A DNA stretch of 64,000 bases from an uncultured delta proteobacterium (GTDB lineage Bacteria > Desulfobacterota > Binatia > Binatales > Binataceae), in assembly GCA_963836955.1 (NCBI GenBank), contig CAWILO010000004.1, forward strand, positions 152,916 to 216,915. Direction: 5' to 3'. Shown piece by piece: positions 1 to 64,000 of this stretch. Numbering within the stretch: position 1 is the stretch's first letter; each line of letters begins with the position of its first letter. A program made the position numbers and the translations under genes. Below the pieces are notes generated by a model. It was given only the letters and a program-made list of their open reading frames with translations, had not been told where the DNA came from and searched no databases.

Positions 1-758
1 ATGAACCCGTCGCTGGTCGGGAACGCGCCCCACACTCCGCGTAGAAACTGATGCCCGCGGCCGGCGCGCTCGGGCTCGACGCCGGTGATAGACGTGTAAT
101 TGATCTCCATCCCCTGCATCGCGATCATCGTGCCGTAGATCGACGCGTCGACTTTCTGCCCCTTGCCGGTGCGCTCGCGCGCGAACAGCGCCGCCAGCAC
201 TCCACTGGCCAGGCTGAGCGCTCCCGAATGATCGGCGATGAACATCCCTGCGGCCAGCGGCGGATCGGCCGGCATGCCCGTCTTTGCCATCACGCCGCTT
301 GCCGCTTGCGCCAGAGTGTCGCGGCTGGGACGCGTCACCCACGGCCCCTTCGGCCCCCACGAACTGCCCTGCGCGTACACGATCCGCGGATTTATTTTGC
401 GCACCTCGTCGTAGCCAAGTCCGAGCCGGTCCAGCACGCCGGGCCGATAATTGGTGACGAGCACGTCGTACGATTTCACCATCCGGCGCACCATTTCGAT
501 CGCGTCGGGCTTCTTCAAATCGGCAGTGATGCTCCGTTTACCGCGATTCATCGCAATAAAGTAATGCGACACCGTCGCGTTCTTGACGTCCGGCCCGCCA
601 ATCAGCGCGGTCAACATCCAGCGGCTCAAGTCGCCGGTCTCCTTGTTCTCGACCTTGACGACGTCGGCTCCCATGTCGGCCAAAATCAGCGACGCGAATG
701 GCCCCTGGATTTCCTGCGCGATCTCGACGACCTTGATTCCTTCGAGCGGCTTGCTCAT
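1..758 (-). CDS. CoA-transferase family III (CaiB/BaiF-like), C-terminal end runs off window
   Basis: Minus-strand translation from ATG at 758-756 reads MSKPLEGIKVVEIAQEIQGPFASLILADMGADVVKVE..., a typical family III CoA-transferase N-terminus. The listed + ORF 51..773 is its antisense shadow. Confidence 0.8.
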   Translation of the reverse strand, partial: MSKPLEGIKVVEIAQEIQGPFASLILADMGADVVKVENKETGDLSRWMLTALIGGPDVKNATVSHYFIAMNRGKRSITADLKKPDAIEMVRRMVKSYDVLVTNYRPGVLDRLGLGYDEVRKINPRIVYAQGSSWGPKGPWVTRPSRDTLAQAASGVMAKTGMPADPPLAAGMFIADHSGALSLASGVLAALFARERTGKGQKVDASIYGTMIAMQGMEINYTSITGVEPERAGRGHQFLRGVWGAFPTSDGF

Positions 759-895
759 CGTGGTTTCCCCTAAACGGTCGTTCAGGAACTCGGATGCGCG
801 GGCATTATCCCGCCGTTCGCCGCAAAATCTCAAGCGTCGATGCCCGCGCGTTTCGCCATTGGCCGGCGTCCGCGACGCTTGTACGCTCATCGGCG

Positions 896-1684
896 ATGGA
901 ACCGAGCATCTACAAATACCCCGACGTCTTTCGTCGCGCGCACATGGAGCGCCCCGGCGAAATTGCGGCCGAGGTGGTGTTTCTGCAACAGGTCTGGAAG
1001 CGCCATCGCAAGAGTCCGACGCGCCGCATCCTCGACATCGCATGCGGCGACTCGCCTCACGGCCGTTTGTTGGTGGGCAACGACAATGGATTCGAGGTCG
1101 TGGGAATCGATCGTTCGCGCACAATGATCGCGGCGGGCCGCCGCAAGACGGGCGGACTCGCGAATCTTCGCTTCTACCGGCGGCCCATCGAAAAGTTCAC
1201 ACTCCCCGAGCCGAGCTTCGACGCCGCAATCTTCATGTCGGAAACATTTCCGGTGATCGTCGAGAACGCCGAACTGCTCTCGCATCTCAAATCTGTCGGG
1301 CGCGCGCTCAAGCGCGGCGGCTTGTACTGCGTCGATATCGACCGTCAGGATCCGATTCCTCGCGTGGCGAATCGAACGATTTGGCGGGAGCGCGAGGCGC
1401 GCGCGGCCGGCGTCGCGCTCGACATCCGCGAGTTCCATCGTCCGGTCGCATGGCACTCGCCGCTGCATTCGATCTACGAACTCGAATGCACTATCAATTT
1501 CCCCGACGGCGCAGTCACGACTCGCGATTTGATCCCAGTGCGCTACACGATTCCCTCGACCTTGGAACTTGCGGCGCTCGCGTCAGGGATGTTCAAAATG
1601 GTCGCCGCCTACAGCGACCTCTCGTTCACCAAGCCGCTCGACAAATGCCGCTACCGCTGGACCGGAGTGCTGCGCCGCGTGTGA
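896..1684 (+). CDS. class I SAM-dependent methyltransferase
   Basis: ORF 794..1684 contains the motif I-like LDIACGDSPHG. An internal Met (MEPSIYKYP...) is the more plausible start. Start is uncertain. Confidence 0.6.
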   Translation: MEPSIYKYPDVFRRAHMERPGEIAAEVVFLQQVWKRHRKSPTRRILDIACGDSPHGRLLVGNDNGFEVVGIDRSRTMIAAGRRKTGGLANLRFYRRPIEKFTLPEPSFDAAIFMSETFPVIVENAELLSHLKSVGRALKRGGLYCVDIDRQDPIPRVANRTIWREREARAAGVALDIREFHRPVAWHSPLHSIYELECTINFPDGAVTTRDLIPVRYTIPSTLELAALASGMFKMVAAYSDLSFTKPLDKCRYRWTGVLRRV

Positions 1685-1686
1685 GT

Positions 1687-2316
1687 TCAGGAATTCAGGT
1701 GATCGATCAGATCGAGCGCTTCGGCGTGCCAGCCGCCATCGAAGCGCAGAATCTGGATTGATCCCAGCTCGACGATCGGCTCCTCATGCGTGAGCTTTCG
1801 CACGATGGCGCGAATCACGCCGCGATGCGCAACCAGAACCGCGTCGTCGTCGCTCGGCGTCCACAGCGCAAGCGTGCGTTCCAGGCCGCGCTCGACGCGA
1901 TCGGCGAAGGCGGCGCGGCTCTCACCCGCCGGATAGGTGTAGCTCGGCGCGAGTCGATCGGCGTTCCATCGCGCGAACTCGTCGGGATAGCGCTCGCGAA
2001 TCTCATCCGCGGTGAGGCCTTCGAACAATCCGAAATGAACTTCGGCGAATTCGTCTATCGTGACGAGCGGCGCTGAGTCGCCCGCGACAATTCGCGCGCC
2101 TTCGGACGCACGAACGAGCGGACTCGAAAAAGCTCGCGCGAAACTCTTGTCTCCGCGGTGCGTCTCGATCGCGCCGCGCGCCAGGCGCATCTGCGAGCGT
2201 CCCGAATCCGACAGCGCCACGTCGGTTCGGCCATGATACCGGATGCTCGACTCGCCCTCGGTCTCGCCATGCCGAACCAGGAACAATCGCGACCCGTTGC
2301 GTTGCGGCGCGGTCAT
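1687..2316 (-). CDS. histidine phosphatase family protein (phosphoglycerate mutase-like, CobC-like)
   Basis: N-terminal LVRHGETE (RHG catalytic motif). 209 aa. Start abuts the stop of the upstream DUF1015 gene. Confidence 0.75.
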   Translation of the reverse strand: MTAPQRNGSRLFLVRHGETEGESSIRYHGRTDVALSDSGRSQMRLARGAIETHRGDKSFARAFSSPLVRASEGARIVAGDSAPLVTIDEFAEVHFGLFEGLTADEIRERYPDEFARWNADRLAPSYTYPAGESRAAFADRVERGLERTLALWTPSDDDAVLVAHRGVIRAIVRKLTHEEPIVELGSIQILRFDGGWHAEALDLIDHLNS

Positions 2317-3609
2317 CTAATCGTCGAACAGCGGATTCATGACGAGGCCGGTCAGCAGCTTGGGATGAAAGTAAGTCGATTTCTCGGGCATTGTCGCGCC
2401 CGCGTCGCTCACGCGCTCGACATCCTGAATCGACGGCGGATTCATCAGGAAGGCACCATCGGCGCGTCCCTGCGCAACGGCGCCGAGCGCACCGCCGATC
2501 TCGATCGTGTATTCGATATTTCCGCCTTTGCGAATTTCATCTGCGCTCAACCCGAAAATTCGATCGAATACCAGCGCGTGCAGAACCGACACGTCCAGCC
2601 GCCGAACCTCTGACGGCGCGTCGGGCATCGCAGTCTTCATTGCAGTACGGCTGCGCAGCTTCAATATCAGATAGTTGGGACTTCCCTTGAGCGTCACGCC
2701 GATTGCGCCAGTGCCCGAGCTGTTCAGGCGCGCGCGAAATTCGTCGCGATGCGAGATTTCCTCGACGTTGAACACCTCGCGCGCGCGATCCGTGAACGTC
2801 GCGATCGCGCTCGCGGGCAGCGACTTCACCACCCGATGTGTCGGCAATATCACCAGTCCCGGATCGTCGCACGCCACCAGCGTCATCATCGTGTAGTCGT
2901 AGGGCTCTGGCTCGCTCGACGCGTTTTCGTGGCGGCGCGCTCGTCGATAGTTGAGCGCGGTTTCGTAGCGATGATGTCCGTCGGCAATCAGGATGCGCGG
3001 CGATTCCAGCTCGCGCCGAACGATCGCGATTTCGTCGGCAGCCTCGATTGTCCGCAGTTCGTTGCGGATTCCGAGATCATCAACGAGATCGATCAACGGC
3101 TCGCGCGCAGCGACCTTCTCGCGCAATCGCTCGAGCTCAGGATGCGCACCCGAGTACAGCCCGAAGATCGAGCTCGTATTCACCTGCAGCGCGGTAAGCA
3201 GGCGCAGGCGGTCCTCCTTCGCGGCGGGAAAAGTTTTCTCGTGCGGCACGATGCGGCCGCGATCGAATTCCTCGAGCCGGACTCGCGCGATAAATCCCGT
3301 GCGATGCAGCAGGCGTCCTTCGACGTCGAAGGTTTGCGTGTACTGAAAAATCGCAGGACGTTCCGACCGCTCGACGACGCCCGCCGCGAGCCATTCCGCG
3401 AGCGTTTTTTCCGCCGCGCTGTAGCGATCCGACTCGCGCGCGAGCTCGAGCCTCACGACGTTGTATGGACTCCGCTCGTACAATTGATTCTGACGCGCGG
3501 CCCCGATCAAATCGTAAGGGGGCGCTACCACTTGCGACGGTTCGCCGGCAATTTTGCGGCTGTACATCAGCGCGCGAAATGGCTCGATCCGTTTAGTGAG
3601 CCCGCTCAT
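2317..3609 (-). CDS. DUF1015 domain protein (conserved hypothetical)
   Basis: 430-aa ORF with the MSGLTKRIEPFRAL... start expected for DUF1015. The ORF track's N-terminal extension is rejected. ATGA overlap with tsaC stop. Confidence 0.65.
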   Translation of the reverse strand: MSGLTKRIEPFRALMYSRKIAGEPSQVVAPPYDLIGAARQNQLYERSPYNVVRLELARESDRYSAAEKTLAEWLAAGVVERSERPAIFQYTQTFDVEGRLLHRTGFIARVRLEEFDRGRIVPHEKTFPAAKEDRLRLLTALQVNTSSIFGLYSGAHPELERLREKVAAREPLIDLVDDLGIRNELRTIEAADEIAIVRRELESPRILIADGHHRYETALNYRRARRHENASSEPEPYDYTMMTLVACDDPGLVILPTHRVVKSLPASAIATFTDRAREVFNVEEISHRDEFRARLNSSGTGAIGVTLKGSPNYLILKLRSRTAMKTAMPDAPSEVRRLDVSVLHALVFDRIFGLSADEIRKGGNIEYTIEIGGALGAVAQGRADGAFLMNPPSIQDVERVSDAGATMPEKSTYFHPKLLTGLVMNPLFDD

Positions 3610-4211
3610 TTCAATGCGTCTCCCGCCAGCGCCGCCGCGATCTGATCTTCTGAAATCGCTCCCAGTCTCACTATTTTCCACCCGCTTCCGCCGACTGCGA
3701 CGACCGTGCTCGGCGCCGATGCGGCCAATTTTCCACCTTCAAGGTAAACTTTAACTTTTTCGCCCAGCGCCGCGCGCGCCTGTTCAACCGTACTTGCTGG
3801 CGCCGCTCCGCTCAGGTTCGCGCTGGTCGCGGTGATCGGTCTGCCGATTCCCGCGCTGAGCGCGCGTGCGACGGGATTCGGCGACACCCGAACGCCGACA
3901 CCGTCGGGTCCAGCCAACTCGGGTGCGATGTCGTCGCGCGCCGGCAAAACGATCGTCAGCGGTCCGGGCCAGAACGCGTCGGCGAGACGACGAGCGTCGA
4001 TCGGTATTTCGCGCGCGACCGAAAACGCCATCGCGGCGTCCGCCGCGATCAAGCCGACCGGTCGCTCCGGCTCTCGCTTCTTCACTCGAAACAGGCGCCG
4101 GAGTGCCACAGCTGAAAACGCGTCGGCGCCGATCGCATAGAACGTCTCCGTCGGATAAACGACCAACTCGCCGGCTTTCAGCGCCGATATTCCGTCTTCG
4201 AGGCGAAACAT
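3606..4211 (-). CDS. tsaC: L-threonylcarbamoyladenylate synthase (YrdC/TsaC domain)
   Basis: 201 aa. LVVYPTETFYAIGADA and GPLTIVLP motifs are typical of YrdC/Sua5. Confidence 0.8.
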   Translation of the reverse strand: MFRLEDGISALKAGELVVYPTETFYAIGADAFSAVALRRLFRVKKREPERPVGLIAADAAMAFSVAREIPIDARRLADAFWPGPLTIVLPARDDIAPELAGPDGVGVRVSPNPVARALSAGIGRPITATSANLSGAAPASTVEQARAALGEKVKVYLEGGKLAASAPSTVVAVGGSGWKIVRLGAISEDQIAAALAGDALK

Positions 4212-4224
4212 TGCGACTCCCGCG

Positions 4225-5532
4225 CTATCCGAGTGCGCGCCGTGCGATGTCGCGCCGGAACTGACGACCTTCGAACTCGATCATCTCCGCCGCTTGATAA
4301 GCCGCATCGACCGCCGTAGCGAGCTCCGGCGCCATCGATGTCACAGTCAGCACGCGGCCGCCGTCGGTCACCAGCTGTCCGTCGCGCATCGCGGTGCCCG
4401 CATGAAAAACTTTCACGCGAATCTTGCCCATCGCCCATTTGATCTTGATGTCCGACGGGACGTTGCCTTCGAGCCGGTCCAGCCCGCGGATCGCAATTCC
4501 TTTTTTGTACTCGCCGGGATAGCCACCCGACGCAAGCACGACCGCGACCGCGCTGCGCGCCGAGAGCCTGACGGCAGCATCCGCAACCTTGCCTTCGGCG
4601 GCGGCGAGCAGGTTCTCGGCGAGGTCGCTGTCGAGGCGCATCATCAGCGCCTCGCATTCAGGATCACCGAAGCGGACGTTGAACTCGAGCACGTTGATTC
4701 GTTCGCCGTCGATCATCAATCCCACGAACAGCAGCCCGCGAAACGGAATCCCACGCGCGTTCATCGCCGCCAGCGTAGGAGCGACCACCTCGCGCATCAC
4801 TCGCGCTTCGAGCTCGGGCCCGAATTGCGGCACCGGCGAATACGCGCCCATCCCGCCGGTGTTGGGGCCGCGATCGCCGTCGAAGATCGCCTTGTGATCC
4901 TGGAAGGTGCCGAGCGGGATCGCGTTTTCGCCGTCGCACAGCGCGAAGAATGAGACTTCCCAGCCGGTCAGGAATTCCTCGACGATCACGCGATTGCCTG
5001 CCGCTCCAAAGCGCTTGCGTTCCATCGCGTCCGCGACTGTTTCCAGAGCCGTCTTCGCGTCGTGGCAGATCACGACGCCTTTTCCAAGCGCGAGTCCGTC
5101 CGCCTTAACGACCATCGATCCCTTGCGCGATTTCACGTAGCGCATCGCGGAGGCCGCGTCGTCGAATGCCTCGAAGTCGGCGGTTGGCACGCCGCCCTCG
5201 CGCATGATTGCCTTCGCGAACGACTTGCTGGTTTCGAGTTGGGCAGCGGCCGCGGTAGGCCCGAAGATTTTCAGCCCGGCGCGTGTGAAATGATCGACGA
5301 TTCCGGTGGCAAGTATGTCCTCGGGACCGACGATCGTGAGATCGACGGACTTTGATTTCGCGAACTCAGCCAGCGCCGCGGTATCGGTTGGCGCGATCGG
5401 TACGGGCTCCGCGATCTGATCGATTCCCGGGTTTCCGCTCGCGCAGAAAATCTTCCACACGGTCTCGCTCTGATGGAGCCGCCAGACCAGCGCGTGCTCG
5501 CGGCCGCCCGTGCCTATGACAAGTACTTTCAT
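4225..5532 (-). CDS. purD: phosphoribosylamine--glycine ligase
   Basis: 435 aa. MKVLVIGTGGREHAL start and ATP-grasp core. Lies next to purH. Confidence 0.95.
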   Translation of the reverse strand: MKVLVIGTGGREHALVWRLHQSETVWKIFCASGNPGIDQIAEPVPIAPTDTAALAEFAKSKSVDLTIVGPEDILATGIVDHFTRAGLKIFGPTAAAAQLETSKSFAKAIMREGGVPTADFEAFDDAASAMRYVKSRKGSMVVKADGLALGKGVVICHDAKTALETVADAMERKRFGAAGNRVIVEEFLTGWEVSFFALCDGENAIPLGTFQDHKAIFDGDRGPNTGGMGAYSPVPQFGPELEARVMREVVAPTLAAMNARGIPFRGLLFVGLMIDGERINVLEFNVRFGDPECEALMMRLDSDLAENLLAAAEGKVADAAVRLSARSAVAVVLASGGYPGEYKKGIAIRGLDRLEGNVPSDIKIKWAMGKIRVKVFHAGTAMRDGQLVTDGGRVLTVTSMAPELATAVDAAYQAAEMIEFEGRQFRRDIARRALG

Positions 5533-5544
5533 CGGGCGACGCGC

Positions 5545-7119
5545 CTAATGCCTGAAATGGCGCACCCCCGTGAAGACCATCGCGAGCCCATACTTGTCGG
5601 CGGCGGCGATCACTTCGTCGTCGCGCACGGCGCCGCCGGGTTGCGCGATTGCTGTCGAGCCCGCCTCGGCCGCAAGCGTAGGACCGTCGGGAAATGGAAA
5701 CAACGCTTCGGACACGAGCACCGAACCCTCGAGCGAAACCTTGAGCCGGGCCGCTTTCTCGCGCGCTGCGTATACAGGATCGATCCGCGACGTCGCGCCG
5801 CCACCAACAGCGAGCGTGCGATCTTCGGCGACGAATGCGATCGCGTTGGACTTGATATGCTTGCAGACTTTGATCCCAAAGGTCATCGCGCGCAGTTCGG
5901 CGTCGGTGGGCTGCCGCTGAGTCACGACTTTTCCTTTGCGCGGATCTTCGATTGCCAGGTCGGGTGTCTGCACCAGTAATCCGCCGAGCACTTTCTTGAC
6001 GTCGAGTTCGTTGCGATCCACCGCCTTGGAATTGAAAGTCATCACGCGCCGATTTTTCTTCTTGCGCAGGAACGCAATCACGTCGTCCGGATACGCGGGA
6101 CCGATCAGCACCTCGGTGAATAGTTCATCGACCGCGCGCGCGAACGCCATATCCCACGGCCGGTTCGCGATTATGATACCGCCGAATGGCGAGTCGGGAT
6201 CGGTTGCGAACGCCTTGTCCCACGCGCCCTTGAGCGTATCCGCGACGCCTACGCCGCACGGCGTGTTGTGCTTCAGGATCGCCACCACCGCGCGGCGTTC
6301 GTCCTCGAACTCGAGCATCAGGTTCATCGCGGAGCTGATATCGACGACGTTGTTGAACGACAGCTCCTTGCCGTGAAGCTGATGCGCGATCTCGAGGAAG
6401 CGGCCGTACAGCGCGCCGGTCTGATGCGGATTTTCGCCGTAGCGCAGCGTCTGTTCTCGTCCGAGCGCAAGATTGAAGGTCTCACCGAGCGCGGATTCGT
6501 CGCCGTCTCCGGCGTGCGTGCCGAGGTAGTTCGAGATTGCCGCGTCATACGCAGTCACGCGTGCGAACGCCTTGCGCGCGAGACGCCATCGTGTGTCGGT
6601 GGTTAGAGCGCCCTGGTTTGCGTCGAGTTCCGCCGCGATCGCGTCGTAGTCCGCTGCGTCAACGACGACTGCGACGTCGCCATGATTTTTCGCCGCCGCG
6701 CGCACCATCGTGGGTCCGCCGATGTCGATATTTTCGATCGCTTCGTCGAGACTCACTCCTGACTTCGCAACGGTCTTTTCAAATGGATAAAAGTTCACGA
6801 CCACCAGGTCGATCGGCTCGATTCCATGCTCCTGCATCTGGCGCTGATGACTCGCGTCGCCGCGCCTGGCAAGGATTCCGCCGTGAATCTTTGGATGCAG
6901 CGTCTTCACGCGTCCGTCGAGCATCTCGGGCGAGCCGGTGAAGCTCTCGACCGACCTGACCTTGACGCCGGCCGCTTCCAGAGCCGCCATGGTGCCACCG
7001 GTCGACACGATCTCGACTCCGTGCCGTGCGAGCGCCTTGGCAAAATCCGCGACCCCCGCCTTGTCCGCGACGCCGATCAGCGCGCGCCTGATCGCGATCC
7101 TGTCGTTGCTCATCGCCAT
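5545..7119 (-). CDS. purH: bifunctional AICAR transformylase / IMP cyclohydrolase
   Basis: 524 aa. N-terminal MGS-like domain (ALISVSDK-like VADKAG) and AICARFT domain. Stop of alr abuts its start. Confidence 0.95.
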   Translation of the reverse strand: MAMSNDRIAIRRALIGVADKAGVADFAKALARHGVEIVSTGGTMAALEAAGVKVRSVESFTGSPEMLDGRVKTLHPKIHGGILARRGDASHQRQMQEHGIEPIDLVVVNFYPFEKTVAKSGVSLDEAIENIDIGGPTMVRAAAKNHGDVAVVVDAADYDAIAAELDANQGALTTDTRWRLARKAFARVTAYDAAISNYLGTHAGDGDESALGETFNLALGREQTLRYGENPHQTGALYGRFLEIAHQLHGKELSFNNVVDISSAMNLMLEFEDERRAVVAILKHNTPCGVGVADTLKGAWDKAFATDPDSPFGGIIIANRPWDMAFARAVDELFTEVLIGPAYPDDVIAFLRKKKNRRVMTFNSKAVDRNELDVKKVLGGLLVQTPDLAIEDPRKGKVVTQRQPTDAELRAMTFGIKVCKHIKSNAIAFVAEDRTLAVGGGATSRIDPVYAAREKAARLKVSLEGSVLVSEALFPFPDGPTLAAEAGSTAIAQPGGAVRDDEVIAAADKYGLAMVFTGVRHFRH

Positions 7120-8265
7120 CTAGCTCCGAACCACTCGCGGCACTCGTTTGCCGACCGTGCAAAGCATCTCGTACGAAATTGTCTGCGCCAGCCGCGCGAC
7201 GTCGTTCACGCTGATCACCTCGCCGCCCGATTCACCCCACAAGGTTACCTCATCGCCGACCGATGCGCTCGCTACGTCGCTAAGGTCGATCGTCGTCAAG
7301 TCCATCGAGACAGCGCCGACCACCGGTGCACGCATGCCGCGCACGATCACTTCGCCGCCGTGTTGCAGCCCTCGCCGATAACCGTCGGCGTAGCCAACCG
7401 GCAGCACGCCAATCAGGCTTTCGCGCGGCGCCACGAACGTATGCCCATATCCAACGCCGCTTCCGGCCGGTGCGCGCTTGATTTGCATCAGCCGGGTCTT
7501 AAACGTCATCACCGGACACAGCTCGACACGCTCGCGCACGGCGGCCACCGGAGGGAGGCCGTAGATCGCAAGCCCCGGCCGCGCGAGGTTGAAGTGCGAA
7601 TCATACCGCAGTACGAGCGCGGCAGAATTTGCGACGTGAATGACCGAGGGCCGCATGCCGGCCGCCTTCATCGTCTCGATCGCATTGTTGAAAACACGGA
7701 GCTGCGTGTCGGTGATCGGGCTCTTCGGATCGCCCGCGTTCGCGAGCAGCGTGCAAACGCCCTCCAGCCGGACCGCCGATGCGTGACGGACCGCCTCGAT
7801 GACGTCGGGAATATCGGCAGGCATCACGCCAAGCCGCGTCGCGCCGCTGTCGATCTTGATGTGAATCGGAAAATCGGTGCGGTGCGCCGATGCGGCCGCG
7901 CGATCGAGCAATCCGATCATCGCGGCCTCGAACACGAACGGAGTCAAGTCGAGCGCGACGATCTCAGCTGCCTGCTCGGCGAAGAAACCGGCCTGCAAGT
8001 ATATTCGCGTACGAACGCCCGCTTCGCGCAGCTCGCGCGCCTCGTCGAGCGTGGCGACCCCGAAATGACGGCATCCTTCGTCGATCAACGTGCGCGCAAC
8101 CGTTACTGCGCCATGCCCATAGGCGTCGGCCTTGACCACCACCATCAGCTCGCCGTGCGACGCCACGGCCCGCAGCGCGCGGAAGTTCGAGCGCAGCGCG
8201 CCAAGATCGATCTCGGCGACAGTAGGGCGTTGCGTTTCAATTCCCATCGAAGGCTGAATTTCCAT
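7120..8265 (-). CDS. alr: alanine racemase
   Basis: PLP-site region VVKADAYGHG and C-terminal racemase domain. Start is chosen at MEIQPS; the alternative MGIETQ start lies 18 nt downstream. The ORF track's longer N-terminal extension is unlikely. Confidence 0.85.
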   Translation of the reverse strand: MEIQPSMGIETQRPTVAEIDLGALRSNFRALRAVASHGELMVVVKADAYGHGAVTVARTLIDEGCRHFGVATLDEARELREAGVRTRIYLQAGFFAEQAAEIVALDLTPFVFEAAMIGLLDRAAASAHRTDFPIHIKIDSGATRLGVMPADIPDVIEAVRHASAVRLEGVCTLLANAGDPKSPITDTQLRVFNNAIETMKAAGMRPSVIHVANSAALVLRYDSHFNLARPGLAIYGLPPVAAVRERVELCPVMTFKTRLMQIKRAPAGSGVGYGHTFVAPRESLIGVLPVGYADGYRRGLQHGGEVIVRGMRAPVVGAVSMDLTTIDLSDVASASVGDEVTLWGESGGEVISVNDVARLAQTISYEMLCTVGKRVPRVVRS

Positions 8266-8364
8266 CTTAGCGCGCGAGGACGCAAGCCGCAGGCTTTTCT
8301 CCCTGTGGATGAGCCGGCCCAGGCCACTCCCCTCAACTTTGCTAGAATGCAATTATCGTCCCAC

Positions 8365-9351
8365 ATGAACACTGCGATCGTGACGGGCGCCAACGCCGGT
8401 TTGGGCTTCGAGTGTGCCCGGGCGCTCGCGGACACTAACGACTGGCACGTGGTCATTGCCTGTCGGAGTCCGGAAAAAGGGCGCGAGGCGGTCAAGCGGC
8501 TCTTCGCGCAAACCTGGTACAAAGGCATCGAAGCGATGACGCTCGATCTCGCCTCGCTCGAGTCGGTGCGAAACTTCGCGCGCGACTACGCCGCCGAACG
8601 CCGGCCTCCCCTGCGAGCCATCGTATGCAATGCGGCGACGCAAATCGTGACCGGCAGAACCTACACGGCGGACGGCTTCGAAACCACTTTCGCAGTCAAC
8701 CATCTGGCGCATTTCCTGTTGGTCAACCTGATGCTCGCGCAGATGACGCCGCCCGCGCGCATCGTCGTCGTGAGCAGCGGTACCCACGATCCGAAACAGA
8801 CGACGGGGATGCCCCCGCCGGTGTACAAATCGGCGAGATTGCTCGCGCTGCCTGACGAAGATCCCCAACCGCTCGATGACCCGCGCGGGACCGCGGGCCG
8901 GCGCGCATACACGACCTCGAAGCTGTGCAACGTCTTGTTCACCTACGAACTCGACCGCAGGTTGCGCGCCGAAAGGAGCGTTGGTACGAGCGGACAGTCG
9001 ATTACCGTCAATGCATTCGATCCCGGCCTGATGCCGGGGACCGGGCTTGCGCGCGACTACGGCAGGCTCGCGAGATTTGCATGGCGCTTCGTGTTGCCGA
9101 TCCTTCGTCCGTTCGTGCCCAACGTGAACAGCGTCGCGCGTTCAGGCAGATCGCTCGCGAACATGGTGATCGAACCGAGATTCGAGCGCATCTCGGGGAA
9201 ATATTTCCAGGGCACGCGCGACATACCGTCGTCAAAGGATTCGTACGATCCCGTCATGGCGTCGGGCTTATGGGAGGCGAGCGCCGCGATGGTCAAGCTG
9301 ACGCCGTCGGAGACGATTCTGAAGCTCAGATCAGCTCCCTCGGCAGCATAA
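8365..9351 (+). CDS. SDR family oxidoreductase, light-dependent protochlorophyllide reductase (LPOR)-like
   Basis: MNTAIVTGANAGLG Rossmann motif. WHVVIACR, LRAIVCNAA, VNHLAHFLLVNLML and YTTSKLCNVLFTYELDRR blocks match LPOR-type SDRs, including an LPOR-length insertion loop. This is the real part of the chimeric + ORF 6826..9351. Confidence 0.75.
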   Translation: MNTAIVTGANAGLGFECARALADTNDWHVVIACRSPEKGREAVKRLFAQTWYKGIEAMTLDLASLESVRNFARDYAAERRPPLRAIVCNAATQIVTGRTYTADGFETTFAVNHLAHFLLVNLMLAQMTPPARIVVVSSGTHDPKQTTGMPPPVYKSARLLALPDEDPQPLDDPRGTAGRRAYTTSKLCNVLFTYELDRRLRAERSVGTSGQSITVNAFDPGLMPGTGLARDYGRLARFAWRFVLPILRPFVPNVNSVARSGRSLANMVIEPRFERISGKYFQGTRDIPSSKDSYDPVMASGLWEASAAMVKLTPSETILKLRSAPSAA

Positions 9352-9571
9352 TTGGTATCGCGGAATACATATCTAATAGTATTTCTCAGTTGATTATACT
9401 TAACTCGCATTGACATTAGTAAATTACTAGCTCAAACTATAGAAAGTCAGTATCGATATAAGAGTCGAGTCCCGACTTGATCCAGCCCGACAGTGGCCCT
9501 TCCGCTCGCCTTTGACCACGTTCTGCTAGACCAACGCCCTTAGTACGATCGCAAGGCTTGAGGAAGCCCGC

Positions 9572-10054
9572 ATGGCACCACCTCGCCAGACTTTTCGCAC
9601 CAATCGCGATCGCATCACGACAAATGCAAGCGATGATTCCAGGTTTGCGGGCGTCGACTGGATGCGAATGATCAATCGAACGCCGGATCTGTCCGCCGGT
9701 GCGGATAAATTGAGCCTTCTCGTCGGATTGACCGCGGGCCTCGCGTATTCCACCTTTGCGAGCTTTGTCGCCAACGCGCTCACTCCCGTCAGCGGCTACC
9801 TCCTCGAAACTGCACCGTTCAGCCGTGCGGTATCCGGCCGCTACCAGGAAGTCTTCAGTCTCGACGGCGCCATCCCGACCGTGGTCGGGTCGCTGATCGT
9901 CTTCGTCCTCGTTTGGTGGATGATGCGAGTGATACTCGACAGTTGGCAGCGCGAAGATTGGGGGCGCATCGGTGCATTGGACCGCAGCTTATCAGACGGA
10001 CCGTTGCTCGTACCTGTGATAGGAGAGCCGATTGCCTCGGTATTGAATAAATAA
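9572..10054 (+). CDS. hypothetical membrane protein
   Basis: 160-aa ORF with two hydrophobic segments. It follows a 130-bp AT-rich segment. No recognisable family. Confidence 0.35.
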   Translation: MAPPRQTFRTNRDRITTNASDDSRFAGVDWMRMINRTPDLSAGADKLSLLVGLTAGLAYSTFASFVANALTPVSGYLLETAPFSRAVSGRYQEVFSLDGAIPTVVGSLIVFVLVWWMMRVILDSWQREDWGRIGALDRSLSDGPLLVPVIGEPIASVLNK

Positions 10055-10102
10055 ACTTGTCGCATCTCGAAATCTTCAGTTAACTAGTAGGAGTAATGAC
10101 TA

Positions 10103-10282
10103 ATGAATGGAACAACAGATAAAATTAAGGGGCGCGTCGAAGAAGCGGTTGGCGTATTGACTAATGATCGCAAGTTGAAAAATCGTGGGAAGATGGATCA
10201 GGCTGCCGGCAACGTCAAAGATGTTATCGGGAGCACAATCGACAAGGCGATTTCGGCTGTCAAAAAGAGCGACAAGCGGTAG
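10103..10282 (+). CDS. CsbD-family stress response protein (small ORF not in six-frame track)
   Basis: 59-aa ORF MNGTTDKIKGRVEEAVGVLTNDRKLKNRGKMDQAAGNVKDVIGSTIDKAISAVKKSDKR. Preceded by AGGAG 8 nt upstream. DKxKG...G.LT.D repeat pattern is typical of CsbD/YjbJ. Confidence 0.65.
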   Translation: MNGTTDKIKGRVEEAVGVLTNDRKLKNRGKMDQAAGNVKDVIGSTIDKAISAVKKSDKR

Positions 10283-10371
10283 TCTAGAAGCTCTTTCGGC
10301 GCACTGTTTTAGAGGGAGAACGCGGGAGCGTGGCGCAACCGAGCAGGCTATCGAGCACCGCAATCGGCCTG

Positions 10372-10950
10372 ATGGCGTTTCTGCCGTGGCTCGTCTTTGG
10401 CTTCGCTTCCGGCTTCAATCACTGGCGCGTCGCAGCCGGCGGCGGCTTGATTCTGTGCCTCATATGTCTCGCCGTGACGATACGCCGTGGCAGCTCGATC
10501 AAGCTGATGGACGCGACCACGCTCGCCTTCTTCGTGATCGTGTCAATCCTTACGATAGGCCTGCGCTCGACCGAGTTCCCTCGATATAACGCCGTGGTGG
10601 TCTGGTCGTGCTTCGCGATTGCCTCGTGGAGTCCGGTCGCGATCGGCCGTCCGTTCACCGTCGCGTATGCTCGCGAGAACGCGCCGCCTGAATTCTGGGA
10701 ACATCCGGTATTCCTGCGGCTCAACCTCGTGATGACTCTTTTCTGGTGCGGATTGATGACCGTCAACGTTGGCATCGCATCGATCGGCGTGATCGTCGGC
10801 GGAATCTTCGGCAGGGTGGTGCTGGGGTTCGCGGTCCCGATGGCGTTGCTGATGTCCGGCTTCGTTTTCAACAAGCGGTTCCCCGCCCGCTACCTGGCGC
10901 GTTCGGGATTCCAACCTCCTGCGCCCAGCCCGAAGGCTTCCACCGCTTAG
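10372..10950 (+). CDS. hypothetical integral membrane protein
   Basis: About 5 predicted TM segments. Start chosen at MAFLPWLVFG. No family assignment. Confidence 0.45.
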   Translation: MAFLPWLVFGFASGFNHWRVAAGGGLILCLICLAVTIRRGSSIKLMDATTLAFFVIVSILTIGLRSTEFPRYNAVVVWSCFAIASWSPVAIGRPFTVAYARENAPPEFWEHPVFLRLNLVMTLFWCGLMTVNVGIASIGVIVGGIFGRVVLGFAVPMALLMSGFVFNKRFPARYLARSGFQPPAPSPKASTA

Positions 10951-11113
10951 CTGTCACAAAAATTACTCCCCGCATTCGCGCACTTGGGGCGGCCGCGCAG
11001 GTGGACGTTGACCTGCGGTTGCGTGCACAATCGGAACCGCCAAAATGCGTGATGCTAGATCGGGATATGCGTCGAGTAACTGGAACAGTGACAAGTTGAG
11101 GCGTCGAAACTAG

Positions 11114-13372
11114 GTGTGGTCTTCCAGGAAGCTTATTGTCTCGCTCGCGACCGTGGTCCTTCTTTGCATCAGCACCGCCTTCGGCGCGCCTGCGCTAGAC
11201 GAGGCCGCACTCGAACGCAACTTCGACGCGCTCATTCAGCCGTCCGAAATGCGCGACTGGATGAAGCTGCTAGCCTCCCAGCCGAATCATGTAAGCTCGC
11301 CGCACGACAAGGCCAACGCCGACCAGATCCTCGCCTGGTTTAAGGACTGGGGCTGGGACGCGCACATCGAGACGTTCTGGGTGCTCTATCCTAAGCCCGT
11401 AAGCGAGACCTTGGAGTTAGTCGCTCCGCAAAAGTTTACCGCCACCTTGCAGGAGCCGCCGATCCCCGGCGATTCCAGCGCGACCGCCACCGATCCCGCG
11501 CTGCCCGCTTACGTCGCTTACCAGGGCGACGGCGACGTCACCGCCGGCCTCGTTTACGTCAATTATGGGATGCTCGACGACTACAAGATGCTCCAGCGCC
11601 TGGGCGTCAGCGTAAAGGGCAAGATCGTGATTGCGCGCTATGGTTCCGGATGGCGCGGGTTGAAGCCCAAGCTCGCCTACGATCACGGCGCGATCGGATG
11701 CCTCATCTATTCCGACCCTGCGCAGGACGGCTATTCGATCGATGAGACCTATCCTAACGGTCCTATGCGTCCACCGCACGGTGTGCAGCGCGGCTCGGTG
11801 CTCGATATGGGTCTCTATCCAGGCGATCCTCTAACGCCTGGCATAGGTGCCACCAAGGACGCCAAACGCCTGAACAGGTCCGACGCACCGACTATCATGA
11901 AGATTCCGACGCTTCCCATCTCGTATGCCGACGCGCAGGTCTTTCTCGCGGCGCTCGGAGGTCCTGTCGCACCACAAAATTGGCGCGGCGCGCTACCAAT
12001 CACCTACCATGTTGGACCCGGGCCTGCGCTGGTACATCTGGCGGTTAAGTCTGATTGGCAGCTACAGCCGATCTATGACGTCATCGCGATGCTGAAGGGC
12101 TCGACCTGGCCCGACCAGTGGGTTGTGCGCGGTAATCATCACGACGGCTGGGTCTTCGGCGCCACGGATCCGCTGTCGGGACAAGTTGCGCTGCTGGCGG
12201 AGGCCAAGGCTTTCGGCGGTCTCGCCAGGCAGGGATGGCAGCCCAAGCGCACGATCGTCTATACGAGTTGGGACGCCGAAGAGCCGATGCTCGTGGGTTC
12301 GACCGAATGGGCGGAGGAGCACGCGGCCGAACTCAAGAAGAAAGCAGTCCTATACATAAACTCCGACTCCAACGAACGGGGCTTTCTAGGTGTCGGTGGC
12401 AGCCACGACTTCCAGCATCTCGTGAACCAGGTTGCCGCCGACGTAATCGATCCTGAGTCCGGCGTTTCCATAGGTCAGCGTCTGCGCGCGAAAATGCGCA
12501 TAGCCGCCCTCGCACCCACTGCCAACGAGCACGCCAGGGCCGAAGCTAAGATCGCCGCAGATGCGGACAAGGACCTCCCCATCGAAGCGCTCGGGTCGGG
12601 CTCCGACTTTTCAACGTTTCTCGATCACTTAGGAGTGCCGGTGCTCGATGTCGGCTTCTACGAGGAGGGCCATTCCGGCGGCGTCTATCATTCTCGCTAT
12701 GACACCTTCGAGCATCACAGCCGCTTCGTCGATCCGGGTTTCGTGTATGACGCGATGCTGGCGAAAACGGTCGGCCGCATAGTGCTGCGCGTCGCCGACG
12801 CCGGCCTTCCCGTCCAAAACGCGAGTGCCTTCGCCAACGCGGTCTCGGACTATCTCGATCAGGTGAAGAAGCTCGCCGATGACGAGCGCGACGAGGCCGA
12901 GTCTCAAGCCAAACTATTGCACGACCGCGCGTTCCAGCTCGCCGCCGATCCTACCAAGTCGAGCGGCCTTCCCACCACGCTCGACCGCGTCCCGCACCTC
13001 GAGTTCGCGAGCCTTGAGGATGCCGTCGATCGTCTCAAGCGCAGCGCCAAGGCCTATGACGATGCGCTGGCGAAGAACGGCTCACACCTGTCCGGCTCTC
13101 AGATCGCGCAAGTGCAAGCACTTATATTGAACATCGATCAGACTCTGGCCCCCGAGAACGTCGGCCTGCCCGGACGGACCTGGTACAAGAATTTGATCTA
13201 CGCACCCGGCCGCTACACCGGCTACGAAGCCAAGACACTCCCCGGAGTTCGCGAAGCGATCGAGGATCGCCGATGGTCCGACGCCAACCGCTACGCCAAA
13301 CTAACCGCCGACGCGCTAAACGCCTACAGCGACCGCCTGAGCCAGGCCACAACCGTCCTCAACGGCAGCTAG
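11114..13372 (+). CDS. M28-family peptidase, glutamate carboxypeptidase II / transferrin-receptor-like, secreted
   Basis: 752 aa with GTG start and a signal peptide (LLCISTAFGAPA). It has a PA domain, the M28 zinc-site region (GNHHDGW..., SWDAEE) and a TFR-like dimerisation C-terminus. Confidence 0.85.
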   Translation: MWSSRKLIVSLATVVLLCISTAFGAPALDEAALERNFDALIQPSEMRDWMKLLASQPNHVSSPHDKANADQILAWFKDWGWDAHIETFWVLYPKPVSETLELVAPQKFTATLQEPPIPGDSSATATDPALPAYVAYQGDGDVTAGLVYVNYGMLDDYKMLQRLGVSVKGKIVIARYGSGWRGLKPKLAYDHGAIGCLIYSDPAQDGYSIDETYPNGPMRPPHGVQRGSVLDMGLYPGDPLTPGIGATKDAKRLNRSDAPTIMKIPTLPISYADAQVFLAALGGPVAPQNWRGALPITYHVGPGPALVHLAVKSDWQLQPIYDVIAMLKGSTWPDQWVVRGNHHDGWVFGATDPLSGQVALLAEAKAFGGLARQGWQPKRTIVYTSWDAEEPMLVGSTEWAEEHAAELKKKAVLYINSDSNERGFLGVGGSHDFQHLVNQVAADVIDPESGVSIGQRLRAKMRIAALAPTANEHARAEAKIAADADKDLPIEALGSGSDFSTFLDHLGVPVLDVGFYEEGHSGGVYHSRYDTFEHHSRFVDPGFVYDAMLAKTVGRIVLRVADAGLPVQNASAFANAVSDYLDQVKKLADDERDEAESQAKLLHDRAFQLAADPTKSSGLPTTLDRVPHLEFASLEDAVDRLKRSAKAYDDALAKNGSHLSGSQIAQVQALILNIDQTLAPENVGLPGRTWYKNLIYAPGRYTGYEAKTLPGVREAIEDRRWSDANRYAKLTADALNAYSDRLSQATTVLNGS

Positions 13373-13473
13373 CTCTTGCTATCGAACTTTGACGGCAAGT
13401 GACAAGAGTGCGCCTGTTAAGTGGGGTATCGGGGAAACTTAAGAGGGATTCTGATCTATCCGGGAGGAGAATC

Positions 13474-13737
13474 ATGCTGCGAAAAGTACGCAATACTCGT
13501 TGGATCGCAAGCGCATCGGGACTGCTCGTCATGGCCGCAGGGATTTCCGCATGCTCGATGTTCTCGGCGTCGAATGTACCAATCGATTGCGACGTCGTGA
13601 AAACGCAATTGCAGGCGGGGCAGACCGACGATCAGATCGCTTCTAACTTGAGTACCACGCCGGACAAGGTCGCCGCCTGCCACGGTCCGGCGACCGAGGG
13701 TAACAAAACTACGATCGTCCCTGAAAAGGGATACTGA
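13474..13737 (+). CDS. small putative lipoprotein
   Basis: GGGAGGAG RBS upstream of ATG. Signal with lipobox-like LVMAAGISAC. 87 aa. Confidence 0.4.
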   Translation: MLRKVRNTRWIASASGLLVMAAGISACSMFSASNVPIDCDVVKTQLQAGQTDDQIASNLSTTPDKVAACHGPATEGNKTTIVPEKGY

Positions 13738-13770
13738 TCGGCAACGGAATCACGACCGACCGGCACTTGC

Positions 13771-14226
13771 CTATTTGTGTTCGCCTTCGGGCAGGTTGAC
13801 GGTCGATTTGGATCCGTGGTCCAGGACAAAGAGAACAAGTATCGTCGCCGGCTTGCTCGTGCTCGCGTTCCTGCAGATCACGTGATGCTCGTATGGTTGC
13901 TCGACCCACGACTGACCGGCTCGATAAGTCTTTTTCGATTGCCCATCGAGCTGCGAGACCATTTCGCCATCCGTCACATACACAAACGTATAACCGGGAT
14001 GGATGTGCGGAGGATCGCCGACTCCCGGCGCATATTCGACAGTCATCAGCACGATGTCTTTAGGAGGCTTGCTGTCCGAAGTCTTCTGAAACAGGATCGT
14101 TTCCTTCTCTCCCTCCGGAGTAGCCTCCGACGCCGCAGTCTCCGCGTATCCAGCCACCGAGATTGCGAGGAGTAAAAGGCCCACGAGCACGAGATGAACG
14201 GACCTGATCAGCCGCGGAACGCGCAT
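13771..14226 (-). CDS. secreted cupin-domain protein
   Basis: Start at MRVPRLIRS with a signal peptide. Cupin core HIHPGYTFVYVTDGE. Stop of the upstream AraC gene is 1 nt away. Confidence 0.65.
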   Translation of the reverse strand: MRVPRLIRSVHLVLVGLLLLAISVAGYAETAASEATPEGEKETILFQKTSDSKPPKDIVLMTVEYAPGVGDPPHIHPGYTFVYVTDGEMVSQLDGQSKKTYRAGQSWVEQPYEHHVICRNASTSKPATILVLFVLDHGSKSTVNLPEGEHK

Positions 14227-14227
14227 A

Positions 14228-15202
14228 TCAACCCGCGACTGGTTCGAGCCGATCGGCGCGGGCAGCTTCACCCTCGCTATGCGATAGAGAAGCCGGGCTC
14301 CTGCCCCTGCTATATTGCCGCGGCGAACAGCCCATCACCCTCTTGAAGGCTGTGCTGAAGGCGCTTTCGGATTCGTAGCCGAGCGAGAGCGCAATCACGG
14401 AAATGGGATCCTTGGAATTCACCAGCCTGTCCCCGGCCAACAGCATTCTCCAGCGCGTCAGGTATTCCATGGGTGACGTGCCAACCGTCTCTTTGAATTT
14501 CAGGGCAAAGGTCGATCGCGACATGCCCGCCCGCGTCGCCAGCTCCTCTACTGTCCAGCGATGCGCCGGATCGTCATGCATTGAACTGATTGCCGCGCTC
14601 ATCTGTTTATCCGCCAGGGCGAAGAGCCACCCAACTCCTCCTCTCAACCCTTCCGCCAGATGCAGCCGCAGGGCCTGCACCAGCATCATGTAGGCTATCT
14701 GTTGTGCGACCAGAAAGCTGCCCGGCTGCCGCTCGCGCAGCTCCTCCATCATCCGCTCCAGCGACCAGCGCATCGCCGCCTTGTCCGATTCTTTCCGGAT
14801 ATGCACGATCGGCGGCAGCATCCCCAACAGGATGCCGGCATGCTTGCCGGTAAGAGCGAAGTGTCCGCCGACAATAAAGCAATCCCCGCCTCCATTGAAC
14901 GTGGCGACGCCACTATCTCGCCTGGCCGATAAAATCGTTTGGTAGTCGATAGGAGTCAGACTTAGATCGGTTGCAAGGCGAAATGGCGACCCACTCGCGA
15001 GGATAAAGCAGTCTCCCGCCTCCAGCCGTACCGCGTCGGGAACGCCCTCCACCGACAGCCAGCCCTGGCCAGAAACCAGCGCGTAGCATTTGATGCCTTC
15101 ATGCTGGGGGAACTGGACGGACAACTGCCCTCCCACATCAAAGCCACCCGACGAATAACTGCGCGGCTTCAGCAGCGACAGCACATCTGAAAGTGGATCC
15201 AT
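14228..15202 (-). CDS. AraC-family transcriptional regulator with N-terminal cupin-like sensor domain
   Basis: C-terminal double HTH (RWTVEELATRAGMSRSTFALKFKETVGTSPMEYLTRWR). 324 aa. Confidence 0.85.
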   Translation of the reverse strand: MDPLSDVLSLLKPRSYSSGGFDVGGQLSVQFPQHEGIKCYALVSGQGWLSVEGVPDAVRLEAGDCFILASGSPFRLATDLSLTPIDYQTILSARRDSGVATFNGGGDCFIVGGHFALTGKHAGILLGMLPPIVHIRKESDKAAMRWSLERMMEELRERQPGSFLVAQQIAYMMLVQALRLHLAEGLRGGVGWLFALADKQMSAAISSMHDDPAHRWTVEELATRAGMSRSTFALKFKETVGTSPMEYLTRWRMLLAGDRLVNSKDPISVIALSLGYESESAFSTAFKRVMGCSPRQYSRGRSPASLSHSEGEAARADRLEPVAG

Positions 15203-15216
15203 GGCTCTCTTTCCAA

Positions 15217-16200
15217 CTATGAGTTCACGTGCTCAGCGAGGGATGCAAGCCGCGCTATCAGCCCTACCGCATTGTCCCGGTAAATGCGCTCGCGATCCTT
15301 CTCGCTGAAAAACTCGCTCGATTCGAGCTGCTGATTGGTACCTAGGACTACCGAGTCAGGGGCCCAGGGCCAATCGCTCCCATAGACAATATGCGAAGTG
15401 TCGGAAATCTGTAGCAACGATGAGAGCGTGTGCTTCGATCCGGCTAAAGCTGTGTCGTAATACAGCCTGCGCAGGTAAGACATCGCGTCTCCTTTAATCG
15501 CAGGCTCTCGCGCGATTGCGCCGCCAACCCTCGTGATCCTTTCGGCCAAGATTGGCAGCGCGCCACCATTGTGCGGAACGATAATTCGAATGTCCGGGCA
15601 CCTCTCGAGCGTTCCGCTGAAAATCAGGTTCGTCACCGCACGCGTAGTATCGAATGGGAACTCGATCATCGGCCGCGCATAGCCCATTGCACAGTCCTTC
15701 CAGCAACTAGGCGAGGTGGGATGAATGAAGATCACCGTTTTGCGGCGATTCAGCTCATCGAAGATCGGATCGAACTTCTTATCACCTGGATAGGTGCCTC
15801 CAGCATTTGTCTTGAGTGCTATTCCGTCCGCGTGAAGGACATCGATCGCATAGGCTAGCTCTTCGAGCGATCCCTCAACGTCAGGCATCGGTAGTTCAGC
15901 GAAGAGTCCGAAACGTGTCGGAAATTTCGCGACGGTGTCAGCCCCCGACTCATTGACCCTCCGAGCAAGTCGTCTGCCGGCTGCGTCGTCGCCGTAATGC
16001 ACCCCCGGCGACGAAATCGATAGCACTCCGGTAGCGATTCCAAGCTTGTCGTAGGTCTCCAACGCTCTTTCAGGACTCCATTCCGGGTAACCTCGCATAC
16101 CGTCAGGATGGACAATCCCCGCTCCACGCAGTTCATCCGCGTAGCCGGGAGGCAGGTAGTGTGCATGTACATCAATCTTGCCAGTAAGGTCTGATTTCAT
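15217..16200 (-). CDS. amidohydrolase-2 family (ACMSD-like decarboxylase/hydratase)
   Basis: Start at MKSDLTGKIDVHAHYLPP (metal-binding HxH). Conserved HPTSP and DxD blocks. The ORF track's N-terminal extension is rejected. Confidence 0.8.
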   Translation of the reverse strand: MKSDLTGKIDVHAHYLPPGYADELRGAGIVHPDGMRGYPEWSPERALETYDKLGIATGVLSISSPGVHYGDDAAGRRLARRVNESGADTVAKFPTRFGLFAELPMPDVEGSLEELAYAIDVLHADGIALKTNAGGTYPGDKKFDPIFDELNRRKTVIFIHPTSPSCWKDCAMGYARPMIEFPFDTTRAVTNLIFSGTLERCPDIRIIVPHNGGALPILAERITRVGGAIAREPAIKGDAMSYLRRLYYDTALAGSKHTLSSLLQISDTSHIVYGSDWPWAPDSVVLGTNQQLESSEFFSEKDRERIYRDNAVGLIARLASLAEHVNS

Positions 16201-16220
16201 AGTCACTAATCCAATTAATC

Positions 16221-16286
16221 CAGTGGGGCGGGCCGCCGTGCCCAGTGGGGCGGGCCGCCGTGCCCAGTGGGGCGGGCCGCCGTGCC
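16221..16286. repeat. perfect 3 x 22-bp direct tandem repeat (CAGTGGGGCGGGCCGCCGTGCC) in divergent promoter region
   Basis: Read directly. Three identical head-to-tail copies lie between the amidohydrolase start (16200, -) and the epimerase start (16425, +). Confidence 0.9.
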
Positions 16287-16424
16287 CGCCGAATGTGCGA
16301 GCATCATCCCGGACGATCACGAAGATAATACGGACTCTACAGCATAGATTGTATTGCCTCCAGCGCTTATCTTGACAATAACGCGGCCGCACACGCGGTC
16401 ATGAAACGAAGTTAAGGAGAAATC

Positions 16425-17309
16425 GTGATGCGTGTCTTCGTCACTGGTGCCACAGGATTTATCGGCGCTGCCCTTGTCCACGAGCTAATCAACGCCGGCC
16501 ATCAGGTGCTCGGTCTTGCGCGCTCAGATGCGGGCGCCAAATCGCTGGTCGCCGCGGGCGCGCAAGTGCATCGCGGCGATCTTGATGACCTCGAAAGCCT
16601 GCGCAGTGGAGCAGCCATATCGGATGGCGTGATTCACCTCGCCTTCAATCACGACTTCTCGAAGTACGTCGAGAACTGTCAGGCAGACAGGCATGCTATC
16701 GAGGCGCTCGGCTCGGTGCTCGTTGGATCAGACCGGCCGCTGGTCGTTACCTCGGGCACCGCGGTGGCCTTCGTTCCGGGCCGCGTCGCAACCGAAGACG
16801 ATCCGCCCGTGCCCAGCTCGATGATGCCGCGCAGCGCTTCGGAAGAAGCTGCTACCGAGATGGTATCGCGGGGCGTGCGCGCGACGGCGATGCGCCTGCC
16901 GCAGGTCCACAACCGGCTCAAGCATGGCCTCATCACTCCCCTGATCGAGATAGCCCGCGCGAAGGGCGTCTCGGCGTACGTCGGCGACGGGCGCAACCGA
17001 TGGCCCGCGGCTCACTTGCTCGATACCGCGCGGCTATACCGGCTGGCGCTCGAAAAGGGCCTTGCAGGAGAACGCTTTAACGCGGTCGCCGAAGAAGGCG
17101 TGCCGCTGCGGGAAATCGCTGAAGCAGTAGGCCGGCGCATCAACGTGCCGGTCGTCTCAAAAACCCCCGAAGAGGCCTCCGAACATTTCGGCTGGCTCGC
17201 GTTCTTCGTGGGTAACGACGCTCCTGCCTCAAGCGCGAGAACGCAGGAACGCCTGGGATGGCGCCCAACGCAAACCGGCCTCATCGCCGACCTCGAGCAT
17301 CCAGAGTAA
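16425..17309 (+). CDS. NAD(P)-dependent epimerase/dehydratase family (atypical SDR, NmrA-like)
   Basis: RBS AAGGAGA upstream. VFVTGATGFIGAALV Rossmann motif. 294 aa. Confidence 0.8.
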   Translation: MMRVFVTGATGFIGAALVHELINAGHQVLGLARSDAGAKSLVAAGAQVHRGDLDDLESLRSGAAISDGVIHLAFNHDFSKYVENCQADRHAIEALGSVLVGSDRPLVVTSGTAVAFVPGRVATEDDPPVPSSMMPRSASEEAATEMVSRGVRATAMRLPQVHNRLKHGLITPLIEIARAKGVSAYVGDGRNRWPAAHLLDTARLYRLALEKGLAGERFNAVAEEGVPLREIAEAVGRRINVPVVSKTPEEASEHFGWLAFFVGNDAPASSARTQERLGWRPTQTGLIADLEHPE

Positions 17310-17401
17310 TTCGAAGGCCACAACAGATACGATACAAGGCCTGAACGGACAGCGACCCACGGCGACCGCGCAACGCTCCAGCGGTCGTTAAGAATCAGGC
17401 T

Positions 17402-17911
17402 TCACACACCTGCCCGCCGCCGGCTTGAGGCTTCTGTCTTATGCAAATAGCTCGTAAACCCATCGCCCGGCGGCGCGATCGAGTTTTGCATCATGATCAA
17501 ACTGATTTGCCCCCGATGGTATTCGCCATGAACTGTCACGTGCGTCAGCATTTCTTCCCGTGACATGCGGCCCGGCAAGCCATCGGTAAATGTAAAGTCG
17601 ATACGCTCGCCCAACCGTGCTTCATCCAGAAGCGATACATAGTTGATATACCACTGATCGTTGGTCTTGATCGCCGCCGACAATTCTTCCAGCGATGGCG
17701 CCTGGCCTGCGTTGGGCGAGGTGTATCCGTGCTCAGTTCCCGTCAAGTTCGCAGCGAAGATCCGGTCGACAGCATAAGTGTGGTTGAGGACTCTGACGGC
17801 GATCTCCTTTGCAGCAGAGGCATCGTCAAATTGTCGCATTGCCGTAAGAATCTCTTCGTTGGCCTTTGCCTTGTAGCTGAAGACCCGTTCTAGCGTGCTG
17901 ACTTGATCCAT
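17402..17911 (-). CDS. DinB/YfiT-like damage-inducible family protein
   Basis: HGEYHRGQ metal-binding motif near the C-terminus. 169 aa. Confidence 0.8.
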   Translation of the reverse strand: MDQVSTLERVFSYKAKANEEILTAMRQFDDASAAKEIAVRVLNHTYAVDRIFAANLTGTEHGYTSPNAGQAPSLEELSAAIKTNDQWYINYVSLLDEARLGERIDFTFTDGLPGRMSREEMLTHVTVHGEYHRGQISLIMMQNSIAPPGDGFTSYLHKTEASSRRRAGV

Positions 17912-17954
17912 CTTCTTTCTCCCGATTGAGATAATAGCGAACTCGCCCTCTTAG

Positions 17955-18105
17955 GAGGCTCTGCGTAACCGGCCCGGCCGTCTGTCTCCTCGCCTGTTAG
18001 GGCGAGAATGAAGGTGCGGGTCCTTGTGCAGCGCGCTCTTTTCCGCGCGATTCAGGATTCTGCCTCCGCTCTGAACACGCACGCCCGGGTTACCCAAAGC
18101 TCTGC
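17955..18105 (+). repeat. copy A of ~175-bp structured intergenic repeat (MITE/REP-like)
   Basis: About 85% identical to the reverse complement of 37936..38112. Shares the internal hairpin CTCGCC(C)TGTTAGGGCGAG and the GAAGGTG(C/A)GGGTCCTTGT block. Confidence 0.6.
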
Positions 18106-18123
18106 TCTAAGGGATCATTTCCA

Positions 18124-18906
18124 TCACACTGATTGCGAAGGCTTCCTCGCGGTCACGGTGCGCGCAGGAGGAAACGTCCAGAAACTGAGACCGGAGATTT
18201 CCACATCGATCATATCCGACTTGCGCAACTCGTCGGCGTAGAGGTCGGCGCCATGGAGGTCGGAAATCGCCACCTGGCCGCCTTGCTTGAGGGTGCGCAC
18301 GATTTCACGGATGGCTTCGCGGCGTCCTTCGCCGCTGGTAATGTTGTGGATGGCGAAGTGTGCGACGGTGGCGTCGAAACTGCCGTCGGCGAAGGGCATT
18401 TTGCGCATGTCGCCGTCATCAACGCTGACTCGCTGCGCGACTCCCTCCAGCGCGGCATTTCTTAGCGTGGCTTCACGCGAATTGTCCGACTGCTGCCACT
18501 GCGACCACAGATCGATGCCTACCGCGCGACCTCGCGGCACCAGCTTTGCCGCGGCGATGAGCAGGAGCCCGTGCCCACAACCGACATCGAGCACGGTTTC
18601 GTCTCCGCGGAGCTTCAAGCGCGCCAGGATACGGTCGCGTGCGTGGAGTTTACCGAAGCGACTGCTGGCGAACATGAGAGTCGCGAGGATCAAAAAGCAA
18701 AAGCCAGAAATTTGAAGCGTGTAAGCCAGGCCGAGGTGCCGGCTCGAAGTCCATACGAGAACGAAACCAATGATCGCTCCCGCGAGGCCGAGGACGAACA
18801 TCGCGTAAACGGCTGCACCCGCATCGAGACCATAGTCCGGCGCTTGTCTGCTCATGACCCTGCTACCTGCTTGTGTGGACATCGTCGTGACTTGCGTTTT
18901 CATCAT
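18124..18906 (-). CDS. membrane-anchored class I SAM-dependent methyltransferase
   Basis: Two N-terminal TM helices, then VLDVGCGHGLL motif I and a DxHG-containing fold. 260 aa. Confidence 0.7.
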   Translation of the reverse strand: MMKTQVTTMSTQAGSRVMSRQAPDYGLDAGAAVYAMFVLGLAGAIIGFVLVWTSSRHLGLAYTLQISGFCFLILATLMFASSRFGKLHARDRILARLKLRGDETVLDVGCGHGLLLIAAAKLVPRGRAVGIDLWSQWQQSDNSREATLRNAALEGVAQRVSVDDGDMRKMPFADGSFDATVAHFAIHNITSGEGRREAIREIVRTLKQGGQVAISDLHGADLYADELRKSDMIDVEISGLSFWTFPPARTVTARKPSQSV

Positions 18907-18962
18907 CGATAAAATACAAGTGATCGCTCACAATTGTAAACTCGCATTCCGAGGCTCGTGCG

Positions 18963-19589
18963 ATGGCGCAAAAACCGCAAACAAACCCCAGAAAATCCGC
19001 CTCTCAAGAGCGATCGCGTCTAACCGTCGATGCCCTTCTCGAAGCGACTGCTCGCATTCTGATGAAAGAAGGTTATGACCGGACGAGCACCAACCGGATC
19101 GCCGAGCTGGCCGGCGTCAGTATCGGCTCGCTCTACCAGTACTTCCCGAGCAAGGAGGCGCTGGTAGCGGCTGTTATTGACCGTCATACACAAGAAATTT
19201 CCGGGGTGACGCGCAAGGCCCTGCTCAAGGCGGCTGCGCTCCCGCTCGAGGCCGCGGCGCGCGAATTCGTTTCAGTTGCAATCGACGCTCACCGCGTCAA
19301 TCCCAAGCTGCATGGCGTCCTTGCGGAACAGATCCCGCGCGTCGGGCGGCTCGAAAACATCGAGGCAAATATCCGAGACGGTTATGCACTGGTCCGGGGC
19401 TATCTCGAGGCGCATCGCGATGAGATCGACGTCGCCGACCTCGATCTCGCGGCCTTCGTCCTGGTGACTGTCGTGGAGGCGCTGACCCACGCAGCAGTCC
19501 TGCGCCGCCCAGACATCCTCACCGGCGACAAAGCAAGACACTTTGTGGACGACGTAACCCGCCTGGTAGTCCGCTACCTGAAAGCCTAG
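18963..19589 (+). CDS. TetR/AcrR family transcriptional regulator
   Basis: N-terminal HTH (GYDRTSTNRIAELAGVSIGSLYQYFPSKEAL). Divergent from the methyltransferase gene. Confidence 0.85.
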   Translation: MAQKPQTNPRKSASQERSRLTVDALLEATARILMKEGYDRTSTNRIAELAGVSIGSLYQYFPSKEALVAAVIDRHTQEISGVTRKALLKAAALPLEAAAREFVSVAIDAHRVNPKLHGVLAEQIPRVGRLENIEANIRDGYALVRGYLEAHRDEIDVADLDLAAFVLVTVVEALTHAAVLRRPDILTGDKARHFVDDVTRLVVRYLKA

Positions 19590-19724
19590 GTCCCGCCAAC
19601 GCCCCTTCAGCAAAGGCCAACAATTCGCCCGCTCGCGCTGACCGTTTGTGTCCGCCATTTGTCGGTCGCCGTTGCTCTGGTAAACCCATTTCGACGATTG
19701 AGTTTTGAATAAAACGGAAATCGC

Positions 19725-20159
19725 TTGGCTCCCTTAAATCCGCCGATAAAGTTGCTCGAACGCACCCGCTGGAAAGATCGGGACACGTTCGCGAGTCTCA
19801 TCAAGGCCAATCTCGGCAAAATAAAAGCTCGCCAACTAATCATTTCTGCCGAGCACGTTCCGGGGTTGATCGACAAGATAGCAGATCACCTTGACGACAC
19901 TATGGAACCCGGAGCGGAGTTTCAGTTGGATGCATACCAACCACCGCGCGAAACAACGAAGAGGAAGCGCAAACCTTCATCTAGGGTCCCTAGGGGGACA
20001 GCAAAGTTATGGAAACAACTTGTTGCCAGCGAGGAACAAGCGCGCATTGAAATACGCGTTTTCACAAAAGGGAAGGCCTTCACACTCTTTTTCGAGCCGA
20101 TCAAAGCGGACGATGAACTCGAAAACGCGTTCTGGAAGGACGAGTTCGGAGACGGATGA
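19725..20159 (+). CDS. hypothetical protein (first gene of low-GC islet operon)
   Basis: 144-aa ORF in a ~50% GC stretch, tightly followed by the paralog array. No family recognised and no obvious SD. Confidence 0.4.
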   Translation: MAPLNPPIKLLERTRWKDRDTFASLIKANLGKIKARQLIISAEHVPGLIDKIADHLDDTMEPGAEFQLDAYQPPRETTKRKRKPSSRVPRGTAKLWKQLVASEEQARIEIRVFTKGKAFTLFFEPIKADDELENAFWKDEFGDG

Positions 20160-20170
20160 ATCGTAGGTCG

Positions 20171-20536
20171 ATGAATCTTAGCCACGCAGCCGCGCTCGCG
20201 CTTGTGGGCTGGTACTTGATGGTGCCGCCGATGGCGCATAAAGAAGACTGGCAACTAGGCGGTCCTCGTGGGCCGGAAAGAGCCCCGTTGAGCAAATGGT
20301 TTACCTACGATTGGTTTGACACCGCTGACGCATGTACGAAGGCGCGCGATTCGCTCATGGCGAGGGCGTCATCCAATGCCCTCAATGACTATCATCGATG
20401 GCTGGCTGGTCGTGCCCCATCGGACGACCTACTTGGCGAATGGGACAGTACATACAGCACCGTCCTTGCGCTCAATGACGCCTACGGCCGGTCGCTGCGC
20501 ATTGCGACCGACGATCCTAGGCTCAAGGGAAAGTAG
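20171..20536 (+). CDS. small secreted protein, paralog 1 of tandem array
   Basis: MNLSHAAALALVGWYLMVPP hydrophobic leader. C-terminal ...IATDDPRLKGK shared with paralogs 2 and 3. Stop TAG lies 1 nt before the next ATG (AAGTAGGATGAA junction, repeated at each gene boundary). Confidence 0.5.
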   Translation: MNLSHAAALALVGWYLMVPPMAHKEDWQLGGPRGPERAPLSKWFTYDWFDTADACTKARDSLMARASSNALNDYHRWLAGRAPSDDLLGEWDSTYSTVLALNDAYGRSLRIATDDPRLKGK

Positions 20537-20537
20537 G

Positions 20538-20909
20538 ATGAATCTCCGCCACGCCGCCGCGCTCGCGCTCGCAGGCTGGTATCTTGTCACTCCCCATGCT
20601 TTGCCGTCCTCACGTGAACCAAATCTCTCTTTACCGCTATCACAATGGTCGCGGTTCGGACCCGTGCCGTCGAAAAGTGATTGCGAAGCCAGACTTTCGG
20701 CGTCGATGCAAAAGAACGATGATCCGACGATTCGCGAGAAGCTCTTTAAGGAGCAGCTGCCAAGCGTACGTGCTGAATTGCGGAGTATGTCGCCGAACCA
20801 GAAAATGCCCGACAGTTACTACGACAAAGCATACTTTGATGATTTACATCGTTACTTAAAACTTTCGCAGTGCATCGCAAGCGACGATCCGCGCCTCAAG
20901 GAAAAGTAG
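20538..20909 (+). CDS. small secreted protein, paralog 2 of tandem array
   Basis: MNLRHAAALALAGWYLV leader. Two Cys (SKSDCEAR, SQCIASDDPRLKEK). The same junction sequence leads into paralog 3. Confidence 0.5.
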   Translation: MNLRHAAALALAGWYLVTPHALPSSREPNLSLPLSQWSRFGPVPSKSDCEARLSASMQKNDDPTIREKLFKEQLPSVRAELRSMSPNQKMPDSYYDKAYFDDLHRYLKLSQCIASDDPRLKEK

Positions 20910-20968
20910 GATGAACCTACGCGCTGCCGCGCTCGCGCTCGTGGGCTGGTATCTGATGTCGCCCCTAG

Positions 20969-22143
20969 GGAAGCTCTGCACAGGTCTTAACTGGGCCGCT
21001 ATTTGAGATGTAAGTGAGCACTTTCAGGAAGGAGAGGCGACAGTGCGGTAGGTTGTTGGCCGCTCGGAGCGGCCAGCCACATTGCTATTCTCGCCGGTCC
21101 GGGTCACAGGGAACACCTCGCTCCGGCCGGGAGCAGTTGGCGGCGCAGTTGGTAGAGATTAGCCAGTGCGAACATGGTCTGCGCCCGCGCCAGATTCTTG
21201 GCCAAGCCGCGATATCTCACTTTGGTGAAGCCCCACAACTGCTTGACCACGCGGAAGGCATGCTCGCCGCAGGCGCGAGTGCGCGAACGCGCCCGATTGA
21301 TCATGCGCCAGCGTTCGCTCAACGGCCGCCAGGCAGTGGGACGGCGATTGATTCGATAATGTATCCCCCAGCTTTCAAGGAACTCTCGGTCGTCTTCTTT
21401 CCAGTACGCCTGATCGCCGAACACCGCGCGCTCCTCTCCATGCAAAAGCTCCGGCAGCTGAGTGACATCGGCGACCGCGGCATCGGTCGCTTTTACGGTG
21501 TGAACGATACCGCGCCGGTCGGCGCCGATGTGCAACTTCATCCCGAAATGCCAGTTCTTGCCCTTGCGCGTCTGCTTCATCTCGGGGTCGCGCTTCGCGC
21601 TGGCGTTTTTGGTGGAACTGGGCGCCGCGATGATGGTCGCATCCACGATGGTCCCCGAGCGCAGCAAAAGGCCGCGCGCTTCGAGCAAGCCGCCAATCGC
21701 GTCGAAGATTGCACTGGTCAAACCGTGCTGCTCCAGCAGATGGCGAAAGCGCAGGATGGTCGTCTCATCCGGCACCACGTCGTCGCCCAACTCCACTCGC
21801 GCGAAGCGCCGCATCGACTCGCTGTCGTAGATCGCGTCTTCCGCCTGCGGGTCGGAGAGATTGAACCATTGCTGCAGAAAGTAGATGCGCAGCATCTTCT
21901 CAAGCCCCAGCGGCTGGCGGCCGTTGCCGGCTTTGGGATAATGAGGCTCGATCAGCCTAAGCAGCCGCGCCCACGAGATTACCGCATCCATCTCGGCCAG
22001 AAACCGCTCGCGCCGGGTGACCTTGCCCTTCGCGCTCCAGGCCATCGAAGCAAACGTCCGCTGACTACCCATCACCACACCTCCCCATCCACCGATTCGA
22101 CCTTTCCTTTCTACACGAATCGACAAACTTGTGCAGAGCTTCC
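20969..22143 (-). mobile_element. IS5-family (IS5 subgroup) insertion sequence, 1175 bp, apparently intact
   Basis: Imperfect terminal inverted repeats GGAAGCTCTGCACAGG (left) and GGAAGCTCTGCACAAG (right, revcomp). Flanked by 4-bp direct duplication CTAG (20965-20968 and 22144-22147). Single transposase gene inside. Confidence 0.85.
21104..22072 (-). CDS. IS5-family DDE transposase (InsH-like)
   Basis: 322 aa from MGSQRTFASMAWSAKGKVTRRERFLAEMDAVISW... The blocks EPHYPKAGNGRQP, HLLEQHGL, DATIIAAPSSTKN, RDPEMKQTRKGKNWHFGMKLHIG and LANLY are near-identical to E. coli IS5 InsH. Confidence 0.9.
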   Translation of the reverse strand: MGSQRTFASMAWSAKGKVTRRERFLAEMDAVISWARLLRLIEPHYPKAGNGRQPLGLEKMLRIYFLQQWFNLSDPQAEDAIYDSESMRRFARVELGDDVVPDETTILRFRHLLEQHGLTSAIFDAIGGLLEARGLLLRSGTIVDATIIAAPSSTKNASAKRDPEMKQTRKGKNWHFGMKLHIGADRRGIVHTVKATDAAVADVTQLPELLHGEERAVFGDQAYWKEDDREFLESWGIHYRINRRPTAWRPLSERWRMINRARSRTRACGEHAFRVVKQLWGFTKVRYRGLAKNLARAQTMFALANLYQLRRQLLPAGARCSL

Positions 22144-22390
22144 CTAGTTGATCACAATGCGAACAAAATAGTCTACGAAGCGCCGCTAACATATTGGGAA
22201 CACGAGGGGAGTTTCGATACAGCGACCGAATGCGAGCGCAAGCGGAAGGATGATGTTCGCGTGATGAGTAACCTCAGAACGAATAGCACGGATCGCAGTC
22301 CAGGCTCTGACCTCGGCCTCAACTCGGCTCTGGCGGCTAAATGCGTCGCGTCTGACGATCCCCGGCTGAAGGAAAAATAACTACAAAGCT

Positions 22391-23152
22391 ATGGCGAAGT
22401 TCGAAGAACGATTCGGTCTTGTGGTTGGAGTGGATGAAGCGCGGGAGCGCTTCGTGAATCGCGCCCACTACGTGATCTTTACGAAGTTTGTCCTCACAGA
22501 TCAGCACTCCAGATACGTTGACGCCGTAACGTTTGGTCTGGGCAGACCCGTACAGTTCGATGCGTCACTCAGAGAAATCGTCGGGCGAGATTTTCACGAC
22601 AATCTGAAGGCAATCGAGTACGTTCGTCGGGCAGCAAACAATAAAGCCGCCCTTGATCAGATCGTCGCTCAGATTCTGCGGGAATCAGAAGTCGATCTAG
22701 GTGTTCGGTGGGAAGACGGGGTGTTCGTAAAAGCGGGAGCGCCTCTGCTCGACGACAAGCTGGTAAGAGATGTGCTCGGATGGGCGCGCGAGAAAGAATA
22801 TGAAATCGTGCTCGCCCCCTTTGAGAAGGGTCTGCGGCACTTCCTTGAATCCACAAAACGTCCTGAAGTTCTTTCAGATGTTGTTACCGATATGTACGAA
22901 GCGCTTGAAGCCGTCGCGAAAATCGTCACAGAGCGAAATGACGATCTGTCCAGCAACCGTGAGCGATTCATCAAGGCCGTTCGCGCGCCCGACGCGTACA
23001 AAAAAATCCTGAAAGAATACATCGATTACGGATGCGAGTTTCGTCATGCTGCCGACGCTGCGGGACAAAAGCCCGCGCTCTCACCTGAAGAAGTTGAATC
23101 GTTCATCTATCTGACTGGCGTTTTTGTGCGCTTTGCGATGAGGACGCGCTGA
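22391..23152 (+). CDS. hypothetical protein (last gene of low-GC islet)
   Basis: 253-aa ORF starting 10 nt after the paralog 3 stop. Low-GC codon usage. No family confidently recognised. Confidence 0.5.
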   Translation: MAKFEERFGLVVGVDEARERFVNRAHYVIFTKFVLTDQHSRYVDAVTFGLGRPVQFDASLREIVGRDFHDNLKAIEYVRRAANNKAALDQIVAQILRESEVDLGVRWEDGVFVKAGAPLLDDKLVRDVLGWAREKEYEIVLAPFEKGLRHFLESTKRPEVLSDVVTDMYEALEAVAKIVTERNDDLSSNRERFIKAVRAPDAYKKILKEYIDYGCEFRHAADAAGQKPALSPEEVESFIYLTGVFVRFAMRTR

Positions 23153-23322
23153 AGTTCTGTTCCCTCTCCAGGGCTGCCGCTGTTTGCGACCAACATTTCG
23201 GGCGCGGCGTCAAAGCCGCACGCGCAGAGGGAGTTGCACCTGATCGGAGACGATTCGCTGCCACCATGTTCGATGGGTGTCCTGACGACACTGCGGCCGT
23301 GAACAGCGTGTGTCCGCGTTTT

Positions 23323-23351
23323 TTGACACCTCGCGGGCTCGGTTGTATAGT
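23323..23351 (+). promoter_or_regulatory. near-consensus sigma70 promoter (TTGACA-17 bp-TATAGT) for thiamine operon
   Basis: Read directly. TTGACA at 23323-23328, 17-nt spacer, TATAGT at 23346-23351. Sits immediately upstream of the TPP riboswitch. Confidence 0.55.
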
Positions 23352-23354
23352 CGG

Positions 23355-23450
23355 ATCAGGCTGGGGGTGTGCTTTATACGCACTGAGAGCTCCCTCGGGA
23401 GAACCCCTCGAACCTGATCCGGGTAATGCCGGCGTAGGGAAGCCAACGGC
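23355..23450 (+). promoter_or_regulatory. TPP (thiamine pyrophosphate) riboswitch / THI element
   Basis: GGCUGGGGGUG...CUGAGAG...ACCC..GAACCUGAUCCGGGUAAUGCCGGCGUAGGGAAG matches the THI-box consensus. It is followed by the hairpin CCGCTTCCCC-ACACCA-GGGAAGCGG overlapping the thiS RBS region. Confidence 0.85.
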
Positions 23451-23506
23451 GCAACGTTCGCGGCTGCGCCTGGGCCGCTTCCCCACACCAGGGAAGCGGC
23501 TCAATA

Positions 23507-23725
23507 ATGCCCGACTCCATCGCAACCTCAATCACTCTCAACGGCGACCCGTACCCGCTCCACGCCGACACTCCCCTGACCGCCCTGCTGGAGCGCCTCA
23601 ACATGCGCCGCGGCCGCGTGGCGGTCGAAATCAACCGCGAGATCGTGCCCAAGGCCAGTTACGATGCGACCATCGTAAGGGCGGGCGACCAGGTCGAAAT
23701 AATCAACTTCGTCGGCGGCGGATGA
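23507..23725 (+). CDS. thiS: sulfur carrier protein ThiS
   Basis: 72 aa ending in GG. Sits between the TPP riboswitch and thiG. Confidence 0.85.
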   Translation: MPDSIATSITLNGDPYPLHADTPLTALLERLNMRRGRVAVEINREIVPKASYDATIVRAGDQVEIINFVGGG

Positions 23726-23767
23726 TTCTTTTAGCGCCGCTGCCGCGGGAATGGACACCGAAAAAAA

Positions 23768-24544
23768 ATGCAAGACACTCCTTTTGAATTGGGCGGAAAG
23801 AAATTCAAGTCGCGGCTGATCGTCGGCACCGGCAAGTACCGCGACTTCGCCGAAACCAGGGCCGCGGTCGAAGAAAGCGGCGCCGAAATCGTGACCGTCG
23901 CGGTGCGCCGCGTGAATATCACCGATCGCGGCAAGGAAAATCTGCTCGACTACCTCGACCCCAGGCGCTACCAGATTCTCCCCAACACCGCCGGATGCTT
24001 CACCGCCGAGGAGGCGATTCGCACCTGCCGCCTCGCGCGCGAGGTCGGCGTCGGCGATCTCGTGAAGCTCGAGGTCATCGGCGACAAGCAGACTCTGTTC
24101 CCCGATGTCGCCGCGACCCTCGAAGCGGCGCGCGTGCTGGTCAAGGAAGGTTTCAAGGTGATGCCGTATATCACCGACGATCCCGTTACTTGTCTCCGGC
24201 TCCAGGAGCTGGGATGCGTAGCCGTGATGCCGCTGGCGGCGCCGATCGGCTCCGGCCTCGGAATCCGCAATCCATTCAACCTCGCGATCATCATCGAGCA
24301 GGCGAAAGTACCGGTGATCGTCGATGCGGGCGTCGGCACCGCCTCAGACGCCGCCGAGGCGATGGAGCTGGGATGCGACGGCGTTCTGATGAACACCGCG
24401 ATCGCTGGCGCGAAGGATCCAATCGCGATGGCGCGAGCGATGAAGCTCGCGGTCGAAGCCGGCCGGCTCGCATATCGCGCCGGCCGAATCGAGCGCAAGC
24501 TCTACGCCACCGCGTCGAGCCCGCTCACGGGCTTGATCGGGTAG
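23768..24544 (+). CDS. thiG: thiazole synthase
   Basis: 258 aa. [24 protein letters not shown] start and conserved ThiG barrel blocks ([14 protein letters not shown]). Confidence 0.95.
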
Positions 24545-24552
24545 GGCGCGCC

Positions 24553-25230
24553 TTGTCGTCGCGCCCACGCGTCAGCTTCCGCCTCTACCTGATAACCGAT
24601 CGCCACGTCGTGAAGAACGGCAACCTCGTCTCCGCTTGCGAGGCGGCGCTGTCAGCCGCGCCGCCCGGAACCGTCGCGTTGCAGCTCCGCGAAAAAGACT
24701 TACCCGCGCGCGAACTCTACGAGCTGGCGCTCCGCCTTCGTGATACTTGCACGCGCACCGGCGCGCCGCTGATCGTGAACGAACGCGTCGACGTCGCAAT
24801 CGCAGCAGGCGCCGACGGCGTTCATCTTCCGTTCAACTCGATTGGCGTCAGCATGGCGCGCAAGCTGCTCGGCCCCGACAGACTTGTCGGAGTGTCGAGC
24901 CACTCGCCGCCCGACGTCGCGGGTCAATCGCGCGAGGGCGCCGACTTCGCCGTATTCGGTCCGATCTTCGATCCGCTGTCGAAGCCCGCCACCGGGCCCG
25001 CGTGGGGTCCAAGCGGACTCAGCGCAGCGTGCGCCGCGGGCGCGATTCCAGTCTTCGCGCTCGGCGGAATCACGGCGGATCGCACGCGCGACATGTTCGC
25101 GTCTCCCGAGCTGGCTGCGCGACCCGCAGGAGTCGCGTCGATCGGCGCGATCTTTGCCGCCGACTCGCCCGCTCTCGCTACTGCTGCGATGCTGTCGGCG
25201 CTGAACGCGTCGCGGACTCGGCAGCAATGA
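24553..25230 (+). CDS. thiE: thiamine-phosphate synthase
   Basis: TTG start giving LSSRPRVSFRLYLITDR, the typical ThiE N-terminus. The upstream part of ORF 23995..25230 overlaps thiG and is rejected. Confidence 0.8.
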   Translation: MSSRPRVSFRLYLITDRHVVKNGNLVSACEAALSAAPPGTVALQLREKDLPARELYELALRLRDTCTRTGAPLIVNERVDVAIAAGADGVHLPFNSIGVSMARKLLGPDRLVGVSSHSPPDVAGQSREGADFAVFGPIFDPLSKPATGPAWGPSGLSAACAAGAIPVFALGGITADRTRDMFASPELAARPAGVASIGAIFAADSPALATAAMLSALNASRTRQQ

Positions 25231-26089
25231 CCGACTGCGCGGCGTCGAGAAGAGTCTCCGGACGCGGCAGCTCCCGATAATAGGGTGACGTAAAAGTCCA
25301 TCGCACGACGCCATCGCGATCGAGCCCAAAAAACGCGGGAATCGCGTTGTCGGGCTCTCCATTGCGATGGTGCTGTACGAGACCGAGCGGCCCCAGGATC
25401 GATTCGTTGTTGTCGCTCAGCAGCGGGATCTTCGTGCGGAGAAATCCAGCGAGCATCTTCGATCGTTCGACCGGATCCGCGCTGATCGCGATGATATCAA
25501 CACCAGCTCGGCGAAAATCGTCCGCATGCGCGGTCAGCTCGGCAAGCTCGAACCGCGAGAATGGGTCGAAGTCCCCGCGATATATGAAAACCAAAGTTGC
25601 TCGAGCGTCGGATGGCACCGGTCCGCGATGGATCGAGTCGTTTTGATCGGTGAGCGCGAAGCTCGGGAAGCGTTGTCCCACCGCGAGCTTCAAAGTGAAC
25701 GGTGGATTCCGCGTCACGCGCATCGTGTAGCTGACGAATCGCCCGCCGCCTGCTCCTACGACGATGCATGCCAGGAATGCGAACAAGCCGAACCCGAGTT
25801 TGGCGTGGGGTGACGCGAGTCCGAGTGCGAGTCGCAATCCCGCGATCGAAAGCAAGATTGCGGCGGCCGCGATCGCGAACGCGGGCCACGGAATTCGTTC
25901 GTGGATACCCATCCACGGCACCGACCAGAACGACACCAGTACGTATTCGTAGAGTCCGAAGCCGGATGCTATCAGGATGACGGCGCCGATTGCCCGGATT
26001 GGTTGAAAGGGCGGGGTAACCCAGGGCTCGTCGTAAACCTCCAGCGCGACCTCGTCCGGGCGCGGCTCCTCCGGTTCCGATGTGGCCAT
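25178..26089 (-). CDS. membrane-anchored redoxin/AhpC-TSA-like domain protein
   Basis: N-terminal TM helices and a C-terminal thioredoxin-like fold (TLVFIYRGDFDPFSRFELAEL). The peroxidatic Cys position reads Ser, so it may be non-catalytic. Confidence 0.55.
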   Translation of the reverse strand: MATSEPEEPRPDEVALEVYDEPWVTPPFQPIRAIGAVILIASGFGLYEYVLVSFWSVPWMGIHERIPWPAFAIAAAAILLSIAGLRLALGLASPHAKLGFGLFAFLACIVVGAGGGRFVSYTMRVTRNPPFTLKLAVGQRFPSFALTDQNDSIHRGPVPSDARATLVFIYRGDFDPFSRFELAELTAHADDFRRAGVDIIAISADPVERSKMLAGFLRTKIPLLSDNNESILGPLGLVQHHRNGEPDNAIPAFFGLDRDGVVRWTFTSPYYRELPRPETLLDAAQSVIAAESATRSAPTASQQ

Positions 26090-26724
26090 CAGTTGAGCAT
26101 CTTCACTTTCAACTCGTCGAAGGAAAGGAGGTCGACTCCCTCCTGCTGCAATTTTTCATTGAAGGTTGGTGATTCTTCTCCGACAACAGCGACAGCGTCC
26201 CTGACCAAATGGAGTTTCGGGCCGACGCCGGTGAGCGCACTGATCTCGCGCTCGACGCATGCCTCGGTGTACACGCCGTACATCACGATGTGCTCGAACG
26301 GTCGGAGTACGAGCCGCAGGATGGCGCTAAGGTGTTCGTTGTTGGCGAGCTTCTCGAACTGCTGGCGGCGAAAGATGATTTCTCCGTCATGCTCGAGGAC
26401 CTTCTTAATCTCGTCAGGAGTGTATTCGCGACTTTCCAGAGTCAGCGGATTGAGCGGTTTGGTTTCGTCGATTTTTTCCTGGCCGGGGGTGCCGGCCATG
26501 CAATGATCGGGGTACGGTCCGCCCCAACTCTTCAACTGCGGATCGCCCGGAACGTGGCAATCGACCGAGCAGACTATGCGCACCTTCTGATCGCGGGCGA
26601 GATCGGTAATTGCCTTCCACACCGGCACGATCTTCTCCGCGCCCTCGATGTGGAATTTGCCGTCGTGCAGGATGAAGTCGCGCTGCGTGTTGATGTCGTA
26701 GAAGATTGTGGTTTCGGCTTTCAT
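26089..26724 (-). CDS. isochorismatase-family cysteine hydrolase
   Basis: 211 aa. Conserved RIVCSVDCH... and the Cys-containing catalytic region. ATGA overlap with the downstream gene. Confidence 0.8.
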   Translation of the reverse strand: MKAETTIFYDINTQRDFILHDGKFHIEGAEKIVPVWKAITDLARDQKVRIVCSVDCHVPGDPQLKSWGGPYPDHCMAGTPGQEKIDETKPLNPLTLESREYTPDEIKKVLEHDGEIIFRRQQFEKLANNEHLSAILRLVLRPFEHIVMYGVYTEACVEREISALTGVGPKLHLVRDAVAVVGEESPTFNEKLQQEGVDLLSFDELKVKMLN

Positions 26725-26731
26725 AGTTTCA

Positions 26732-27646
26732 TCAGAAGTGTTCCGGCTCGTGTTGGCGGCGATTGTCGCATTCGAGCTGCAAGGTCAGGTGGTGGATATC
26801 GAACTTGGTCTGCAGCAGATGGCACATGTCGGCGAGCACTCGATCGCGATCCGCGTCCGCCGCGACTACCGCATGCGCGGAAAGCGCGATCTGCCGGGTG
26901 GTCAAGCACCAGACGTGCAGGTCGTGAACTTCCTGGGTGCCGCTAACGGCCAGCAGGTCGGTGCGCATTTCGTCGAGATCAATGTGTCGCGGCACCGATT
27001 CCATCAGGATGTCCACGCCCTCGCGCACCAGGCCCCATGAACCGTACAGCACCAGCCCTCCGATCAATATGCTCACGGCGGCGTCGGCCTGCATCCATCC
27101 GGTGAAATAATTCAGCGCCCCGGAAGCGAGCACGCCGATCGAACCAACTAGATCGGAAACCACGTGCACGAACACCGAGCGGACCGCCATTCCTTGCTTG
27201 TGACTGTGCGAGTCGGTCGAGGTCATCCACGCGGAAAAGGTGTTGACGCAGATTCCGACAATCGCGATAGCCATCACGGGCAGCCCTGAAACCGGCCGCG
27301 GATGTCGCAACCGTTCGGCAGCTTCGATCCAGATGAAGACCACCAGCACCCACAGAAACAGGCCGTTGAGCAACGCGCCCAGGATTTCCGCGCGAAGGTA
27401 GCCATAGGTTTTCCCCGAGGATGCGGGCCGCGTCGATACCCACAGGGTCAGCATCCCGAGGCACAAAGCCGCGATGTCGGTGAGCATGTGGACTGCGTCG
27501 GACAGCAGCGCCAGGCTGCCAGTGAGGTAGCCTCCGACCAGCTCGGTCAGGAGATAAACCGAGGTGACGCCGAGGACGATAAGGAGGCGGCGCTGATCCG
27601 AACCCGCGGTTGCATGGGGTTCGTGATTGTCCATCGAGGTCCGCAT
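26732..27646 (-). CDS. cation diffusion facilitator family transporter (CzcD-like)
   Basis: Six TM helices. HxxxD motifs (SDAVHMLTD, HVVSDLVGS). C-terminal cytoplasmic domain. Confidence 0.9.
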   Translation of the reverse strand: MRTSMDNHEPHATAGSDQRRLLIVLGVTSVYLLTELVGGYLTGSLALLSDAVHMLTDIAALCLGMLTLWVSTRPASSGKTYGYLRAEILGALLNGLFLWVLVVFIWIEAAERLRHPRPVSGLPVMAIAIVGICVNTFSAWMTSTDSHSHKQGMAVRSVFVHVVSDLVGSIGVLASGALNYFTGWMQADAAVSILIGGLVLYGSWGLVREGVDILMESVPRHIDLDEMRTDLLAVSGTQEVHDLHVWCLTTRQIALSAHAVVAADADRDRVLADMCHLLQTKFDIHHLTLQLECDNRRQHEPEHF

Positions 27647-27649
27647 TGC

Positions 27650-28171
27650 TTAATCATAGTGTATTAGCGAGAAGCAGTTGACCGGCGCGAGGCGCTCGCG
27701 GCCCTTGAGCGCGTCGAGCTCGACCACGAACGCGCATCCGATCACGTTGCCACCGATCTTTTTGACCAGCTGCAGCGCGGCGGCCGCGGTCCCCCCGGTC
27801 GCGAGCAGATCGTCAACCAGCAGCACGCGACCTTTGCCGGCAAGCGCGTCCTGATGCATCTGCAAGGACGCGCTGCCGTATTCGAGATCGTACGCCTGAT
27901 CCACATATTGGTAAGGGAGCTTGCCGGGTTTGCGTGCAATCGCAAGTCCCACGCCCAACCGATACGCGACGGGAGCGCCGACGATGAAGCCGCGCGACTC
28001 GATTCCGACCACGGCATCAACTTTACCGAGGTAAGGCTGCGCCAACTGATCGACCACCGCGGCGAAACCGCGCGCGTCGGCAATCAGAGGCGTGAAGTCT
28101 CTGAACATTATTCCGGGCTTGGGGAAGTCGGGAACGTTACGAATAAGTTTTTTGATTTCTTCGGCAGTCAT
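27650..28171 (-). CDS. apt: adenine phosphoribosyltransferase
   Basis: Start at MTAEEIKKLIRNVPDFPKPGIMFRD. PRPP-binding motif VLLVDDLLATGGT. Confidence 0.9.
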   Translation of the reverse strand: MTAEEIKKLIRNVPDFPKPGIMFRDFTPLIADARGFAAVVDQLAQPYLGKVDAVVGIESRGFIVGAPVAYRLGVGLAIARKPGKLPYQYVDQAYDLEYGSASLQMHQDALAGKGRVLLVDDLLATGGTAAAALQLVKKIGGNVIGCAFVVELDALKGRERLAPVNCFSLIHYD

Positions 28172-28228
28172 CCTTGAATTCCATCGCACCGGCGTCTCAT
28201 GCAGTCTCGCGTGCGGTGGTCAAAGATA

Positions 28229-28981
28229 CTAGCTGCCGCCAGCCGCGGCAAAGCTGATTCCATCCGACTGCGTCGGTTCAGGCAGGTAGGCAAGCGGGTC
28301 TTGCGCCAGGTTGTCGCGGCGTACTTCGAAGTGAAGATTCGCGCCAGTGGTACGTCCGGAGCGTCCGATCGCGCCGATCTGACGGCCGCGCTCGACTCGA
28401 TCGCCTTCGTTGACCAGGTTGCGCTCGTTATGGCCGTAAACCGTCACGTAACCATCGTCATGACGAATGATCACGGTGTTGCCATAGCCGTGAAGCGTGC
28501 CCGAAAAAATGACGACACCGCTATCGGCCGCGAGAACGGGAGTGCCGACTGGGGCCGAGATATCGACACCGTCGTGCATCGCGCCGTTGCGAATCCCAAA
28601 TCCAGACGAAACCACTCCTTGCGACACCGGCCACAGGAACTGGCGAGACGACCGCTCGCCGAGGTACCGATGCACTCCGCTCGACGCAGTTCCGATTGAT
28701 ACGGCGCGATACGAACCGGGAATCGTCAGCGTCTGGCCGACGCGCAGCTCGCGTGGATCGCTGAGCCCGTTCGCCGTCATCAGGCGTCCTACGCTGACTC
28801 CGTATTCGTTCGCGATGTGGTAAACGGTCTCGCCTGCAACGACGACGTGCGTGACGGGGCGTTGCGAAATGGCGGGAGAGTAGGTCGCAGGCGGCGAGCT
28901 GTCGCCGCATCCTGCAAGCGCGATCAACCCTGCGAGCGCGACTACCACGCTCGCGCGGGAAATCCAACGCGTCCCTGTCAT
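28229..28981 (-). CDS. LysM-domain M23 family metallopeptidase lipoprotein (NlpD-like)
   Basis: Lipobox LIALAGC. LysM (YHIANEYGVSVGRLMTANGL). M23 motifs HDGVDI and GNTVIIRHDDGYVTVYGH. Confidence 0.85.
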   Translation of the reverse strand: MTGTRWISRASVVVALAGLIALAGCGDSSPPATYSPAISQRPVTHVVVAGETVYHIANEYGVSVGRLMTANGLSDPRELRVGQTLTIPGSYRAVSIGTASSGVHRYLGERSSRQFLWPVSQGVVSSGFGIRNGAMHDGVDISAPVGTPVLAADSGVVIFSGTLHGYGNTVIIRHDDGYVTVYGHNERNLVNEGDRVERGRQIGAIGRSGRTTGANLHFEVRRDNLAQDPLAYLPEPTQSDGISFAAAGGS

Positions 28982-29042
28982 CCACTCCTCACGTCGTCCT
29001 GTCCCCACCGCCCCACATCCGGGCCGCGCGAAAGTCTGCGCG

Positions 29043-29702
29043 CTAATCCTGGAAGCCGTGCTTGCCCGTCATCTTCACAAATCGACACTCACCGAAATAT
29101 TCTTCGCTCCAGTGGCCGGTCTTGCGGCTGATACGCACGAGGGTCTGGAGTTCGTCTTCGCCAATCGGTGCAATCAGCCGCCCATTCGGCGTCAACTGAT
29201 TCAGCAGCGGGAGAGCAATTCCGGGCATCGCCGCCGTCACCATCACGACGTCGAAGAGCGCCTCTTCCGGCCATCCATCCGACCCGTCGGCGCATCGAAG
29301 ATAGACGTTGTTGAAGCCCATCGAGTTGAGAATTACGCGGGCGCGATCGTGAAGATGCGGGTTGAGCTCGACCGAATAAACAGTGCGCGCGAGTCGCGAC
29401 AGCACCGCGGTCTGATAGCCCGAGCCGGTGCCGACTTCGAGAACTTTCTCGGTGCCGGTGAGTTCGGCGACCTCGCTCATCAAAGCGACCATGTACGGTT
29501 GCGAAATGGTCTGCGAGTCGCCGATGGGCAGCGGGCCGTCGTCGTAGGCGTGCTCGTGAAGCTCGGCGGGGAGGAATCGATGACGGGCGACCGTGCGCAT
29601 CGCGGCCAGCACGCGCGGATCTTTTATTCCGCGGCGTTCGAGTTGCTCGAGCACCATCCGCTCGCGCGCACTTTCGAGGTCGTTCGCCATCGCCATGGCC
29701 AT
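29043..29702 (-). CDS. pcm: protein-L-isoaspartate O-methyltransferase
   Basis: VLEVGTGSGYQTAVL motif I. Classic pcm/nlpD neighbourhood. Start chosen at MAMAND. Confidence 0.85.
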   Translation of the reverse strand: MAMAMANDLESARERMVLEQLERRGIKDPRVLAAMRTVARHRFLPAELHEHAYDDGPLPIGDSQTISQPYMVALMSEVAELTGTEKVLEVGTGSGYQTAVLSRLARTVYSVELNPHLHDRARVILNSMGFNNVYLRCADGSDGWPEEALFDVVMVTAAMPGIALPLLNQLTPNGRLIAPIGEDELQTLVRISRKTGHWSEEYFGECRFVKMTGKHGFQD

Positions 29703-29784
29703 TATACAGATACGCCGGCCAACGAATAAGGTATCAGAGGCAGCGGGCTGAGGGGGCAACTTTTAGGTTCGGAGAAACAGCAGA

Positions 29785-30540
29785 ATGCCGTTTTTCGATT
29801 CGGCAGGAATCAGGATTAACTACGAGGACGTCGGCTCCGGCGAGCCCGTGATTTTGGTACACGGCTTTGCCTCCACGGCGGAGCACAACTGGGGCGGCAC
29901 CGGTTGGATTTCGGCGCTGTCGGCGAAATATCGGGTGATTGCGCCCGACGTTCGCGGGCATGGACTCAGCGACAAGCCGCAAATGCCCGAAGCGTACGGC
30001 TACGCAGGCATGGGTGCGGACGTTACGCGCCTGATGGACCATCTTGGGCTAGAGCGCGCGCTTCTGATGGGTTACTCGATGGGTTCGAGCATCGCGATCG
30101 AGCTGATGCTGTCCCATCCTGAACGTTTTCGGACGATCGTCTTGGGCGGAATCGCTTACGACGACGGCCTGGAGGACAAGGCGGATCGCGATGCGATTGC
30201 GGAAGCTTACCGTGCCGACGATCCCGCTACGATAAAAAGTACGGTGGCGAAAGCGTACAGGCGATTCGCCGAGTCGATGCCCAACGACTTGAAGGCGCTG
30301 GCAGCGCTGATCGACGCCGAGCGATCGTTGTTCGAAGCAGACAAGCTCGCGGCGGTGCGGATGCCGGTGCTGATCGTCGTCGGAACCGACGACGAGGCGA
30401 TCGGCGATCCCAAACCGCTGGCGACGATGATTCCGAGTGCACGGCTGGTGATGCTCGAAGGTCGCGACCATATGACAGCGCCAGCAGATCAGCGATTCAA
30501 GGATGTGGTGCTCGAGTTCTTCGACGGCGCGTCGCGCTAA
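29785..30540 (+). CDS. alpha/beta hydrolase
   Basis: HGFAS oxyanion region and GYSMGS nucleophile elbow. 251 aa. Confidence 0.8.
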   Translation: MPFFDSAGIRINYEDVGSGEPVILVHGFASTAEHNWGGTGWISALSAKYRVIAPDVRGHGLSDKPQMPEAYGYAGMGADVTRLMDHLGLERALLMGYSMGSSIAIELMLSHPERFRTIVLGGIAYDDGLEDKADRDAIAEAYRADDPATIKSTVAKAYRRFAESMPNDLKALAALIDAERSLFEADKLAAVRMPVLIVVGTDDEAIGDPKPLATMIPSARLVMLEGRDHMTAPADQRFKDVVLEFFDGASR

Positions 30541-30600
30541 GCCCGTGATCGCGGCGTTTACCGGACTACGTGCAGCCTGAGCCGCGCATTACGCGGCTCG

Positions 30601-31647
30601 CTACTGGGCCTCCGCCGCACCGGAGAGCGCGGCGCTGATACGCTGGCCGAAGTCGGCCGGCGTTCCGGGCCGATAGATTACCTGCATCATCTCGGCCAGT
30701 TTCAGAATTCCGCGATTGCCTTTCAATACATCGCCGATTTCTTCGAGGTAGGCGGAAAGTCCGGTGGACGAATGGTCCGCCGCAAACTCCAGCGGCGCGC
30801 GCTGCGTAATGAACATCAGTCGTTTGAGATCTTCGGCAGCTTGGGGATGGAGCGTACAGAGCTCCTGATACCTTTGTGGATCTCGAAAGTAATTCCAGAT
30901 GTTTTTATCGGGAATCCCGAACTGGAGATTAGCGGTGAAGGCCATGTCGAGGCATGGAATGCCGCGCGCTGCACAGACCCCGGCGACTTTTGTGGGCGGA
31001 TCGTCGATCGCGACTGCGGGCGTATTGCTATGCGCCGCGTCGGCGGAGTTGCTGCCGTAGCGCGCGCGAAAGTCCTGGAAGCTGAGCGGGACTTTGCTGA
31101 GATGATAGAGGATGCAAATGCCGTCGTCGGCGAGGACGTTTTGCGCGACGTCGTCGATCATCCGCTCGGCGCTTCCCGGACTCTCGCAGTGATACAAAAC
31201 GTGCGAGGCAAAGACGATTTGAAACTCGCGGGCGCGGGCCGGCGAGTTTCGCGATCCCCGCAGTTCGAGCAAGTGCCCTGCGAAGGAGTCGCCGGCGTGG
31301 GTAGAAAAATCGACGAGCTTGAGCGTGCCTGCTGATTGCGCCGCCGCTAGAGTCGCGAGCGCCTCACCAGTGCGTTCGTCAGCGTACGCGGCGCTGTAGT
31401 CCGTTGCGCGAATCCTGAAGCCTGCGTCGAACTTCACGCCGGTCAGATATTTGACCAGGGTGTCGCACGGACCGCATCCGATGTCGGCGATTAGGATGGG
31501 ATCGTTTCCTGTAAGCACGACCTGATCGTCGTCGAGACGATTCAAAAACGCCGAATTGATGCGCGCGGTTTTTTCTTTTTCGTCAGTGGCCGCCTTGAAC
31601 GCCGGATAGATCTCTTCGTAGCGGTATTGGTCGATCGTAATGCTCAT
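30601..31647 (-). CDS. SAM-dependent methyltransferase-like protein
   Basis: Start at MSITIDQYRYEE. ILIADIGCGPCD motif I. The ORF track extends it across tRNA-Pro, which is rejected. Confidence 0.6.
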   Translation of the reverse strand: MSITIDQYRYEEIYPAFKAATDEKEKTARINSAFLNRLDDDQVVLTGNDPILIADIGCGPCDTLVKYLTGVKFDAGFRIRATDYSAAYADERTGEALATLAAAQSAGTLKLVDFSTHAGDSFAGHLLELRGSRNSPARAREFQIVFASHVLYHCESPGSAERMIDDVAQNVLADDGICILYHLSKVPLSFQDFRARYGSNSADAAHSNTPAVAIDDPPTKVAGVCAARGIPCLDMAFTANLQFGIPDKNIWNYFRDPQRYQELCTLHPQAAEDLKRLMFITQRAPLEFAADHSSTGLSAYLEEIGDVLKGNRGILKLAEMMQVIYRPGTPADFGQRISAALSGAAEAQ

Positions 31648-31670
31648 TTTTACCGTCGCGTAGTCTGAGT

Positions 31671-31747
31671 TGGTCGGGGTGGCCGGATTTGAACCGGCGA
31701 CCACTCGCACCCCAAGCGAGTGCGCTACCAGTCTGCGCCACACCCCG
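31671..31747 (-). tRNA. tRNA-Pro (anticodon GGG)
   Basis: Minus-strand sequence CGGGGTGTGGCGCAGACTGGTAGCGCACTCGCTTGGGGTGCGAGTGGTCGCCGGTTCAAATCCGGCCACCCCGACCA. It has a 7-bp acceptor stem and an anticodon loop UUGGGGU (G37 typical of Pro). GTTCAAATCC T-loop and encoded CCA. Confidence 0.85.
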
Positions 31748-31832
31748 ACGCGACGAACATTATATATTCGCTTCCGGCAAGACCACACCTGCCGCCCAAG
31801 CGGCGACTAAATGCTCGCCCGGCCTTTCCTGA

Positions 31833-32576
31833 TCAAGGCTTTTTCTTCGGCGCGACGCGCGGACGCCATTGCACGAATGCTCGCATATCGACCTGGAAGG
31901 TCCACGCGCTTTTCGACTGGTTGATCAGGTGCACGATCTCGTCGCATATCGCCGCCGGCGGAACGAAATGCGACGGATCGACGTCGGGCATCGACTCGCG
32001 CACCCGCGCACTGTCCACCGCGCCGTCGACGTCGATCGTCGCGGCGTGCACGCCGAGATGCATGAATTCGTAGGCGACGGACTCCGCGATCGCGCGCTGC
32101 GCCAGCTTCGACGCGTTGTAGGCGGAATATTGCGCGGGGCCGCTGCGCGACTCCGATCCCAGCACGAAAATCACGCTGCCCGACTTGCGCTCGGCCATCT
32201 TGCCGATCACGGCTTGCGTGCAGAAAAACGGTCCGTAGGCATTCACCTTGAGCTGGAAGTCGAAATCTTCCTCGGTGATTTCGGTGAAGCGTTTGCGCAG
32301 ATACGCGCCGGCGTTGTTGATCAACACGGAGATCGGCCCCAGCTCGCGCTCGACGGTCTCGACCGCGGCGACGACCTGATCGCGGCGCGCGACGTCGGTC
32401 GGCGTGACGACGGCCTTGCCACCCTGCGCGCGAATCAACTCGGCGGTTTCGTCGAGCTGCGACTTGGTGCGGGCGATCAACCCGACCGCGTACCCTTCTT
32501 TTGCCATTCGAAGCGCGATGTCGCGGCCGATGCCGCGGCCAGCGCCGGTTACCAATGCGACTTTTGCTTCCGACAT
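31833..32576 (-). CDS. SDR family oxidoreductase
   Basis: Start at MSEAKVALVTGAGRGIG. YxxxK active site (YNASK). Confidence 0.8.
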   Translation of the reverse strand: MSEAKVALVTGAGRGIGRDIALRMAKEGYAVGLIARTKSQLDETAELIRAQGGKAVVTPTDVARRDQVVAAVETVERELGPISVLINNAGAYLRKRFTEITEEDFDFQLKVNAYGPFFCTQAVIGKMAERKSGSVIFVLGSESRSGPAQYSAYNASKLAQRAIAESVAYEFMHLGVHAATIDVDGAVDSARVRESMPDVDPSHFVPPAAICDEIVHLINQSKSAWTFQVDMRAFVQWRPRVAPKKKP

Positions 32577-32679
32577 AGCGCGGAATCTTAGCCGCTGGCG
32601 GCGAGCGTGCAAACCTCTAATAAGGGCGCACTATTGATTTCACCTTGGCGCTTCTCGGATCTGGTGGTAGATTTGGACC

Positions 32680-33303
32680 ATGAGGTCGTCGCGATTCATC
32701 GTCGCAGTGTTCGCGGCCCTGGCGATGAGCGTCTTTCTGAATGCGCGCAGCGTGTTTGCGCAGGACGCGATCGACTCCGGCTCCGGCACGGACGCCGATT
32801 GGGAGCGCACCGGCCCGTCCATCGATGAAGATGCGGCTGCGGCCGACAAGGTTCTCGAGATCCCGCAGGTTTCGTGCCCCAAAGACGGCGGATCCGCCGC
32901 GTGCGATAGCACCGACGAGGATGGCAACGAAGGCAGCCAGGCAATAAACGCACCGTCGCCGGGCGCGCCGCCAACCCTAGACGACGACACCGCTAACGCA
33001 TCCGAGCCCAACCAGGATTGGGGCACGCTCGACGATTACCAGAACGAGCCGGCGTACGGGATTCCGTACGGCATGTCTCCCTACGGGATGACGGTGGCGG
33101 TGGGAACGATGAACGGGAACATCGCGCCAATTCCGTCGTCAGCTTACGCGCCGATGAGCAGCCCGCTGACTCAGGCCGCGCGCCCCCCGTTGAACGCCGG
33201 CCCCTGGATGACTCATCCCTCGATGTCCGCGTTCAGCCATCCGGCGGGCAATCCGATGATGGGGATGTCGATGGCGCATCCGGCGTTCGGATTTCATCAC
33301 TAA
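32680..33303 (+). CDS. secreted acidic low-complexity protein with Met/His-rich C-terminus
   Basis: Signal peptide FAALAMSVFLNARSVFAQ. A D/E-rich centre. C-terminal MSPYGM...HPAGNPMMGMSMAHPAFGFHH. Confidence 0.5.
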   Translation: MRSSRFIVAVFAALAMSVFLNARSVFAQDAIDSGSGTDADWERTGPSIDEDAAAADKVLEIPQVSCPKDGGSAACDSTDEDGNEGSQAINAPSPGAPPTLDDDTANASEPNQDWGTLDDYQNEPAYGIPYGMSPYGMTVAVGTMNGNIAPIPSSAYAPMSSPLTQAARPPLNAGPWMTHPSMSAFSHPAGNPMMGMSMAHPAFGFHH

Positions 33304-33399
33304 TCAGGCTTCGCGCGCCGTTTCGTTTCCGCTCAGTTCGCGCGCTATTATCGGGGCCCGATCGCACGCCTGTCGGCGCCGATCGGACGGGGATTTGCG

Positions 33400-34170
33400 A
33401 TGCTGATAACGGTTGACGTTGGCAACAGCCATACCGTGATTGGAATCTACGAAGGCGAGCGCCTGCGCAATCACTGGCGCATCTCGACCATTCCCGATCG
33501 CACCACAGACGAGCATGGCGCTCTTTTCAACACGCTCCTGTCGGCGGCGGGTCTTGAGGGGAACATGAAGCCGGAGGGCGTCGCGATCGCGTGCGTCGTT
33601 CCGCCGCTCAACCAGGTGATGGAGCAGCTGGCCGAGCGCTATTTCCATTGCGCACCACTGATGGTGGGTCCGGGAATTAAAACCGGCATGCCGATCCTCT
33701 ACGAGAATCCCAAGGAGGTCGGTGCCGACCGGATCGTCAATGCGGTCGCCGCTTACGAGCGCTACGCGTGCGCGACTATCGTCGTCGATTTCGGCACCGC
33801 GACCACGTTCGACTACGTGACCGGCAAGGGCGAGTATGCCGGCGGCGCGATAGCTCCCGGGCTGGGAGTCTCGATGAACGCATTGATCGAGCACGCCGCC
33901 AAGCTTTATCGCGTCGAGCTGGTTCGCCCGCGCGAGGCTGTCGGCCGCACCACGATCGGCTCGATTCAGTCGGGTCTGATCTTCGGCTACACCGCGCTGG
34001 TGGACGGGCTGGTCGCGCGCATCCTGAAGGAGCGCGGGGAAAAAGCGCGCATCATCGCGACCGGCGGTCTGGCCGACCTGATCGCGCCCGAGAGTGAGAC
34101 GATTGAAGAAGTCGATGAGTTTTTGACACTGAAGGGGTTAAGGCTGATATTTGAGCGCAACCGGCGCTAG
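33400..34170 (+). CDS. coaX: type III pantothenate kinase
   Basis: MLITVDVGNSHTVIGI and DFGTATTFD motifs. Confidence 0.9.
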   Translation: MLITVDVGNSHTVIGIYEGERLRNHWRISTIPDRTTDEHGALFNTLLSAAGLEGNMKPEGVAIACVVPPLNQVMEQLAERYFHCAPLMVGPGIKTGMPILYENPKEVGADRIVNAVAAYERYACATIVVDFGTATTFDYVTGKGEYAGGAIAPGLGVSMNALIEHAAKLYRVELVRPREAVGRTTIGSIQSGLIFGYTALVDGLVARILKERGEKARIIATGGLADLIAPESETIEEVDEFLTLKGLRLIFERNRR

Positions 34171-34173
34171 GTT

Positions 34174-35064
34174 TTGAGGGATTTGATGAGCAAGCAGGGT
34201 CGAGTCGTGACCGATTCGATGATCGGTCTCAAGATGCCGGATTACTCGCGGATCTCGCCGCGCGTCGCGACCGTGCTTGGTCAAAATCCAAGTCCGTTTA
34301 CGGGACCAGGCACCAACACCTACATCGTGGGCACCTCGAAGCGGCCGATCCTTCTCGACACGGGTCAGGGCGTTGCGATTTATGCCGACCTGCTCGAGGC
34401 CGGGCTCAAGGAACTCTCCGGCAGCACCGAACTCGAGCGAATCGTTCTGACGCATGCGCACGTCGATCACTTGGGAGGCGTGCGCCAGGTCACTGAAAGA
34501 TTCGGCGAGATGGAAGTGCTGAAGATGCCATGGGAGGGTCACGACGCGCCCGCCGGCGAGATTTCAGCAATCGGTCACGACGCCGTCGTCCATACAGAAG
34601 GCGCCACGCTGCGCGCGGTTTTTACTCCTGGCCATGCACCGGATCACCTATGCTACTATCTCGAAGAAGAGCGCGCAGTGTTCACGGGGGACGTCGTGCT
34701 GGGGGCAGGGACTACAGTCATTCCTGACGATACTGGCGACCTGGGCGAGTACATGGATTCGCTTAGGCGCTTGCTCGCGCTCGATCTCGAGACGATCTAT
34801 CCAGCGCACGGCCCGGTCATCCGCAACCCCAAAGAGAAGATCGGCGAATACATTGCTCATCGCGAACTGCGCGAGTGCCAGGTGCTCGAGGCGCTCTCTG
34901 ACGGTGCGGGACCGCTGGAAGCGATGGCGATCGTGAAGAAGATTTACGTGGACGTTCCTGAGTATCTGCATCCTGCCGCTGCAAGCTCGGTCCGCTCTCA
35001 CTTGCGAAAGCTCGAGCGAGAGGGCCGCGTGGTGGAGCATGAAAAGCGCTGGAGTGTTAACTAG
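34174..35064 (+). CDS. MBL-fold metallo-hydrolase
   Basis: THAHVDHLGG motif and downstream His/Asp ligands. 296 aa. Confidence 0.85.
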   Translation: MRDLMSKQGRVVTDSMIGLKMPDYSRISPRVATVLGQNPSPFTGPGTNTYIVGTSKRPILLDTGQGVAIYADLLEAGLKELSGSTELERIVLTHAHVDHLGGVRQVTERFGEMEVLKMPWEGHDAPAGEISAIGHDAVVHTEGATLRAVFTPGHAPDHLCYYLEEERAVFTGDVVLGAGTTVIPDDTGDLGEYMDSLRRLLALDLETIYPAHGPVIRNPKEKIGEYIAHRELRECQVLEALSDGAGPLEAMAIVKKIYVDVPEYLHPAAASSVRSHLRKLEREGRVVEHEKRWSVN

Positions 35065-35917
35065 CAAGGCGTGGGAGGATCGCGTTTTTGGCGCATCGCT
35101 CGCCGCGATGCTGCTGGTCCTGTCCTGTAGCGCGCTCGCGCTTGCGCAGTCTGCCGAAACCGCGGCGTCCGAGACCTGGAAGACAGCGGCCGCATCCGCA
35201 GCCGCGTCCGCTTCGAGCACGCGATCCGGCGCTGTCGTGCCCGTCGCGGAGGCCGCGCCTGTCACTGTTCCGGCGAACATGGTTCCGACTCCGCACGACA
35301 TGGACGCCTCTCAGCCAGGCGCCGCCGAGATTCAGCCACCCAATCCTGCCGATGCCTCGCAACAGCAGCCTCCCGGCACTGCCCCCGACGCGCAGCCGTC
35401 CGCGGACGGCAGCGAGGTCGCGCGTTATCAGGCGGAGCAGAGCGGGATGCCTCCTGAGCAGCTCAAGAGCCTCCAGCAGTTCGACAGCGAGGGCGAGCTT
35501 TCGACGCCCTTTGGAATGCAATTGCGCGAGGCGCGGCGCACGCTCAAGTCCGGCGAAGAGGCTGACGGCCTGCTGATCACGGCTGTCGAAAAAGGCAGTC
35601 CTGCCGCCAATGTGGGCCTGCACCCCTACACTCACGGTGTGCATGACGCGCTTACTGCGGCCGCGATGGTGGGTGCGGTCTTTTCCGGCGGGTTGGCAGT
35701 GGTGGTGATTCCGGCGATCGACTACATGCAGGTCGGCGAGAGCTACGACATGATCATCGGCGTCGACGGCTCGCGCGTAACCAACTTTCTCGACTACCAG
35801 GACCGCATGCGCGACCTCCAGCCGGGCGAGGTCATCTATCTAAGCGTCGTGCGCAACGGCAAGCGCATCCAGGTGACGATGCCAGTGCCGGCCAACGTCC
35901 TGCAAGCCACCAACTGA
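35039..35917 (+). CDS. secreted PDZ-domain protein
   Basis: Signal peptide. An Ala/Pro/Gln-rich linker. A C-terminal PDZ-like block (GLLITAVEKGSPAANVGL...IIGVDGSRV). Start overlaps the MBL gene end by 26 nt. Confidence 0.55.
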   Translation: MKSAGVLTSKAWEDRVFGASLAAMLLVLSCSALALAQSAETAASETWKTAAASAAASASSTRSGAVVPVAEAAPVTVPANMVPTPHDMDASQPGAAEIQPPNPADASQQQPPGTAPDAQPSADGSEVARYQAEQSGMPPEQLKSLQQFDSEGELSTPFGMQLREARRTLKSGEEADGLLITAVEKGSPAANVGLHPYTHGVHDALTAAAMVGAVFSGGLAVVVIPAIDYMQVGESYDMIIGVDGSRVTNFLDYQDRMRDLQPGEVIYLSVVRNGKRIQVTMPVPANVLQATN

Positions 35918-36233
35918 TCCATTCCTATTCCTCGCCCATTAGTTCACGGGATCGGTTAGGTGAGGGTTCTGCGGCATCCACCGCGATTTTCTCCTTTACG
36001 CGCTCGCCGACTTTCTCTATAAGTTGATTCGTCCGTCGAGGAAGACACTTCCCGGCGAGACGGTGTTGAGAGGACATTTGGTTTCGTTGTCTGCTCGCGC
36101 CTGGATCCGACAAGGACCGGGACTCCGAGTGATTCGAGCGCTCGTTCATTCGAGGATGCTCTGATGCGGGGTTGCCGGTAAGCGGCAGCCCCGATTTTTT
36201 TGGTGCGAGCAACTGAAGCGAGTGAGTGAGAAA

Positions 36234-37073
36234 ATGACGCAAGAAAAAGTTCGCGTGCCCGATCTCGCGCGCATGAAGGCCGCGCGGCAGCCAATCACGA
36301 TGCTGACCGCGTACGATTTCCCCTTCGCGAGGATCTTCGACATCTCCGGCGTCGACGTGCTCCTGGTCGGCGATAGTCTCGCGATGGCGGTGCGCGGCGA
36401 GGACAACACCCTAGCCGTCACAATCGACGAGGTCATCTACCACACCCGGATGGTCGCGCGGGCGCGCCGCCGTGCGATCCTCGTCGCCGATATGCCGTTC
36501 CTGTCGTACCAGGTGAGTCCCGAAGACGCGCTGCGCAACGCCGGCCGTCTCGTCAAGGAAGGCGGCGCCGAAGCGGTGAAGCTCGAAGGCGGCGTCGCGA
36601 TCGCAGACACAGTCGCGAGAATCTCGGCTGTCGATATTCCCGTGATGGGACACATCGGCTTGACGCCACAGTCGATTCATCGAATGGGCGGGCATCGCGT
36701 GCAAGGCCGAAAATCCGGCCGCGCCGCCGGATGCCGTGAGCGCCTGCTCGAAGATGCTGTCGCACTCGAAGCCGCAGGCGCATTCGCAATCGTCGTCGAG
36801 GGCGTGCCGCCGTCGTTGGCGCACGAGATAACTTCGCGTGTCGCGATTCCGACTATCGGCATCGGCGCCGGCCCCGGATGCGACGGGCAAGTGCTCGTGA
36901 TGCACGACATGCTCGGCCTCAACGAGTCGTTCGCGCCGCGCTTCGCGAAGCCGTTCGCGCATCTGTGGAGCGAGGCCGCGGCGGCAGCCACAGCCTACGT
37001 GCGCGAAGTGAAAGAGTGCGCGTTTCCCGCGCCGGAACACTGTTACGCCGAATCCGGGAGGGCCTCGCGATGA
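36234..37073 (+). CDS. panB: 3-methyl-2-oxobutanoate hydroxymethyltransferase
   Basis: ITMLTAYDF and LLVGDSLAM motifs. ATG at 36234 is preceded by the GAGTGAG SD. The GTG at 36222 is a less likely start. Confidence 0.9.
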   Translation: MTQEKVRVPDLARMKAARQPITMLTAYDFPFARIFDISGVDVLLVGDSLAMAVRGEDNTLAVTIDEVIYHTRMVARARRRAILVADMPFLSYQVSPEDALRNAGRLVKEGGAEAVKLEGGVAIADTVARISAVDIPVMGHIGLTPQSIHRMGGHRVQGRKSGRAAGCRERLLEDAVALEAAGAFAIVVEGVPPSLAHEITSRVAIPTIGIGAGPGCDGQVLVMHDMLGLNESFAPRFAKPFAHLWSEAAAAATAYVREVKECAFPAPEHCYAESGRASR

Positions 37074-37915
37074 TCGTAATTACCTCGCCGGACGAGATGA
37101 CTCGCTACTCCGAGTGCGCTCGCCTGAGCCGCGAGCGAATCGCGCTGGTGCCCACGATGGGCTATCTGCACGACGGACATCTGACGCTGATGCGCGAAGG
37201 CCGGCGTCAATCGTCAACCTTAGTAGCGTCCATCTTCGTCAATCCCACCCAGTTCGGCCCCGGCGAGGACTTCGCGAGCTATCCGCGCAACTTCGAGCGC
37301 GACTGCGCGATGCTCGAGACGGTGTCGGTGGACGTGGTCTTCGCGCCCGAGCCGACTGCGATGTACTCGCCCGACGCGCAGAGCTGGGTCGACGCCGGCG
37401 ACATCACGAGCGGACTCTGCGGAGCGCATCGCCCGGGACATTTCCGCGGCGTCACGACGGTCGTCGCCAAGCTGTTCAATATCGTCAAACCGCATCTGGC
37501 GGTTTTCGGCGAGAAGGATTTTCAGCAGTTGCGCGCGATCCAGAAGATGGTCCGTGATCTGAACTTCGACGTTGAAATTATGCCGGTGCCGATCGTGCGC
37601 GAGAAAGACGGTCTCGCGATGAGTTCGCGCAACGCTTACCTGTCGCCAACGGAGCGTGAAGACGCACTCGCGCTGAGCCTCGCAATCCGCGCGGCCCGCG
37701 AGAAACATCGCGCGGACCCATGCTGCGCCGAAGAAATAGTGTTCGCCGCAAGCCGAGTGCTCAAGCGGATGAAAGGCATCGAGATCGAATACGTAGAAGC
37801 GGTGGACGCCGAAACGCTAGCGCGTCATCCGTCGCTCGACCGCCCAATCCTGATCGCAATCGCAGCCCGCGTCGGCAAGACGCGACTTATCGATAATGTA
37901 GTGCTCAACCCGTAG
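37070..37915 (+). CDS. panC: pantoate--beta-alanine ligase
   Basis: VPTMGYLHDGHLTLM HIGH-type motif. Start overlaps the panB stop (ATGA). Confidence 0.9.
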   Translation: MIVITSPDEMTRYSECARLSRERIALVPTMGYLHDGHLTLMREGRRQSSTLVASIFVNPTQFGPGEDFASYPRNFERDCAMLETVSVDVVFAPEPTAMYSPDAQSWVDAGDITSGLCGAHRPGHFRGVTTVVAKLFNIVKPHLAVFGEKDFQQLRAIQKMVRDLNFDVEIMPVPIVREKDGLAMSSRNAYLSPTEREDALALSLAIRAAREKHRADPCCAEEIVFAASRVLKRMKGIEIEYVEAVDAETLARHPSLDRPILIAIAARVGKTRLIDNVVLNP

Positions 37916-37935
37916 CCGAGACGTCCGATCCTAGC

Positions 37936-38112
37936 CTCTCCCTGATAGAGAGTTTTGCGTAACATCCGCGCAGGCGTTCGGAGCAGAGGCAGAATCCTAA
38001 ATCTCGCGCAGAATAGCGCGCTGTACAAGGACCCTCACCTTCATCCTCGCCCTAACAGGGCGAGGAGACAGACAGCCGAGCCGATTACGCAAAACGCTCC
38101 TGATAGAGAGAA
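37936..38112 (-). repeat. copy B of ~175-bp structured intergenic repeat (inverted relative to copy A)
   Basis: Ends carry TGATAGAGAG direct flanks and the 10-bp inverted repeat TTTTGCGTAA / TTACGCAAAA. Internal perfect hairpin CTCGCCC-TAACA-GGGCGAG. About 85% identical to copy A over ~150 bp. Confidence 0.6.
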
Positions 38113-38124
38113 GCCAGGAAAGAG

Positions 38125-38439
38125 CTAGGTCATCAGCAGAATCAAGAGGCCGCCGGTCACTATGAAGCCGCCGCCGAGCAGGATTCTGTCGTCGGGGACC
38201 TGCTTGAAGATAATCAGCGAAATCGTCTGCGACACTACGAAGAAGATCGCGATGTAGATTCCCATCAGGCGATTGAAATCGACGCCGCTTTGGTTGACCA
38301 GGATTCCGTAAGCGAACAGCGCGAACGCACCGGCTGCGAGCGAGTATCCGTAGCTGTGAAGTCCTATCCGGACGAGCGCATCGCCGCCGACCTCGAGCAG
38401 CGCGGCCAGCACCAGCACGGCGAGCGTCTTTAAGATCAA
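38125..38439 (-). CDS. small 4-TM membrane protein (SMR/EamA-like, ArnE/ArnF-like)
   Basis: 104 aa with four hydrophobic helices. Size and topology resemble the small multidrug resistance fold. Confidence 0.45.
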   Translation of the reverse strand: MILKTLAVLVLAALLEVGGDALVRIGLHSYGYSLAAGAFALFAYGILVNQSGVDFNRLMGIYIAIFFVVSQTISLIIFKQVPDDRILLGGGFIVTGGLLILLMT

Positions 38440-38458
38440 CGGCGGAGTCGCTTACGAC

Positions 38459-39790
38459 CTAATAGTAATCGACCGGATCGATCTGCCGCTTTGCGCCCCA
38501 GTAGAAGAGCATGTTCTCGGTCAGCCCCTGCCAGGTGAACTTACCCGGCGGCATCAGCAGCCGCTTGAACATCGACTTCAGCGAGTAGAACTCCTTCGTG
38601 CAACGCCACACGCCTTCCTCGACTTCCTGCGGCGACATATTCTTGGGCACGAACATGCAGCGGAAGTTGTTGGTATAGAGGTCGGCGTCGGGGATTATCA
38701 CGCGGCCCTCGTTCTCGAGTTGCGTGCGCATCGGCGTGCCGACGCGCGGCGTCACCGTGTTGAAGAAAGCCTCAGGCGCCTTGACCTCGTGCAGGAACTT
38801 CAGGGTGTCGTCGAAAATGCCCGGATGATCCTCTTCCAGCCCGAACAGGAAGTTGAGCGAGTAGTAAATCCCATATTTTTCGAGCTTCTTGAGCAGCTTC
38901 TTGTACTGCCCCGCGTGATTCTGAATCTTGTTCATCGACAGAAGGCTTTCCTGGCTGATCGATTCCACTCCGATATTGACGTGGAAAATTCCCGCCTTCG
39001 CCGCCAGCTCCAGCAAATCGTCGTCGTGATTCGAGTTGATCGTCCAGAGGCACGAGAAGCGGATGTTGAGCGGCTCCAGCGCCTTGAACAGCTCACGCGC
39101 AAACTTGTGCTTGCCGGTGATCTGATCGTCGATGAATTGAAAGCGCCTGAAGCCGGTAATCTTGACGACCTGTTTTATCTCCTCGACGATGTCCTCGATC
39201 GGGCGCGTCCGATACGCGCCGTCATAGAAGACCGGGATCTCGCAGAAGGAGCATCGATAAGGGCATCCGCGGCTCGCCTGCACCGGCACCGCCTTGAACA
39301 GGTAGCGATTGAGCTTGAGCAGCTCGTGGCGAGGGCGCGGCAGGTTCTTCAGGTCGTGCATCTTGTCGGCTTTGTAGATTTGCTTGAGCTTGCCGTCGCG
39401 CCAGTCCTGCAGCAGTTCGGGCCACACCAGGTCAGCCTCGCCCTGCACGACCGCATCGCAATGATGGAGAGCTTCTTCGGTCTGCAGCGTCGCATGGAAT
39501 CCGCCGAACACAACCGGGATACCGCGCTTGCGGAACTCGTCGCCGAGCTGGTACGCGCGCAGCGACGCGCCAATGGTGGTCGTCATGCCGACCAGGTCCC
39601 ATCCGCCGTCGAAATTGATTTCCTCGAGGCGCTCGTCACATAGCGTTACGTCGTAATCGTCCGGCGTCAGTCCTGCCATCAATGGAATCATCAGACCCAT
39701 GATCAGCCGCCAGCGCGTTTTATGCGGTGTGCCGTCGAGATGGACGGTGGTGGGTTGCACCAACAGGATACGTGGCTTCTTACCGTTCAT
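38459..39790 (-). CDS. B12-binding domain radical SAM protein (class B)
   Basis: N-terminal cobalamin-binding Rossmann-like region (ILLVQP...). Radical SAM cluster motif SRGCPYRCSFCE. 443 aa. Confidence 0.85.
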   Translation of the reverse strand: MNGKKPRILLVQPTTVHLDGTPHKTRWRLIMGLMIPLMAGLTPDDYDVTLCDERLEEINFDGGWDLVGMTTTIGASLRAYQLGDEFRKRGIPVVFGGFHATLQTEEALHHCDAVVQGEADLVWPELLQDWRDGKLKQIYKADKMHDLKNLPRPRHELLKLNRYLFKAVPVQASRGCPYRCSFCEIPVFYDGAYRTRPIEDIVEEIKQVVKITGFRRFQFIDDQITGKHKFARELFKALEPLNIRFSCLWTINSNHDDDLLELAAKAGIFHVNIGVESISQESLLSMNKIQNHAGQYKKLLKKLEKYGIYYSLNFLFGLEEDHPGIFDDTLKFLHEVKAPEAFFNTVTPRVGTPMRTQLENEGRVIIPDADLYTNNFRCMFVPKNMSPQEVEEGVWRCTKEFYSLKSMFKRLLMPPGKFTWQGLTENMLFYWGAKRQIDPVDYY

Positions 39791-39822
39791 ACTTCCTCCG
39801 CCTGCAGGCCTCGGTTCCCTTC

Positions 39823-41040
39823 CTACAGGCTTTCAGGTTCCATGGACGATTGGGTCCGGCCGGTAATCCAGATCAGGAGCAGCGCAAACACATAAGTACC
39901 GAACGCCGTCCCCCAAGCGAAGTACTCTAGCCGATTAATTAGAGCTAATACCACGAGTAAGTATGCGAAATCGCGGCCACTCCATCGATCGACCTTGTCC
40001 AGCCATGCGGCAGCCTGCGCGCCTTTCATTTTGAACGCCCGCCATGTGGCGTATGCACACATTGTGAATCCGCCGAGCAGGACAGGAATCAGGTACAGGT
40101 AGGCGCGGCTGTGATCGACCCGGTAGCATCCAACCAGCAGGCCGACGAACACTGCGGCGTGGACGATATTGTCAGTGAGCACGTCGAGCGCCCCACCGAA
40201 ATCGCTCTCGATCATTTTGAGCCGCGCGAGTTCGCCGTCGACGCCGTCGATCGTGATCGAGGTCAAAAAGAAAATCGCCGCGAACAGGCGCATCCAGTAG
40301 TTAGGCACAGCGAACATCCAGGCGCACGCCAGCCCGAATATCGTGTTGGCGACCGTGACCATGTTGGGTGTGACCCCGGTATGTGTGGCGAGCCAGTAGC
40401 TGATTCGCCACGAAATCCGCCGGTCGACCCATCGCGCCATCGGCGCATCTTTGTGCGCTGATTCCTCGCGAATTGTCTTCGCCAGCCGCAGTTCCGCTTC
40501 CTCGCGATCCTCGGGCCGTCCGTTCAGCGCGAAGGGCAGCAGGCTGGCGGAGGGCGCCGCAACGGTGGTCGAAATTCCCCCACGCTTGAGAATCTCGCCG
40601 ACGGGTCCGGTCGCGATTTCACCGCCACGGTCGCGATCGGTGCTGACGACCCGGTGTACTGACTGCGGGTTAGACGCGTGCGCGTCGAGGACCCGCGCCA
40701 GCTGCGATTTCGCGAATACCAGGTTCCCGGAGAAGGACACGCAAGGCGACGACGGGTCGATGCCTATTTCCTGCGCATTCCGATGATTCAGAATCTCACT
40801 GAACGATTCGACCATCGAAACCGTGTCGTAATTTTTGAACCGGCCCATCGCGCGAGCGACGTCCGGATATTGCTCGCGCGGCGCAGCCACGACAAACCGT
40901 TTGATCCCGGCGCGCTCGCAATTAATCATCAGCCGCTCTAACAGCGGGCGGCCGAAGACCGCATTATCCGCGCGGTCAGGTGCAGCGATTAGAGCAGTTT
41001 CAATCACCAACGTCTTCGTTAAACCTAGTCTTCCCCCCAA
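39823..41040 (-). CDS. fusion protein: N-terminal nucleotidyltransferase-like domain + C-terminal CDP-alcohol phosphatidyltransferase
   Basis: C-terminal half has a perfect CDP-OH transferase signature DGELAR-x8-G-x3-D-x3-D (DGELARLKMIESDFGGALDVLTD) in a multi-TM region. The N-terminal ~200 aa is a soluble NTP-transferase-like fold lacking a clean GxGxR motif. Confidence 0.75.
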   Translation of the reverse strand: MGGRLGLTKTLVIETALIAAPDRADNAVFGRPLLERLMINCERAGIKRFVVAAPREQYPDVARAMGRFKNYDTVSMVESFSEILNHRNAQEIGIDPSSPCVSFSGNLVFAKSQLARVLDAHASNPQSVHRVVSTDRDRGGEIATGPVGEILKRGGISTTVAAPSASLLPFALNGRPEDREEAELRLAKTIREESAHKDAPMARWVDRRISWRISYWLATHTGVTPNMVTVANTIFGLACAWMFAVPNYWMRLFAAIFFLTSITIDGVDGELARLKMIESDFGGALDVLTDNIVHAAVFVGLLVGCYRVDHSRAYLYLIPVLLGGFTMCAYATWRAFKMKGAQAAAWLDKVDRWSGRDFAYLLVVLALINRLEYFAWGTAFGTYVFALLLIWITGRTQSSMEPESL

Positions 41041-41285
41041 GCTCTCGTAGTCGGCGCCACGGTAACACAGCGGTAACGCCGATGGAAGTAGCCCTGCTAC
41101 TAGCTTCCAGCTCTAATTATGAGTTCGGCTTTCATCTGATGCCAGCCCTTGTCGAGTGGATCGTAAGGCGGAAAATCGGGTTCTCCAAGGTACATTGCCA
41201 AACAGCTCGCGCTATTTCCAATCGCCCACCTTAGTTGCAGCCGAAACTAGAGGATACCTATCGCGGCTGGTAAACTGACCATTTC

Positions 41286-42026
41286 ATGGGCACCATTACC
41301 GCCTTGCTATTCGATTTCGGCGGCACGCTCGACGGGCCGGCGCATTGGCTCGACCGTTTCCTCTTGAGCTACCGCGCTGCCGGGGTCGAAATATCACGCG
41401 CCGAACTCGACCCGGCGTTCGATCATGCGACCCGTATCGGCTACGGCGCGACGCGGGTCGTGGCGCGGTTCGGGATGACGGACCTGGTGCGATTCCTCGT
41501 CGGCCATCAATTCGAATATCTCCAAAAAAGCGGGCCGGAGGCGCTCCGCAAGGTACTCGAGGATTCCGGCGCCGCCGGACGCCATCGCTTCGTCGAAGAC
41601 GTGACAAAATCGTTCGTCCGTGAGACATCGGCTGGCCTGGCGCATAGCCGCGACGTCATCGGCTCTCTCAAGAGCCGCTTCAAGCTGGGAATCGTTTCGA
41701 ACTTTTATGGAAATCTGGACCGGATCCTCGAAGAGGCGAGGCTGGATCGATTCTTCGCGGCAGTTGCTGATTCATCGCGCGTCGGAATCTTCAAACCCGA
41801 GCTGGGCATCTTCGCAGCCGCTTTAAGAAAACTTAATTGTGCACCCGAATCGGCTGCGATGATTGGAGACTCTCTCGCGAAGGATTGCGTGCCCGCACAT
41901 GAGCTCGGGATGCGGACCGTTTGGCTGCGCACCGAGTCGCAACGCGGCGACGATGCTTCCGGGGCGCACGCCGCCGCCGATATCACGATCCGAACGATCG
42001 ACGAAGTTGCGCAAATTCAATGGTGA
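41286..42026 (+). CDS. HAD-superfamily hydrolase (subfamily IA-like phosphatase)
   Basis: LLFDFGGTL motif I at the N-terminus and downstream HAD motifs (GIVSN, GD). 246 aa. Confidence 0.8.
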   Translation: MGTITALLFDFGGTLDGPAHWLDRFLLSYRAAGVEISRAELDPAFDHATRIGYGATRVVARFGMTDLVRFLVGHQFEYLQKSGPEALRKVLEDSGAAGRHRFVEDVTKSFVRETSAGLAHSRDVIGSLKSRFKLGIVSNFYGNLDRILEEARLDRFFAAVADSSRVGIFKPELGIFAAALRKLNCAPESAAMIGDSLAKDCVPAHELGMRTVWLRTESQRGDDASGAHAAADITIRTIDEVAQIQW

Positions 42027-42751
42027 CGAGATTGCAAGGAGCAATTATTGCCGCGGGCCGTGGCGACCGGCTGCGCGTCTCGACGCGCGACGACATTCCC
42101 AAGCCGCTCGTCATGCTCGGCGGTGAGGCGATGCTCTCGCGGCAGGCGCGCGCACTGATCGACGCGGGCGCGTCGTCAGTTGTCGCGGTGATCAACTCCG
42201 AGACGGCGCGCGTCGCGAGTGAGAACCAAATTGCGCTCGAGGTTCCGTCGTCGGTCCGGCTCGTGGTTCGCGACACCGCCAACTCGATGGAAACGATGCT
42301 GGCGCTTGGTGACGAGTTAGCATCAGGATGGTTTATAGCGTCGACGGTCGACGCTGTAATTCCACAGGCGGAATTGGCGCGTTTTGTTAATGAGTCGCGA
42401 CGGAAAATCGAGGATTGTGGCGACAAAAAACTAGTCGGTGTGCTGGCTGTCACAAAATGGCGCGGTGAAGCCAAGCCGCTTTTCGCCGATGTAACAGAGA
42501 ACGGGTTGATCCTGCGCCTCGGCAACCGTCAGACTTCTATGGTGACGGCAGGACTCTATTTCCTGTCGACCCGAATTTTCGACTTCGCCGCCGACGCGCG
42601 CCGCGCGGGACTCGATGCGCTCCGACGCTTTCTTGGACTGATTATCGAACGCGGGATGCGGCTGGATGCGATCGAGGTCGAAGGATCAATTGATGTGGAT
42701 GAGGCGGAGGACCTCGACGCCGCGCGCCTCGCAACACGGAAGATGCCATGA
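42019..42751 (+). CDS. sugar/alcohol-phosphate nucleotidyltransferase (NTP_transferase fold)
   Basis: MVTRLQGAIIAAGRGDRLR...PKPL matches the G-x-G-x-R-L nucleotide-binding signature. Start overlaps the HAD stop by 8 nt. Confidence 0.7.
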
Positions 42752-43569
42752 GCTATAGAGCTTTGGGAATTTATCGGGAACCCGAGTTTTCACCGGGCAA
42801 GGTCGAGGCTGACGCCGCGATTCTCGACGCCACCTTGTCTGAACTCAAGCGCGAGGGTGTCGAGATCCAGACGATCGATGCGGTCAGTTTCGCAGTGGCT
42901 CTGCCCGTTCGCGCCGATCTCGTGCTGCCGATGTGCCAAGGGCCGCGCGCGCTCAAGCGGCTGGCTGAAATCGAGCAGGCGGGGGCTATAGCGATGAACT
43001 CCGCGCTCTCGATTCGCAATTGCTACCGCGATTTGCTCGCGCCCGGTCTCGAGCGCGCCGGAGTGCCCACACCGCCGGGCGTGCTGGTCGCGACAGACGT
43101 GCCGCTCGATACGCGCAAGCTTGCCGCGCTGGATTTATCGGCGGGTGTGTTCGTCAAGCGCGGCGACTTGCACGCACTCGCGCCTGAAGACGTTCAGCGG
43201 GCGGCCGATCGTGCGGAGATCGAGTCGATCCTCGCCGATTTCGCGCGCCGCGGAATCCGCTTCGCCTACATGCAGCAGGAAGTCGTTGGACGGGTCGTGA
43301 AATTTTACGGCGTCAGCGGCGGTACGCATTTCAGCGTGCATCCGGAGGACGAGGAAGTCGCCGAAGCCGCTGTGCGCGCGCTGTCGGAGGCGGCAACCGC
43401 TGCGGCCGGTGCGCTCGGCCTCGAGGCGTGGGGCGGAGACGCGGTCTTGAGTGGCGATCGTTTTGCGATTATCGATTTTAACGACTGGCCCAGTTACAGC
43501 CGGGTGCGCGGACCTGCCGCGCGTGCGATCGCACGCCGCGCGATGAGTCTGCTTGGCCGCCCGCGCTAG
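42748..43569 (+). CDS. ATP-grasp domain protein
   Basis: C-terminal GGDAVLSGDRFAIIDFNDWP resembles the ATP-grasp Mg/ATP site (E/D-x-N). 273 aa. Translationally coupled to neighbours. Confidence 0.55.
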   Translation: MSYRALGIYREPEFSPGKVEADAAILDATLSELKREGVEIQTIDAVSFAVALPVRADLVLPMCQGPRALKRLAEIEQAGAIAMNSALSIRNCYRDLLAPGLERAGVPTPPGVLVATDVPLDTRKLAALDLSAGVFVKRGDLHALAPEDVQRAADRAEIESILADFARRGIRFAYMQQEVVGRVVKFYGVSGGTHFSVHPEDEEVAEAAVRALSEAATAAAGALGLEAWGGDAVLSGDRFAIIDFNDWPSYSRVRGPAARAIARRAMSLLGRPR

Positions 43570-44977
43570 AATCGCGCCGGAAATTCAAATAAGGATTCGG
43601 ACCGCCAATCAATTGAAGACAACTACCAACGGAAAACTTCCGGCAATCAGGACCGCCGTTCCTGGACCCAAGTCGAAGGAGATCTTCGACCTCGAACAAA
43701 AATATATCGCCCCGGGCCGTCAGCGAATCTCGCTGCTCGCCGGCCTCGCGTTCGATCACGGCGAAGGCGCGACTCTTACCGACGCCGACGGCAACACTTA
43801 CGTAGATTTTTTCGCGGGCGTCGCAGTCGCAAGCCTCGGTCATGCGCATCCTGGCATGGCGCAGGCGCTGTCGAACCAGGCGTCGCGGCTGATGGTCGGC
43901 ACCTTCGCCACCAAAGAGCGCGCGGCCGCGTTCAAGGCGCTGGCTGAAGTCGCGCCCGCCGGCCTGACTCGGGCACATCTATATAGCGGCGGTGCGGAGG
44001 CAGTCGAAGCTGCCTTGCGGCTCGCGCGCTCTGCTACTGGAAAGCATGAGGCCGTGAGCTTCTGGGGCGGCTTCCACGGCAAGACCGGTGGCGTTCTAGG
44101 ACTGATCGGCGACGAATCGAAGCAAGGCTACGGACCGTTGCAGGGCGGACAGTACACAGTTCCATACGCGGACTGCTACCGATGCCCGTTCAAGTTGAAG
44201 TATCCCGACTGCGGGCTGTACTGCGTCGATTTCGCGCGCCAGCAAATCAAGATGAGCTCCAGCGGCGCGCTCGCTGCGATTGTCGCCGAGCCGATGCAAG
44301 GCACGGCCGGCAACGTGATCCCGCCCGACGACTGGCTGCCCGCGGTTAAATCCGTCGCCAAGGATTTCGGCGCGATGCTGATAGCCGACGAAATGATCAC
44401 CGGCTTCGGACGGACCGGAAAATGGTGGGGCGTCGAGCATAGCGGCGTCCGTCCCGATATCGTCACCGTCGGCAAGGGGATGGGCTCCGGATTTCCTGTT
44501 TCGGGGGTGCTGCTAAGCGACGAACTGGGCAAAGCGGAGCCGTTCTCGAAGCCGAGTGCGTCGTCGTCGAGCTACGGCGGAAATCCGCTGGCGGCGGTGG
44601 CGGTGGCGGAAACGATCGGCGCGATTCAGCGACAGCACCTGGTCGAAAACTCGCGCAAGGTCGGCGCAAGGATGCTGTCGAAGCTGACTCAGCTCAAAGA
44701 AAAATACGAGTTTATCGGCGACGTCCGCGGCAAAGGGTTGCTGATTGGCGTCGAGCTCGTACGCGATCTCGAAACCAAGGAACTGCTCGGCAAGAAAGTC
44801 ACCGAGCTGATCTTCGCCGAATGCCTCAAGCGCGGACTCGTCATCATGGGCTACTTCCCCAAGATTCGAATCAACCCCGCGCTGGTTATCACCGAAGCGC
44901 AGGCCGAGGCCGGCGTCGAGATAATGGACGAAGTGTTCGCGCATGTCCGCGACCACGTTGACTGGCAGCACGCGTAA
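43553..44977 (+). CDS. class III pyridoxal-phosphate-dependent aminotransferase
   Basis: Fold I AT-III blocks (YSGGAEAVEAALRLAR, ADEMITGFGRTGKWWG, VTVGKGMGSGFP with PLP-Lys). Start uncertain: TTG at 43553 or later. Confidence 0.85.
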   Translation: MAARARIAPEIQIRIRTANQLKTTTNGKLPAIRTAVPGPKSKEIFDLEQKYIAPGRQRISLLAGLAFDHGEGATLTDADGNTYVDFFAGVAVASLGHAHPGMAQALSNQASRLMVGTFATKERAAAFKALAEVAPAGLTRAHLYSGGAEAVEAALRLARSATGKHEAVSFWGGFHGKTGGVLGLIGDESKQGYGPLQGGQYTVPYADCYRCPFKLKYPDCGLYCVDFARQQIKMSSSGALAAIVAEPMQGTAGNVIPPDDWLPAVKSVAKDFGAMLIADEMITGFGRTGKWWGVEHSGVRPDIVTVGKGMGSGFPVSGVLLSDELGKAEPFSKPSASSSSYGGNPLAAVAVAETIGAIQRQHLVENSRKVGARMLSKLTQLKEKYEFIGDVRGKGLLIGVELVRDLETKELLGKKVTELIFAECLKRGLVIMGYFPKIRINPALVITEAQAEAGVEIMDEVFAHVRDHVDWQHA

Positions 44978-44992
44978 GCGAAATCTTTTTCG

Positions 44993-45469
44993 ATGGCCAA
45001 CCCGAACGGCAACGCGGCGCTGTTCTTCGATTTGGGCGGTACCCTCGTCAAACTCAACGACGAGCGCGAGATTCCGCTCGACGCAAACGGCAACATTGTA
45101 GTCGAACTGCTTCCGGGCGTGACGGAAAAGCTTCGCCCCCTGCATAACCATCTGATGTTCGTCGTGACCAACCAGGCGGGGATCACGCGCGGACGGCTGA
45201 CGGCGGAAAAAGTCGAGGCGGCTCTTCGGCAGCTCGACCATCAGCTCGGCGACATCCTCACCGCGTGGCAAGTCTGCCCGCATACCGACGACGACAAATG
45301 CGAATGCCGCAAACCCAAGGGCGGAATGATCGCAGAGCTAGCCGACCAGTACGGAGTGGACCTGGCATCGTCAACGATGGTCGGCGATCAGGAAGTCGAC
45401 AGGCTCGCAGGCGAAGCTGCAGGCGTCGCGAAGTTCGTCGCAGCCGAGGACTTCTTCGGCTGGAAGTAG
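44993..45469 (+). CDS. HAD-IIIA phosphatase, GmhB / histidinol-phosphatase-like
   Basis: FFDLGGTL motif I. Zinc-finger-like CPHTDDDKCECRKPK insert characteristic of GmhB-type D,D-heptose bisphosphate phosphatases. Confidence 0.75.
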   Translation: MANPNGNAALFFDLGGTLVKLNDEREIPLDANGNIVVELLPGVTEKLRPLHNHLMFVVTNQAGITRGRLTAEKVEAALRQLDHQLGDILTAWQVCPHTDDDKCECRKPKGGMIAELADQYGVDLASSTMVGDQEVDRLAGEAAGVAKFVAAEDFFGWK

Positions 45470-45480
45470 GGGACGGGTAG

Positions 45481-45690
45481 ATCACACTTAATGTGAAACC
45501 CGCGGTGGGTTTCACACTTCCTTGGGCAGGGGTGACCCCTGCACCCAATGACAAAAGAAAAGATGCGGGACTTCGTCCCTGTTAGAACTTTTTTGGGGCG
45601 GAGGCTTGGGTGAGGATCCGAAACTTACCTCGCCCGTTATTTTCACGAGAGAGGCGGCCGACCGCATCGCGGTCGGTAGGTGAGGGTTCC
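45481..45690 (+). other. cluster of strong hairpins / structured RNA candidate between gmhB-like and LLM genes
   Basis: Perfect 10-bp stem TGTGAAACCC-GCGG-GGGTTTCACA. Then GCAGGGG-TGA-CCCCTGC and GGGAC-TTC-GTCCC followed by a T6 tract. Then GGGTGAGG..CCTCGCCC..GGTGAGGG, which offers alternative pairings. Confidence 0.4.
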
Positions 45691-45806
45691 GAGGCTCCAG
45701 ATGCAAGTGTGCAACGTGCGTCGTCTTTTCGTTTCGTCCTTCCTTTGTCTGTCGTCTTTTTTTTGTGTCATTCTGAGCGCAGCGAATGAGCGAGGAGAAA
45801 ACAAAA

Positions 45807-46658
45807 ATGAAAATCGGATTGCTTACCCCCTTCACTGGCAAAAATGCGCATCCCGGAGAATTTGCTCGAGTCGCCGAGTCTCTCGGCTTCGAATCCATTT
45901 GGGTGCCCGAGCATCCCGCGATGCCCGCCAATCCCAAGCAGCAGTTTCCCACCGGCGGTCCGATTCCGCCCGCGTACTTCACGATGGCCGATCAGATGAT
46001 CGCGCTCGCGATGGCCGCCGCCACTACCAAGAATCTCAAACTCGCCACCGGCATCTGCCTCGTCCCGGAGCATGAGCCGCTCACTCTCGCCAAACAGTTC
46101 GCGACTCTGGACGCATACTCGGGCGGCCGTGTGCTGTTCGGGATTGGCGCGGGATGGTTGCGCGAGGAGAGCGATCTGTTCGGCGTCGATTTTCCCCATC
46201 GATGGACCGAGACTGCCGAGATAGTCTCCGCGATGCGCAAGCTGTGGACCGAGGACCAGGCATCGTTCGAGGGCAAGTACGTAAAGTTCCCGCCAGTGAA
46301 ATCGCTGCCGAAACCCGCGCAGAAATCGGGACCGCCCGTGCTGATCGGCAGCCTCGACAAGAACGCGCTCAAGCGCGTGGCGAAGTGGGCCGACGGATGG
46401 TGTCCTATCGCACTCAACGCCTCGCAGTTGAAGACGCGGGTCGATGAGCTCAAGCGCGAGTGCCAGGCGGTCGGCAGGAACTTCTCGGAATTGGACATCA
46501 CGATCATGGGCGGAATCCGCGGCGATCGCGCAACTGTGCAGGCCGGGCTCAAGGAATTTGCGGAAGCAGGAGCGGGTCGATTCGTCGCAGGGCTGGGAGA
46601 TCTAACGTTCGAGAGCTCAGAGGGAACGCTGAAGAAGATCGCCGCGCTGTACGTTTAG
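45807..46658 (+). CDS. LLM-class (luciferase-like) flavin/F420-dependent oxidoreductase
   Basis: GAGGAG SD 9 nt upstream of ATG (MKIGLLTPF...). Conserved TIM-barrel LLM blocks (ESIWVPEH, LGIGAGW). Confidence 0.8.
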   Translation: MKIGLLTPFTGKNAHPGEFARVAESLGFESIWVPEHPAMPANPKQQFPTGGPIPPAYFTMADQMIALAMAAATTKNLKLATGICLVPEHEPLTLAKQFATLDAYSGGRVLFGIGAGWLREESDLFGVDFPHRWTETAEIVSAMRKLWTEDQASFEGKYVKFPPVKSLPKPAQKSGPPVLIGSLDKNALKRVAKWADGWCPIALNASQLKTRVDELKRECQAVGRNFSELDITIMGGIRGDRATVQAGLKEFAEAGAGRFVAGLGDLTFESSEGTLKKIAALYV

Positions 46659-46665
46659 GGGAAAT

Positions 46666-46728
46666 CACCTCTCCCCTCGGGAGAGGTCGCGCCTCCGGCG
46701 CGGCCCCTCCCGATTGGAGAGGTGAAGA
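46666..46728. terminator. bidirectional hairpin cluster between convergent genes
   Basis: ACCTCTCC-CCTCG-GGAGAGGT, then CGCGCC-TCC-GGCGCG, with an outer CACCTCTCC...GGAGAGGTG repeat. GC-rich with no clear U-tract. Confidence 0.35.
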
Positions 46729-46733
46729 GTTTC

Positions 46734-46973
46734 TCAAATTTCGTCGCGCAGGATTCTTGTCGCTATTACCAGTGCGGTCGCCCCTGCCGTGGACATCAGA
46801 ATCGCGCCGATGAAGTTATGCGCTTGTACACCTAACACCGCGAAGATCATTCCTCCGATCACTCCGCCGAGCAGGCCGAGCACTATGTCCGCCATCATGC
46901 CGTAGCCGTTGCCGTTGAGGATTTTGCCTGCCAGCCATCCCGAGATAAGTCCGATTAGAATCCATGCGAACAT
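46734..46973 (-). CDS. GlsB/YeaQ/YmgE family stress response membrane protein
   Basis: Start at MFAWILIGLISGWLAGKI. Glycine-zipper-rich 80-aa membrane protein. The ORF track's N-terminal extension is rejected. Confidence 0.7.
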   Translation of the reverse strand: MFAWILIGLISGWLAGKILNGNGYGMMADIVLGLLGGVIGGMIFAVLGVQAHNFIGAILMSTAGATALVIATRILRDEI

Positions 46974-47198
46974 GATTTCGCCTGCCTCCCTGATGTTTCG
47001 GCCGCTAAGCCGGAAAATCCGGCGTCGCTGCCTTAATTGGGCAGAGAGCAAGAGCGTTGCCATCGGGGATTAGAGCGAATCTGCTGATCAATTCCTTCGA
47101 AACGCGGCGTAGTCGATGCCGTGTTTCGACTGCACCGCCGCGTTGCGGCTGCGGCGGGTTGCTCGCGCTGTTGGTTTAGCTGAAACTCATCGGCGCGG

Positions 47199-48230
47199 AT
47201 GGCTGGTCGAACGAAACTACGAGGCACTATTTCCGGGTTTGGCGAGGTTGCTGCCCGGGCCCATCTGCCCGGATGGCGCACGCGCGACGGCGTTGCCATC
47301 GGCGCTATCCACGATCCTGTTTCTGAGCGGCGTCACGAAGCTATTCGGTTGATCAAGAATGTTCGCGTCTATGACGACCTCGAGTTGATGCTTGACGGTG
47401 AGGCTCCCGATTTTGTGGATGTAGCGAGTCCGCCGGGGTTCCATCATGAGGCCGCACGCCTGGCGCTTGAAGCGGGCGCGCACGTCTTGGTCGAGAAGCC
47501 GCTCGCGCTTTCGCTTGGCGAGTTCGATAGGCTTGCAGGCTTGGCCGCCGAGAAACGACGGGTCTTGATGTGCGTGCACAATTGGAAGTACGCACCGGCG
47601 TACGCGGCTACGCGCAAGGCGATCGAGGCCGGCAGGCTCGGCCCAATTCGCTTCATGTCGATCGACCGGTTGCGGACAGAGCCTGCGGGCGCTGGAGGAA
47701 GCGGTGGCAAGTGGCGCGCATCAGCGGCGTCGGGTGGCGGGATTCTGATCGATCACGGATGGCACGTTTTCTACCTGATGAACTGGCTGCTTGGAGGTGA
47801 TTCGCCGGTGTCGATATCGGCACGGCTCGAGTCGCCGGCCGGCGTCGACGTCGACGACGTGGCCGAGGTGCGAATCAGGTTCGCGAACGGATCGCTCTCT
47901 CGGGCACATCTTTCGTGGCGGGCGCCGGTGCGCAGAACTTCGGCGCTCATCTATGGAGAGCGGGCGTGTATCGAAATTGAAGGTGATCGGATGACGATTA
48001 CGGATCGCGCCGGGAAGGTTGAGGACCTGTCGCTCGCGGATGCAGCCGACGATTCATACCATTCGACATGGTTCGCCGGCGTTGCGGAAGAGTTCGAGCG
48101 AGCGGTCACCGAAGGAACCGATTCGCCCGTTGCAAGGCGCAATCTGGCCGAGGCGCGGGTCGCGCTCATGCTAATCGACGCAGCACGGAAATCGTCTATC
48201 AACAACGGCGTAGAGATATATCTCCCGTAA
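47199..48230 (+). CDS. Gfo/Idh/MocA family oxidoreductase
   Basis: N-terminal Rossmann fold (GFGEVA), EKPLA motif and C-terminal alpha/beta domain. Confidence 0.8.
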   Translation: MAGRTKLRGTISGFGEVAARAHLPGWRTRDGVAIGAIHDPVSERRHEAIRLIKNVRVYDDLELMLDGEAPDFVDVASPPGFHHEAARLALEAGAHVLVEKPLALSLGEFDRLAGLAAEKRRVLMCVHNWKYAPAYAATRKAIEAGRLGPIRFMSIDRLRTEPAGAGGSGGKWRASAASGGGILIDHGWHVFYLMNWLLGGDSPVSISARLESPAGVDVDDVAEVRIRFANGSLSRAHLSWRAPVRRTSALIYGERACIEIEGDRMTITDRAGKVEDLSLADAADDSYHSTWFAGVAEEFERAVTEGTDSPVARRNLAEARVALMLIDAARKSSINNGVEIYLP

Positions 48231-48439
48231 AATCAAATAGTTAGGCTCAAATTCAGACCTTTGCCGGTTTTAGATCGCGCTGACCGCCTGACCGCTCGGA
48301 CGGTCGCTCTTGACTTTCGGGATTGTGACGGTAAAGTTTCCATTGACCGAAAGGTTAGCCGCAATATTGAGACAAGAAGATGATGGCGGCTCGGATTATC
48401 GAACGATAGCTTACGGTCGCTACGATATCGGTTTTTCTC

Positions 48440-49150
48440 GTGGCTACGACTGACGACAGGAGAAGGGCGGGGAATCAGCCCCCGACTATGGGCGCATCGC
48501 AGATCAAAGTGGGGACATCGGAGCCGGGCAGCCAGTCGCAGGATTCGCGAGACGAGATCCTGAAGGCCGCCATGCAGCTATTTGCCAATCGCGGGTTTCA
48601 TGAGACTTCGATGTCGGAAGTGGCGCGCGAGGCGCGAGTCAGCAAGGCGCTGATTTTCTGGCATTTCAAGACCAAGGAAGACCTGTTCGTCGCCGTGCTG
48701 AACCGGCTGCTGGAGCCGTACTTTATCGATTTTACCGAAGAAGCGGCGGCGATGGACGAGCGCGCGCAGATCGAGAAGCTGGTCGAGTCTTACCTGTCGT
48801 TCGTGCGCGACAACGCCAGCTCGGTGCGATTTTTCCTCGCGCAGATGCTGCACGACCAGAAGCTGTCCGAGAGTCTCAACGAGCAGGTGCTCAGGCTGTA
48901 CAGCGGATATCGCGCGATGCTGGTCGAGCTGATCAAGAGCGCGCAGGAGAAGGGAATCTGTGCGCGGCGGTCGGCACCGGAATCGGCGGCGGCGTTTCTG
49001 CTGTCGGCGCTTAATGGATTGCTGATCGAGTATTTGTTCATGGGTGCCAACGCGATCGACCCGGAAGGGGCGGTAGCAATGGTAGGGGAATGGCTGTTCG
49101 GCCCGTCGGTCTCATCTTCATCGTCGGAAGGCGGCGCGCCAGCCGCCTGA
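48440..49150 (+). CDS. TetR/AcrR family transcriptional regulator
   Basis: HTH block FANRGFHETSMSEVAREARVSKALIFWHFKTKEDL. Directly upstream of hpnH. Confidence 0.8.
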   Translation: MATTDDRRRAGNQPPTMGASQIKVGTSEPGSQSQDSRDEILKAAMQLFANRGFHETSMSEVAREARVSKALIFWHFKTKEDLFVAVLNRLLEPYFIDFTEEAAAMDERAQIEKLVESYLSFVRDNASSVRFFLAQMLHDQKLSESLNEQVLRLYSGYRAMLVELIKSAQEKGICARRSAPESAAAFLLSALNGLLIEYLFMGANAIDPEGAVAMVGEWLFGPSVSSSSSEGGAPAA

Positions 49151-49184
49151 TTTTCTTCAACATATCCAGGAGAACGCACCAGTT

Positions 49185-50189
49185 ATGCGCATTCCATTGA
49201 GACAAATGATCGATCTCGGCCGCTACATGCGCGCGAAGAAACGAGCGGGCGAGAAATACTTTCCACTAGTGCTGATGCTCGAGCCGCTGCACGCGTGCAA
49301 CCTCGCGTGTATCGGATGCGGGCGAATCGTCGAGTACAAGGACACCATCCGCGACATGATGCCGCTTGACGAGGCGCTGCATTCGGCGGAGGAAGCAGGC
49401 GCGCCGATCGTGTCGATCTGCGGCGGCGAGCCGCTGATGTACAAGCATATCGCGGCACTGACGCGCGGGCTGATCGAGGATCAGAAACGTCACGTGATGA
49501 TCTGCACGAATGCGATCCTGCTCGAGCGATTCGTCAAGCAGGTTCCGCCGAGCACATATTTGAGCTTCAACCTGCACCTGGACGGTATGCGCGAGACCAA
49601 CGATCGCGTAACGGACAGGGTGGGGCATTTCGACATCGTCGTGAAGATGATCAAGATGCTGAAGGAAAAGGGCTACCGCGTGCAGACCAACACGACGGTG
49701 TTCCGCGAGACCAGCGGCCGGGAGCTCGAGGACATGGTCAAGTTTCTGACGAGCCTCGGCGTCGATGGGATGTTGCTGAGTCCCGGCTATCACTACCAGG
49801 TGCTGAACAACGACCAAGAGTATCTCAAGAAGGAAGAGATGCCGGCGAAGTTTATCAAGGTTCGCGACATGGCGAACGATTATAAAATCATCAACACGCC
49901 GATTTACCTGGACTACCTGGTCGGCAAGCGCGACATGCAATGCAGTCCGTGGACGACGGTGACGCGCAATCCGCAAGGATGGAAGGGGCCGTGCTACCTG
50001 ATAACGAACGGTCACTACAAGACGTTCGACGAGATGCATGCGGCGACCGACTGGGAATACTATCGAACCAAGCAGGATTTCCGCTGTCGCGACTGCAAGC
50101 TGCATTCGGGATTCGAAGGCACCGTGGCGCTCGAGTTCGGGAAGAATCTCAAGGACTCGTGGCGGATGGTGCGGCACTACGTTGCGTGA
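49185..50189 (+). CDS. hpnH: adenosyl-hopene transferase (hopanoid-associated radical SAM)
   Basis: CNLACIGCG radical SAM motif. Full-length similarity to the HpnH architecture (PLVLMLEPLHACN..., C-terminal CRDCKLHSGFE). Hopanoid gene neighbourhood. Confidence 0.85.
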   Translation: MRIPLRQMIDLGRYMRAKKRAGEKYFPLVLMLEPLHACNLACIGCGRIVEYKDTIRDMMPLDEALHSAEEAGAPIVSICGGEPLMYKHIAALTRGLIEDQKRHVMICTNAILLERFVKQVPPSTYLSFNLHLDGMRETNDRVTDRVGHFDIVVKMIKMLKEKGYRVQTNTTVFRETSGRELEDMVKFLTSLGVDGMLLSPGYHYQVLNNDQEYLKKEEMPAKFIKVRDMANDYKIINTPIYLDYLVGKRDMQCSPWTTVTRNPQGWKGPCYLITNGHYKTFDEMHAATDWEYYRTKQDFRCRDCKLHSGFEGTVALEFGKNLKDSWRMVRHYVA

Positions 50190-50238
50190 TGAATCGCAAG
50201 CGCGGTCGAAGCGGAGCGCGCTCGCGCGCGGCTAGCCC

Positions 50239-51180
50239 GTGACCCTTCCGATGTGGGACGAAGAGATTTCCCGAAAAGAGAAACGAGACGTGTTCGACTT
50301 GCACAGCTATTTGAAGGAGCGCGCGCAGTTAATCGAGCGCGCCCTCGCGCGCAGCGTCGAGGAACCCGCGGGCGCGGCGGCGCGCCTGCATGAGGCGATG
50401 CGCTACTCGCTGCTGGCAGGCGGCAAACGGCTGCGGCCAGTGCTCGTGCTCGCGTCGTGCGAGGCGGTCGGCGGGAAGATCGACGCGGCGATGGGTCTCG
50501 CGTGCGCGGTCGAGATGATTCACACCTACTCGCTGATTCACGACGACCTGCCGTGCATGGACGACGACGACATGCGCCGTGGACGCCCGACCAATCACAA
50601 AGTCTACGGCGAGGCGATCGCGACGCTTGCGGGTGACGCTCTCCTGACGGACGCATTCAAGGTGCTCGCGCTCTCGGCCGACCGGAGCGCGTCGCCATCG
50701 CTCGTGCTCGAGACTGTCGCGGAGCTTGCCACGGCGGCGGGATCCAGCGGGATGGTCGCGGGCCAGGTTATCGATCTGCTCGGCGAGGGCAAGTCGAAGA
50801 CGGTCGAGGAGCTCGAAGAACTGCACGGCAAGAAGACCGGCGCGCTGTTCCTGGCGTCGGTGCGCGGTGGTGCGCGGCTCGGCGGTGCGAGCGCGGCGCA
50901 AATCGAGTCGCTCGACGCTTACGCGCGTGCGCTCGGACTCGCGTTCCAGGTCGTCGATGACCTGCTCGACGTTCAAGGCACGACCGAGCAGATGGGCAAG
51001 CGCACACACAAGGACTTCGATCGCGGCAAAGCGACGTATCCCGCGATATTGGGAGTCGAGCGCTCGATGGATTTGGCGCGCGAGCTGGAAACGCGGGCGC
51101 ATCGCGCAATCGTGGGCTTAGGCGATCGCGCAGAACCGCTGCGGCATATCGCGACCTTCGTCGTGGAGCGCAAGCTGTGA
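50239..51180 (+). CDS. polyprenyl diphosphate synthase (FPP/GGPP synthase family)
   Basis: First and second Asp-rich motifs (IHDDLPCMDDDDMRRG and FQVVDDLLD). Confidence 0.9.
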   Translation: MTLPMWDEEISRKEKRDVFDLHSYLKERAQLIERALARSVEEPAGAAARLHEAMRYSLLAGGKRLRPVLVLASCEAVGGKIDAAMGLACAVEMIHTYSLIHDDLPCMDDDDMRRGRPTNHKVYGEAIATLAGDALLTDAFKVLALSADRSASPSLVLETVAELATAAGSSGMVAGQVIDLLGEGKSKTVEELEELHGKKTGALFLASVRGGARLGGASAAQIESLDAYARALGLAFQVVDDLLDVQGTTEQMGKRTHKDFDRGKATYPAILGVERSMDLARELETRAHRAIVGLGDRAEPLRHIATFVVERKL

Positions 51181-52244
51181 GCGCGGCCGAAGCTGCGGTG
51201 AGAGTTGCCGCGCCACATTCGCGCCAGGCCGTGCTGGTCGAACCGGGACGCCTCGAGCTGCGCGAATACGTCGCGCCGCATTCGGGACCGGGCGAGTTGC
51301 TGATTCAAATTCGGTGCGCGCTCAGTTGCGGCACCGATCTGAAGACGTTTCGGCGCGGACATCCGCTGTGGAAGCTTCCTGTAGCCTTCGGGCACGAGTT
51401 TTCCGGCGTGGTGGCGGAAGCCGGCGATGGTGTGACGGCGTTCAAAGTCGGCGACGAGATCATGGCGGCGCCGACCGCGCCATGCGGAATCTGTTTCTTC
51501 TGCCAGCATGGGCAGGAAAATCTTTGCGACGATGCGGTCGGGCGCATGGTGCTCGGTGCGTATGCGGACATGCTGCTCCTGCCGGCCCATGTCGTCGCGC
51601 GCAACACGTTTATCAAGCCTGCGGATTTGCCATTTGAAGAAGCCGCGCTGCTCGAGCCGCTCTCGTGCGTGGTTCACGCGAACGAAATGGCGCGTCCGCA
51701 AAAAAACGAGACCGTGGTGATCATCGGTGCCGGCGCGTTCGGCTTGTTGCACATGCTCGTACTGAAGGCCGCGGGCGTGCGCGAGGTCGTAGTCATCGGA
51801 CGCGGCGCCGAGCGCTTGAAATGGGCGGCCGAGATGGGCGCGGACAAGGTCGTTGACGCGCGCAACGCCGACGCTGCCGCGGAAATCGCACGGCTCAACA
51901 GCGGCTTCGGTCCAGACCTGGTGATCGAGTGCACGGGACAGGTCGAAGGCTGGCAGGATGCGGTGGCGCGAGTACGGCGTGGCGGACGCGTGGTTTTTTT
52001 CGGCGGATGTCCGCAAGGAACCGCGCTGAATGTCGATACGCGGCTGATGCATTACGACAATCTCACGTTGATGGCGCCGTTTCATTTTCGGCCGCGCGAC
52101 GTGCGGCGCGCCTATGAATTGTTGACGACGCGCGCATTGAATCCGGGGGCAATAGTCAACGCGCGAATGCCGCTCAGCGATTTGTCCAAAGTATTTGCGA
52201 TGCTCGAGCGCGGCGTGGTTTTGAAATGCGCCATTATTCCTTAG
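51177..52244 (+). CDS. zinc-dependent medium-chain alcohol dehydrogenase
   Basis: GHEFSGVV catalytic zinc region and structural-zinc Cys cluster CGICFFCQHGQENLC. GAGAFGLL Rossmann motif. Confidence 0.85.
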   Translation: MSAAEAAVRVAAPHSRQAVLVEPGRLELREYVAPHSGPGELLIQIRCALSCGTDLKTFRRGHPLWKLPVAFGHEFSGVVAEAGDGVTAFKVGDEIMAAPTAPCGICFFCQHGQENLCDDAVGRMVLGAYADMLLLPAHVVARNTFIKPADLPFEEAALLEPLSCVVHANEMARPQKNETVVIIGAGAFGLLHMLVLKAAGVREVVVIGRGAERLKWAAEMGADKVVDARNADAAAEIARLNSGFGPDLVIECTGQVEGWQDAVARVRRGGRVVFFGGCPQGTALNVDTRLMHYDNLTLMAPFHFRPRDVRRAYELLTTRALNPGAIVNARMPLSDLSKVFAMLERGVVLKCAIIP

Positions 52245-52309
52245 TCAGGTTGCGGCGAAGTTGTGGCGGTTCCCGCGGGATGCGGGCTGAGTCGAGACAG
52301 GGGTGAAAT

Positions 52310-54268
52310 ATGAGCCAGGCGATTGATATTGGAAACACGGCGATGGCGATGTCGCCGCATGACGAGTTCGTCGCGAAAGTTGACTACACAATCGAACTTG
52401 CACAGCGTTCGATGCTCGCGCTGCAGAAGCCCGAGGGCTACTGGCATGCGCCGCTCGAAGCGAACGCCGAGATGAACGCCGAGTTCATTATCTTCAACCA
52501 TTTCATGGACACGGTTGACGTCGAGCTCGAAGCGCGGCTGAAGAAGCATCTGCTCGACATTCAGAGCTCGGATGGGAGCTGGGCGCTTTACAAAGGTGGC
52601 GAAGGGTATCTTTCGCTTACAATCGAAGCGTACTTCGCGCTGAAACTCACAGGCATGCGTGCGGGTGATGAGCCGATGGCGGCGGCGCGTCGGTGGATCC
52701 TGTCGAAGGGCGGCATCGTGAATTGCGGTACGCTCGCGCGCTTTTACCTGGCGGCGATGGGACAGATTACGTGGGACGCGACTGCGGCGCTGCCGGTCGA
52801 GCTCTCACTTTTCCCGAACTGGTTCCAATTTAACATTTACGAGCTCAGTTCATGGGCGCGCGGAACGTTGATGGGATTGATGATGCTGCAGGCGGCGCGT
52901 CCCGAGAAAAAAATCGACTACCAGCGCGGAGTGCTCGAGCTGTTTATAGAGCCGCCGCACTTTACGAAGTTCAAACAGCCGCGCGGCAAGAAGACGCTGT
53001 CGCTTCGCAATGCGCTCAACTTCGCGGACAAGGCACTGCGCTTCTACGATCGGCACAAAATAAAATCTTTGCGCGCACGTGCGCTGCGTCATACCGAAAA
53101 CTGGCTGCTCGAGCATCAAGAAGCCAACGGTTCGTGGGGCGGTATCGAGCCGTGCTACCTGCTGAGCGCGATGGCTCTGAAAGCCAACGGCTACCGTAAC
53201 GACCATCCGGTGCTGAAGAAGGCGCTCGAGGCGTCGCACGAGTTGATCTGGCATTTCAACGACTACGACATGTACATGCCGTGCGTGTCGGTCAACTGGG
53301 ACACGGCGCTCGCCGGGCGCGCGCTGCTGGACTCGGGGATGCCGGGCGACCATCCGGCGGTCAAGCAGACCTCGCAGTGGCTTATCGATCATCAGATCTT
53401 CAAGAAGGGCGATTGGTCGATCAAACGGCCTGACCTCGAACCGGGTGGATGGGCATTCGAGTTTTACAACGATTGGTATCCCGATGTGGACGACTCGGCG
53501 GTGATCCTTTCAGTTTTGGCCGATTCGACTGTAGACGATGCCGCGGCTCGGGAACGGGCGATTCGGGTTGGCGCGAATTGGGTGATGGGAATGCAGTCGA
53601 GCGACGGCGGCTTCGCGGCGTTCGACACCGACAACAATTCGAGCTGGCTAAATCATCTGCCGCTGGCGGACGTCGAGGCGGTGACCGATCCGTCATGTCC
53701 CGATCTCACGGGGCATGTGCTCGAGATGATGGCGTCGGTCGGCTATCGGGCCGACCATCCGGTGGCGAAGCGCGCGATTGACTGGCTCAAGAAAAATCAA
53801 TCGGCGGCTGGCGGATGGTGGGGACGGTGGGGCATCAACTATATCTACGGCACGCACTGCGTGCTGGCGGGTCTGCGTGCGATCGGCGTCGATATGAACG
53901 AGCCGTGGATCAAGCGGTCGGTCAAGTGGCTCAAGTCGAAGCAGAATCCGGACGGCGGCTGGGGCGAGAGCCCGCTTTCGGACAAAGATCCTGCGTGGCA
54001 CGGACGCGGAGTCACCACCGCGTCACAGACGGCGTGGGCGCTGATCGGGTTGGTCGCGGGCGAGTCGGAAATCAGCGAATCCGCAATGCGCGGCGCGCAA
54101 TGGCTCTCAGAGCGGCAGAACGAAGAGGGCACGTGGGACGAGCTGGAATCGACCGGCAGCGGATTTCCGAACCATTTCTATCTTCGCTACTACATGTACG
54201 CGCATTACTTTCCGCTGATGGCGCTCGGGCGATTCCGAAAGCGGTTGGCGGAGACGGCACTGCATTGA
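52310..54268 (+). CDS. shc: squalene-hopene cyclase
   Basis: 652 aa. Multiple QW repeats, DVDDSAV (DxDD-type) catalytic motif and GGWG motifs. Confidence 0.95.
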   Translation: MSQAIDIGNTAMAMSPHDEFVAKVDYTIELAQRSMLALQKPEGYWHAPLEANAEMNAEFIIFNHFMDTVDVELEARLKKHLLDIQSSDGSWALYKGGEGYLSLTIEAYFALKLTGMRAGDEPMAAARRWILSKGGIVNCGTLARFYLAAMGQITWDATAALPVELSLFPNWFQFNIYELSSWARGTLMGLMMLQAARPEKKIDYQRGVLELFIEPPHFTKFKQPRGKKTLSLRNALNFADKALRFYDRHKIKSLRARALRHTENWLLEHQEANGSWGGIEPCYLLSAMALKANGYRNDHPVLKKALEASHELIWHFNDYDMYMPCVSVNWDTALAGRALLDSGMPGDHPAVKQTSQWLIDHQIFKKGDWSIKRPDLEPGGWAFEFYNDWYPDVDDSAVILSVLADSTVDDAAARERAIRVGANWVMGMQSSDGGFAAFDTDNNSSWLNHLPLADVEAVTDPSCPDLTGHVLEMMASVGYRADHPVAKRAIDWLKKNQSAAGGWWGRWGINYIYGTHCVLAGLRAIGVDMNEPWIKRSVKWLKSKQNPDGGWGESPLSDKDPAWHGRGVTTASQTAWALIGLVAGESEISESAMRGAQWLSERQNEEGTWDELESTGSGFPNHFYLRYYMYAHYFPLMALGRFRKRLAETALH

Positions 54269-54278
54269 GCAGGTCGCT

Positions 54279-55448
54279 ATGAAAGCGATTTCAATTCTCG
54301 GCTCGACCGGATCGGTCGGCGTTACGACACTGGACGTGGTCGGGCGATTCAGCGATCGATTTCGCGTCGTCGCGATGGCCGCGGGACGCAACCTCGATCT
54401 GCTGACGGAGCAGGTCAAGCGCTTTCAGCCCGAACTCGTCTCGGTGGCGACACCCGAACTCGCACGCGAGCTTGCGACGCGCGTCGGTTCGCAGCGTGTC
54501 ACGATTGTGCATGGACTCGAAGGCGCGATCGCCGTCGCGACGCACCCCGAGGCGAAGCTGGTGATGTCGGCGCTGGTCGGTGCGATGGGATTGCAGCCGA
54601 CGCTGGCCGCAATCAAGGCCGGCAAGGACATCGCGTTCGCAAACAAGGAAGTGCTGGTCATCGCGGGCGAGCTGATTACCGCGGCGGTGCGCGAAAATCG
54701 CGTGCGGCTGCTGCCGGTCGACAGCGAGCACAACGCGGTTTTCCAATGCCTGGAAGGGCGCGGGCGCGAGTCGTTGAAGCGGATCATTCTGACGGCGTCG
54801 GGCGGCCCGTTTCGCGAGCTGCCGGCCGACAGTTTCGAATCGATAACTGTCGAGCAAGCGCTGAAGCATCCGACCTGGGTGATGGGCAGCAAGATTACGA
54901 TCGACTCGGCGACGCTGATGAACAAGGGCCTCGAGGTGATCGAGGCGCGCTGGCTGTTCGACCTCAAGGCCGCCGAAGTATCGGTGGTGATTCATCCGCA
55001 GAGCGTCATTCACTCGATGGTCGAGATGATCGACGGCTCGGTGATTGCAGAGATGGCGATTCCCGACATGGCGATTCCGGTGGCCTACGCGCTGGCATAT
55101 CCGGAACGGTTGCCGATGACGCATCTGAAGCCGTTGTCGCTCGCGGAAAATTCGCGGCTGACGTTTGAGGAACCCGACTTGAGGCGCTTCCCGTGTCTGC
55201 GGCTGGCGTTCGACGCGCTGGCGGCGGGGAACACGATGACCGCGTGCCTCAACGCCGCCAACGAGGAACTAGTGGCGGGGTTTCTGGCGGGGCGCGTGCG
55301 TTTCATGGATATCCCGCGTCATATCGAGACGGTGATGAATCGACATCACAATTCGCCGGCGCGGACGATCGAAGATTTGCTGGAGACCGACGGATGGGCG
55401 CGAGCCGCTGCGCGCGAACTTATCGGAGCGCGGCCGGTCGCAGCCTGA
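54279..55448 (+). CDS. dxr: 1-deoxy-D-xylulose 5-phosphate reductoisomerase
   Basis: ILGSTGSVG N-terminal NADPH motif. The LPVDSEHNA and ANKE blocks. Confidence 0.95.
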   Translation: MKAISILGSTGSVGVTTLDVVGRFSDRFRVVAMAAGRNLDLLTEQVKRFQPELVSVATPELARELATRVGSQRVTIVHGLEGAIAVATHPEAKLVMSALVGAMGLQPTLAAIKAGKDIAFANKEVLVIAGELITAAVRENRVRLLPVDSEHNAVFQCLEGRGRESLKRIILTASGGPFRELPADSFESITVEQALKHPTWVMGSKITIDSATLMNKGLEVIEARWLFDLKAAEVSVVIHPQSVIHSMVEMIDGSVIAEMAIPDMAIPVAYALAYPERLPMTHLKPLSLAENSRLTFEEPDLRRFPCLRLAFDALAAGNTMTACLNAANEELVAGFLAGRVRFMDIPRHIETVMNRHHNSPARTIEDLLETDGWARAAARELIGARPVAA

Positions 55449-55452
55449 GACG

Positions 55453-56379
55453 ATGGCAAGCGCGCGGGCCAACGTGCAAAGCGGGGGAACGTCGTACGCG
55501 GCGAGTGCGGCGCGCGACGCGTCGACGCCGGCGGGAACGTTCGACGTCGCGAGCGCGTACGAATTCTGCTCGCGCCTGGCGAAATCGCACTACGAAAATT
55601 TCACGGTCGCGTCGTGGCTGATGCCGCGCGCGATGCGTCCGCCTATGTACGCGATTTACGCGTACGCGCGGATGGCCGACGATTTTGCCGATGAGCATCA
55701 CGACCGCGGGATGCTCGACGAGTGGGAGCGCGAGCTCGACCTGGCGTACGCCGGCACGCCGCGCCATCCGGTGTTTATCGCGCTCGCGGACACGGTGCGG
55801 CGATTTGAAATTCCGCGCGAGCCTTTCAAGGACCTGCTGACCGCCTTTCGATCCGACGTTGATTTCAAAGGCTTCGACACGATCGACGATCTGCTCGGTT
55901 ACTCGCGCTACTCGGCGAATCCAGTCGGCCGGCTGGTGCTTTACCTGTTCGGCTATCGCGACGCCGAGCGGCAGCATCTGTCGGACCTGGTTTGCAGCGG
56001 ATTGCAGCTCGCCAACTTCTGGCAGGACGTGGCGGTCGACCTCGACAAGGGACGAATTTATTTTCCGCGCCGCGACATGGAAAGATTCGGAGTGACGCCG
56101 GCGGACCTGGCGGCGCATACGTGCTCGCGCGAGTTCACGGATTTGATGCGTCATGAAGTGGGCGTCGCGCGCGCGATGCTGGTGGAGGGAGGGGAATTGC
56201 ACAAGCTGGTGGACAAGCGCCTGCGACGCGACATCGTGATGTTCGCGGGCGGTGGGCTGGCGATTCTACGCGCGATCGAGCGCGTCAAATACGACGTGTT
56301 CCGGATGCGTCCGGAACTTGCGAAACTCGACTACCTGAAACTCGGATGGAGTGCGATTTGTGGCCGGCTTGAAGCTTGA
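55453..56379 (+). CDS. hpnC: squalene synthase HpnC (squalene/phytoene synthase family)
   Basis: ENFTVASWL..., YAYARMADDFADE (first Asp-rich motif) and WQDVAVDLDKGRIYFP (second motif). First of the hpnC/D/E triplet. Confidence 0.85.
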   Translation: MASARANVQSGGTSYAASAARDASTPAGTFDVASAYEFCSRLAKSHYENFTVASWLMPRAMRPPMYAIYAYARMADDFADEHHDRGMLDEWERELDLAYAGTPRHPVFIALADTVRRFEIPREPFKDLLTAFRSDVDFKGFDTIDDLLGYSRYSANPVGRLVLYLFGYRDAERQHLSDLVCSGLQLANFWQDVAVDLDKGRIYFPRRDMERFGVTPADLAAHTCSREFTDLMRHEVGVARAMLVEGGELHKLVDKRLRRDIVMFAGGGLAILRAIERVKYDVFRMRPELAKLDYLKLGWSAICGRLEA

Positions 56380-57283
56380 CGGCAACGACGCCGGCGTCGA
56401 GGAAGTCGCGGGCCGCGAGGACGTGTCGCTCGCCGCCGACTACGAACGCTGCGCGCAAATCACACGGCGCTCGCGCTCCAGTTTTTACTACGCGTTCATT
56501 CTGCTGCCGCCCGAGCGGCGCCGGGCGCTCCACGCAGTTTACGCCTTCTGCCGTTTCATCGACGACATCGCCGACGACGAGGCGATTCGCGAGCCCGCGC
56601 TGTTGCTTCGACGGTGGCGCGAGGAACTTGATCGCGTCTATGAGGGCGCGCCGACCCGCGCACTTTCCCGTGCGCTCGCCGACAGCGCGCGACGATTCAA
56701 GATTCCGCGGGAGTTGTTCGAGGAAATTATCAACGGCGTCGAGATGGATCTTTCGCGCAAGCGCTACCAGAGCTGGGAAGAGCTGCAGCCGTACTGCTAT
56801 CGCGTCGCGTCGGCGTTAGGTCTTATCTGCATCGAGATTTTCGGCTATCGCAATTCGTCGGCGAAGATTTACGCGGAGAACCTCGGACTCGCACTTCAAT
56901 TGACGAATATTTTGCGCGACGTGCGCGAGGACGCCGAACGTGGACGGATTTATCTTCCGCTGGAGGAGCTCGCGCGCTTCAAGGTTGGCGAGGACGAGAT
57001 TCTCGGCGGCGTGTACTCGGCGAATTTCGTCAACCTGATGGACTTCGAAGCCAGGCGCGCGCAGGAGCTTTACGCGAATGCGCAGAACGCGCTCGCGCCG
57101 GAGGATCGCGCAACCCTGCTGACAGCAGAGGCGATGCGGCTCATCTACGCCGCGCTGCTCGGAAGAATTATCAAGTCGAACTATCGCGTGCTTGACCGCC
57201 GCCACAGCCTCTCCGCGCCGCACAAGCTCTACCTGGTCGGCCGCGCGTGGGCGGTGGGACGCCTCGGCGCGCTGCGCGGCTAG
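56351..57283 (+). CDS. hpnD: presqualene diphosphate synthase HpnD
   Basis: YERCAQITRRSRSSFYYAF, FCRFIDDIADD and LRDVREDAERGRIYLP motifs. Start uncertain (overlaps the hpnC end). Confidence 0.85.
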   Translation: MRFVAGLKLDGNDAGVEEVAGREDVSLAADYERCAQITRRSRSSFYYAFILLPPERRRALHAVYAFCRFIDDIADDEAIREPALLLRRWREELDRVYEGAPTRALSRALADSARRFKIPRELFEEIINGVEMDLSRKRYQSWEELQPYCYRVASALGLICIEIFGYRNSSAKIYAENLGLALQLTNILRDVREDAERGRIYLPLEELARFKVGEDEILGGVYSANFVNLMDFEARRAQELYANAQNALAPEDRATLLTAEAMRLIYAALLGRIIKSNYRVLDRRHSLSAPHKLYLVGRAWAVGRLGALRG

Positions 57284-57284
57284 A

Positions 57285-58649
57285 ATGGCATCGGCAAAAA
57301 AAGACGCGGTTGTAATCGGGGCCGGCTTCGCGGGACTCAGCGCCGGGGTCGCGCTCGCGGAGCATGGCGTTCGGGTCACGGTGCTCGAAGGAAAACCAGC
57401 GCCCGGCGGACGTGCGTATTCGTTCGCCGATCCCGAGACCGGCGATTTCGTCGACAACGGGCAACACGTGCTGATGGGTTGCTACGGCGAGACGCTCGAC
57501 TTCCTCAAACGGATCGGCGCGTACGACCAGTTGGTCTTTCACGAAGATTTGGAAATCGAGATGCTCGCGGGTCCCGGACAAAGCGCGATGCTGAAAACGG
57601 CGCGGCTGCCCGGGCCTCTACACATGACGGCAGCGTTGCTCGGCTACCGGCATTTGAGTGTCGCGGAGCGATTGAGCGTGATGCGCGGTGGGTTGCGCAT
57701 GCTCGCGATGCGACGATTCGGCGGCGGCGAGCTGAGTCGTCTAACCGTTGTGCAGTTGATGGATCGCCTCGGGCAATCGGAACACGCGCGCCGATGCTTC
57801 TGGTACCCGATGTCGATCGCGACGCTGAACGACGAGCCGAAATCGTCGTCGGCGCAACTACTGGCCGAGGTTCTCAAGCGGGCATTCTTTTCGCGCCGCC
57901 GCGACTCGGCTTTCGTTTATTCGCGCGTCGGCCTGAGTGACCTTTACTGCACCGGCGCGAGGCGATTGATCGAACGCGCAGGCGGAACGGTAATGCCGCA
58001 TTCGATCGTCGAAATGCTGGAGCCGGGCGCGCGAGGCGATGTCGCCAGTGTGCGGCTACGCACCGGGCGGCGAATCGAAGCGTCGGACTTCATCAGCGCG
58101 GTGCCGGCGCCGCAGTTGCTGCGCTTGTTGCCCGAGAGCGCGGTTGCGGATCCGTTTTTTTCGCGCCTGGCGGATCTTTCGAGCTCACCGATCATCTGCG
58201 TTCACGCCTGGCTCGATCGCGAAGTGACTAATTCACCGTTCATCGGCTTTATCGGCACTACTACTCAATGGCTATTCAACAAACGCCAGATATTTGCACA
58301 GCGCGGCGAAGCGCATCCGGGCTACCTGAGCTTCGTCATCAGCGGCGCGCGAAAGCTGGTCGATCTCAGCAACCAGGAAATTCTCGATATCGTGATTAAC
58401 GATCTGCACGCGATGATTCCTGCGTCGCGCGAGGCCAAAGTCGTGAAGTCGCTGGTGCTGAAGGAGAAAAACGCCACGATGGCGCCGGAGCTGCGTTCGC
58501 ACGAATTGCGTCCGACGGCGAAAACACCGATTGCAAATTTCTTTTTGGCCGGTGACTGGATCCAGACCGGTCTGCCTGCGACGATCGAGAGCGCCGTGAT
58601 TTCGGGACGGACCGCAGCCGCCGCGGTTCTCGCGCGGACGGCTGAATAG
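57285..58649 (+). CDS. hpnE: hydroxysqualene dehydroxylase HpnE (FAD amine-oxidase family)
   Basis: Start at MASAKKDAVVIGAGFAGLSAG (FAD dinucleotide motif). The ORF track's N-terminal extension overlaps hpnD and is rejected. Confidence 0.85.
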   Translation: MASAKKDAVVIGAGFAGLSAGVALAEHGVRVTVLEGKPAPGGRAYSFADPETGDFVDNGQHVLMGCYGETLDFLKRIGAYDQLVFHEDLEIEMLAGPGQSAMLKTARLPGPLHMTAALLGYRHLSVAERLSVMRGGLRMLAMRRFGGGELSRLTVVQLMDRLGQSEHARRCFWYPMSIATLNDEPKSSSAQLLAEVLKRAFFSRRRDSAFVYSRVGLSDLYCTGARRLIERAGGTVMPHSIVEMLEPGARGDVASVRLRTGRRIEASDFISAVPAPQLLRLLPESAVADPFFSRLADLSSSPIICVHAWLDREVTNSPFIGFIGTTTQWLFNKRQIFAQRGEAHPGYLSFVISGARKLVDLSNQEILDIVINDLHAMIPASREAKVVKSLVLKEKNATMAPELRSHELRPTAKTPIANFFLAGDWIQTGLPATIESAVISGRTAAAAVLARTAE

Positions 58650-58664
58650 CTACTTGCTAATCGA

Positions 58665-59669
58665 ATGAGTACCAAGTTAGCGCTGGTAACGGGCGGCAAC
58701 GGATTCGTAGGATGCCACGTCGTGCGCGCACTCATTGCCCGCGGCGATCGCGTGCGCGTGCTGGCACGTGAGAACGCCGACTTGAGCGCGTTGGTTGGAC
58801 TGTCGGTGGAGGTCGTGCGCGGCGATCTGCGGTATTTCGATTCGGTCGAGCGCGCGGTCAACGGATGCAACGAGGTTTATCACGTCGCCGCAGATTACCG
58901 TCTGTGGCTGACCGATCCGGCGCCGATGTATTCGACCAACGTCGACGGCACGCGGCACATTATTCGGGCCGCGGCCAACGCGGGTGTTTCGCGAATCGTT
59001 CATACGAGCACGGTGGGAGCGCTGGGGATTCCGCATCGCGGAGTGGGGCGCGAAGACACGCCGTCGTCGCTGGCCGAGATGACGGGCCACTACAAACGAT
59101 CGAAGTATATGGCCGAGCAGGCGGCGCTGGAGGCTGCGCGCGCGGGCGTGCCGGTCGTGATCGTGAATCCCTCGACGCCGATTGGCGCGCTCGATTTCAA
59201 GCCGACTCCGACGGGCAGGATTATCGTCGATTTCCTGAATCGGCGGATGCCGGCGTATGTGGAGACGGGGCTCAATATTGTCGATGTCGAAAGCGTCGCG
59301 CGCGGCCATCTGCAGGCGGCCGAGCGCGGACGAGTTGGCGAGAAATATATTCTTGGCGGCGAGAATCTAACGCTCAAGGAATTTCTCGGACGGCTCGCGA
59401 CGATTTCCGGACTGCCTGCGCCGAAGATGAGAATTCCGTACGCAGTGGCGCTCGGCTACGCACTCGGCGCTGAAGCGTTTGCGCGTACGGTCACGCGCAG
59501 GGCGCCGCGGGCCAGCCTGACCGAGGTGCGGATGGCGCGAAAGAAGATGTTCTTCGACTCGTCGAAGGCATGCGAAGAGTTAGGTTATTCGCCGGGGCCG
59601 ATCGACGGTGCGATAGCGGCGGCGATAGAATTTTTCCGATCCAAGGGAACGGCGAGGAGCGCCGCGTAG
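58665..59669 (+). CDS. hpnA: hopanoid-associated NAD-dependent sugar epimerase/dehydratase HpnA
   Basis: LVTGGNGFVGCHVVRAL Rossmann motif and YxxSK. Position immediately after hpnE. Confidence 0.8.
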   Translation: MSTKLALVTGGNGFVGCHVVRALIARGDRVRVLARENADLSALVGLSVEVVRGDLRYFDSVERAVNGCNEVYHVAADYRLWLTDPAPMYSTNVDGTRHIIRAAANAGVSRIVHTSTVGALGIPHRGVGREDTPSSLAEMTGHYKRSKYMAEQAALEAARAGVPVVIVNPSTPIGALDFKPTPTGRIIVDFLNRRMPAYVETGLNIVDVESVARGHLQAAERGRVGEKYILGGENLTLKEFLGRLATISGLPAPKMRIPYAVALGYALGAEAFARTVTRRAPRASLTEVRMARKKMFFDSSKACEELGYSPGPIDGAIAAAIEFFRSKGTARSAA

Positions 59670-59676
59670 GCCCGCG

Positions 59677-60576
59677 ATGCATCTGCTACTGTCCACGATC
59701 GCACTGCGACCGTACGTTTTTATCTTCCTCGCGAGTTTTCTGCTGATCGCGATCGTGAACTTCGGTCTGCGCACGACGATTCTATTCACGGTGTTGACCT
59801 ACGCCGTTTCGCTCGCGTGCGAATGGTCGTCGGTACGCAACGGATTCCCGTTCGGGCTGTATCATTATATTGACGCGACGCGCGGGCGCGAGATTTGGGT
59901 GTTCGGCGTTCCGTTCATGGATTCGCTGTCGTTCACGTTTCTGGCGTTTGCCAGCTACACGGTCGCGCTGCTGCTTAGCTCGCCGCTGTATCGGCGCGGT
60001 GCGGACTTTCGGATTCTCGACACTTGGGAAATTCGGCGCGCACCGCGAGTATGGCTGATGGCGGCGCTGTTCATGGTGATGGTGGACATGGTCGTCGATC
60101 CGCTGAGCGTGCTCGGCGACAGATGGTTCCTGGGCAGGATTTTCTGGTACGACCCGCCGGGGCCGCATTTTGGCGTGCCCATCAGCAACTACCTGGGATG
60201 GTATTTCGTCGCCGCGATCACGATTGCGATTTTCCAGTGGCTGGACGCGACGCTCAATCGCGGTGCGGCGAGACCGGCGGGCTCGGTTCCCGCGATCCCG
60301 TCGCGTGCGCTGCTCGGACCGGCGCTCTATGCGGGAATCGTGATCTTCGGAATCACAATGCTGTTCCGAATCAACGCGCCTCAAATTGGATGGGCCGCGG
60401 TGTTCATCTACCTGCCCTTCACGGTGCTGGCGATTCATATGATGACCCGCCGCGAATCGTACGGCGACGAAACAGCGATCGAGCGCCATCTCGCAGATTT
60501 TCCCTACGAGCGAGATCTCACTGTCTGGAAGCCAACGAGCGCGCATCCGCGAGAACCGCGCCGCGTCACCGCGTAG
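59677..60576 (+). CDS. integral membrane protein (DUF422/carotenoid-cluster-like) in hopanoid locus
   Basis: About 8 TM helices. No catalytic motif recognised. Confidence 0.5.
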   Translation: MHLLLSTIALRPYVFIFLASFLLIAIVNFGLRTTILFTVLTYAVSLACEWSSVRNGFPFGLYHYIDATRGREIWVFGVPFMDSLSFTFLAFASYTVALLLSSPLYRRGADFRILDTWEIRRAPRVWLMAALFMVMVDMVVDPLSVLGDRWFLGRIFWYDPPGPHFGVPISNYLGWYFVAAITIAIFQWLDATLNRGAARPAGSVPAIPSRALLGPALYAGIVIFGITMLFRINAPQIGWAAVFIYLPFTVLAIHMMTRRESYGDETAIERHLADFPYERDLTVWKPTSAHPREPRRVTA

Positions 60577-60652
60577 CGCCGCTTCCAAAATTTCGCTGAG
60601 TGTGGCAAGCGTCGGTTATCGAAATACGATGAAGCAGGCGAGGTGACCTGGC

Positions 60653-61450
60653 ATGCTACTCAAGGATAAAGTTGCGTTGATCACGGGCGCGGGTTCCGGA
60701 ATCGGGCGCGCGAGTGCGATTCGGTTCGCGAAAGAAGGCGCGAAGGTGATGGTCGCCGACATGCGCTCGGAGACGGCGAGCAATACTGCGGCGGAGATCG
60801 AGCACGCCGGCGGTGTCGCGAAGTCGGTGTCGGTGGACGTGCGCGTCGGCGCCGAAGTCGAGTTGATGGTCAACGAAACGATCCGCGCGTTCGGCCGCCT
60901 CGACATCCTGTTCAACAACGCCGGCGTGTTCGTGCCCAAGACCGCCGTCGATACGAGCGAGGAAGAATGGGACTGGGTCGTTGACGTGTGCCTGAAGGGA
61001 GTTTTCTTCGGCTGCAAGTATGCGATCCCGCAGATGATCAAGCAGGGCGGCGGCGTGATCATCAACACGGCCAGCGGCGCGGGAATCGAGGGCGTGCCGA
61101 ACCTGGGCGCCTACCAGGCCGCGAAGGGCGGCGTCGTGATCATGTCGAAGGGAATCGCGCTCGACTTCGCACGCTACAAGATTCGATGCGTGTCGATTTG
61201 CCCCGGCGTGATCGAAACGCCGATCGCCGAGAACTGCAACGTCGTTCCGGCCGGCGCGTCGCGCTTGGGTTGGGAGCGGACGGGTAGCATGCATCCGCTC
61301 GGGCGCAATGGGAAGCCGGAAGAGATCGGCGCGCTGGCGGCGTTCCTGGCGTCGGACGAGGCGGGATTCATCACAGGCGTCGCGGTGCCGATCGACGGGG
61401 GATTCAGCGCAGGCGCGTTCTTCCCAACGGGTCCCGAGCGCGCTTCGTAA
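60653..61450 (+). CDS. SDR family oxidoreductase
   Basis: ALITGAGSGIGRA, NNAG and YQAAK motifs. Confidence 0.85.
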   Translation: MLLKDKVALITGAGSGIGRASAIRFAKEGAKVMVADMRSETASNTAAEIEHAGGVAKSVSVDVRVGAEVELMVNETIRAFGRLDILFNNAGVFVPKTAVDTSEEEWDWVVDVCLKGVFFGCKYAIPQMIKQGGGVIINTASGAGIEGVPNLGAYQAAKGGVVIMSKGIALDFARYKIRCVSICPGVIETPIAENCNVVPAGASRLGWERTGSMHPLGRNGKPEEIGALAAFLASDEAGFITGVAVPIDGGFSAGAFFPTGPERAS

Positions 61451-62207
61451 CGGCAGGAACCTGGCCCTCGTGCGCGATTGCCGTGAGCGCGTCGGCGATC
61501 GCAGCGGTCGCGCGCGAGAGGTTTCGAATCATCCGCGGCAGCTTGAGCATCGTCGCCGGATTGCGCAGCAGGAAGGACGTCGCGGCGAGCGGCTTGACGT
61601 TGCCATCCTGGTCGGCCATCGCGGCGCCAACTATTTCATCGTCAACTTCGTCGAGCACGGCCCGAATCGCGACGAATGGGAGTCCGCGCACGGTGGCTTC
61701 TGCGGCTATCGCGGCGGTTTCCATGTCCACAGCAATAGCGCCGGTGATTTCCTTGGCGCGTCGTTTCTCGGCGCCGGTCGTGAGTACGCGATGCGACGTC
61801 AGGATCGCGCCTGTCGAATACGGGAGACCCGCGATTGCAAGCGAGCGGCCCACAGCGCGCAGCTGTGCGTCGCCGACGGCCGTCACCTGTTCATCAACGT
61901 GGCCATCGGCATGAATCGTCATCGTGCGATCGGAGAGCACGAGGTCGCCCGGCTTCAGCCCACTCGAAAGCGCGCCGACGACCCCAGTCCCAATCACCAG
62001 GTCGGCGCCGGGAATCAAGTCGAAAGCGCGCCGCGCGGTTTCGGTGGCGCGCTGGTGCCCGATTCCATGGCCAACAACCGCGAACTGTTTGCCCCCGATC
62101 TCCGCGCGGAAGCCATGCAAGCCATCGAGCGCGAGCGGCGTGCGACGAACCACGCGGCGCTTGAAGGGCGCGATCTCTCGCGCGAACGCATAGAAGAGAA
62201 GAATCAA
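61404..62207 (-). CDS. hpnG: hopanoid-associated phosphorylase HpnG (PNP/MTA nucleosidase family)
   Basis: PNP_UDP_1 fold (AVDMETAAIA). Hopanoid context. Convergent 47-nt overlap with the SDR gene. Confidence 0.75.
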   Translation of the reverse strand: MILLFYAFAREIAPFKRRVVRRTPLALDGLHGFRAEIGGKQFAVVGHGIGHQRATETARRAFDLIPGADLVIGTGVVGALSSGLKPGDLVLSDRTMTIHADGHVDEQVTAVGDAQLRAVGRSLAIAGLPYSTGAILTSHRVLTTGAEKRRAKEITGAIAVDMETAAIAAEATVRGLPFVAIRAVLDEVDDEIVGAAMADQDGNVKPLAATSFLLRNPATMLKLPRMIRNLSRATAAIADALTAIAHEGQVPAVTKRARDPLGRTRLR

Positions 62208-62311
62208 TCGCTTGCGCCCATTCTGATTTGTCAGCGACCCCGCTTGAGCGGACTCCCCGATGCTAGCAAAATTGGGCAGGTGTTTCTTTTCAGTGCTCGC
62301 GGTGGCGCAGT

Positions 62312-63172
62312 TTGAAGCGCTTGATCGTCAATGCCGACGACTTTGGGTTGTCGCCCGAGGTCAACGCCGGCATCATGCGCGCGCATCGCGACGGGATTCT
62401 GCGCAGTGCGAGCCTGATGGTCGCGGAGCCTGCAACGCAGGCTGCCGCCGAAATGTCGCGCGACATTCCCGCGCTCGACGTGGGCCTTCACGTAGTGGTC
62501 TGCCGGGGACGCAGTCTGCTCGACGCGTCGCGTCTCGGTGCCGCGGTGCGCGCGTCGGGCGAGTTCGTCGACAGCCCCGTCGCCGCGGGGATGCGGTATT
62601 TCTTCGACCGCTCGATGCGCGCCGCGATGACCGACGAACTGCGTGCGCAAGTCGAGCGCCATCTCGAGCTCGTCGGCTACCTCAACCATATCGACGGTCA
62701 TCTGAACTTCCACGTTCATCCGCTGTTCGCGGATATTCTCGTTGACCTCGCCGTCGAATACAAAGTGCCGTGCATCAGGCTGCCGCGCGAGCGCGTGATG
62801 ACGACGCTGCGCCTGCGCCGCGACCATGCGCCGCGCAAGCTCGTCGAGTCGATTGTCTTTCGCACGCTGTCGCGCCGGACCAGGCGGATGATGACCGCGC
62901 GCGGCCTCGCCTCAACGGACGCGCTGTTCGGGCTTCATCAGACCGGGCATCTGAGCGAGGACTACATCCTCGGCGTGCTCGATCGAATCCGCGATGGCAC
63001 CACCGAACTGTATTTCCATCCGGCGGCTGATATCGGCGCAGTCCCGCCCGCGCTCGCGGCGCAGCTGGAAGTCGAGATTCTCACCAGCCAGCGCGTGCGC
63101 GATGCGATCGGCCGAAATCAGATCGAGCTGATCACGTTTGCCGATATCGCGAAGGGCAAACTGGCCGCTTGA
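62312..63172 (+). CDS. hpnK: hopanoid biosynthesis-associated protein HpnK (YdjC-like carbohydrate deacetylase)
   Basis: TTG start. LIVNADDFGLSPEVN and HVDGHLNFHVHP metal-site motifs of the YdjC family. Confidence 0.8.
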   Translation: MKRLIVNADDFGLSPEVNAGIMRAHRDGILRSASLMVAEPATQAAAEMSRDIPALDVGLHVVVCRGRSLLDASRLGAAVRASGEFVDSPVAAGMRYFFDRSMRAAMTDELRAQVERHLELVGYLNHIDGHLNFHVHPLFADILVDLAVEYKVPCIRLPRERVMTTLRLRRDHAPRKLVESIVFRTLSRRTRRMMTARGLASTDALFGLHQTGHLSEDYILGVLDRIRDGTTELYFHPAADIGAVPPALAAQLEVEILTSQRVRDAIGRNQIELITFADIAKGKLAA

Positions 63173-63235
63173 TTCAACTTTGCATCTGGCGTTGCCTGTG
63201 AATCGACATAACTTCCCAACCAGGAGACCAGCTTC

Positions 63236-63751
63236 ATGGCGGAGGTAAAGATTCGGCCTGCGGTGCGCGACGACCTGCCGCGGCTGACGGAGATTTACAA
63301 CTACTACATCATCAACACGCCAATCACGTTCGACCTGGAACCGTTCGCGGTCGAGGGTCGCGCGCAGTGGTTCGATGCGCACGCGGGCACGGGGCGGCAT
63401 CGCATGTTCGTCGCTGAGGAGGCTGGCGAGGTCGTCGGCTATGCGTACGCGGGGGAGTTTCGCGACAGAGCGGCGTACGATACGAGCGTCGCGACGTCGA
63501 TCTACTGTGCTCACGATGCGAAGGGGCGCGGAATCGGTTCGATGCTGTATCGCGCGCTTTTCGACGCGTTGAAGAATGAGGACATCAATCGCCTTTTTGC
63601 CGGGATCACGATTCCCAACGACGCGTCGATCAAGCTCCATCGAAAGTTCGGCTTCACCGACGTCGGGGTCTTCACCGAATGCGGCCGCAAGTTCCAACGT
63701 TACTGGGACGTCGTGTGGATGGAACGTCCGCTCCGGCTCGCCGGCGAATAA
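63236..63751 (+). CDS. GNAT family N-acetyltransferase
   Basis: 171 aa. Acetyl-CoA motif A region (AKGRGIGSMLYRAL). Confidence 0.8.
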   Translation: MAEVKIRPAVRDDLPRLTEIYNYYIINTPITFDLEPFAVEGRAQWFDAHAGTGRHRMFVAEEAGEVVGYAYAGEFRDRAAYDTSVATSIYCAHDAKGRGIGSMLYRALFDALKNEDINRLFAGITIPNDASIKLHRKFGFTDVGVFTECGRKFQRYWDVVWMERPLRLAGE

Positions 63752-63850
63752 GTTGCTCGCGCATCGAGGCGGTTTGAACTAGGCTGGACAGGTGCGGGGC
63801 GCGCGCTCCGCACAATTTTTCACTCGACTGAATATAAGGAAGAGACCAGA

Positions 63851-64000
63851 TGCTCGATCAGGATGGAGCTCCGCTCGCTGATTCTTCGCAGGACTATCGG
63901 CTGCCGAAAAACGTCACGCCCAAGCGCTACGAAATTCGCCTGACGCCCGATCTCAAGGCGTTCACGTTTCAGGGCGATGTGAATGTCGCCGTCGTCGTAA
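63851..64000 (+). CDS. M1-family aminopeptidase N, N-terminal fragment (continues beyond window)
   Basis: The YRLPKNVTPKRYEIRLTPDLKAFTFQGDV pattern is typical of PepN N-termini. Confidence 0.55.

Follow-up and report, generated by a model that had tools for sequence, protein, structure and literature searches.

Background

An alternative cluster for inositol lipids has been proposed by Heaver et al. (2022, PMC9246714) in Phocaeicola (Bacteroides) vulgatus and Prevotella, comprising an NTP transferase (BVU_RS13095), a CDP-alcohol phosphatidyltransferase (BVU_RS13105) and a HAD protein (BVU_RS13115), which are proposed to act through CDP-inositol, however, the function of this cluster is not yet confirmed. 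In hyperthermophiles, di-myo-inositol-phosphate type solutes are made by IPCT/DIPPS (Archaeoglobus fulgidus AF0263, PDB 4MND; NCBIfam NF041135), in which a cytoplasmic NTase-fold domain is joined to a six-helix CDP-alcohol phosphotransferase. Hopanoid side chains, on the other hand, are built by the products of hpnH, hpnG, hpnI, hpnJ, hpnK and hpnO, accompanied by the functionally uncharacterised hpnL and hpnM. The nucleotide-heptose pathway (HddA kinase, GmhB phosphatase, HddC nucleotidyltransferase) and the amination and methylation of aminoglycoside rings (GenD2 dehydrogenase, GenS2 aminotransferase and GenD1 cobalamin radical SAM; PMC4340712) provide further precedents for the enzyme combinations considered here.

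We analysed a window of 64,000 nucleotides from the soil bacterium Candidatus Binatus, in which a first-pass annotation had pointed out an eight-gene CDP-alcohol-based cassette close to a large hopanoid locus. The cassette is found to be related to the proposed inositol-lipid cluster of gut Bacteroides, but with an added pair of amination genes, and it lies beside hopanoid genes in several phyla.

Gene content of the cassette

All eight open reading frames were confirmed at their annotated positions with the domains assigned to them, and the observation therefore holds, although with some corrections. The two blocks had been described as converging, however, the minus-strand block lies on the left and the plus-strand block on the right, and they diverge from a shared spacer (41041-41285, or 41011-41285 if the start suggested by homologues is used for the first minus-strand gene). 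This spacer is presumed to be the promoter region, but only one weak sigma-70-like match was found in it, on the minus strand, which is no more than expected by chance.

In the minus block, gene A (38125-38439) encodes a small, hydrophobic four-helix membrane protein with a weak YnfA/UPF0060 match (22.6 bits, below the Pfam cut-off), and tblastn hits beside the cassette were obtained only in the closest Binatus relatives (entries L021-L031 and L047). Gene B (38459-39790) is a cobalamin-type (class B-like) radical SAM enzyme, with a Radical_SAM domain and a B12-binding domain scoring just below threshold (31.1 bits, cut-off 32.1). It is not HpnJ, HpnR or BchE, since all named families score far below their cut-offs, and equivalence to HpnJ is not supported (79 bits against a cut-off of 577.6), with true HpnJ and HpnI lying on another contig. 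The nearest solved structures are 9CCB, AprD4 and CysS. B is 88-98 % identical across Binataceae, where its neighbours are only 50-90 % identical. A 39 % relative lies inside the cassette of G083 (G numbers denote individual genomes), and a radical SAM-transferase fusion, P0203, lies 3 kb from a gene for myo-inositol-phosphate synthase (MIPS).

Gene C (39823-41040 as the longest reading frame, with homologues suggesting a start at 41007-41010) is a membrane CDP-alcohol phosphotransferase (CDP-OH_P_transf), in which the motif D265-x2-D-G-x2-A-R-x8-G-x3-D-x3-D is invariant across 17 family members. It scores best against IPCT/DIPPS (74 bits), followed by archaetidylinositol-phosphate synthase (53.7) and PIP synthase (49.6), all above PgsA/PssA at about 29, and housekeeping PgsA and PssA exist elsewhere in the genome. 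The N-terminal half has an NTase fold, and the top whole-chain fold match is IPCT-DIPPS 4MND, followed by KdsB/IspD/TarI. This half, however, lacks the GxGxR...K signature and has no sequence match to any solved NTase, and an active NTase domain in the fusion is therefore not supported.

In the plus block, gene D (41286-42026) is a HAD-IA phosphatase conserved in both the aminotransferase version and the Bacteroidota version of the cluster. Gene E (42020-42751, with an alternative start at 41921) is predicted to be an active sugar/cyclitol-phosphate nucleotidylyltransferase, as G-x-G-x-R-L, K28 and D111 are invariant, corresponding to the R16/K26/D112 residues cited for Thermotoga IMPCT (PMC12275187). 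Gene F (42748-43569) has no hit in Pfam or NCBIfam, and its assignment as a three-domain ATP-grasp enzyme rests only on a predicted fold (pLDDT 94; RimK/LysX/Ddl, Z 20-23). Six of its eight best sequence-profile hits in the PDB are inositol-phosphate kinases (ITPK4 with an E-value of 2e-6), whereas by structure its best matches are RimK/LysX ligases and its language-model neighbours mix RimK-like and ITPK-like families, so that it may be either an ITPK-like cyclitol(-phosphate) kinase or a RimK/LysX-like ligase. F is the signature gene of the cluster in all lineages. Gene G (43553-44977) is a class-III PLP aminotransferase (Aminotran_3, E-value 7e-94), and gene H (44993-45469) is a HAD-IIIA phosphatase, histidinol-phosphatase/GmhB-like, which is an addition found in Binataceae only. 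The overlapping starts had been correctly noted, with 4-7 nt between D and E, 4 nt between E and F, and 17 nt between F and G if the TTG at 43553 is used.

The unit is larger than first described. Gene J (47199-48230, plus strand), a Gfo/Idh/MocA NAD-dependent dehydrogenase, belongs to it. It directly follows G in non-Binataceae lineages, coming after G in 16 of 19 non-Binataceae loci, and it is the presumed partner of G. Between H and J lies gene I (45786-46658, plus strand), an F420-type luciferase-like oxidoreductase of the TIGR03619 family, found at this position in Binataceae only and whose membership in the pathway is uncertain. A TetR-family regulator, K (48440-49150, plus strand), conserved in Binataceae, separates the cassette from hpnH (49185-50189, plus strand), the adenosyl-hopene transferase gene which begins the hopanoid locus. 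The rest of this locus (50239-63172, plus strand) consists of FPP synthase, Zn-ADH, squalene-hopene cyclase (SHC; 52310-54268), dxr, hpnC, hpnD, hpnE, hpnA, two reading frames without assignment, an SDR and hpnK (62312-63172).

Conservation and the link to inositol

Conservation of the neighbourhood, which had been named beforehand as a point on which the proposal could fail, was found to hold, and far exceeds chance. The order D-E-F-G-J, usually with C, recurs in Binataceae, Syntrophobacteraceae, Elusimicrobiota, Verrucomicrobiota and Gemmatimonadales, and D-E-F-G(-J) is kept in 47 of 80 loci from several phyla and in dozens of genomes. F and G have identical distributions (17 of 17 genomes) and are always adjacent, and orthologues of G (52-75 % identity) occur only next to F. 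They were found in none of the 26 other SHC-positive genomes sampled, and equivalence of G to a general HpnO is therefore not supported.

The core E-F-C-D, together with an LPG_synthase_TM gene, recurs next to MIPS in Phocaeicola vulgatus, Sphingobacterium, Muribaculaceae and Dysgonomonas, and this is the cluster proposed by Heaver et al. In the aminotransferase version, MIPS lies inside or beside the cassette in at least five lineages (G074, G036, G121, G088 and G122) and about 8 kb away in a Verrucomicrobiota MAG. All 12 high-quality carriers in a 201-genome sample of the phylum have MIPS, however, the association is not statistically distinctive, as MIPS is common in the phylum (121 of 201; p 0.07). 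The Candidatus Binatus genome has one copy, on another contig.

The available evidence points to a lipid rather than a solute. Homologues of C are fused to the flippase-type LPG_synthase_TM domain, an HpnL-like gene follows the cassette in 11 of 19 non-Binataceae loci, and an MlaC/HpnM-like gene is present in Desulfoferrobacter, although no LPG_synthase_TM gene lies within 10 kb of the cassette in Binataceae.

Association with hopanoid genes

The proximity to hopanoid genes is conserved across lineages and not incidental. The aminotransferase version abuts hpnH, hpnJ, hpnK or hpnA in at least five families, and hpnH directly abuts it in four families other than that of the window. The arrangements include hpnA-hpnH-D-E-F-G-J in G107 and G073, an adjacent hpnH in G028, hpnH-MIPS-D-E-F-G-J in G121, hpnJ-D-E-F-G-J ... 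C ... hpnI in Desulfoferrobacter suflitae, and D-E-F-G-J-C-HpnL-like-hpnK-hpnJ in bacterium HR30, while C-like genes lie next to SHC in G073 and G050.

In the 201-genome sample, SHC is present in 14 of 17 carriers against 26 of 184 non-carriers, and by family in 9 of 9 against 11 of 75, although related genomes are not independent and the p-values overstate the case. Outside the phylum, the carriers among Elusimicrobiota (2 of 2), Verrucomicrobiota (3 of 3, one from an unpublished genome) and HR30 have SHC, and SHC occurs in only 10 of 201 genomes of the phylum of G205, a Verrucomicrobiota MAG by its record title. Four cassette-bearing MAGs outside the phylum (G202, G204, G207 and G210), for which there is no completeness figure, showed no SHC.

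Discussion

The interpretation offered in the first-pass annotation is supported in part. A CDP-alcohol-based polar head-group cassette with IPCT/DIPPS-like architecture is supported, as is an aminated head group, since the aminotransferase is paired with a dehydrogenase that had been left outside the cassette, whereas the compatible-solute option is disfavoured. With moderate confidence, only somewhat above even, we consider the cassette to be a hopanoid-associated, aminating variant of the CDP-inositol type cluster, which would place a CDP-activated, inositol-derived aminocyclitol phosphate head group on a membrane lipid, possibly a bacteriohopanepolyol. What the analysis establishes is the gene content, folds, motifs, synteny and co-occurrence with SHC and MIPS, while every chemical step and the product itself are inferred.

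In this view, MIPS would make inositol phosphate, which F, the HAD phosphatases D and H, and E would convert into a CDP-activated cyclitol, most economically by a kinase, then a bisphosphate phosphatase, then the NTase, thereby moving the phosphate to the ring position that will be linked. J would oxidise one ring hydroxyl and G would convert the ketone to an amine, giving an inosamine-type aminocyclitol, although class III is not the usual inosose aminotransferase family, which is DegT-type. C, with its own NTase-like domain catalytically dead, would form the phosphodiester to a lipid partner, and B would further tailor the ring or the lipid by methylation or rearrangement. The partner could be diacylglycerol or a bacteriohopanepolyol, with the genomic association favouring a link with hopanoids. 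No such lipid is described in the papers searched, and the Bacteroidetes cluster that anchors the analogy is itself functionally unconfirmed.

Amongst the alternatives, the one that survives best, though still unlikely, is an aminated phosphatidylinositol-like glycerophospholipid with a diacylglycerol or CDP-DAG partner, lying near hopanoid genes only because membrane-lipid genes are co-regulated or co-inherited. The Bacteroidetes homologue is proposed to make PI-type lipids, C is nearest to PIP/AIP/DIPP synthases, and the flippase-type partners are of the family that acts on phospholipids. However, the cassette is adjacent specifically to side-chain genes (hpnH, hpnJ, hpnK, hpnA, hpnI) in different arrangements in at least five families, and is almost restricted to SHC-positive genomes in three phyla, which is hard to explain by chance or co-regulation alone, although co-function in one membrane would also fit.

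Somewhat more doubtful is direct tailoring of the hopanoid side chain without any inositol, where J and G would oxidise and aminate a bacteriohopanepolyol or ribosylhopane in an HpnO-like step, F would acylate the new amine as an amide ligase, as in N-acyl aminotriols, and E and C would handle a nucleotide-activated hopanoid intermediate, for example phosphoribohopane from HpnG activated to an NDP-ribosylhopane and then coupled to an alcohol. The tight adjacency to hpnH, hpnA, hpnJ and hpnK, the co-occurrence with SHC, the structural closeness of F to RimK/LysX ligases, the membership of E in the sugar-1-phosphate NTase family (best solved match the heptose-1-P NTase 5XHW) and the fact that HpnO is also a class-III aminotransferase (PMC12324291) are consistent with this. 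Nevertheless D, E, F and C form the same cluster next to MIPS in Bacteroidota, which make no hopanoids (B. thetaiotaomicron, included as a control, gave no SHC signal), MIPS is embedded in the aminotransferase version in several lineages, G orthologues are absent from the 26 other SHC-positive genomes sampled, and C groups with inositol-phosphate-using transferases.

A soluble compatible solute of the di-myo-inositol-phosphate type, formed from a CDP-cyclitol and a cyclitol phosphate followed by a phosphatase, is very unlikely. The architecture and best HMM and fold matches of C, a HAD phosphatase as required for DIPP dephosphorylation, and the MIPS linkage would agree with it, however, the NTase half of C is degenerate, flippase-type fusions and neighbours and an MlaC-like lipid carrier accompany the cassette, it is linked to hopanoids, and the carriers are, by their record titles, soil and sediment organisms, not hyperthermophiles. 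That the genes are unrelated neighbours, as the two separate transcription units and the lack of an evident role for I and K might suggest, is contradicted by the conserved order, the identical distributions of F and G, and the overlapping stop and start codons.

Comparison with known systems

The alternative inositol lipid cluster shares with the window a homologous NTase (E, 25-30 % identity), ATP-grasp (F, 31-37 %), CDP-alcohol transferase and HAD (D, 26-32 %), with the same local order E-F, an accompanying LPG_synthase_TM gene and a link to MIPS. The version in the window adds G and J, its transferase has an extra degenerate NTase-fold domain which is missing from the 316-residue P. vulgatus protein, its MIPS is elsewhere in the genome, and it occurs in hopanoid producers beside hpn genes. 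The ATP-grasp gene is not discussed in the description of the Bacteroidetes cluster that we consulted. IPCT/DIPPS shares the two-domain architecture and the DGxxARx8Gx3Dx3D motif, however, the score of 74 bits is far below the family cut-off of 580, the absence of GxGxR/K in the N-terminal domain implies that NTase activity must come from the separate gene E, and the context points to a lipid product.

With the canonical hopanoid side-chain pathway, the cassette shares physical linkage to hpnH, hpnJ, hpnK and hpnA, accompanying HpnL-like and HpnM-like genes, and a class-III aminotransferase and a B12-type radical SAM, as hpnO and hpnJ are. True HpnI and HpnJ are present elsewhere in carriers, and hence the cassette does not replace them, G is restricted to cassette genomes, and no NTase, ATP-grasp or CDP-alcohol transferase is part of the described pathway.

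Similarly, the combination of a kinase-type enzyme, HAD phosphatases including the GmhB-like H, and an NTase whose best solved relative is a heptose-1-phosphate NTase recalls the nucleotide-heptose pathway and suggests, by analogy with established pathway knowledge, that a phosphate is moved through a bisphosphate before nucleotide activation, although the kinase candidate here is an ATP-grasp and not a GHMP kinase, and the substrate is presumed to be a cyclitol. In aminoglycoside biosynthesis, a dehydrogenase and a PLP aminotransferase convert a ring hydroxyl to an amine and a cobalamin radical SAM then modifies the ring (PMC4340712). The best solved relative of J is 6NOR, deposited as a putative NAD dependent dehydrogenase and possibly GenD2. 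Sequence identity to these enzymes is low and G is of class III, and the context here is a membrane lipid, not an antibiotic.

Gene content and predicted domains of the cassette

The assembly that carries the window is 5.6 Mb long and 96% complete, and the closest proteins and loci carry the names Candidatus Binatus and Binataceae. All the open reading frames listed in the first-pass annotation exist, and its observation of a gene cassette is confirmed, although with corrections. On the minus strand lie A (38125-38439), a small hydrophobic protein with a sub-threshold YnfA/UPF0060 match, B (38459-39790), a radical SAM protein with a B12-binding-type N-terminus, and C (39823-41040, with the likely start at 41007-41010), in which Pfam sees only a CDP-alcohol phosphotransferase domain at residues 224-374. 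On the plus strand lie D (41286-42026), a HAD-IA protein, E (42020-42751), an NTP transferase, F (42748-43569), which matches no family, G (43553-44977), a class-III aminotransferase (Aminotran_3, E 7e-94), and H (44993-45469), a HAD-IIIA protein that is histidinol-phosphatase/GmhB-like. The two blocks had been described as converging, however, they are divergent and share the spacer at 41041-41285. The D/E, E/F and F/G pairs overlap by 4-17 nt. Promoter and terminator scans of 37800-49300 found no more sites than shuffled sequence gives.

The nucleotidyltransferase E keeps G13-x-G15-x-R17, K28 and D111 in all 15 aligned homologues and is therefore, on its sequence, the working nucleotidyltransferase of the cassette. 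A complex prediction of C with E, which asked whether the NTase-like domain of C docks the active enzyme, returned a score of 0.00 and is not evidence either way. The radical SAM B is 88-98% identical across Binataceae (loci L021-L047), while the adjacent transferase C and the D-H genes fall to 50-60% in the same genomes, indicating an unusually strong constraint on one member of the cluster. Immediately upstream of the cassette lie panB and panC (36222-37915). panC also neighbours C-like genes and MIPS (myo-inositol-phosphate synthase) in genome G107 (locus L020), which is probably coincidental synteny. Further away, a tRNA-Pro (GGG) gene on the minus strand (31671-31747) lies inside the span of a 395-aa ORF (30601-31788), and this ORF call is therefore probably too long at its start.

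Conservation of the gene order

The unit is larger than first reported and is widely conserved. Searches with tblastn of the window's proteins against relatives showed that the order D-E-F-G is kept in the same family, whereas in more distant members of the phylum the order is C-D-E-F-G-J on one strand, where J is the Gfo/Idh/MocA dehydrogenase found at 47199-48230 in the window. A scan of 185,579 species genomes with the F family found more than 560 relatives. Amongst the best 80 loci, 47 have G directly after F, of which 28 are Binataceae and 19 are Syntrophobacteraceae, Elusimicrobiota, Verrucomicrobiota, Gemmatimonadales and others. Among these 19, J follows in 16, C is present in 11 and an LPG_synthase_TM gene is present in 11. 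The other 33 loci lack G, are mostly Bacteroidota, and 21 of them carry MIPS.

In a 201-genome sample of the window's phylum, F occurs in 17 genomes, and orthologues of G (52-75% identity) occur in exactly those 17 and always beside F, the next-best aminotransferases being only 37-39% identical. The cassette is single-copy in the window's genome. One genome (G083, locus L113, G083:C8:104000-123999) carries two partial copies of the cassette side by side, HpnL-like-D-E-F and C-F-G-J-C, with a B-like radical SAM (39% identity) and a second HpnL-like gene between them, and a third copy of F on another contig.

Association with inositol and membrane-lipid genes

In carriers of the aminotransferase version, MIPS lies between F and E in genome G074, next to F in G036, between hpnH and D in G121, just after the HpnL-like gene in G088 and G122, and about 8 kb away in a Verrucomicrobiota MAG. 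In addition, a protein in which a radical SAM is fused to the transferase (P0203) was traced to a contig where it lies 3 kb from MIPS. The window's genome has one MIPS, which is on contig C2, whereas the cassette is on C4. MIPS is common in the phylum (121 of 201), and its co-occurrence alone is therefore not distinctive (14 of 17 carriers against 107 of 184 non-carriers, p 0.07). The evidence here is the physical linkage.

Several features point to a lipid rather than a soluble product. Several homologues of C are natural fusions to the LPG_synthase_TM (MprF flippase-type) domain (relatives P0126, P0131, P0137, P0180 and P0185, and locus L105; about 680-790 aa). One of the fusions sits next to a sulfotransferase rather than the D-G genes, and P0131 was found to lie away from the D-G genes. 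A separate gene of the same family, with HpnL as its best match below cut-off, follows the cassette in many lineages, and in Desulfoferrobacter an outer-membrane factor and an MlaC/HpnM-like lipid carrier follow as well. The window's genome has ordinary PgsA and PssA, a Pcs-like enzyme and a short AIPS/PIPS-like enzyme elsewhere, and C is therefore an extra transferase. A second protein with the same architecture as C is also present in this genome (locus L125, G000:C10:13500-16600). It has 424 aa with the transferase domain at 226-327 and a long N-terminal extension, and is adjacent to an HpnL-like flippase-family gene (139.6 bits against TIGR03476).

Association with hopanoid biosynthesis genes

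In the window the cassette is followed by a TetR gene, hpnH, FPP synthase, squalene-hopene cyclase (SHC), dxr, hpnC, hpnD, hpnE, hpnA and hpnK. A Zn-dependent alcohol dehydrogenase (51177-52244) lies between FPP synthase and SHC, with threonine-dehydrogenase/scyllo-inosose-dehydrogenase-like matches and a sub-threshold 'HpnZ_proposed' hit, and two ORFs between hpnA and hpnK (59677-60576 and 61308-62315) have no NCBIfam match at E 1e-15. The linkage of the cassette to hopanoid genes is not peculiar to Binataceae. In G107 and G073, hpnA-hpnH (522 bits, cut-off 225) directly precede D-E-F-G-J, and G073 also has hpnK and hpnJ. In G028 hpnH abuts D, and in G121 the order is hpnH-MIPS-D-E-F-G-J. In Desulfoferrobacter suflitae DRH4 and three other Syntrophobacteraceae a true hpnJ directly precedes D (739 bits in DRH4, cut-off 577.6), and in DRH4, where the order is hpnJ-D-E-F-G-J-HpnL-like-...-C-...-hpnI, hpnI lies about 6 kb beyond C. 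Bacterium HR30 carries D-E-F-G-J-C-HpnL-like-hpnK-hpnJ. In two unrelated families of the phylum (G073, locus L019 at G073:C4:1-8026, and G050, contig C396) a C-like CDP-alcohol phosphotransferase lies directly upstream of, and on the same strand as, the SHC gene itself. In D. suflitae a BREX-3 PglZ phosphatase gene (855 bits, L053:3216-5315) lies about 1.8 kb upstream of hpnJ and the cassette, and a defence island borders the lipid cluster.

In the phylum sample, where SHC occurs in 40 of the 201 genomes overall, it is present in 14 of 17 cassette carriers against 26 of 184 non-carriers (p 8e-9), and by family in 9 of 9 against 11 of 75 (p 5e-7). Relatives are not independent, however, and these p-values overstate the case. 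The three carriers without SHC are 62-85% complete, and all 12 high-quality carriers have SHC. Outside the phylum, SHC is present in both Elusimicrobiota carriers, in HR30 and in all three Verrucomicrobiota carriers. One of the latter (G209) is an unpublished genome, and the claim stands without it. Four other MAGs with the cassette, for which no completeness figure is given, showed no SHC. In the phylum of G205, a MAG labelled as Verrucomicrobiota, the ATP-grasp gene F is too rare (1 of 201 genomes) to replicate the association, and only the SHC background could be used, SHC occurring in only 10 of 201 genomes there.

Proposed pathway and its lipid partner

The first-pass interpretation, a CDP-alcohol-based cassette for a tailored membrane-lipid head group or compatible solute, is partly supported and considerably sharpened by these results. 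While the gene content, predicted folds, motifs, gene order and co-occurrence follow from the analysis itself, every chemical step proposed here, the production of an inositol lipid and the identity of the product are inferred. In the most likely mechanism, F, D/H and E would form a kinase-phosphatase-nucleotidyltransferase trio comparable to HddA/GmhB/HddC of the nucleotide-heptose pathway, given that H is GmhB-like and that the best solved relative of E is a heptose-1-phosphate NTase. Applied to inositol, the trio would move the phosphate, through a bisphosphate, from the position made by MIPS to the position that will be linked, which would explain why a phosphatase and an ATP-grasp sit in a cluster that already has MIPS. 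J and G would then aminate one ring position. The precedent is the GenD2/GenS2 dehydrogenase-aminotransferase pair of gentamicin biosynthesis, where a cobalamin radical SAM (GenD1) subsequently methylates the ring (PMC4340712), and B may play a comparable tailoring role. Finally, C would form the phosphodiester with the lipid partner.

The partner may be diacylglycerol or a bacteriohopanepolyol, between which sequence cannot decide. Although the hopanoid linkage makes the second a serious possibility, we consider it less likely than not on present evidence. In this view, the cassette would attach an inositol-derived aminocyclitol phosphate to a bacteriohopanepolyol, in that either a CDP-aminocyclitol would be coupled to the terminal hydroxyl of bacteriohopanetetrol or a nucleotide-activated ribosylhopane would be coupled to cyclitol phosphate. 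The product would be a phosphorylated, nitrogen-bearing composite hopanoid, the hopanoid counterpart of phosphatidylinositol or inositol phosphoceramide. No such class was found in the papers searched, and it would be missed by the usual acetylation-based analyses. Literature searches likewise found nothing relevant for inosamine phospholipids, for inositol together with bacteriohopanepolyols, or for Desulfoferrobacter lipids, and no paper in the library searched combines hopanoids with CDP-alcohol transferases in this sense. Nor did they confirm that PDB 6NOR, the best solved relative of J, is GenD2. Aminopentanetetrol phospholipids, which occur in Aquificales and Thermodesulfobacteria, were also considered as a candidate product. 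The possibility that the cassette replaces HpnI in making the cyclitol ether was rejected, because HpnI and HpnJ are present elsewhere in this genome and in four other carriers, that is, in all five carriers tested.

Hopanoids are major bacterial membrane lipids and key geological biomarkers, and their polar side-chain chemistry is thought to be covered by a short list of hpn genes. A 2025 survey of genes near shc lists hpnL and hpnM as of unknown function, and a term search of it found no mention of nucleotidyltransferases or phosphotransferases (PMC12324291). A six- to eight-gene cassette that tracks SHC in at least three phyla, and is wedged between hpnH, hpnJ, hpnK and hpnI, contains enzyme types that are not known to have been assigned to hopanoid biosynthesis, namely a nucleotidyltransferase, a CDP-alcohol phosphotransferase, a predicted ATP-grasp and an oxidoreductase/aminotransferase pair. 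This points to an unrecognised polar lipid, perhaps a phospho-aminocyclitol hopanoid, in widespread soil and sediment bacteria, and D. suflitae DRH4, as a cultured carrier, makes the prediction directly testable.

Comparison with known systems

B is not HpnJ, HpnR or BchE, as all scores are far below cut-off. It scores 79.4 bits against HpnJ (TIGR03471, cut-off 577.6), while the true HpnJ of this genome is at C25:25900-27309 with 724.9 bits. G is a class-III aminotransferase, as expected of HpnO, however, its orthologues occur only in the 17 F-positive genomes and in none of the 26 other SHC-positive genomes sampled, and a role as the general HpnO is not supported by this distribution. The cassette-linked flippase-type genes score 112-140 bits against HpnL (TIGR03476, cut-off 195.65) and the MlaC-like gene 67.8 bits against HpnM (TIGR03481, cut-off 160.1). 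HpnL and HpnM are their best-matching families, but they are not equivalogs.

The gene F was identified as an ATP-grasp from its predicted fold. The model is confident (pLDDT 94) and shows a complete three-domain ATP-grasp, with Z 20-23 to RimK, LysX, ArgX, Ddl and carbamoyl-phosphate synthetase over about 250 of 273 residues, and K137, K185, D231, D243 and N245, consistent with the conserved Lys and acidic/Asn metal ligands of the superfamily, are invariant. Evidence on kinase or ligase chemistry is divided. A profile of the family finds inositol-phosphate kinases in the PDB by sequence (ITPK4 at E 2e-6 and five ITPK1 chains at E 0.006-0.02), whereas structural ranking prefers RimK/LysX ligases and language-model neighbours mix RimK-like and ITPK-like clusters. 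Against the ITPK1 family in Pfam (PF05770, Ins134_P3_kin) F scores 12.1 bits, below the gathering threshold of 23 bits, and 8 of 26 family members give weak hits, none better than E 0.028.

The transferase C was compared with the bifunctional IPCT/DIPPS enzyme by HMM and fold rankings, rather than by a tree with reference DIPPS, PIPS, AIPS and PgsA sequences. An AlphaFold model from 17 family members (pLDDT 87) has six or more helices, and its best whole-chain match is the Archaeoglobus IPCT-DIPPS structure 4MND, followed by AF2299 and PIP synthases, while its N-terminal 190 residues match cytidylyltransferases such as KdsB, IspD and TarI. The phosphotransferase signature D-G-x2-A-R-x8-G-x3-D-x3-D is retained, with D265, D268, G269, A272, R273, G282, D286 and D290 invariant. 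However, C scores only 74 bits against NF041135 (curated cut-off 580 bits), with only the transferase half (residues 195-384) matching. In the NTase-like half the motif region reads ALIAAP-DRADNAVFGRP, no G-x-G-x-R or K is conserved among the 17 members, and there is no sequence match to any solved NTase. The architecture is therefore IPCT/DIPPS-like, but the NTase half is almost certainly inactive.

The closest gene cluster is the "putative alternative inositol lipid cluster" of Heaver et al. (PMC9246714). They proposed a route from MIPS to CDP-inositol by the NTP transferase and then transfer by the CDP-alcohol phosphatidyltransferase, with a HAD hydrolase of unclear role, and stressed that the route is unconfirmed. 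The Bacteroidota version runs MIPS, E, F, CDP-alcohol transferase, LPG_synthase_TM and D, as seen in Phocaeicola vulgatus ATCC 8482 (locus L077) and in Sphingobacterium loci such as that of Sphingobacterium multivorum. In the window's genome MIPS is not in the direct vicinity, although it is adjacent in other carriers of the aminotransferase version. The ATP-grasp gene is not mentioned in the passages of that study consulted, yet it is the most conserved member of the cluster, and a kinase-phosphatase-NTase scheme would explain why a phosphatase sits in it. The present cassette bears on this second, unconfirmed route to bacterial inositol lipids in gut Bacteroidota, and is best read as a new, aminating and hopanoid-associated variant of the proposed CDP-inositol lipid pathway.
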